Source of the DNA: a virus
Lineage: Duplodnaviria > Caudoviricetes
Length of the DNA: 31,398 bases
IMG/VR virus record: IMGVR_UViG_3300020045_007319
Span: 1-31,398 of that record
Strand: one strand, 5' to 3'
Shown: positions 1 to 31,398 of the stretch, in pieces
Layout: each line of letters opens with the position of its first letter
How positions within the stretch are numbered: the stretch's first letter is position 1
The notes under the pieces: generated by a model
Seen by the model: the letters and a program-made list of their open reading frames with translations, nothing else
The model's database searches: none
Told to the model about the DNA's origin: nothing
Position numbers and translations under genes: made by a program

Positions 1-121
1 GAAGAGAAAGACGAGTATAAAAATCTATTTGACTGTTTATTATATCTTCACGTGATACAGGTCCATCAATTATGTCTTGGTAGGTTATACGACTCATTAT
101 ATTTACTCCTTTTTATATATT
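1..121. repeat. Terminal direct repeat, copy 1 (circular assembly overlap)
   Basis: Bases 1-121 (GAAGAGAAAGACGAGTATAA...CTCCTTTTTATATATT) recur at the window end and cut through the ORF 31171..31374, as expected for an assembler k-mer overlap. Confidence 0.95.
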
Positions 122-213
122 TAAATAACTGAGAATCCAAGTTGATATTATCGGCTTACCTTAACATTTAACAGATGCTTGTAAATAATATCTAAGGGAT
201 TCTACATCACTTG

Positions 214-225
214 AATAGTATAAAA
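214..225 (-). promoter_or_regulatory. Putative late promoter motif TTTTATACTATT
   Basis: Exact motif copy downstream of the terminator at 254-305, facing the 67-aa gene (ATG at 97 / 31374) across the circular junction. Confidence 0.7.
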
Positions 226-253
226 CTTTTTTGGTGTAATTATATTTGGGCAC

Positions 254-305
254 AAAAAAAACCGTTTAAGAAGTTCGGAGAGCAATTCTTTCCTTCTTAA
301 ACGGT
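254..305 (-). terminator. Intrinsic terminator
   Basis: Perfect 13-bp stem ACCGTTTAAGAAG (261-273) / CTTCTTAAACGGT (293-305) followed by a U-tract on the minus strand. Confidence 0.85.
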
Positions 306-348
306 CAAAGGAGATATCGAATAAATGGCTAAAAATATCGATATCAGC
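254..348 (-). ncRNA. Putative ~95-nt small RNA
   Basis: Extended -10 TGTTATAAT at 355-363 (-), 5' hairpin GATATCGA/TCGATATC, a CU-rich UCUCCUUU segment, then the terminator; no substantial minus-strand ORF. Confidence 0.5.
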
Positions 349-404
349 ATTCTTATTATAACATAACTATCTAAAAATTTGCATATCTATTTTCATATTT
401 CTCC

Positions 405-431
405 TATTCTTTATTTAATATTCAAATCCCT
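405..431 (-). repeat. 27-bp inverted repeat, copy A (AGGGATTTGAATATTAAATAAAGAATA)
   Basis: Exact reverse complement of 2422-2448. Confidence 0.9.
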
Positions 432-462
432 TCTTTTATTTTCAAAATACTTAACTTTTTCT

Positions 463-720
463 TTATACCATTATTTCTTCAAACATATTTTCTTCAATTT
501 TCTTTTCTATTATTTTTTTAATTTTGGTTGAAGGACGAACTTTAGCTTTTAATGATTCAGAAGTTTTATCTAGAATATGATTACTAATTGTTTTTAGAAT
601 AATTACCCTTAATTGATTTGAAGGTAATTGTCTAGAATATTTTTGATAAATATATTTGGACATGGTTTTTAGCATTGTTTCTATATCGTTCTTTAATTCT
701 TTGTATTCTTTCTTTTCCAT
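463..720 (-). CDS. Hypothetical basic protein, 85 aa
   Basis: SD TAAGGAG upstream, own sigma-70-like promoter, Lys-rich. Confidence 0.75.
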   Translation of the reverse strand: MEKKEYKELKNDIETMLKTMSKYIYQKYSRQLPSNQLRVIILKTISNHILDKTSESLKAKVRPSTKIKKIIEKKIEENMFEEIMV

Positions 721-750
721 AATTATTCTCCTTATTTATTTTACGTTGAT

Positions 751-778
751 ATTATAATTTGTTTCTCCAAAATTTCAA
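751..778 (-). promoter_or_regulatory. Sigma-70-type promoter
   Basis: TTGAAA-16 bp-TATAAT, 30 bp upstream of the 463..720 ORF. Confidence 0.65.
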
Positions 779-1172
779 GAATAACTTTTTACACATTTAG
801 GGAGGGGGATAACCGGAATACTGGGGTGGGTTCTTCTCCTCTCTTCGTTCGTCGTATCTTTATGTTGATTGTCTTCCTGCCTCTAACCCCTTCTAGAATA
901 ATATCTTTGATGCCTTAGAATTATTAAAAGTGTTTATTAGAGTACTTCTCTTGTTTGGTTAGAAATTATAATTATAAGAACACCTAAGAGAAGTGTGATA
1001 AAAATTTATAGACACATGAAATTTAGTTATAGATTTTGATTTCTTGTAGACCTCCCGAATGTACTCATGAGGGATGGTACAGCTAGCAAAAATTCTAAAA
1101 AATTTCTCCTAAGAAGTGTAAATATAATATCTTATTATTCTTAAGATTATATAAGAGTATAATATAGAGAAA

Positions 1173-1312
1173 ACTCCAAAAGTTATAAGTATGTTAAATA
1201 TAGAAACTTATGACTTTTATCGAACGTGACAGTCAGGTAATTTTTACTCTAAAGTTACCTAAAAACATGTAGTAAAAAATGACATAAAAAACTTTTGGAG
1301 TAATTTTTACTC
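1173..1312. other. Repeat-dense non-coding segment (candidate origin or recombination site)
   Basis: Direct repeat GTAATTTTTACTC at 1237 and 1300; perfect inverted repeat ACTCCAAAAGTT 1173-1184 / 1290-1301; imperfect inverted repeat AAAAGTYATAAGT 1178-1190 / 1206-1218. Confidence 0.45.
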
Positions 1313-1382
1313 GACTAGAGAAAATTGTTTTTAATACATTTTAAGTGTTTTAGACTACAACCACACAAGTGACGTTCATGTT

Positions 1383-1550
1383 CTATTTAACTTGTTTTAG
1401 TAGTTCTGAAATTTTATTCATTTGTTCCAAAACTTTATCTAATGTATCTCCCGGAACAAATGGGTTTAAGAGATTATCTAATTGTTCTTCTATTCTATCT
1501 TTTCTTTTATAGAATTCATTAATATCTTTTTCTTCTTTTTCTTTATTCAT
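1383..1550 (-). CDS. Small hypothetical protein, 55 aa (below ORF-track cutoff)
   Basis: TAAGGAGTATTAAAATG start; MNKEKEEKDINEFYKRKDRIEEQLDNLLNPFVPGDTLDKVLEQMNKISELLKQVK. Confidence 0.7.
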   Translation of the reverse strand: MNKEKEEKDINEFYKRKDRIEEQLDNLLNPFVPGDTLDKVLEQMNKISELLKQVK

Positions 1551-1561
1551 TTTAATACTCC

Positions 1562-1957
1562 TTAATTACTGAACAAATATCCTATAGTTCCTAGTACCGT
1601 CAATACAACCAATATAGACAAACCAAGATTCTTCAAGAATTTTATTCCTTCTTCGGATTTTTCTTCTTTTGTTTGCTTACCAGAAATAATTACATCAAAT
1701 AATTCAGGATTTAACTTACGAATTCTAGAAAGCTCAGTACAATATTTTGTTGCATCATTTATTGTTTTTGTCATACTTTTAATTTCATCAGTATCGTTAA
1801 TAGCTTTTGCAGTTTCTAATTGTTTCTTGCTTATGCTAATATAATCATACATTTCTTCTTTTTTCCATTTAAAATTAAATCCAGAAGCAATAATAATTCT
1901 AGTCATTTCTTCTCTATTAATCTTGAAGTATTTTTCATTAATGTCTTGCATATTCAT
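1562..1957 (-). CDS. Hypothetical protein with C-terminal transmembrane anchor, 131 aa
   Basis: SD TAAGGAG; C-terminal hydrophobic helix LGLSILVVLTVLGTIGYLF. Confidence 0.8.
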   Translation of the reverse strand: MNMQDINEKYFKINREEMTRIIIASGFNFKWKKEEMYDYISISKKQLETAKAINDTDEIKSMTKTINDATKYCTELSRIRKLNPELFDVIISGKQTKEEKSEEGIKFLKNLGLSILVVLTVLGTIGYLFSN

Positions 1958-1968
1958 TTTAATACTCC

Positions 1969-2091
1969 TTATTTAACCAATTTGCCTATAGAACCATTAA
2001 AAGCCCATATACAGAGTAGCAATATCCCAATAGGAGGACAAGCTATACCAACAATAATTAATCCCAATATACCAATAAAACTACTAATCAT
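1969..2091 (-). CDS. Small membrane peptide, 40 aa (below ORF-track cutoff)
   Basis: AAGGAGAATAAAAATG start; MISSFIGILGLIIVGIACPPIGILLLCIWAFNGSIGKLVK fills the gap between neighbouring genes. Confidence 0.7.
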   Translation of the reverse strand: MISSFIGILGLIIVGIACPPIGILLLCIWAFNGSIGKLVK

Positions 2092-2104
2092 TTTTATTCT
2101 CCTT

Positions 2105-2323
2105 TCAATAACCAAGAATAACTAGTTCAAGCTTATACTTCCTAGACATATCCAACTTAGCCTGTTCTACCAACTTAGTTCCATTAAACAATCCAAGGAA
2201 CGTCCAAACTGTCTCAATATCATTAATATCAATTTCTTTGCTAGTATTAATCCTCTTCTCAGCTTCAAGTGCCATCTTCTTAGTCTCATCATTCTTTACA
2301 GTTATCTTCATTTCTCTATCCAA
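2105..2323 (-). CDS. Hypothetical protein, about 70 aa (true start may be ATG at 2311)
   Basis: First gene after the leftward promoter; ends in TGA immediately followed by the next SD. Confidence 0.7.
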   Translation of the reverse strand: MDREMKITVKNDETKKMALEAEKRINTSKEIDINDIETVWTFLGLFNGTKLVEQAKLDMSRKYKLELVILGY

Positions 2324-2368
2324 CCTTTCTTCTTTTGTTTATCTACTACCTTCTCTGACCATGAAACT

Positions 2369-2396
2369 AGTATAACAGATTCCTAAAAATAAGCAA
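2369..2396 (-). promoter_or_regulatory. Leftward early sigma-70-type promoter
   Basis: TTGCTT-16 bp-TATACT with extended -10 (TGnTATACT). Confidence 0.6.
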
Positions 2397-2421
2397 GAAA
2401 AAAATAAATAAAAATAATTAG

Positions 2422-2448
2422 AGGGATTTGAATATTAAATAAAGAATA
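2422..2448 (+). repeat. 27-bp inverted repeat, copy B, overlapping the rightward promoter
   Basis: Matches the reverse complement of 405-431; contains the -35 of TTGAAT-17 bp-TACATT (2428-2456). Confidence 0.85.
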
Positions 2449-2488
2449 AATACATTAGAATTTTTTAAGAATAAAAAGGAGAGTTCTA

Positions 2489-2974
2489 ATGAATAAAAAA
2501 TATGATAAGATTCTAGATGAGATGATAAGAGAACAAACATTAAAATCAGTAAAGGAGATATTATATGACTTATACGGAGCAAAATTATTATCAGTTAACG
2601 ATGAAAGTATTCCAACAAATGGATACTTTGACTACACTTTTCAAAGAGGGGAAACAATTAAAAAAATCGAAGGAGAAAAAACATCTTATTATTGGACAAC
2701 AAAAAATTCAGAATATAACGGAACTTCACAATTACCTTTCGTTGATTTTGCAAAAAGAAAGCTAGAGCACAACATTGCAGACATATTCATAATAATAGAT
2801 GATTTAAATAGATATGCATTTATTATTAGTAGAGAAAAATTATTTAAGAATTGTAAGTTTATTCAGAAGGATACACGTTATAGAGATAATGAGGACTTTG
2901 CTAGAATAGAAACGAAATATGGGAGTATAATAAAGAAAGATAAGCTAAATGATAAATGGATAAAGGAGGTTTAA
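2489..2974 (+). CDS. Putative PD-(D/E)XK-like nuclease-fold protein
   Basis: SD AAAGGAG; FDY...KIEGEK resembles the D...(E)xK catalytic pattern; family call is by eye. Confidence 0.45.
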   Translation: MNKKYDKILDEMIREQTLKSVKEILYDLYGAKLLSVNDESIPTNGYFDYTFQRGETIKKIEGEKTSYYWTTKNSEYNGTSQLPFVDFAKRKLEHNIADIFIIIDDLNRYAFIISREKLFKNCKFIQKDTRYRDNEDFARIETKYGSIIKKDKLNDKWIKEV

Positions 2975-3166
2975 ATGAAGAAGAAAAGAATAGATATAAA
3001 TAAACATGGGAAATATTTGTTATTGTTATCTAAAATCAAATCAGCTAATAAGCAAGATTTTTGGGACTTTTTTAAATCAGAAAAAGAACTTATCCAAAAA
3101 ATAGAAGAAGGAGAAAAATATAATTATGATTTGTACCTTGCCAGCAGAAGAAATATTGAACACTAA
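2975..3166 (+). CDS. Hypothetical protein, 63 aa
   Basis: SD AAGGAGG; abuts the previous stop codon. Confidence 0.75.
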   Translation: MKKKRIDINKHGKYLLLLSKIKSANKQDFWDFFKSEKELIQKIEEGEKYNYDLYLASRRNIEH

Positions 3167-3689
3167 AATAAAAAAATATCAATGGATTATAGGTTCAATA
3201 ATATTCCAATATAATTGTCCAAATAATTTAAAGGAAGATTGTACTAGCATAGGCAAAGAATCACTTATAGAAGCATTAGAAACTTATGACGAATCTAAAG
3301 GTAAATTATCTAGCTGGATTTTCTTCCGTGTGAGAATGAAAATTCAAAATTATTTATCTAGTGAAAGAATAAAAGGAGTAAAGGCAAGTAGACAGACAGC
3401 TAATAAATATTCAATAAATGCAAATAATGATTTACCAGATTGTACAGAACATGAAAACCCATTAACAATAATTTTAGAACAGGAGGATAAAAACGAAATA
3501 AATAAAAAATACGTAGAAACAATAAATAAACTTAATAGAAAAGTAACAAAAAAACAACGTAATATATTTTTAAGCTACTATAGAAACGAGAAGAGTATGA
3601 AGCAAATATCGGATGAAGAAAAAATAAGTTTGGGAAATGTTTCTGAAATTTTAAAGTTGTGCCGGAACATAATTAAAGGAGTAAAATGA
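3126..3689 (+). CDS. Sigma-70 family RNA polymerase sigma factor (regions 2 and 4)
   Basis: Region 2-like LIEALETYDESKGKLSSWIFFRVR; region 4 HTH KQRNIFLSYYRNEKSMKQISDEEKISLGNVSEIL. Confidence 0.85.
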   Translation: MICTLPAEEILNTKIKKYQWIIGSIIFQYNCPNNLKEDCTSIGKESLIEALETYDESKGKLSSWIFFRVRMKIQNYLSSERIKGVKASRQTANKYSINANNDLPDCTEHENPLTIILEQEDKNEINKKYVETINKLNRKVTKKQRNIFLSYYRNEKSMKQISDEEKISLGNVSEILKLCRNIIKGVK

Positions 3690-3883
3690 ATTTAAAAATA
3701 ATTGCAAGTATAAAAATAATCAATCAGGAAAACGAAGAATTGATTAAAGAACTTGGAGAAGGGTTAAGTATAAATGAAGAAACAATAAATTTATTCAAAG
3801 ATAACAATACATTAAAATATTATTTACACGATATCTGGCTTGGAAGTTTGAGTGATAGAGTTATAAAGGAAATACTTAAATGA
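3686..3883 (+). CDS. Hypothetical protein, 65 aa
   Basis: ATGA-coupled to both neighbours; SD AAAGGAG. Confidence 0.75.
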   Translation: MNLKIIASIKIINQENEELIKELGEGLSINEETINLFKDNNTLKYYLHDIWLGSLSDRVIKEILK

Positions 3884-4212
3884 TAAAGAAGCAAACTAAT
3901 AAAAATAAATGGATAGTTTTTTCTAAAGAATTAAAAAATAATGGGAATTTTCATTTTTGTCAGATGTGTGGATGTTCGGAAGGCAAAATAGACTTACATC
4001 ATATTTTTAAGAAAACTAATTATAAGAGTAAATATTGGTTTGACGAAGGAATAATAATTTCGTTATGTCCAAAGCATCATAAATTTGGAACTGAGTCTGC
4101 CCACGGAAATCCTATATTTTTTGCAGATTGGTTAAAAGAAAATAAGCCGGACACTTGGAATTATGTAATGAAAATAACCTTAAAAGAAATGGGACTAAGA
4201 CTACCTAAATAA
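3880..4212 (+). CDS. HNH-type endonuclease (NinG/Ref-like)
   Basis: CQMCG...DLHHI...LCPKHH zinc-binding beta-beta-alpha-metal motif. Confidence 0.8.
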   Translation: MIKKQTNKNKWIVFSKELKNNGNFHFCQMCGCSEGKIDLHHIFKKTNYKSKYWFDEGIIISLCPKHHKFGTESAHGNPIFFADWLKENKPDTWNYVMKITLKEMGLRLPK

Positions 4213-4213
4213 T

Positions 4214-4225
4214 TTTTATACTATT
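4214..4225 (+). promoter_or_regulatory. Putative late promoter motif TTTTATACTATT (only plus-strand copy)
   Basis: Exact motif ending 5 bp before the ATG of the holin-like gene. Confidence 0.65.
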
Positions 4226-4230
4226 CTATT

Positions 4231-4488
4231 ATGAGTATAGATAATAATATAGAAGCAATAGAAAAAGAATTAGTAGACAATAGTAAGCCTTGGTATCTTA
4301 GTAGAATTATAATAATAAATATAGGATTAATTGTTATTTATATTTTAGGTATACTAGGAATTAATCTTTATGATTTAGGTTGGGATGAACAAAGACTTAA
4401 CACTCTTGCCTCTCTAGTTATTCCAATAATTAATATCTATCTTAGAATTTCCACTGATAAACCTATTAAAAGAAAAGTTAGAAAATAA
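4231..4488 (+). CDS. Holin-like membrane protein (two TM segments)
   Basis: KPWYLSRIII motif, two hydrophobic helices, basic C-terminus, 85 aa. Confidence 0.6.
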   Translation: MSIDNNIEAIEKELVDNSKPWYLSRIIIINIGLIVIYILGILGINLYDLGWDEQRLNTLASLVIPIINIYLRISTDKPIKRKVRK

Positions 4489-4825
4489 TATCTTTTATTC
4501 TAATATCCAAGACATTTATAAGATTCCCATCACCTTTTTTTCCGTAAACTAATTGGATAATTTCTGGATAAGTATCATAAAAGTTAATAAAGAAACTAAT
4601 ATAATTTCCTAATGGATTGTTTTGTCCGTAAACCGAATATCTTCCTATTTTTAATTTATACCAATTATCAGATATATTTAACTTTTCATTATTATTGTAA
4701 AGATTTATAAAGTAGAGGTCTCTATCCATTTGATAATTATTTACAATTTTAAGGAATTCAGAATCTATTTTAAATTGAATCTGATCCATGTACTCAAACA
4801 TAGAGAAGCTGTATGTTTTAATCAT
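4478..4825 (-). CDS. Hypothetical protein, 115 aa
   Basis: Last gene of the minus-strand late region, convergent with the holin-like gene. Confidence 0.6.
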   Translation of the reverse strand: MIKTYSFSMFEYMDQIQFKIDSEFLKIVNNYQMDRDLYFINLYNNNEKLNISDNWYKLKIGRYSVYGQNNPLGNYISFFINFYDTYPEIIQLVYGKKGDGNLINVLDIRIKDIIF

Positions 4826-4826
4826 T

Positions 4827-4997
4827 TTATTTCCATTTAAATTCTTTATTCTTCCATCTAGATACGGGGAAAAAATAATTTAGGGCAGAAAAGATTAATC
4901 CTCCAATAGCACAAATAATCGTAACAGGCTCCTTTGGTTTATCTTTAATAGCTCTTTTAATTACAATAGTTCTTGGTTCTATAGGTTTAATAGGCAT
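4827..4997 (-). CDS. Small membrane protein, 56 aa (below ORF-track cutoff)
   Basis: MPIKPIEPRTIVIKRAIKDKPKEPVTIICAIGGLIFSALNYFFPVSRWKNKEFKWK tightly fills the gap between two genes. Confidence 0.6.
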   Translation of the reverse strand: MPIKPIEPRTIVIKRAIKDKPKEPVTIICAIGGLIFSALNYFFPVSRWKNKEFKWK

Positions 4998-4999
4998 AA

Positions 5000-5353
5000 T
5001 TATTTTGAAGCATTATAATAGGCAACTTCTTTTGAACTATTTGAATTATTTTGTCTTATTAAAGATTTAAGATCGTTTTTTATTTCAGAAATATCATTTT
5101 TAATATAAGATAATTGAGTGTCTACCCTAATTAATGTTTCATTCTTACTAAACCTGTCTTTCTCATTATTAGATACAGCATTCTCTAGTGTAGTTAATCT
5201 ATCTCCCATGCTATTTATATTAAAATATAACATCCCAGATAAAAATATTATTCCTATAATCCATACTGAGTTAGAAGAAATAAAATTAGTTAGCCAAGAA
5301 TTATTATCCCCCCTCCATCTCCTTTCTTTATTTTCTTCTACTTCCTTTACCAT
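5000..5353 (-). CDS. Single-TM coiled-coil protein (holin/XhlA-like or spanin-like lysis candidate)
   Basis: TM WIIGIIFLSGMLYF followed by heptad coiled coil; SD AGGAG; located at the end of the tail module. Confidence 0.55.
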   Translation of the reverse strand: MVKEVEENKERRWRGDNNSWLTNFISSNSVWIIGIIFLSGMLYFNINSMGDRLTTLENAVSNNEKDRFSKNETLIRVDTQLSYIKNDISEIKNDLKSLIRQNNSNSSKEVAYYNASK

Positions 5354-5376
5354 TTTTATTCTCCTTTTTTATTTAT

Positions 5377-5580
5377 TTACACTTGACTTGTAACAACAAC
5401 TAAATCGGTTACAGTTTGATTTTGAGTAGTATATTTATGTAACCCAATAGTTGTTATAAATATTCCCTCTAAACTGTTTGATTTAATATGTTCTAATGCC
5501 TCTTCTTCTGTTAAAAAATCTGCAATAAAATTATAGACTTCTTGGTCTGAATAAGCTTTTTGATATAATTTAATATTCAT
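5377..5580 (-). CDS. Hypothetical protein, 67 aa
   Basis: SD AAAGGAG. Confidence 0.7.
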   Translation of the reverse strand: MNIKLYQKAYSDQEVYNFIADFLTEEEALEHIKSNSLEGIFITTIGLHKYTTQNQTVTDLVVVTSQV

Positions 5581-5597
5581 TTTATTCTCCTTTTTAT

Positions 5598-7070
5598 TTA
5601 TGGATTATTTCCTACCATAGTATTTTGAATTTCTGTTTGAGTTAATGCACGTTTCCAAACCTGTACATCGGCAACACACCCGTTCCATTCTTGACCATAA
5701 GTATTATTTGCTCCAATATAGAATCTTGTCCAATTCATATTTGCAGCAAGTTGTGTTTCAATTTGATTGTCTTGTAATACACCATTTAAATATGTCTTCA
5801 TACGTTTAGTACCATCATCACTAATTACTATTGCTATATGTTTCCATCCAGATATACTTAATGGCAATATAATGGCAGAAGTAGAAGAATAAGTAGAATA
5901 AGTATATAATCCATCATTAAATATATTTCTAGTTGCTTCAAAATAATTGGCAAATCCATTTTCAATATTGCCAAGTATAACCTCAGAAGCAGAACCAGAA
6001 GCATTGTCCCCATCTCTCTTAGCCCAAAATTGTATAGTAAAATTAAATGTTGGTATAGTAGGTATTGATAATCCAGTTCCATAAATTAAATCATTATCAC
6101 CATCAAACTTATATCCACCTAATCCATAAGGAGCAGTTCCATCAGAAGTAGCTCCATCTATAGTTAAATGAGCACTTCCACCATAGGCTCCAGAATAATC
6201 ATTAGCATCCCCATCAAGCTTCCACCATGCCACTAGATCAGCCTGAGGAGCTAATGGAGATACACTTTGAGAACTCGAAGAGTCTACCGAAGAGCTAGAA
6301 GAACTAGAAGAGCTTGAAGAATCTATAGAAGAACTACTTGAACTTGAGCTACTAGAACTTGATTCAGAACTACTTGAAGAACTACTTGAACTTGAAGAGC
6401 TTGAACTAGATTCAGAACTACTAGAAGAGCTTGAATATTGTATAGAAGAACTAGAAGAAGAATACCCAATAGAACTACTACTAGAACTAGAATAATTTAT
6501 AGAACTAGAAGAGCTACTTGACGAATCTACTGAGCTTGAAGAACTACTTGATTCATATTCCTCAAAGAATACTGTGGGTTGTAACGGAGCAATACCCTGT
6601 GCAAAAATATTAAAATTACTATCAGCATCTTCCCAAACAATAGTTATATTAATATTATCCATATTAGTTGTAAAATAAGGAACGTCTAATAAATCTAAAA
6701 ATTGTATTTCTGGGTCTGCACTAGGAGTAGTTATATTATTTAATGTTACTAATTGTTCAGAACTAGAGCTTGAGCTGCTTTCCGAAGAACTTGAAGAGCT
6801 AGAAGATAATTCATTTATTCCAATAGTTCCTACAAAGAATGCATCCTGTCCATAATTATCCCCAATATAAACCTTCCATGTATATAATCCTGCCTCAACT
6901 GGAGAATTAATTAATCCTATACGTAAAGATACACCAGAATTATAATACCAACCATATTTTGTATTTAAAGCATTATGGTCTAATTGTAAATAAGTTGTTC
7001 TAGCATTATAAGAACAAAATTTCTTATTAGTATAGTTGCAATAAATAGTTAATGGAGGATATACAGACAT
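5598..7070 (-). CDS. Tail-associated protein with two poly-Ser tracts and a C-terminal LamG/concanavalin-A-like domain
   Basis: LVAWWKLDGDAND, FTIQFWAK, WKHIAIV, YLNG, WNGCVADVQVWKRALT are LamG motifs; Ser tracts at about 6259-6551 and 6759-6806. Confidence 0.8.
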   Translation of the reverse strand: MSVYPPLTIYCNYTNKKFCSYNARTTYLQLDHNALNTKYGWYYNSGVSLRIGLINSPVEAGLYTWKVYIGDNYGQDAFFVGTIGINELSSSSSSSSESSSSSSSEQLVTLNNITTPSADPEIQFLDLLDVPYFTTNMDNINITIVWEDADSNFNIFAQGIAPLQPTVFFEEYESSSSSSSVDSSSSSSSSINYSSSSSSSIGYSSSSSSIQYSSSSSSSESSSSSSSSSSSSSSSESSSSSSSSSSSSIDSSSSSSSSSSSVDSSSSQSVSPLAPQADLVAWWKLDGDANDYSGAYGGSAHLTIDGATSDGTAPYGLGGYKFDGDNDLIYGTGLSIPTIPTFNFTIQFWAKRDGDNASGSASEVILGNIENGFANYFEATRNIFNDGLYTYSTYSSTSAIILPLSISGWKHIAIVISDDGTKRMKTYLNGVLQDNQIETQLAANMNWTRFYIGANNTYGQEWNGCVADVQVWKRALTQTEIQNTMVGNNP

Positions 7071-7077
7071 TTATTCC

Positions 7078-7521
7078 TTATGTATATACAATATTTAGAA
7101 TATTAGTTTGGTGTAGGGCAACTGTAGTAATATCACTTGTACTATTACTTCTTAATTCTGTGTAATAAGTTATATATTTACTAGAACCCAAGTCGGCATC
7201 TACATTAGGTATTACACGTACAGTTACAACTCCGTTGGCTAAATCTGGAGTATCGGCAGAATTATTTATATTAGTACCATCTCCAGTAACCGTTTGACTT
7301 GGTGTATTTAATCCCAATTCATCTTTTTCACATATTCCCCATTTGAAATTGGATTGAGTACTTAAATCTAAAGCAACGGCATTCTGAGCTATATGATATT
7401 CTAATACATAATTTCCTGCCTCATACATAACTGGCATGGCTGTAGTTGTAGCTAAAAATGTACTATTTGTGTATGTCTGACCCGTTTGAATATCGAAATA
7501 GACCGGCAAAGTTACCTGCAT
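7078..7521 (-). CDS. Tail/baseplate accessory beta protein (BppU N-terminal-like, tentative)
   Basis: Beta-rich 147 aa with LDLS and DLANGVVTVRV; has its own late motif upstream. Confidence 0.5.
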   Translation of the reverse strand: MQVTLPVYFDIQTGQTYTNSTFLATTTAMPVMYEAGNYVLEYHIAQNAVALDLSTQSNFKWGICEKDELGLNTPSQTVTGDGTNINNSADTPDLANGVVTVRVIPNVDADLGSSKYITYYTELRSNSTSDITTVALHQTNILNIVYT

Positions 7522-7555
7522 GTTTTATTCTCCTATAAAATTTTATTCTCTTATT

Positions 7556-7567
7556 AATAGTATAAAA
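7556..7567 (-). promoter_or_regulatory. Putative late promoter motif
   Basis: Exact TTTTATACTATT, intergenic. Confidence 0.7.
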
Positions 7568-7576
7568 TAATATTAT

Positions 7577-7909
7577 CTACCATTTATACCCTATTAAACT
7601 TATTTGATATCCTAAGTCTTCTGGAATACTTAATTTAGAATCAAAAGGACAATATATACCTAAGTCTAATATATTTATTTTTTCTAGTCCTATTAATTTA
7701 GAAATAATACTTGTAGTTATAGAAAATTCTGGAATAAAAGTATTATCATATACTAGTCCACAATTTAATCCTATAGTATATTTATTTTCTAAACCGATTT
7801 GTAAATATGGGCTGTCTAATATTCCCGTACTTATTTTATATTCATTAGCATTTACATAAGAATAATTAAACAAAAGAAAAAATAATAAAATATAGAATAG
7901 TTTATACAT
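7577..7909 (-). CDS. Secreted small beta protein, outer-membrane-protein-like
   Basis: Signal peptide MYKLFYILLFFLLFNYSYVNA; amphipathic strands; terminal aromatic residue (GYKW). Confidence 0.55.
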   Translation of the reverse strand: MYKLFYILLFFLLFNYSYVNANEYKISTGILDSPYLQIGLENKYTIGLNCGLVYDNTFIPEFSITTSIISKLIGLEKINILDLGIYCPFDSKLSIPEDLGYQISLIGYKW

Positions 7910-8731
7910 TTATATTCCACTTGAACTTGAACTAGAACTACTTGAAGAATCTACAGAACTAGAAGAACTTGAGCTTGAACTAGAGCTTGAATAACTAGAA
8001 GAGCTTGAACTGCTTGAACTAGAATCTATTGAACTACTAGAACTAGAACTAGAATTATCCTCATCATAAAAATTAGGAAATCTTTGTTTTGTTCCTACTC
8101 CTGTTGACTGATAATGAATATCTATATAATGAATAAATGGTGCTTGGTCTAAAGTATCGGCAACATCAGCAGCATTTCTATATGTTCTAACTAAAATAAT
8201 ACCATCTGGCTCTAAATTATCACTATCTATTTGATTACCACTAGGGCTTGCAGCAGATAATTGAACTTCAGCAATATTATGCATGTATTGAGTTGTAGAT
8301 GCTGTTTGTACTACTGAGGTTGTTATAGGGGCAGAAAATCCAGCTTGTTGATGTCCTTTAGCATAAATAACATCAAAATAAAATTTAATATCACCAGGGG
8401 CACCAGCAGTACCACCAGTGTCAATAACAATTTGAGACCAATGTACGTGAATATAAATATCTGTTCCTACTACATAATCATGAGGCATATGAAATTCATG
8501 AAATACTTCTTTTATTCCAGCAGTTGCTCCTAAAGAATATTGGTACACATTTCCACGATAAACTGTTAAAGTCGGATCGGTTGCACCCAATGTTTTTATA
8601 ACGATATTACCTATTAAATCTCTCCAACCAAAAGTCGGATTATATAAGTCTACTTTTATACCAAACCAATTTTCTTTTGGCAATACTAATGCTGTAGTTA
8701 TATTTACATTATCTAATTGTTGTGTGCTCAT
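7910..8731 (-). CDS. Putative virion accessory protein with C-terminal poly-Ser tail
   Basis: Beta-rich domain with MPHDYVVGTDIYIHVHW motif; about 45-residue Ser tract ending SSSSGI. Confidence 0.7.
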   Translation of the reverse strand: MSTQQLDNVNITTALVLPKENWFGIKVDLYNPTFGWRDLIGNIVIKTLGATDPTLTVYRGNVYQYSLGATAGIKEVFHEFHMPHDYVVGTDIYIHVHWSQIVIDTGGTAGAPGDIKFYFDVIYAKGHQQAGFSAPITTSVVQTASTTQYMHNIAEVQLSAASPSGNQIDSDNLEPDGIILVRTYRNAADVADTLDQAPFIHYIDIHYQSTGVGTKQRFPNFYDEDNSSSSSSSSIDSSSSSSSSSSYSSSSSSSSSSSSVDSSSSSSSSSSGI

Positions 8732-9609
8732 TAATTACTCACCTTCATAAGTTTGTTAGTATATTGACCATTAGGGGATATTACATAAATATAAACATCA
8801 CCATTTGTCCAAACATGATAAAATATAGGAAGACCAACATATTTTACATCTGATTTATTTACTCTATTTGTTTTATCTATATCCCATTCAAAATGAGTTA
8901 AATAAACACCGGGTGCAGATGGAATAATAAATTTAGCTAAAGATTGAGGTCCGAATAAACTCTCAAAGTCTCCATTATATCCATCATTATTTACCATTCT
9001 AGTTTTTAGAAGAAATGCATAACTATCTCTTATTACATCGTTAGTTATATTTATTATTATTTTAAATTCTTCAACATTATATGGAATAATGGTTGGTATA
9101 GTACTTTCAAACTCTTGTACTGTTATTCCATCACTTGTATTTTTAATATATAAATCACCCATTATTGTAGGATTTTTATTTGGTTGGGTTGTATGTCTGC
9201 CTTTAAAGGTAAACTCGTATAATCCCTTAACTAATATTGCAGGCATTTGATTTGAAGGAATTAAATAACTTGCAAAATATTGACCATTAGTTACAGGGCC
9301 GGGATAAACAGAAGTTTGATTTGTAGTTGGAACAGTTAAAGATGCAGACCTACCTACTACTGCTCCATAACTTATTTCATTAGTTGTAAAATAATATGTT
9401 GCTGAAACTGGTAAAAATTCTTCTGTTAAATAAGCAAATCCATTTGTATCTTGAATATTTGGTATAACAAGAAAAGAAATATTTTCTACAACATTATTAT
9501 TATCAACCAGAATTGCTTTTGATGCATAAGAATAATTAAATGAATTAAATAATATAATAGAACTTATAAATATTGTTTTTAGTGTTTTTAGTTTTTTTAA
9601 CTTACACAT
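8731..9609 (-). CDS. Tail-module protein with N-terminal signal peptide
   Basis: SD GGAGG favours the ATG at 9609 (MCKLKKLKTLKTIFISSIILFNSFNYSYA-SK) over 9633. Confidence 0.65.
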   Translation of the reverse strand: MCKLKKLKTLKTIFISSIILFNSFNYSYASKAILVDNNNVVENISFLVIPNIQDTNGFAYLTEEFLPVSATYYFTTNEISYGAVVGRSASLTVPTTNQTSVYPGPVTNGQYFASYLIPSNQMPAILVKGLYEFTFKGRHTTQPNKNPTIMGDLYIKNTSDGITVQEFESTIPTIIPYNVEEFKIIINITNDVIRDSYAFLLKTRMVNNDGYNGDFESLFGPQSLAKFIIPSAPGVYLTHFEWDIDKTNRVNKSDVKYVGLPIFYHVWTNGDVYIYVISPNGQYTNKLMKVSN

Positions 9610-12407
9610 AAAATTCCTCCACGAATAAAACACGGCAAAAGTGTCCCATCATCTGCTACTAAATTAACATTACTCACCATTGTCAACCCTTGATTTGTTG
9701 ATTGATAAAAATCTCCTGAAGCAATAATATCTACAGCATTAACATTAGCTGAAGCAGTTATTCCTACACCATCTATATTTCCTGTTGCAATAAAATCATT
9801 ATTTAAAGTTGCTGTAGAACCAGATAAAGTAAAACTTCCACTACCAGTAATTGTTTGCAAAGAAATATTTGAAGTAGCAACAAGCACTATGTCTGCATCA
9901 GCATTTAAATTAATATCGGTAGCAGAATCTAAGTTAATATCATTACCACCAGACATTATTGTTAATATTCCAGTTAATGCAGTAATATCTAAATCGGTTC
10001 CTGCAACAACATCTAAATTAGCATCCGTATTTATAGACATTGTTCCACCAGAATGTGTATTAGATGTTCCAACAATATTTGATAAAAAGTTGGTAGAAAC
10101 ATTTAAATTCATATCACTTCCAGAACTTAAATTAACTACAGCACCAGCATTTAAATTAAGATCAGCAGAAGTAGAACTTACATTTACATCACCTGTACTT
10201 GCACCCATGTCTAAATTAGTATTAGCAACAATAGTAATAAATGTATCGGCACTTACATCAAGATTAGACCCTGCATCAATAATAGTATCTAATATAGAAC
10301 GAATTGTCATTGTTGTAGTTGCAAGTAAATCTGTGGTTGTTGTAGAATTTGAAACAATATAAGTTCCAGCAGTCAATTGTATAAAAGCATCAGAATCTAT
10401 ACCAACACTAGCTCCACCAACTAAATCTAACGAAGTATCTGAATCAATTATAATGCCACTACTAGAATGTAAATCTACTGAAAGATTATCTACTTTAAAT
10501 GTACTAGAATTCCAATTATTATTAGTTTCTGTACCTTCTATTCTAAATGTTCCAGAATCAACAATACCATTAGTTGCATAATCGGCATCATCAGGATTAC
10601 GAACATCTGTATTAGCCCAATATTGAGGATGGTCATCTCCGTCAGTTAAATCAGCTAAATCATGGTGAGAGTTAGAATATCCTATAATTGAACCTGCAAA
10701 GTTAGAATAGTTTGTAGAGTTAGCAGAGTTAGCAAATTCGGCATAATTAGCAGTATTAGAATATTCAGAAAAATTAGCTATTGCTGCACTATTGGCAAAG
10801 TTAGCAAAGTTAGAACTATTAGCAGCTTCTATAGGTACACATTCATTTATATAAGTAATCATAGAAGTTGTATCCATGTAGCCTATAGTTACTGGATCAG
10901 CAGAAGAATCTCTTACAACGAATCTAGTTTCTTCACAAACTCCTGCTGCTGCTGTACCTGCTTTAAAATTATAAAGTTCGTATCTAAATATATCACTTGT
11001 TCCTATAGACTTATAATGTGAATCGTTATATTTAGCATCCATTAATATAAAGAAAGATTTTATATCTCCATGATAGTATTGCTCTACTGTTCCATCTGGG
11101 TGAACAACTCCTATAGTAAATCTTTCATAACGATTTCCAGGAGAATCGGTTTCACTTTGTTTATATCCACCATCACCTAATATTGTTATTGTCGTAGGGG
11201 TATCAGTATCTACAGGAACTAAAACCTCTACATAAATATAGGTATCTACAACAGTACTAATTGCAATCGTAGCAGCTCCAACAGTCATTAATGTAGAGTC
11301 ATTTTCTTTATTATATGTCCAATTACCACCATTAACATTAGCAGTAGTATTTGAAGTGACTGTTATATCAAATGGCATTTCTTCAGAAGTTTCACCTAAG
11401 ATATCTTTTACATCTCCATGATAATATTGTTCTATTGTTCCATCATCTTCAACTCTTCCTATAACAAATCTATCATATCTGTGTCCATCAGGGAATACTT
11501 CTGTTGTAGGGAAAGGGTCAGAAGTTGATTGGGCTTTAATTTCTAATCCAGTAGGTATTCCACCAGTATTAGTAGCCATTTCTAAAAATAAATAATTTGG
11601 TACTAATGAACCTGCAATAAAAGTAGGTGCAATTTCTACAACGGGATTTAATCTTCCATCAGAAACATTAGAAAAATATGTTTCACCATCAATTTCTCTT
11701 ATCCAACTTCCACCATGTACTTTAATTACACAATTTGCTTCATCAAGGACGTTCCCAACAGAAGTAATATCAAAATGATTTTCTTCTACTGGTAAAATAT
11801 CTTTATAATCTCCGTGGAAGAATTGAGTTATTGTTCCAGTATTAGATATTTCACCTATAACAAATCTATCCCATCTATAATTATCATCTATTTCTGTAAC
11901 AGGATATGGCCATAAATAAGGACCGGGTGAAGGAGAAGGTTCTGTATTGGATGCATCATAAGCTTTTATTTCTATTGTTTCTGGAATTAAAGTTACAACA
12001 TTACTTTTCATTTCTAAAGTAATATTTTGTGGAACGAAAACATTAGCAACGAATACTGGAGTGACAGAAACATTTGAATTATAAGTTCCATCTCCGACTG
12101 ACATTAAATTTGTTTCGTTATTTACATCTCTAACCCATGAACCACCTAAAACTGATATTGTACAATTAGCAACGTCAAGAATATTAGATACGGATTCGAT
12201 TTGAAAATTCATATCTTCATTATCTTCACCAGTACCATTTCTTAATGATACGTGAATACCATCTGAACGAACAATTGTATTAAATTCTCTAGGGTCAAAA
12301 TCAAATTTACGAATAGAATTAACAATACGAGCAGAAGAATTAAATGCATCTGTATTAATTACTATTCTACTATTTTGTTTTCCTACCTGTTTTCCTAAAT
12401 CTAACAT
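9597..12407 (-). CDS. Tail tip/central spike protein with three N-terminal repeats and a C-terminal beta-helix
   Basis: Three repeats with GG[SN]W...RF[VT]IG...GT[IV]xQ..HGD; ANxAN repeats; long region with about 8-residue periodicity resembling gp5/VgrG triple beta-helix. Confidence 0.65.
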   Translation of the reverse strand: MLDLGKQVGKQNSRIVINTDAFNSSARIVNSIRKFDFDPREFNTIVRSDGIHVSLRNGTGEDNEDMNFQIESVSNILDVANCTISVLGGSWVRDVNNETNLMSVGDGTYNSNVSVTPVFVANVFVPQNITLEMKSNVVTLIPETIEIKAYDASNTEPSPSPGPYLWPYPVTEIDDNYRWDRFVIGEISNTGTITQFFHGDYKDILPVEENHFDITSVGNVLDEANCVIKVHGGSWIREIDGETYFSNVSDGRLNPVVEIAPTFIAGSLVPNYLFLEMATNTGGIPTGLEIKAQSTSDPFPTTEVFPDGHRYDRFVIGRVEDDGTIEQYYHGDVKDILGETSEEMPFDITVTSNTTANVNGGNWTYNKENDSTLMTVGAATIAISTVVDTYIYVEVLVPVDTDTPTTITILGDGGYKQSETDSPGNRYERFTIGVVHPDGTVEQYYHGDIKSFFILMDAKYNDSHYKSIGTSDIFRYELYNFKAGTAAAGVCEETRFVVRDSSADPVTIGYMDTTSMITYINECVPIEAANSSNFANFANSAAIANFSEYSNTANYAEFANSANSTNYSNFAGSIIGYSNSHHDLADLTDGDDHPQYWANTDVRNPDDADYATNGIVDSGTFRIEGTETNNNWNSSTFKVDNLSVDLHSSSGIIIDSDTSLDLVGGASVGIDSDAFIQLTAGTYIVSNSTTTTDLLATTTMTIRSILDTIIDAGSNLDVSADTFITIVANTNLDMGASTGDVNVSSTSADLNLNAGAVVNLSSGSDMNLNVSTNFLSNIVGTSNTHSGGTMSINTDANLDVVAGTDLDITALTGILTIMSGGNDINLDSATDINLNADADIVLVATSNISLQTITGSGSFTLSGSTATLNNDFIATGNIDGVGITASANVNAVDIIASGDFYQSTNQGLTMVSNVNLVADDGTLLPCFIRGGILCVS

Positions 12408-12428
12408 TATAATTCCTTAAGTAAAAAA

Positions 12429-13283
12429 TTAACTACTAATTGTTCCAAGGTCTAGTACAGAAACAACTGGTGCAGATGCTGTTATTAAATCACCAAAATC
12501 TGCCTTTTCATATAATCCTGTTGGTCCAACACTATCTACTTGGTATGGAGCATCAAATAATCCAGTGTCATCTCTTAATTGCCAGTTCCAACCATCACTA
12601 AATCCATCAATACTTCCTTGAGGGTCTGGAACATTACGAACACTAAACATTAAATCAATTTTCCAATAATTTTTACCATTTGTATTTCTAAATAAATTAG
12701 CATTACATCCAGTATATAGAACTGTTCCTGCTGCTAATCCTGCAAAAGTTCCTTCATTTACTTTTCCGGCTGTTGCTACTGATATTGCTAAAAAGTCTGC
12801 TAATGATGCACTATAAACTGCTCTTTGCATTCTAATAGTTGTCAATGAAACTAATCTAAATAATGGTTGTTTTACAGAGGCACCATCTGAAGACCAATGA
12901 TGTGTATCTATATTTTTAGGAGGTTCCCATGCAACTACTTCACCACCATTTTCAATACTTAAAGGCAAATCTTCTTCGGCAGTAGTTGTTGGTGTTCCAG
13001 AAGAGTTAGTATTTACTTGAGATGGATCATATGCCGTACTATCATAGCTACATTCATAAGTTCTAAAACATTTTTTTTCGTCTAAATATCTTATTGTAAT
13101 TCTTTTTAATGTACAATTTTCTTCAGTATCAGTAGTCCCCCAAGCATCACCTAATTCTGGCAAGTCTTCTGGAGTTAAACCTGGAAGGGCATCTGCTTCA
13201 ACATATGTTCTAGTTCCAACAGTTCCATTAACACTTATTTCAAAGCTCCATCCCTTTGTTAATTTTACTACACTTACTGACAT
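12429..13283 (-). CDS. Distal tail/hub protein
   Basis: Immediately follows the tape measure gene; beta-rich, 284 aa. Confidence 0.6.
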   Translation of the reverse strand: MSVSVVKLTKGWSFEISVNGTVGTRTYVEADALPGLTPEDLPELGDAWGTTDTEENCTLKRITIRYLDEKKCFRTYECSYDSTAYDPSQVNTNSSGTPTTTAEEDLPLSIENGGEVVAWEPPKNIDTHHWSSDGASVKQPLFRLVSLTTIRMQRAVYSASLADFLAISVATAGKVNEGTFAGLAAGTVLYTGCNANLFRNTNGKNYWKIDLMFSVRNVPDPQGSIDGFSDGWNWQLRDDTGLFDAPYQVDSVGPTGLYEKADFGDLITASAPVVSVLDLGTISS

Positions 13284-13297
13284 AAAATACCTCCAAA

Positions 13298-14761
13298 TTA
13301 AACTTCTGTACCGGCAGGAGCACTAACCATTCTTAAAAATTCCTTCTGCAAATCATTTCCCTTTTTAGCCTCATCTGCAATTGTTTTATTTAATTCTATT
13401 AACTTCTTAGAATCATCCAACATTTTATCTGCCCACTTCATTTGAATATCTTGAGCATAATTTATTGCTTCTGTAAAAGATGTACGTTCACCAGAAAAAC
13501 CTAACTTACTATTTAATAGGTCTGCCCTTTCATTAATAGCTTTCATATAATCTTTATTAATTTCATCCATTCTTTTATTAAATTCTTTATATCCTTCAAT
13601 GTTAAATACAGATTTCATTGGGGATTGTTGGGTTTTATTTCTATCCATAAATTTATTATATTCTTTTTGGGCATTATCAAATATGCCTTTAAAGCTCATA
13701 TCTATTTTTTCACCACTTCCTAATATTGGTATTTTTGATAACTCACTAAAAAATCTTTTTACTATGGAAAATAACCAAATAAATCTACCAGCTATTGCAT
13801 CTATTAGCTCATTAATTACACCACCAATAATTTCAAAAGCACTTCCTACTTTTTCCATAATTGAACCTAATAGTTCCAAAGCAGATTTAAATCCACCAGT
13901 ATAAGAAATTACTCTAATTAATGCAGAAATAACCAATCCTATTCCAAGCCCTTTTAAAACGTTAGATAAAGTAAAAAGTCCCTTCGATATAATAGTAATA
14001 GACTTAACAGTATTTTCTACACCTCTATTAATAATTAAAGTTGGGAAAGCAGACGTTGATTTAGATACAGCTTCCTTTACCTGTCCAATTGGAGTTGGAG
14101 CAGTTGGTGTAAAAGTTTGTTTAGAACCAAATAATTTAGAAATAATTCCTGCAAAACCTGCACCTCCAGCAGCACCTACACCAGAAGCTAATCCAGAAGT
14201 TACAGATAATGTTTTTAATCCTTCAGATAATTTAATCATTGTTTCTATAGACTTAGTAAATGCTTCAATTGCTTTTGTTGCTAAAAATAATACTGCAAGT
14301 CCTTCAACAGCTTTTACAAATGCATTAATTTGTTGTTGAGATATTCTATTTATAGATGCACTTAATTTATATATAAAATCTATTGCCCTATTGTTTCCCC
14401 ATAAAGGAGCATTTAATATTTTTTGAAACACAGAAGACAATCTAGTATTTAATATTTGAGTTGCAGTCTTCCATTCTGCCTGAACCTGTTTTGCAGCATT
14501 ACTAGTATCTTTACTAAATGCTTTTCCGGCAATTGCAACATAAGCTAAAGCACCGGTTAAAATATTACGAATATTATTAGCAACTTGTCCAGCAGCTTGA
14601 CTAATTCTTCCAGAGACTTCACCAATTTGTTTATTATATTTAGAATTAGCATCAGATATTTGTTTATTAACTTGCTGTTGAACTTTTGCCATTCCAGCAT
14701 TTAATTCACTTGTATCAACTTTTACTGAAACATATGTCTCTGCTATTTGTTGGGCACACAT
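13298..14761 (-). CDS. Tape measure protein, 487 aa
   Basis: N-terminal IAETYVSVKVDTSELNAG, Ala/Gly-rich amphipathic helices, hydrophobic stretches, position after the chaperone pair. Confidence 0.85.
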   Translation of the reverse strand: MCAQQIAETYVSVKVDTSELNAGMAKVQQQVNKQISDANSKYNKQIGEVSGRISQAAGQVANNIRNILTGALAYVAIAGKAFSKDTSNAAKQVQAEWKTATQILNTRLSSVFQKILNAPLWGNNRAIDFIYKLSASINRISQQQINAFVKAVEGLAVLFLATKAIEAFTKSIETMIKLSEGLKTLSVTSGLASGVGAAGGAGFAGIISKLFGSKQTFTPTAPTPIGQVKEAVSKSTSAFPTLIINRGVENTVKSITIISKGLFTLSNVLKGLGIGLVISALIRVISYTGGFKSALELLGSIMEKVGSAFEIIGGVINELIDAIAGRFIWLFSIVKRFFSELSKIPILGSGEKIDMSFKGIFDNAQKEYNKFMDRNKTQQSPMKSVFNIEGYKEFNKRMDEINKDYMKAINERADLLNSKLGFSGERTSFTEAINYAQDIQMKWADKMLDDSKKLIELNKTIADEAKKGNDLQKEFLRMVSAPAGTEV

Positions 14762-15037
14762 TACTTTATATTTCCTTTACCTAATTTTTTCTGAATATCT
14801 TTTAATTTTTCTCTCTGTATCTCTGGATTCTCTTCAAACTCTTCTTCATCCTTTGTGCCATTTTCTTGTTTTAATATATATACTAAGCCATCCTGTATTG
14901 CACTAACTTGACTCGGACTTAAACCTAATATATATTCAATATCCCAACCAAACTTATAAGCAAACAAAGCAATGGTTTTTTCCCATTCAACTCCCTTGCT
15001 ACTATCTTTTCTTTTTTTTATTATTCTATTTTTTTTT
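14761..15037 (-). CDS. Tail assembly chaperone frameshift extension (gpT-like part of gpGT)
   Basis: Open -1 frame from the A9 run at 15029-15037 (CAA AAA AAA ATA) through ...GVEWEKTIALFAYKFGWDIEYILGLSPSQ to the stop at 14761. Confidence 0.75.
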
Positions 15038-15467
15038 GTGCTTCAGTAATAATATCTTCTTTTATATCTTTTATATCATTACCAATAGAATAACTAATTA
15101 TTTGAGAGATAATATCAGAATTATTTGCATCCTCTATAATTGCATTTATTTCTTCTTGGCTTACTTTTTGACATAGATTAAATGCTTTATAGAGAACCTT
15201 TATTCCACCACTATTTGATTGTAATCTTTCTTGAACTTTTTCATCCATTACTTTTCCAACTGGCATCTTATTGGTTTTAAAAAATATTTCTTTATCTTTA
15301 TCTTCTAAAACTTTAAGCATCTCTCTAGTATTTGTAAAATAATCTTCTCTTATTTCTTTTTCAAATTCAGCAAAAATAGAATTTAAAGAAAGTCTTTTTA
15401 TTTTATATACTTTTTCACCAATTTTAAAGTCAAGTGGTGTATTAGCTAATTCACTTATATTACTCAT
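15021..15467 (-). CDS. Tail assembly chaperone (gpG-like)
   Basis: Lies between tail tube and tape measure; ends in the slippery A AAA AAA sequence. Confidence 0.8.
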   Translation of the reverse strand: MSNISELANTPLDFKIGEKVYKIKRLSLNSIFAEFEKEIREDYFTNTREMLKVLEDKDKEIFFKTNKMPVGKVMDEKVQERLQSNSGGIKVLYKAFNLCQKVSQEEINAIIEDANNSDIISQIISYSIGNDIKDIKEDIITEAQKKIE

Positions 15468-15497
15468 ATTTTTACTCCTTTTTATTTTAATTAACTA

Positions 15498-15830
15498 TTA
15501 ACCAGTGATTCTCCAAGTTGAATTGAATAGAATAACATCGGCAGAATCGGCAGGAATACTTTTTGCAGAACATACCGTATTATAAGAGAACGATACATTA
15601 CATACGTTTCCTGATAGAGTTGCTGTATCACCTACATCACCTGGGTCATCGTATGAAACTACTGTTACTGTTCCTTTATAGCTACAAACTGTGACCGGAA
15701 TAAAATTAGATGTGTCACTAAAGCTAGGTGTATCTATTTCGTTTGCAGAAACATCTATTGTAAAACTTTTAACATCCGAACCAGCACCAGATATAGATGC
15801 ATCTTTACCACAACATGCTGTGACTGACAT
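15498..15830 (-). CDS. Tail tube (major tail) protein, unusually short (110 aa)
   Basis: Position before the chaperone, strong SD AGGAGG, own late motif, beta-strand pattern ending FNSTWRITG. Confidence 0.7.
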   Translation of the reverse strand: MSVTACCGKDASISGAGSDVKSFTIDVSANEIDTPSFSDTSNFIPVTVCSYKGTVTVVSYDDPGDVGDTATLSGNVCNVSFSYNTVCSAKSIPADSADVILFNSTWRITG

Positions 15831-15879
15831 AATTAAACCTCCTACTATTTATTTTTAAACACTACTTATCCATCATTAA

Positions 15880-15891
15880 AATAGTATAAAA
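15880..15891 (-). promoter_or_regulatory. Putative late promoter motif
   Basis: Exact TTTTATACTATT upstream of the tail tube gene. Confidence 0.7.
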
Positions 15892-15910
15892 CATAAAATA
15901 TTGTTTCATT

Positions 15911-16222
15911 CTATAATAAATCCTTTAAATTATCCTCTATTGTGTCCTTTCCTTCATATAAAGTTGACCTTAAAAAGCTTTGTGGAGGCATATTCTTTGT
16001 TCCTAATTCAACATAAATTGCATAATCTAAGTCAGAACCCAAATTTATTTCTTTAGTAATAGAATCTTTATCATATTTTATTGATTCTTTTAGCTTACCA
16101 GTAGCAACAGGAACTTTATTTTTTGCAGTATTAACAAATTCTTCACCAATTTTATCCAAAGATTTGTTTATTTCCACATCTAAAGCAGCAACAAATTCTT
16201 TTATTTTCCATTTAGTTTCCAT
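15911..16222 (-). CDS. HK97 gp10-like neck/tail completion protein
   Basis: AKNKVPVATGKLKESI...YAIYVELGTKNMPPQSFLR signature. Confidence 0.9.
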   Translation of the reverse strand: METKWKIKEFVAALDVEINKSLDKIGEEFVNTAKNKVPVATGKLKESIKYDKDSITKEINLGSDLDYAIYVELGTKNMPPQSFLRSTLYEGKDTIEDNLKDLL

Positions 16223-16933
16223 TTATTTATCCTTATTAGATTTATTACACCAAAATAAATCATTCTTTCTTCCTCTATTATTATTTTGAACATTAAAACC
16301 ATAATACTTTAAATATATCTCTAATATATTCATAGAAAATTTATCATAACCATCTATTAAACATATATAAGGTATCCCATCATCAAAGAAATTATGATAT
16401 TCACCAACTATAATATCTACCTTGTCTAATTTATTACTTGTCAATAAAATAGGATATTCAGAACCCTCACAATCTAATTTTAATAATATTTTATTCTCTG
16501 GATATTTATTTTCTATCTCTTCAATTATTTTATCTAAAGCAATTGTTTGAACATTATAATTTTTATTACCTCTAGTTTCACTTTGTATTACATTATGAGA
16601 GCCAGTATTTAGTTTATTATTCTCTCCAAAGATAACCATATTTAATTCTGGCATTTCTTTCAGGTCACTTCTCCAGACTGCCAGATTATTTAATTGAACA
16701 TTAGAATATTCTTTTAAATTTTTGCATGCTAGATTATAATTATCTATCATTGGCTCATAAGCATAAATAAATTTTGCATTACGTTGAATACAAGCATAAG
16801 TAAAGCAACCGATATGAGCACCAATGTCAATAATAATATAGTTATCTAATGATTCTTGCAGTTTATAATCATTACGGTTGACAACTTCGGCATAAACAAT
16901 ATTATCCCAAGTATTCTCACGTATAGTAATCAT
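16223..16933 (-). CDS. FkbM-family SAM-dependent methyltransferase
   Basis: IIDIGAHIGCF, YAYEP, LKLDCEGSEYPIL, IVGEYH motifs. Confidence 0.9.
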   Translation of the reverse strand: MITIRENTWDNIVYAEVVNRNDYKLQESLDNYIIIDIGAHIGCFTYACIQRNAKFIYAYEPMIDNYNLACKNLKEYSNVQLNNLAVWRSDLKEMPELNMVIFGENNKLNTGSHNVIQSETRGNKNYNVQTIALDKIIEEIENKYPENKILLKLDCEGSEYPILLTSNKLDKVDIIVGEYHNFFDDGIPYICLIDGYDKFSMNILEIYLKYYGFNVQNNNRGRKNDLFWCNKSNKDK

Positions 16934-16938
16934 ATTTA

Positions 16939-18858
16939 TTAATCTGCTTCTGTACCTGAACCAGAATTATATATTCTTGCAATTTCAGTAGCATCAATAG
17001 CACCGTCATATACTCTAACATCATCAATACTACCATTAAATCCCCAATCATAACCTGCTCCACCATCCCAATGTGCTCCAACTGCAAATCCATCAGAAGT
17101 ACTTATTGTTCCGGGACTTGTTGTTTGAGCATCCAAAGAACCGTCAACATATAATTTTAGGTTATTAGAACCAAGTGCACCATCATAAATACCTACTACA
17201 TGATGCCAAGCTCCATTATTTATTACAGCAGTAGATACTAATACTGTTGCACCTATTGAGAAAGTAATACCACCAACATTAGAATTATCATAATGTAATG
17301 CCATTCTTCCGTTATAAAATGCTCCTACAACAGGTTTTTCAGCAGCATAGGTACTAAATCTAACCCAAGCAGCTAATGAAACAGCAGACTTACCGTTGAA
17401 GTATCCTGTTAAGCTAGGTATTTGTACAATATTCCCATATGTAGCAAAGTCAGATGTAAATGTTAATGATGTATTAATTTTTCCAGTGTCTGTTAGGTTG
17501 ACAGTATTTGTATTAGCATCTCCATAATAATTTGTAGTAGTATCTGCAACATCCGTACTAGCAGCATTATCATTCATTAAATAATGTGCAATTTGAGTAA
17601 ATGGAGCTACACTTTGAGAGCTTTCACTTGAGTTACTTGAAGAACTACTAGAAGAACTTTCACTTGAATATTCTTCAGAGCTTTCACTACTTGAAGAATC
17701 TATAGAGCTAGAAGAACTAGAACTTGATTCAGAACTACTTGAGCTACTAGAACTTGAAGAACTAGAACTGTCTATAGAGCTACTTGAAGAAGAACTAGAA
17801 GAATTACTAGAACTAGAGCTTGAAGAACTACTAGAAGAACTAGAAGACGAAGAACTATCAAAAGAACTAGAGCTAGAAGAATTATAAGGTTCTGCATTAC
17901 TACTAATTACCCATGTACCAACTTCACTTCCATCATCTAATGTATATTTATTACCAAAACTACAACCACTAAATCTTATTTCTGCAATTATTACTTCTTC
18001 ATTATAATCATATCTTAATCCAATACTTATTTTTTTATCAATAGAATATTCAGTTATAGCATATTGACTAAAATCTCCCAATATAATACTTTCATCATCA
18101 CTTAATTGTTCTAATACATTTACTTTTTTGCCTAGAATATAAGCAGAATTATTATCAAAAGTTATCCACTCTTCATAATTTGCATCAACAATTAAATCTA
18201 TTATTTCATTCCATACCTTTTTACTAACATACCATTGAGCTTTATTAGCAACAGCAGGAGCCAATGCCTTCTCAAAGTTTTTAATCGTATCTAAATCTAT
18301 AGGATCATTAGCTACTGCACTTATCACTCCAGAGGTTCCAACACTAAATATACCTTCAATTTTATTTAATTTACCAAAAAGAATTGCATAATCTAAATAC
18401 CAAGCCAATGTAGTTCCTGCCAAATCAATTAAAAATCCATCTAGCTCATTTACATCACTTAATATTTCATCTGTACAAGGAATTTCTACACATAATTTCT
18501 GTAATTTTAATTGTCTAGAATCACATTGAATTGTAGATATCGTTTTTTGTTCACCTTCATTAGTAAAATATGCTCTTAGCCCGTTAGCTCTTGCATATTC
18601 TCTAGTTGATTCTGTTATAAAAGGAATGTTTAATCCGTATCTGGCAGAATTAACTTTTTTAGCTTGCTTATATAATATCGAACCCTGTTGAATAGCATAT
18701 AGGAAATCTTTACAAATATCATAAGTAACTAAATTTAATCCATTACTATCTTCACCTATACCAGTAATAGATTTATTTATTATTGACTTATCATATTCTT
18801 TTCTATAACATTTTTTATAGAACTCTTGAATATATTTTCCTAATGTTATGTTTTGCAT
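16939..18858 (-). CDS. HK97-fold capsid paralog 3 fused via poly-Ser to a LamG domain
   Basis: The first ~320 aa align with 22466..23650 and 21157..22380 (EGEQKTIS, LQKLCVEIP, ILGDFSQY); Ser tract at about 17611-17880; LamG motifs WHHVVGIYDG, LYVDG, FNGSIDDVRVYD. Confidence 0.85.
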   Translation of the reverse strand: MQNITLGKYIQEFYKKCYRKEYDKSIINKSITGIGEDSNGLNLVTYDICKDFLYAIQQGSILYKQAKKVNSARYGLNIPFITESTREYARANGLRAYFTNEGEQKTISTIQCDSRQLKLQKLCVEIPCTDEILSDVNELDGFLIDLAGTTLAWYLDYAILFGKLNKIEGIFSVGTSGVISAVANDPIDLDTIKNFEKALAPAVANKAQWYVSKKVWNEIIDLIVDANYEEWITFDNNSAYILGKKVNVLEQLSDDESIILGDFSQYAITEYSIDKKISIGLRYDYNEEVIIAEIRFSGCSFGNKYTLDDGSEVGTWVISSNAEPYNSSSSSSFDSSSSSSSSSSSSSSSSSNSSSSSSSSSIDSSSSSSSSSSSSSESSSSSSSSIDSSSSESSEEYSSESSSSSSSSNSSESSQSVAPFTQIAHYLMNDNAASTDVADTTTNYYGDANTNTVNLTDTGKINTSLTFTSDFATYGNIVQIPSLTGYFNGKSAVSLAAWVRFSTYAAEKPVVGAFYNGRMALHYDNSNVGGITFSIGATVLVSTAVINNGAWHHVVGIYDGALGSNNLKLYVDGSLDAQTTSPGTISTSDGFAVGAHWDGGAGYDWGFNGSIDDVRVYDGAIDATEIARIYNSGSGTEAD

Positions 18859-18881
18859 TTTTCTTATGTCCTTATATATTT

Positions 18882-18893
18882 AATAGTATAAAA
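18882..18893 (-). promoter_or_regulatory. Putative late promoter motif
   Basis: Exact TTTTATACTATT upstream of the capsid-LamG/FkbM/gp10 unit. Confidence 0.7.
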
Positions 18894-18907
18894 ATTCTTT
18901 AGGTTCT

Positions 18908-19957
18908 TTATGGACAACTACCCAATACAGAACTTGCTCCATATCCCCAATCTCCAACAGGCTCAACACTTGGATTATTATAGTATGTTGCTGGATAAAT
19001 AGAATCACCAAAGATACCCCAATATCCACCTATACTATACCAAGCAATATAATAACCTGGATTATCGTCACTTACATAAACTGGTTTACCGTCTATTATT
19101 GAACCATCGGCTGTATAAGTTCCATCTACTCCATTTATAGAATCTGTTCCAGACATACATACATAATTATCAACAGAACTTGAGCTTGAAGAGTCTTGAG
19201 AACTAGAACTACTTGAATCTTCTTCCGAACTTGAACTTGAACTTGAGCTAGAAGAACTAGAACTACTAGAGCTAGAACTTGAAGTGCCTATACTTGAACT
19301 AGAACTACTTGAAGAACTACTAAAGCTACTACTAGAACTAGAAGAAGAAGAACTATCTATTGAACTTGAAGAACTAGAACTTGAACTAGAACTATTTTTT
19401 AATGAGCTACTTGAAGACTCGGTTGAAGAACTACTAGAGCTTTGACTTTGTATATCTATAGAAGAACTAGAAGAAGAACTATCTTGAGAACTTGAGCTTG
19501 AACTATCTTGAGAACTTGAAGAAGAATTATCATAACAATAATCTAATTTTTCTACAGTAAACTCATATTCCATTATCCCCATAAAATAATGGTCTTCATT
19601 CTGATATCTAATATAATCATTTTCTTTATGATAACATACAACACCTTTCCCACAACTAGTATCGGGAATTTCTAAATAGTCTCTATAATTAAATAACGAT
19701 TCTACTTCCATCATTACATTTCTTAAAGTTTGTGTTGAAGGGTCATTATCAAATATAGAAAATTGCACATAGATTCTTTCTCTATCTCTAGTAAATGAAT
19801 CATAAATTCTATTTGCACTAATTACAGAATAAGTTATAAATGGATATGTTGCTTCATCTGGTGCAATATATGGATAAAATTCTGCATCAGTAACATTTAA
19901 ATTCAATCTATTATATATTAATTGTAATACTTGGTCTTGTAATATCATTTTATACAC
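18908..19957 (-). CDS. Tail terminator-like protein (DUF3168-like) with poly-Ser tract and C-terminal extra domain
   Basis: YPYIAPDEATYPFITY...YVQFSIF terminator pattern; about 117-codon Ser-rich tract; about 85-aa aromatic-rich C-terminal domain. Confidence 0.7.
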   Translation of the reverse strand: MYKMILQDQVLQLIYNRLNLNVTDAEFYPYIAPDEATYPFITYSVISANRIYDSFTRDRERIYVQFSIFDNDPSTQTLRNVMMEVESLFNYRDYLEIPDTSCGKGVVCYHKENDYIRYQNEDHYFMGIMEYEFTVEKLDYCYDNSSSSSQDSSSSSSQDSSSSSSSIDIQSQSSSSSSTESSSSSLKNSSSSSSSSSSSIDSSSSSSSSSSFSSSSSSSSSSIGTSSSSSSSSSSSSSSSSSSSEEDSSSSSSQDSSSSSSVDNYVCMSGTDSINGVDGTYTADGSIIDGKPVYVSDDNPGYYIAWYSIGGYWGIFGDSIYPATYYNNPSVEPVGDWGYGASSVLGSCP

Positions 19958-20297
19958 TCCTTAGCTGTGAAGTTTGAGGAGCTTCTATAACTAATAACAA
20001 TATTTCAAGGTGATGATTTAAACAATTATCTATGTTCACAATATTATGCCAACGATTTCTAATAAAAATAATATCAGTAGATTCTATATTTATAAAATCA
20101 CAGAACAATCTATAGTCAGCAACAACATTATTTTTTCCAAGATAAGAACGTTCTCTTCCTGAAAGTTGTGTGTAATAGCATTTCTGGTCTGCAAATTTAA
20201 TTACTGAAGTTCTTATCTGTCCTCCAATATTATCAAAACTTGTTACCTCATTACTATAAATATTACATTTTTCACCGTATAAGGATTGTATTGACAT
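19950..20297 (-). CDS. Head closure/head-tail joining protein
   Basis: DNIGG, LSGRE, HLEI motifs; follows the connector gene. Confidence 0.8.
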   Translation of the reverse strand: MSIQSLYGEKCNIYSNEVTSFDNIGGQIRTSVIKFADQKCYYTQLSGRERSYLGKNNVVADYRLFCDFINIESTDIIFIRNRWHNIVNIDNCLNHHLEILLLVIEAPQTSQLRSV

Positions 20298-21131
20298 TTA
20301 GAATAAACCTTTTTTTGTGAACTGGTCTAGCTGATTAGAATATTGCCATAGAATATTTTTAATTGTTGTTGCATCATTTAAAGTATAGGAATAATTTGTT
20401 ATTGATTCACTCTTATATATTCCTAAACTTGGAGAAGCATTAGCCGTAATCATATCTCTAATAATATTTGCAGCAATCATTTGTAAATCTAATGGCATTG
20501 TAGCAGAAGTATAGCCAGCATAAAATATTAGATAAATATTATTATAATAACTATAGCAATCATTCCATAATGTTGTCCAATAAGAATAAGGAATTGAAAC
20601 TGTTCTTTCTGTTCCATCTACATTATGTAAATCTATGTCAATCTTTTCTGCAATATACCAATTCGTTCCACTTACTTGAAATAAAAATTTACTCAAGGTG
20701 CTATCTTTTCCAGATTCAATTGTTATAGTAATTACACCAACATAATCTGATTCTATTTCATTTTTTAATGCAGCTAATGTTGTATAACTAGTAAATAAAT
20801 AATCATCTTGGGATAAATCTAATAGAGTGGTTATTGTTACCCTATCAGATTTTACTTGTACAGAATAATTACCCGTTATAGTTAATGTTGCAGCACTAGT
20901 TTTTGTTCCTACGAATAATATATCTGTAATAGGATATTCTGGTAGAACTAGATAATTTAATTCATTATCTAAATAAAACCATCTAGAATATAATTGTCTA
21001 TCAAAATGCCTATCACAATAATTCTCCATAGCACTTTGAACTGTAGGAATTATATTAGTTATAAAAGTATCATTGGTTGTATCGGTTGTGTTAGTCAGTG
21101 TTTTGTAAGTAGCTAAATCTAATATTGACAT
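20298..21131 (-). CDS. Head-tail connector/adaptor (gp6/gp15-like, long form)
   Basis: MENYCDRHF, YAGY...MPLDLQ, KSESITNYSYT motifs with a large internal insertion. Confidence 0.8.
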   Translation of the reverse strand: MSILDLATYKTLTNTTDTTNDTFITNIIPTVQSAMENYCDRHFDRQLYSRWFYLDNELNYLVLPEYPITDILFVGTKTSAATLTITGNYSVQVKSDRVTITTLLDLSQDDYLFTSYTTLAALKNEIESDYVGVITITIESGKDSTLSKFLFQVSGTNWYIAEKIDIDLHNVDGTERTVSIPYSYWTTLWNDCYSYYNNIYLIFYAGYTSATMPLDLQMIAANIIRDMITANASPSLGIYKSESITNYSYTLNDATTIKNILWQYSNQLDQFTKKGLF

Positions 21132-21156
21132 ATTTGGTCCTCCTCATAATTATTCA

Positions 21157-22380
21157 TTAAACTCCTGAGGACGAACTTTCACTAGAATAGTCTTCACTCG
21201 AACTACTTGAAGAGTCTTGAGAACTACTAGAACTACTTGAAGAACTAGATTCACTACTAGAAGAACTTGAACTACTAGAACTATCTACAGAACTACTAGA
21301 GCTTGAAGAATCTTTACTTGAAGAACTAGAATCTACAGAAGAACTAGAAGATGAAGAACTTGATTCAACTGGTGTAGTACCCTCTGCAACGACGAATGTT
21401 CCCGTTTCTGTTCCATCATCTAAAGTATATTTATTACCAAAGCTACATCCACTAAATCTAACTTCCATAATTAATATATCTTCATTGTAATCAGCAAATC
21501 TAAATCCAATAGATATTTTCTTGTCTACTTGATATTCAGTTATTACATATTGTCAAAAATCTCCAAGAATAATTCCTTCATCCCCAGATAATTGTTCTAA
21601 TACATTTACTTTATGTCCGAATATATAAGCAGAGCCATCGTTACCAAATGTTATCCAACGATTTGTAGAAGCATCAAGAATTAAATCTACTATGTCATTC
21701 CAATTTTCTTTAGAGAAATACCATTCAGCATTTTTAGAAACGGCAGGACTTAGTGCTTTTTCAAAGTTCTGTAAAACGGTAACTGTTAATGGGTCAGCCG
21801 ATGTAGCAGAAATTACTCCACCGGGATTGCTTCCACTAAATATTCCTTCAATTCTACTTGTCCCATAAATCATTGCATAATCAATATACCAACTAAGTGT
21901 ATCGGTTGCAAAGGCTAATAGGGCAGAATCTAAACTTTGTACATCTTCCATCAACTCTAATGTTACTGGAATTTCTACACATAGTTTTTGTAATTTAATA
22001 CTTCTAGAATCCCATTGAACTTTAGAAATAGTTTTTTGTTCACCTTCTCCTACGAAAAATGCTCTCAATCCAGTAGAACGGTCATTATCTCTAGCTGTTT
22101 CTGTTACATAGGGAATTTTAATACCAAACTTAGGAGAACTAATTTTCTTAGCTTTTTTATATAATACTGATCCTTGTTGAGTTGCAGCTAAAAATTCTCT
22201 AACAATATCATAAGTGACTAGTGCAGCACCATTTCCATCTTCACTAATACCTGTTACAGCCTTAGTTATAATTGATTTATCGAATGGTTTGCCTTTAGAT
22301 TTTTTTGTAAATTCTTGAATAAATGAACCAAGTGTCAATTTATTTTCTTTATTTATTTCTTGTGTAGTTACGTTACTCAT
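21157..22380 (-). CDS. HK97-fold capsid paralog 2 with poly-Ser tail, interrupted by one in-frame TGA (21553-21555)
   Basis: ORFs 21553..22380 and 21157..21468 share one frame; reading through gives GDF*QYVITEYQVDKKISIGFRFADYNEDILIMEVRFSGCSFGNKY, collinear with paralog 3; 407 aa if read through. Confidence 0.8.
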
Positions 22381-22414
22381 TTTTGGTGTCCTTCCTTTAA
22401 TGATTATTTTTTAT

Positions 22415-22458
22415 AAAAAGAAAAGGGAAGAGTAAGTTTTTAGTTTACTCTTCCCTTT
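22415..22458 (-). terminator. Intrinsic terminator after the major capsid gene
   Basis: 14-bp stem AAAGGGAAGAGTAA (22422-22435) / TTACTCTTCCCTTT (22445-22458) followed by a U-rich tract. Confidence 0.85.
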
Positions 22459-22465
22459 ATTCAAC

Positions 22466-23650
22466 TTAGAATCTTGCAGAGAATCCAGCTACGACTGAAC
22501 TATCGACAAGAGTTTGCTTACGGATTGTAGGAGCACCAGAAGCACGGAACTCTAGGATATAATTCATTTCATTATAATCGAAACGAAGTGAGGCATCCAT
22601 GAATTCTCTCATTCCACCCTTAATAGCAACAACATAAGTAGAAGGATTACCAAATATGATATCTCCATTACTGTTTAGGTTGGCTAATTGTTCGGCTACA
22701 ACTACAGGATATCCCATCAATGTTTTACCAGATACATCAACCATAGCACCAAAAGGAGTTACGTTAGATGCTGTGGTAGATAGGTCCATCATGCTTGCCC
22801 ATGCTTTATTAGACATATAGAACTTAGAACCAGCACGATACTGAGGCAATACACCAGCAATAAGATTAATTATGCTAGCCTTTGTCATAGTAGCAGCAAC
22901 AGTAGCCAAAGCTCTGAAGTTATCTGCACCAGTATGTGTAATACCGACGAATCCATTTGTAGCATAAACACCATTAAATACTAGTTCGTCAAGTGTCCAT
23001 GCCATTTTCTCTCTTGCTTTATTTTTGAACCAATTTTCTAGAATATCAACGTCTTGAAGAATTTCATCGGTAACTGCTATTCTAATAACCTGTTTTTTTA
23101 GAGCTAGAGGAATTTGACCAAACTGAGGAATAGTAATGGTCTTTTGAGCACCTTCAGCAACTGCATAACTTCTAGGAACGGATGTAGCTGTGTTACCAGT
23201 ATTCAAATCATAAGGAATATTAATACCAGTTGCTCTATCTCCAAGTGTTATTTTGGTTGTATCATTATAAATAACTCCACCGGGAATAGCAACAGATACA
23301 ATATCTTTAAATATTTCTGTATAAGTTAAATATCCACCAGCAGCATTATCAGTTTCATTAAGACCTGTAACAGCCTTAGTCATCATCTGAAGAGTTTCAC
23401 CCATGCTTTTCTTCTGAATTGCAGGTGCTTTAACTTCAATCTTACCTTCTTTTTCTACTATCTCTGACATTTTTATCTCCTTCACTTCTTGTTTAATAAT
23501 CACTTCTTTCTCTTGTTCTTCTACTTCCTTTGTATATTCAATAACTTGTCCGTCTGCAATTAATTGTTTACCAACTTCATCACTAACTTCAATTACCGAA
23601 TCTTTCTCAACAGTTTTAAGAACTTCAGAACTTAATACTTTTACTTGCAT
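22466..23650 (-). CDS. Major capsid protein, HK97 fold
   Basis: AGGYL, VAEGAQK, VTDEILQD, LMGYPVVV, IIFGN motifs; follows the protease; strong SD and downstream terminator. Confidence 0.92.
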   Translation of the reverse strand: MQVKVLSSEVLKTVEKDSVIEVSDEVGKQLIADGQVIEYTKEVEEQEKEVIIKQEVKEIKMSEIVEKEGKIEVKAPAIQKKSMGETLQMMTKAVTGLNETDNAAGGYLTYTEIFKDIVSVAIPGGVIYNDTTKITLGDRATGINIPYDLNTGNTATSVPRSYAVAEGAQKTITIPQFGQIPLALKKQVIRIAVTDEILQDVDILENWFKNKAREKMAWTLDELVFNGVYATNGFVGITHTGADNFRALATVAATMTKASIINLIAGVLPQYRAGSKFYMSNKAWASMMDLSTTASNVTPFGAMVDVSGKTLMGYPVVVAEQLANLNSNGDIIFGNPSTYVVAIKGGMREFMDASLRFDYNEMNYILEFRASGAPTIRKQTLVDSSVVAGFSARF

Positions 23651-23711
23651 CTTACCTCCACCTATTCTCTTTCTGATATGTTAGAAGTGAATCTAATCTA
23701 TCTCTAGAACT

Positions 23712-23723
23712 AATAGTATAAAA
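23712..23723 (-). promoter_or_regulatory. Putative late promoter motif
   Basis: Exact TTTTATACTATT upstream of the major capsid gene. Confidence 0.7.
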
Positions 23724-23736
23724 AATTAATTACACA

Positions 23737-25053
23737 TTACACAACTTTTCCACTTTTAATATCTTTTAATATTTTAATTGCAAATGATTTATCTTCTTCA
23801 CTAGCAATATAAGACCCTTTTCTAACAATTTTAAATTTAATTTCTTTTTCTTCTTTTTTGGGCTCTTCAATATTAGTTTTAAATTTATGGTCTTCTAGCC
23901 ATTTAACAACTTGCTCTTTATTAAACTTATCTGCATCAAATCTAATAGACTGTAATTCTGTAGCTCCATCAGAAGTTATTCCATAAATAAAATCTATTCC
24001 TGCTCCACCTTTATCTTTAGCATAACGGAATTTAACATATTTATCTGGGTCATTCTGTCTAGCTGCAAAATAATTAGGAAATGGTTTTTCATCCTGCATA
24101 TCTTCCATTGGCATATCTGTTGCATCTTCTGGGCATTGCATACATTCTGGACAATCACTCATCATACAATCACATTCTTTTGTTTCTTTATTTTCTTTAG
24201 ATTCTTCTTCGGGCATATCTTCCATTGGCATTTCTTGACCACATGTAGGACACTTCTCTTTTTTACAATCTTCTGGTTTTTCTTCAGGCATATCTTCTGG
24301 CATTACTTCACCCATATCTCCAGCAGGTTTATTCATTTCTTTATTTTCTTTTAGATTTATTTCTTTATTATCCATTCCAATTATTTTTATATCTTCTACC
24401 TTCATATTTCTAATTTTAACTGTAGAATCTATTCCTAATTCTTTTTGCAACTTATCTGATATTTTTAATGACTTAGCAGAAACAGCCTCAATTAAAGCAT
24501 TTTCATTAGAAGGAATAGATACAAGTGAATTCTCATATAAATCAAATGAAGTAATAATTCTAATACAATCTTGAATATTATTAGATATACCATTAAGATT
24601 CTTTGTTATAAATTCATTAAATTCTTTTGTTCCTTTAATTAATGCTTTCTTTGCAACGAACCCAATAGAATTACATTTTATATATCCACCCTTTACTAAA
24701 CTCCAAATTTCATCTGCCTGTTCTGTTTCTGCAATTTGAATGGTTGCTTTAATATTATTTTTATTTATTTGAAGAGAAGTCACTTTGCCAATGGGAGGGG
24801 AGGAGTGACTATGAGACCAAAGAACAACGGGATTCTTTAAAAATTTAGTCGGGTCACATCCCATTGAATAAACTACATCACCATCTGCATCAACATCTGT
24901 AGTACTAATAACTGCCTCAAATGTTCTAGAAGGTTCGTCAACAATTAAATCTTCACTTAATTCTTTTCTAGTAATAACATCATTTTCTTTAATTTCTATT
25001 TCACTATCTAAAAAATTAGCTATAGAACTTAATTTAACTTCTTTCTTTGACAT
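23737..25053 (-). CDS. HK97-family prohead protease with long C-terminal extension
   Basis: VDADGDVV, NPVVLWSH, PIGK, SIGF, LYENSLVSIPSN motifs. Confidence 0.92.
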   Translation of the reverse strand: MSKKEVKLSSIANFLDSEIEIKENDVITRKELSEDLIVDEPSRTFEAVISTTDVDADGDVVYSMGCDPTKFLKNPVVLWSHSHSSPPIGKVTSLQINKNNIKATIQIAETEQADEIWSLVKGGYIKCNSIGFVAKKALIKGTKEFNEFITKNLNGISNNIQDCIRIITSFDLYENSLVSIPSNENALIEAVSAKSLKISDKLQKELGIDSTVKIRNMKVEDIKIIGMDNKEINLKENKEMNKPAGDMGEVMPEDMPEEKPEDCKKEKCPTCGQEMPMEDMPEEESKENKETKECDCMMSDCPECMQCPEDATDMPMEDMQDEKPFPNYFAARQNDPDKYVKFRYAKDKGGAGIDFIYGITSDGATELQSIRFDADKFNKEQVVKWLEDHKFKTNIEEPKKEEKEIKFKIVRKGSYIASEEDKSFAIKILKDIKSGKVV

Positions 25054-25071
25054 TTATATTCTCCTAATAAT

Positions 25072-26310
25072 TTATATTACTTTAGGTTCAAGCCCAATTT
25101 CATTTCTAGCTTCATCAATAGACATAACACCAGAAGCCACATATGAATTTAATACCTGTGATTCTACTACCTTGTCATCTTTTACATCTTCGTCATACCA
25201 TAATAAAAGATTCTCATCATACATAGGCAATAACTTCTCATTTATCTTTTCACACATCTTTCTCAACTTAGGTATAATTGTATAAACCATATATTGATAA
25301 TGACTTACAGAAGCAGAAGCATAATTTGCATTATTTAAACTCACCAAACTTTCAGGAACACCAAATGAATTAATTATTTCGTTTCTAGCCCATTCTCTTC
25401 CGGTTTTATAATCCATGTCTAACGGTGAAAAACCAATAGGCAATATAGTACATTCACTTGTAATTAAAGGTTTGCCAGAATTTTTAACAGTACCGAATTT
25501 TTTATGAAAGGCATTAACAATATCTTTTTGCTCTTGTTCGTTTAATGGCTGCTTAAAAGACACAATAAAATCTGGTCTGGCATTATTTTTATTTAAAGCA
25601 GCTTCTCTATTGTCATAATAATTATATCTATTAACAGCAGCAATACATGATTCTAATTCTCCTCTTCCTGAAACTATAGAACCAACTTGGTAATTATTAA
25701 AATGTATTATTTCATCTATAGAATAAATAGTATCTTTTCCGTTATAACAATATTTATATGATTCTATATTGCCATTAACATCTAGCATTATTGTAACATA
25801 TTCAGATAGAAGGGGATAAAGGGCAACTGGAATTCCTGAATCATCTTTTTCTATTCTAACATAAGCATTACCAATTAAACCTAGATATTGTTGAACTAGA
25901 GAAATTAAATCTGTGTAGTTCATTGTATCATTAACTTTATTCATTAAATCTAGGAATGGGTGGCTAACTATTTCTACTAAGTCTTGGTCTTCATTAGTTT
26001 TAATTGTTAGTTTCTTTAGGTCAATAGATTTTAATTGTTTATGAGGGGTTAATAATTTCTTTGATTTAGATTTTTTGTAATATAATTTTAATGGGGTAGT
26101 AGCAATTATATTAGCATTTTTATTATTACAAATACTAACCCAATGATTATTTTCTCTAACTAATGAAACTGGTGTATAAACTAATGCTCTATAATTGTCA
26201 CCTGAAATTATTTGATATGGGCTATATTGATTATAAAATGTATTACCTTCAATATTAGCTGCTTTTACTGTAAGTTTGGGAAAGACTTTCGAAATAAATG
26301 ATTTAAACAT
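25072..26310 (-). CDS. Portal protein, HK97 family
   Basis: LIGNAY, EIIHF, FGVPESLV, MSIDEARNEIGLEP motifs. Confidence 0.93.
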   Translation of the reverse strand: MFKSFISKVFPKLTVKAANIEGNTFYNQYSPYQIISGDNYRALVYTPVSLVRENNHWVSICNNKNANIIATTPLKLYYKKSKSKKLLTPHKQLKSIDLKKLTIKTNEDQDLVEIVSHPFLDLMNKVNDTMNYTDLISLVQQYLGLIGNAYVRIEKDDSGIPVALYPLLSEYVTIMLDVNGNIESYKYCYNGKDTIYSIDEIIHFNNYQVGSIVSGRGELESCIAAVNRYNYYDNREAALNKNNARPDFIVSFKQPLNEQEQKDIVNAFHKKFGTVKNSGKPLITSECTILPIGFSPLDMDYKTGREWARNEIINSFGVPESLVSLNNANYASASVSHYQYMVYTIIPKLRKMCEKINEKLLPMYDENLLLWYDEDVKDDKVVESQVLNSYVASGVMSIDEARNEIGLEPKVI

Positions 26311-26367
26311 TTATATATTTTCTCCTACGATTATTAAAATTATGCATAAAAATGATATATCACTTAG

Positions 26368-26379
26368 AATAGTATAAAA
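26368..26379 (-). promoter_or_regulatory. Putative late promoter motif
   Basis: Exact TTTTATACTATT upstream of the portal gene. Confidence 0.7.
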
Positions 26380-26402
26380 AATTATTATTAAATTGTATTA
26401 TT

Positions 26403-27395
26403 TTACCAACCGACTCCTATAACCAATCCAGACTTTCTAACAATATCTCTTTGATGATTATATTTTGAGGCTAATGGTGTAGTAAATTCTGTTGCATGAT
26501 ATTTTAAATTAGGATTAGAATCATGAAATCTTTGTATCCAATTAATTAAATCACTATCACTTAATTCGTCACCGTTATATGGATGTTTATATGATTGCAA
26601 TTGTACGAAGTCACAAGATAGTCCTTTAACTAAATCTGGATCAGTTAAATGAACAGATACAGGAAGTGAAGGAAAACATTTTCTACAATAATCTATAGCT
26701 CTCTGTAATTTTTTAACATCTTTACCAACTAACTTCTCTGCTTCCCAAGATGCTGTAACTGAGTGAACCGAATTAGGATATGTTCCATTATTCTTCATAT
26801 CTGTTTCATACCATTCTCCAATTATTTTTACAGCCTTTTGCCAATCTGAAGAATCTGGGTCATTCCATTTATTTAAATCATCTCCACAAGCTAACACCAT
26901 ACTAGGAGAAAACTTTTTAAATACCCACCAAACTGCACACCAATGAGCTATTAAATCAGGATTCAATCTTCCATTACCTAATAAATTGTTATATCTTGCT
27001 CCGGGAAAAGGACTTACAATGCCTCTTGAATCATTATTTAAGAATAACATAGGAGCCCAAGAACAATTAGGGTTAATTAATCTCATAGCATTTAAAATTT
27101 CATTTCTTTGATTATCCATTTCTTTATCTTTATCATGAGAGTGAAGATTAAATGATAATAGATTAAATAAAGAATTTCTTCCTGAACCACCTTTTACCCA
27201 ACCTTCTTTATCTTTAACGAAGAAGACTGTATCTTGCTTGCCATTATTATTTGTTGTGTTTGTATTAGTTGTAGTTGTTTGAGTTGTAGTAGGAATAGGA
27301 ATAGTTATTAATGTTGTAGTTGAAGTAGTTGTTGTAGGCTTATATTTATTTATTAATTCTTTTAGTTTATTTAATATATTAGAGAAGAATGACAT
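26403..27395 (-). CDS. Hypothetical protein with Thr-rich linker and possible glycoside-hydrolase-like alpha/beta barrel
   Basis: Amphipathic N-terminal helix, poly-Thr/Asn tract, then alternating strands and helices with SWEAE and ATEF glutamates. Confidence 0.45.
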   Translation of the reverse strand: MSFFSNILNKLKELINKYKPTTTTSTTTLITIPIPTTTQTTTTNTNTTNNNGKQDTVFFVKDKEGWVKGGSGRNSLFNLLSFNLHSHDKDKEMDNQRNEILNAMRLINPNCSWAPMLFLNNDSRGIVSPFPGARYNNLLGNGRLNPDLIAHWCAVWWVFKKFSPSMVLACGDDLNKWNDPDSSDWQKAVKIIGEWYETDMKNNGTYPNSVHSVTASWEAEKLVGKDVKKLQRAIDYCRKCFPSLPVSVHLTDPDLVKGLSCDFVQLQSYKHPYNGDELSDSDLINWIQRFHDSNPNLKYHATEFTTPLASKYNHQRDIVRKSGLVIGVGW

Positions 27396-27413
27396 AATAT
27401 GGTTCCTTTGTGT

Positions 27414-27427
27414 TTAATAGTATAAGA
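27414..27427 (-). promoter_or_regulatory. Putative late promoter motif (one mismatch)
   Basis: TCTTATACTATT in the 36-bp gap between TerL and 26403..27395. Confidence 0.6.
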
Positions 27428-27431
27428 ATCG

Positions 27432-28652
27432 TTACTCATCATATTCTATAAATGTTGCAAATGCTCTTGGTCTAGTTAATTCTTGTACTTTATTGTTTAA
27501 TAGTTGCATAGTTAAATATCTACTTGCATCACATAAATGGTCTTCTATTTTAATTGGCTTATGTGTTTTTTTATCATATGAATAATTTTCTAATTGTTTT
27601 ATTAAAGTAACACATTGACTATTTATTGTAAAATTAGCAGAATTAATTTTATCTCTCATTAATTCTATACCGGGCTCTACAGGATTTTTAGCAGGAATTA
27701 CATTAAATCCTTTAGCCATAAATTCTGCAATAAGTCCAGAAGCAGAAGGGTCAATAACAATATCTTTCGTATACTTAAAAAATTTATCTGTTATATCTTG
27801 CACTATTTCTGAATTTAATTTTTTGTTATGATAATATTCTTCTATGCAATGAAGTGATTCTCCGTCATATCCAACTAATAAAGCAGCAGTATGATTTTTA
27901 AATCCATAATCTAATCCTATCATATAATGTTTAAACTCACTATCATTCTTATCTATTATATTTTTATTCCTATCAAAGTTTGGATAAATAGCATCTTCAA
28001 GTGCAACCCAAAGTCCTTCCACATATTTTTGTTTCATTATTCCTGTTAGAGAATTTAAATCTGAAATATAATCAGCAGGAAGATATGTGTTCTCATTAGA
28101 ATTCCCTATAATTACTTCTGTATCTTTATTAGCATTAGAAAAGAATATATTGTAAAGGAAGTGATTTTGGTTGGACGGGTTTGTCACTGCACATATTTGT
28201 CTAGAACCTAATGGATTCCTTAAACGATATTTTAATTCTCTCCAATCTGATTCTAATAATTCTGAAGCTTCATCAATATAAACTCCACCTAGATTTAATG
28301 AACGAATTTTAGTATCTACGTCTAGCCCACCATACATGATTCTTCCACCTCCATGAATATCTATATAATGGTCCTGTCTATTCATCTTATAACTTCCTTG
28401 AGGTAATAATGGTTGGAAGTTACCTTGAGGTTCTATTAGGCTTGACAATGTAGAACTTTTAAGAGAGGTTAATGTTTTACGACAAAGGAATACTAAGTTA
28501 TTGGGTATAAGGGCTTGCTGTAACATTTTAATACATAACATAGTACTCTTACCATTCCCGAATCCCCCTGAATATAATACTTGTTTAGCATTAGACTTTA
28601 GGAATTGGTATTGTGTTTTAAATGGTTTGAATTCTCTAGTTATATCTGTCAT
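27432..28652 (-). CDS. terL: Terminase large subunit, PBSX-like
   Basis: Walker A GGFGNGKS, Walker B VYIDEASE, TNP motif, nuclease GLDYG, DPSA, DHLCDASRY. Confidence 0.95.
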   Translation of the reverse strand: MTDITREFKPFKTQYQFLKSNAKQVLYSGGFGNGKSTMLCIKMLQQALIPNNLVFLCRKTLTSLKSSTLSSLIEPQGNFQPLLPQGSYKMNRQDHYIDIHGGGRIMYGGLDVDTKIRSLNLGGVYIDEASELLESDWRELKYRLRNPLGSRQICAVTNPSNQNHFLYNIFFSNANKDTEVIIGNSNENTYLPADYISDLNSLTGIMKQKYVEGLWVALEDAIYPNFDRNKNIIDKNDSEFKHYMIGLDYGFKNHTAALLVGYDGESLHCIEEYYHNKKLNSEIVQDITDKFFKYTKDIVIDPSASGLIAEFMAKGFNVIPAKNPVEPGIELMRDKINSANFTINSQCVTLIKQLENYSYDKKTHKPIKIEDHLCDASRYLTMQLLNNKVQELTRPRAFATFIEYDE

Positions 28653-28656
28653 TATT

Positions 28657-29196
28657 TTAATCTGGCAATGAAATTTTTAATAAGTAGGTGTTTTGTATTT
28701 CTTTTTGTTTATCAGCAGAATCACCAGCAATATCTGTTAAAAGTGAAACAGCTCTTACTTTTGTATCTTCACTTGTTCCTTGAGAATTAATAATCATGGC
28801 TAATATTTTCTTACGTTGTTCTAAATCTGGTACTTCTATGTTTAATTCTTTAGAGCTTTTACAATCATAAGCCATTTTTTCTTTTAGATTATATATTTTC
28901 ACCAAATCATATAGATAAGTTTCTGGTATATTTAATATTTTTGCCATTTTATCACCTGGAATACCCTGTAATAACTGTAAATATATATCGTTTGCAATTT
29001 TATCTCTATTGGTAAAGTTCCTTATTTTTCTACATTTAGGATCTTTTTTCGATTTCCCTTCCTTCTTTGTATATTTTCTCTTTACTTTAACAACAATCTC
29101 AGGCTGTTCTGTATTATTAGTGCTTCCAATTGTATTCTCAATATTATTAACTGTAGTATTTTCCGACATATTATTATTTGTTTCTTTATCATCCAT
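28657..29196 (-). CDS. terS: Terminase small subunit (putative)
   Basis: Directly upstream of TerL; HTH-like LLQGIPGDKMAKILNIPETYLY. Confidence 0.65.
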   Translation of the reverse strand: MDDKETNNNMSENTTVNNIENTIGSTNNTEQPEIVVKVKRKYTKKEGKSKKDPKCRKIRNFTNRDKIANDIYLQLLQGIPGDKMAKILNIPETYLYDLVKIYNLKEKMAYDCKSSKELNIEVPDLEQRKKILAMIINSQGTSEDTKVRAVSLLTDIAGDSADKQKEIQNTYLLKISLPD

Positions 29197-29495
29197 TATT
29201 TTTTCTCTATATTGTTTATGAAAGGTTTTTTATTAATTAGGTTTATTAGGTTATTTATGAATATTTCGTTAATATCTTTAGTATTTATAATTATCCCATA
29301 TTCTTCTATTTTTATATAACCTTCTCCTGCTTTTATTTTATCTTCTGTAATAATAGTATTTAAATAATTGCCTTTTCTAAAATGTTCTATCCTGACATGA
29401 GATTGTATTCCTACTTTTAAAAGTTCTTTATGTAGTAATACACCATCTTTTAAGAATCCTCCACAACATTTATTTATGACATATATTATTAACAT
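29196..29495 (-). CDS. Hypothetical protein, 99 aa
   Basis: Tightly coupled between the glycosyltransferase and TerS; CCGG motif. Confidence 0.65.
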   Translation of the reverse strand: MLIIYVINKCCGGFLKDGVLLHKELLKVGIQSHVRIEHFRKGNYLNTIITEDKIKAGEGYIKIEEYGIIINTKDINEIFINNLINLINKKPFINNIEKK

Positions 29496-29498
29496 AGT

Positions 29499-31028
29499 TT
29501 ATTTTCCAAAGAAAGAATAATAATATTTACCGATATGTCTAAGAATGATTGAAGTGTCAGCATATATTTTATATCCATCGTTTTTAGCTATCTGACAAAA
29601 AGCCCAATCTTCACTCAATAGTTTTCTAAGATTAGGTTTATCCTTATTTTTAAATTCAAATATTCCTACTGCACAGAAATTATATACTGTTTTCCCTTTA
29701 GCTCCTTCATCTCCAGTATAAGATAATTCTGGATGTTTATTAACAATATCTTCTAGCATTCCTCTTTTTAGCATCCAGCATCCACTAGATAGCCATAACA
29801 TTTCTCTTAGTCCTGAATCAAATTTTATATCTGTAATTGTTTGGTCTGCCGTAACAGAAGAGCACCTAGGGACTTTATCCATTGATTTTAATTGGTACAA
29901 ACCTCCATTGAAATCTTTATCACCTGCAACTAATTTATCGAATATATTATTATCTCTAGTACAATTCCCTATTTCTAAGTCTGAATCTATAGAGCAAAAG
30001 AATTGGTGGTCTTTATGTTCTTGGAGGAATTTTGACATATGTATATTCCGACAACGTTGTATAAGTGAATCTCCACAAGTATTATGAATTAGAATTTGGT
30101 GTTTAGAAGAACCTATTGCTTGATATAGAGAGGACATAAAAGAGAATTCTGGACGGTCTAATATAGGGATTGAACAGAATATTTTTTGAGGTTCGTGTTT
30201 TATTTCAACAATTTTCTTTTCTTCTTTTATTGGTTGTATTGGTTGTATTGGTTTGTCACTTATGATTTTATTTTCTTTATTAAAATATTGTCCTTTTGGG
30301 TCAATTAATTCCCATTTTTCTTTAAATGTTGGCAATCCTTTTATTTTCCCGTTCTCTAATTTTCCATCATAATAATCGGGCTTAAGAATTAATTTCTTTT
30401 TATTTTTTAATTTTAATAAGTCAAATAGATTTGCAAAACAACTATCTATACAAACAATTTCTTCTGCTTTCTCTGCAATTAATATCCAATCCATTATATT
30501 ATCTGTCTGGGTAGTTATCTCTATTAGATTGCTATTGTTTTCATTCTTTAGTTTAATAACCCTATCAGAAGCAATTAGGTGTGCTAGGGTATATTTACAA
30601 TCTTTATTTGTTCCTATTACTCTGTCAAATAATTCCTGTTCTCTTTCTATATTTCTATTTACGTTAAAATTCCATTTGTTTTCGAATGGCACATTTCCCA
30701 AAAAATATTTATAAGCATCGAATGATAATTTTTTCTGGTTATCATATGCTTCAGTATTCTTTTTATCAGAATCATTAAAATGAAAATCCGTGTCTATTAT
30801 AAAATCACAATCTTTCATTACTTCTATAGCTTGGGTTCTACTATTATGTGGAACTGCTTTTATTGGAATATACTTAATATAGTCTGAGAATTGCTTACAT
30901 GAATTTTCGTATTGTTTACAGATTGGGAAGATAATATCTGTTTTATAAAGGGAATGAAGATATTCTGCCATTCCATTTAAAATTACTATATCTCCGAGTT
31001 TGGCTGTGTTTAAGATTCCTACTGACAT
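29499..31028 (-). CDS. Two-domain glycosyltransferase (GT-B/GT9-like N half plus GT-A/GT2-like C half)
   Basis: N half KLGDIV...IVCIDSCFANL; C half FCSIDSDL (DxD), SGCWMLKR, LSEDWAFC, IYADTSIILRHIG. Confidence 0.8.
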   Translation of the reverse strand: MSVGILNTAKLGDIVILNGMAEYLHSLYKTDIIFPICKQYENSCKQFSDYIKYIPIKAVPHNSRTQAIEVMKDCDFIIDTDFHFNDSDKKNTEAYDNQKKLSFDAYKYFLGNVPFENKWNFNVNRNIEREQELFDRVIGTNKDCKYTLAHLIASDRVIKLKNENNSNLIEITTQTDNIMDWILIAEKAEEIVCIDSCFANLFDLLKLKNKKKLILKPDYYDGKLENGKIKGLPTFKEKWELIDPKGQYFNKENKIISDKPIQPIQPIKEEKKIVEIKHEPQKIFCSIPILDRPEFSFMSSLYQAIGSSKHQILIHNTCGDSLIQRCRNIHMSKFLQEHKDHQFFCSIDSDLEIGNCTRDNNIFDKLVAGDKDFNGGLYQLKSMDKVPRCSSVTADQTITDIKFDSGLREMLWLSSGCWMLKRGMLEDIVNKHPELSYTGDEGAKGKTVYNFCAVGIFEFKNKDKPNLRKLLSEDWAFCQIAKNDGYKIYADTSIILRHIGKYYYSFFGK

Positions 31029-31033
31029 AATTT

Positions 31034-31135
31034 TAACTCCTTTATATTCATAACCCCTTTTAACTAAATATGGAAGTTGGAGATTTTGCTATAAAAGGAG
31101 TTAGCAAAAATAACAAATTTTCTACTCCAACATAT
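31034..31135 (-). promoter_or_regulatory. Structured 5' leader with anti-SD loop
   Basis: Stems GTTGGAG/CTCCAAC and TTTTGCTA/TAGCAAAA; loop region TAACTCCTTT (31094-31103) is complementary to the SD AAAGGAGTTA (31034-31043). Confidence 0.55.
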
Positions 31136-31158
31136 ATTTTATATTACTTCCTTATTAA

Positions 31159-31170
31159 CATAGTATAAAA
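31159..31170 (-). promoter_or_regulatory. Putative late promoter motif (one mismatch)
   Basis: TTTTATACTATG upstream of the glycosyltransferase-terminase unit. Confidence 0.6.
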
Positions 31171-31374
31171 TTATTCTACCTTATTTACTTTCTTTTTTGA
31201 TTTATGTTTTTCGACTTCTTTACGTTCTTTACGTTGCTCTTTTTCTATAAGCCATTCACGATTACCTAGAAGAGAAAGAAGAGAAAGACGAGTATAAAAA
31301 TCTATTTGACTGTTTATTATATCTTCACGTGATACAGGTCCATCAATTATGTCTTGGTAGGTTATACGACTCAT
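31171..31374 (-). CDS. Hypothetical protein with basic C-terminus, 67 aa
   Basis: SD AAAGGAG; first gene of the late region on the circle. Confidence 0.7.
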   Translation of the reverse strand: MSRITYQDIIDGPVSREDIINSQIDFYTRLSLLSLLGNREWLIEKEQRKERKEVEKHKSKKKVNKVE

Positions 31375-31398
31375 TATATTTACTCCTTTTTATATATT
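31278..31398. repeat. Terminal direct repeat, copy 2
   Basis: Matches bases 1-121. Confidence 0.95.

Follow-up and report, generated by a model that had tools for sequence, protein, structure and literature searches.

The window analysed here, a 31,398-nt stretch of DNA from a virus of the Caudoviricetes, contains two intact genes for HK97-fold proteins, those of the main capsid protein P1 and of the paralog P3, and a further copy, P2, that is interrupted by an in-frame stop codon inside the fold. From a comparison with related loci and known shells we tentatively propose, with a confidence that falls somewhat short of even, that the second HK97-fold protein of these phages likely builds the eleven pentameric vertices of the capsid, from which its serine stalks likely project outward, and that P3, an intact duplicate tipped with a LamG domain, likely superseded the stop-bearing P2.

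The capsid genes of the window

A profile search across the whole genome returned exactly three HK97 matches. They are listed here with the adjoining protease gene and hairpin.

22466..23650, minus strand: P1, main capsid protein, 394 aa (PF05065, E 1.8e-28; TIGR01554)
21157..22380, minus strand: P2, paralog at the ancestral position, with a 40-aa leader, HK97 fold and serine tail, broken (PF05065; sister of P3)
16939..18858, minus strand: P3, second paralog, 639 aa, intact, only in this genome (PF05065; tree; comparison of loci)
23737..25053, minus strand: S78 prohead protease (PF04586, above cut-off)
22414..22458, minus strand: terminator-like hairpin with a U-rich tail between P1 and P2 (z -3.2; 0 of 200 shuffles as stable)

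P1, P2 and P3 score 100, 55 and 64 bits against PF05065, for which the curated cut-off is 24.2, and the curated cut-off of TIGR01554 is also exceeded by P1, P3 and the 275-aa ORF of P2. The five capsid motifs quoted in the original prediction occur once each in P1, in P3 and, if it is read past its stop, in P2. The claim of three HK97-fold genes is confirmed, but not that of P2 as a full-length ORF. P2 and P3 share 60% identity (70% in DNA over 1212 nt), each is ~30% identical to P1, and the two are sisters in the tree with 99% support, in agreement with the closer resemblance noted in the original prediction. P1 consists of a delta-type scaffold leader of ~92 aa, a lysine junction and the HK97 fold. 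In HK97 the protease cuts after the lysine at the leader junction, and the S78 prohead protease is the likely processor of this site.

P3 is made up of three parts:

17893..18771, minus strand: HK97 domain, residues 30-322 (model; Foldseek)
17602..17892, minus strand: serine linker, 97 aa, 76% Ser (composition)
16942..17601, minus strand: LamG / concanavalin-like domain (PF13385, E 3.6e-23)

As evidenced by an AF2 model of residues 1-322 (pLDDT 85), P3 is predicted to have the complete HK97 fold, including E-loop, spine helix and P and A domains. Foldseek matched this model to HK97-fold capsid proteins in BFVD, with TM 0.68-0.70 among the best four, and to HK97-fold shells in the PDB, in line with the fold that had been anticipated for the paralogs. 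The LamG domain is 41% identical to the one on the head-closure protein of the closest relative, locus L002.

The capsid gene pair in related phages

The usual state in the relatives is two capsid genes. Wherever the related loci extend upstream of the paralog (19 loci, 9 + 10), a main capsid gene is located there, in one case with a nuclease-like gene in between. G001, at 29.6 kb the closest relative that is circular, has just two capsid genes and the same gene order. As most loci were recovered by paralog queries, the frequency of a lone main capsid gene is poorly sampled; the search with P1 yielded 10 matches, itself counted, and four loci, of which L002 carries the paralog, L003 and L004 stop short of where it would lie, and L005, a distant one, is unmapped. 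A branch with 96% SH-aLRT support separates verified main proteins from paralogs, and judged by these sequences the split is ancient. Over seven loci the paralogs have a mean pairwise identity of 42%, versus 40% among the main proteins. Main protein and paralog are 27-32% identical in these loci and 25-35% in ten more, a divergence like that of penton proteins (about 18-30% for a second HK97-fold gene).

The paralogs of the related loci are devoid of the long scaffold leader, lie behind a terminator-like hairpin and usually have a serine-rich tail. In ten further pairs the leader measures 17-40 aa in the paralog versus 86-129 in the main protein, and in the 52 serine-tailed rows of a 122-row alignment, 3 of them cut at the N-terminus, it never exceeds 51 aa, so that the maturation leader is short or absent as in gp24 and MCPp. 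The junction lysine is found in 71 of the 122 rows at its column, a count that partly reflects alignment jitter, and in the ten further pairs it is present in 10/10 main proteins and 9/10 paralogs. A hairpin 3' of the main gene is present in the window and in each of 11 loci examined (z -2.4 to -9.7); ten additional loci, assessed only by folding, all have one as well. The consensus scanner called no terminator at the P1-P2 hairpin, whose loop is longer than the scanner's limit of 8 nt. Note that a hairpin behind a capsid gene is common and indicates just 'fewer copies'.

E-loop and spine are about equally long in paralog and main protein. The axial stretch is shorter in the paralog, with medians of 105 aa (n=23) versus 113 (n=18) in terms of sequence length only, and this holds for 8 of the 10 further pairs, the paralogs of L034 and L035 being 1-2 residues longer; the shortening represents a single clade contrast and not 41 independent events. 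The paralogs further have 23 clade-specific conserved residues, and their tails and end domains vary among relatives. In L033 a paralog of 313 aa persists without any tail, which suggests that the HK97 body itself is kept. On the basis of these sequences, main gene and paralog form a two-gene module of a widespread group of uncultured phages.

By analogy a vertex role of the paralog is likely, because this pattern matches the penton-specific proteins T4 gp24, Jabs MCPp and SaPIbov5 Ccm. The preprint on Jabs, a siphophage of Mycobacterium abscessus, describes adjacent HK97-fold genes for MCPh and MCPp, the second being shorter, without a long maturation domain and with a smaller axial domain, and filling 11 pentons; the two proteins are 18% identical, the T=9 shell is disulfide-linked, the extension resides on the hexon protein, and the case is termed unprecedented among icosahedral phages (bioRxiv 10.64898/2026.07.24.740622). 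Measured against that description, the pairs studied here likewise have an adjacent, shorter second HK97-fold gene with a short leader, and its axial stretch tends to be shorter in sequence length; they are 25-35% identical, however, carry a 40-250-aa serine tail on the second protein, and belong to a broad uncultured family. T4 gp24 is described as a main capsid paralog, about 20% identical and probably a product of gene duplication, with a proven role in pentamers and a short N-terminal peptide that is removed by the prohead protease (PMC9958956). It resembles our paralogs as a diverged copy with a short N-terminal leader, whereas T4 is a large prolate myophage and the description in PMC9958956 includes no serine tail or lectin-type domain. 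SaPIbov5 Ccm, a 24%-identical HK97-fold homolog, is reported only in pentamers, but it is encoded by a satellite that hijacks its helper, changes the capsid shape and comes with a delta domain of its own, 87 residues long (PMC8569155).

Alternatively, the paralog might be a minor subunit that is mixed randomly into hexons and pentons and only displays serine stalks, as a duplication analogue of T7 gp10B. We consider this rather unlikely: the matching E-loop and spine lengths, the lower paralog expression implied by the hairpin, the variability of tails and end domains and the presence of serine tracts on other virion proteins would suit such an arrangement, but it does not account for a tail-less paralog in L033, for a paralog as conserved as the main protein, or for the clade-specific residues and shorter axial loops, and in the three dual-protein cases compared (Jabs, T4 and SaPIbov5, as far as described) the second protein is penton-specific. 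T7 gp10B and Q-beta A1 are low-copy capsid subunits whose C-terminal extension arises by frameshift or read-through of the main gene. The paralog shares with them the C-terminal extension and, putatively, the low copy number, but its gene is distinct from the main one, diverged from it long ago and has a start of its own, and the stop of P2 lies inside the fold and not after it; the paralog therefore does not match a capsid protein extended by frameshift or read-through.

The interrupted copy P2 and its duplicate P3

21553..21555, minus strand: in-frame TGA in P2, inside the fold (ORF split)
21493..21495, minus strand: insertion of one residue in P2, where the length is otherwise fixed (16 residues versus 15 elsewhere)
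21160..21381, minus strand: serine tract of P2, 74 aa, 72% Ser, with TCN and AGY codons mixed (composition)

The TGA divides P2 into the 275-aa ORF and a remainder of 131 codons, so that the frame does not run across the whole fold and the final strands (266-271, 287-300 and 312-319) are lost. The original prediction of minor or vertex subunits with extensions fits the evidence from the paralog family, but its proposal of three co-assembling paralogs is unsupported as the sequence stands, because P2 is broken within the fold. The insertion, 20 codons after the TGA, is absent from all 40 other verified main-capsid and paralog sequences spanning the site and from the 122-row alignment, which was built without the post-stop part of P2. 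Private changes of P2 affect 2 of 33 sites after the stop versus 9 of 154 before it, and this lack of substitution decay fits a very recent break and equally a sequencing error. With no second stop across 406 codons, neutral decay is bounded at about 0.05 substitutions per site, and the 57 codons past the stop favour a dN/dS below about 0.1. Synonymous sites between P2 and P3 are near saturation.

In E. coli, termination at UGA is weak when a C comes next, and tryptophan is the residue usually inserted at UGA upon read-through. If the TGA were a sequencing or assembly error, or were read through, P1, P2 and P3 would all be produced and assemble together, with P2 in the role of standard vertex protein and P3 as a LamG variant. 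The constraint past the stop, the bound on neutral decay, the leaky UGA-C context and the slow, well-conserved character of P2 (branch length 0.14 versus 0.51 for P3) agree with this explanation; it is nonetheless unlikely, since a unique 3-nt insertion is atypical of short-read errors, the column of the TGA holds mainly Ser (71), Thr (21), Gly (14) and Lys (6) and in none of 122 rows Trp or another aromatic residue, no other internal in-frame TGA occurs in the long genes of the genome, no tRNA gene was found in it, and a third capsid copy is present in 0 of 8 related loci that extend to the neck or terminator gene. Recoding of TGA according to tables 4 or 25 was rejected, with one internal TGA against 114 TGG and 563 Gly codons and no tRNA.

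The most likely course of events is the replacement of a recently broken P2 by P3. P3 has evolved ~3.5 times faster than its sister, with 31 versus 9 private changes at 154 conserved sites (p 0.0005), but it retains 19 of the 23 paralog-specific residues, and dN/dS = 1 is rejected on both branches (p about 1e-5), in keeping with the earlier expectation that the paralogs do not evolve neutrally. The surrounding genes are:

20298..21131, minus strand: head-tail adaptor, following the paralog in relatives (phrog_442)
19950..20297, minus strand: head-closure protein, 115 aa, without the serine-LamG extension seen in L002 (profile matches)
18908..19957, minus strand: tail terminator with a 125-aa serine tract (phrog_176)
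16223..16933, minus strand: FkbM-family methyltransferase (PF05050, TIGR01444)
29499..31028, minus strand: two-domain glycosyltransferase-like protein, a lead only (ESM Atlas GT9/GT2 clusters, 0.84-0.90)

P3 and the FkbM gene separate the terminator gene from the neck genes; in L002 these are adjacent. The glycosyltransferase-like protein has no match in Pfam or NCBIfam. Serine tracts are found on five genes of the genome, and they recur on other virion proteins, also in relatives. In the mycobacteriophages Che8, Corndog and Myrna, phage glycosyltransferases are described to modify capsid and tail tube proteins (PMC12363180), and the candidate glycosyltransferase, the five serine-tract genes and the FkbM gene may form a comparable set.

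A paralog that sets capsid size or shape, or acts only at the portal vertex or in assembly, would not require a tail on the mature virion. Ccm does alter shell geometry as described (PMC8569155), and the paralog gene is located between head and neck genes; this role is nevertheless very unlikely for a paralog that the phage itself, and not a satellite, encodes next to its own main gene, and whose long tails, tipped with end domains, suggest display on the surface. That P3 is decaying, as a duplicate with a functionless HK97 part, in a genome that is defective or a chimeric assembly, would be in line with its fast evolution and a CheckV completeness of 55% despite terminal repeats, but is highly improbable in view of the selection on its branch, the retained residues, the confident HK97 model, the identical gene order of the circular G001 and the P2-P3 DNA being just 70% alike, because of which a chimeric duplicate appears unlikely.

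A putative vertex platform

In the vertex arrangement that we favor, transcription past the hairpin would yield the paralog at a lower level than P1. Devoid of a scaffold leader, it would co-assemble onto the P1 lattice and be trimmed by the S78 protease behind the shared lysine, and its shorter axial domain may suit the five-fold curvature. Each vertex would then emit five tails, those of P3 ending in a domain of carbohydrate-binding type that could mediate attachment to hosts or surfaces. Phage enzymes may glycosylate the serine tracts, the weakest step of this scheme. P2 would have been made redundant by P3 and then broken recently. A more far-reaching version, which we regard as doubtful, is that a dedicated HK97 paralog serves a large family of uncultured siphophages as a swappable vertex display socket, with five glycosylated serine stalks per vertex and exchangeable binding domains; the present genome would be caught in mid-swap, or would use two vertex subunits via a leaky UGA, with three HK97 proteins in one shell.

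The few known cases of a dedicated vertex protein are T4, a satellite and phage Jabs. If dozens of 50%-identity clusters of ~30-kb uncultured phages keep a conserved capsid pair, a shell of two proteins would be a common strategy. The paired sequences provide material on why an HK97 subunit forms pentamers rather than hexamers, and the fusion of serine stalk and LamG is a natural route to the display of domains at fixed capsid positions. In annotation, the second gene should not be labelled a redundant or misassembled capsid gene.

A two-gene capsid module

Three genes of the window are considered here:
22466..23650, minus strand, P1, the main capsid protein (394 aa)
21157..22380, minus strand, P2, a paralog directly after P1 with a serine tail, broken by TGA
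16939..18858, minus strand, P3, a second paralog with a serine linker and LamG domain

P1, P2 and P3 all pass the PF05065 and TIGR01554 cut-offs, and each of the five capsid motifs quoted in the original prediction occurs once per gene in all three. As was also claimed there, P2 and P3 are closer to each other (60% identity) than to P1 (about 30% each). Structure prediction bears out the HK97 fold of P3: an AF2 model of residues 1-322 on a 122-row alignment reached a pLDDT of 85, and its best matches in BFVD and PDB were HK97-fold shells, the PDB entries including GTA, Mycofy1, HK97 and a SaPIbov5 procapsid.

The window is a single phage contig, its ends overlapping by 121 bp. It is classed with direct terminal repeats; nevertheless its CheckV completeness estimate is 55%, and that of its closest circular relative, G001, is 36%. 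The genes on the minus strand run terminase, portal, S78 protease, P1, P2, adaptor, closure, tail terminator, P3, FkbM methyltransferase, neck, probable tube, chaperone and tape-measure, the last three labelled by position, with profile matches weak or none. Between terminase and portal lies a gene of 330 aa (26403-27395) whose N-terminus is rich in Thr and Asn and which has no match in Pfam, PHROG or NCBIfam. The non-structural region (1-5000) is very small, with sigma-factor-like and HNH-like genes, and no replication gene was found among the 32 proteins scanned, several small ORFs lying outside the scan.

G001 (29.6 kb, terminal repeats) has the same gene order, a main protein 58% identical to P1 and exactly two HK97 genes, a third profile match there being a serine tract. 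Its paralog as query returned 13 proteins: itself, nine other serine-tailed paralogs, the 275-aa ORF of P2 and two main proteins. Among 50%-identity representatives, 482 matches were obtained at E up to 0.001, the best 150 of which are listed. Serine-rich windows occur in 52 of 122 aligned rows, and in every one of these the leader is no longer than 51 residues. The paralog is present in 27 distinct loci, some of them near-identical strains, and the main gene precedes it in 19 of the 19 with visible upstream DNA (the remaining 8 start too close); as most loci came from paralog queries, this count says nothing on the share of main genes without a paralog. No third HK97 gene was found in the 27 loci, although only 8 of them extend as far as the neck or terminator gene, the place of P3 in the window. 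Relatives carry inserted nuclease-like genes, recognized by visual motif only, directly behind the main capsid or portal gene (L004:5028-5828, L034:1683-2321 and L002:8409-9104).

Build and dose of the paralog

The paralog lacks a leader of roughly 90-130 residues and keeps the Lys junction. HK97-type proteases cut after Lys. Its E-loop and spine lengths match those of the main protein, and its axial stretch is shorter by a median of 8 residues; in a further 10 pairs it was shorter in eight and longer in two. One locus, L033, retains a tail-less paralog.

In phage Jabs the second of two adjacent genes is the shorter one; its product has a reduced axial domain and occupies the pentons, while C-terminal extensions on the hexon protein point outward from the centre of the capsomer (bioRxiv 10.64898/2026.07.24.740622); T4 gp24 (PMC9958956) and SaPIbov5 Ccm (PMC8569155) are likewise described as pentamer-specific. 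A vertex-specific second HK97 protein is an already known kind. We infer the paralog's shell position, Lys cleavage, display and binding, and somewhat favour a vertex subunit; a minor subunit built at random into hexons and pentons appears less likely.

The window has a strong hairpin 3' of the main gene; so do 11 of 11 loci compared with shuffles and, judged from folding alone, 10 of 10 further loci. A consensus terminator scanner missed the hairpin. From this hairpin, the paralog is likely to be made in smaller amounts than the main protein. Short hairpins with an A-rich loop starting AAG or CAG, often paired, lie between this terminator-like structure and the paralog start:
L002:11250-11310
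L006:820-876
L007:390-440
L009:6450-6480
L011:30-60
L019:2035-2085
window 22381-22400, an eroded copy only

They occur in 6 of 14 upstream regions against a shuffle mean of 0.14, the motif having been defined only after they were seen, and Rfam holds no match. One covers the ribosome-binding site in L002 and L006. The element is a candidate for setting paralog dose.

The stop in P2 and the origin of P3

An in-frame TGA (21553-21555) interrupts P2 directly after the G-D-F motif. In the P3 model three further strand segments come from residues past this point, so the 275-aa product would lack the end of the fold. Across 122 rows the stop column holds Ser 71, Thr 21, Gly 14, Lys 6, Asn 4, Ala 3, Arg 1, Pro 1 and one gap. 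P2 also carries one extra residue 20 codons past the TGA, in a stretch 15 long in 40 of 40 other verified sequences. Private changes at conserved sites (9/154 before the stop, 2/33 after), a dN/dS below about 0.1 favoured for the post-stop segment, and the lack of a second stop, which limits neutral decay to about 0.05 substitutions per site, indicate that the break is recent or false. We lean towards a real recent loss, consider an error less likely and read-through improbable; recoding was rejected, as no other internal TGA occurs in the long genes and no tRNA gene was found in the window. Another paralog has an in-frame TAA (L018:412-414) 9 codons upstream of the P2 position, beside a short divergent loop; it may be chance or error, and L013 and L014, 95% identical to L018, have intact paralogs. 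The leading explanation, that the paralog builds vertices and intact P3 has replaced P2, is held more tentatively, because it combines the vertex role with the status of P2.

In a tree of 128 rows (quick mode, SH-aLRT only) a 96% branch parts the 18 verified main proteins from each of the 24 verified paralogs as well as from 40 serine-tailed matches. Over 7 paired loci mean identity was 42% for paralogs and 40% for main proteins (r = 0.90), a correlation that stems from linkage and does not prove contact. P2 and P3 group as sisters (99%) on end branches of 0.14 and 0.51, and private changes number 9 and 31 (p 0.0005). In the proposed selection check dN/dS = 1 was rejected for both branches. 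P3 retains 19 of 23 paralog-specific residues. The split is old, as synonymous sites are near saturation, and P3 may have arisen by in-place duplication or by import from a sister phage.

The LamG of P3 is 41% identical to that joined via a serine linker to the L002 head-closure protein, and the closure protein of the window is bare; LamG therefore likely moved between virion proteins, we infer via recombination in serine-coding tracts. Some relatives also have a duplicated closure or terminator gene, with a serine extension on one copy (L027:5411-8860, L034:4856-8674, L035:5411-10382). Duplication and tail capture thus recur across the head-neck module.

Serine tracts and standing of the module

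Five genes of the window carry serine tracts of 52-125 residues (72-77% Ser, mixed codons); relatives have such tracts on the paralog and on closure, terminator and tail genes, and many neck and tail proteins bear them, in relatives up to several hundred residues long. Examples are:
window 5598-7070
window 7910-8731
window 18908-19957
L027:5411-14490
L035:5411-10382

The 490-aa gene of the window terminates in a second LamG domain. Mycobacteriophages are described in PMC12363180, after earlier work, as glycosylating capsid and tail tube by their own enzymes. The window encodes an FkbM methyltransferase and a glycosyltransferase-like gene with Atlas look-alikes only (0.84-0.90); glycosylation of the serine stalks is plausible.

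Neither the open-access literature searched nor the cultured phage records searched describe this family, its serine tails or its three-copy state. The stop in P2 weakens the original prediction of three co-assembling capsid proteins, but the two-gene capsid module beneath it is both robust and widespread and lends itself to direct testing.
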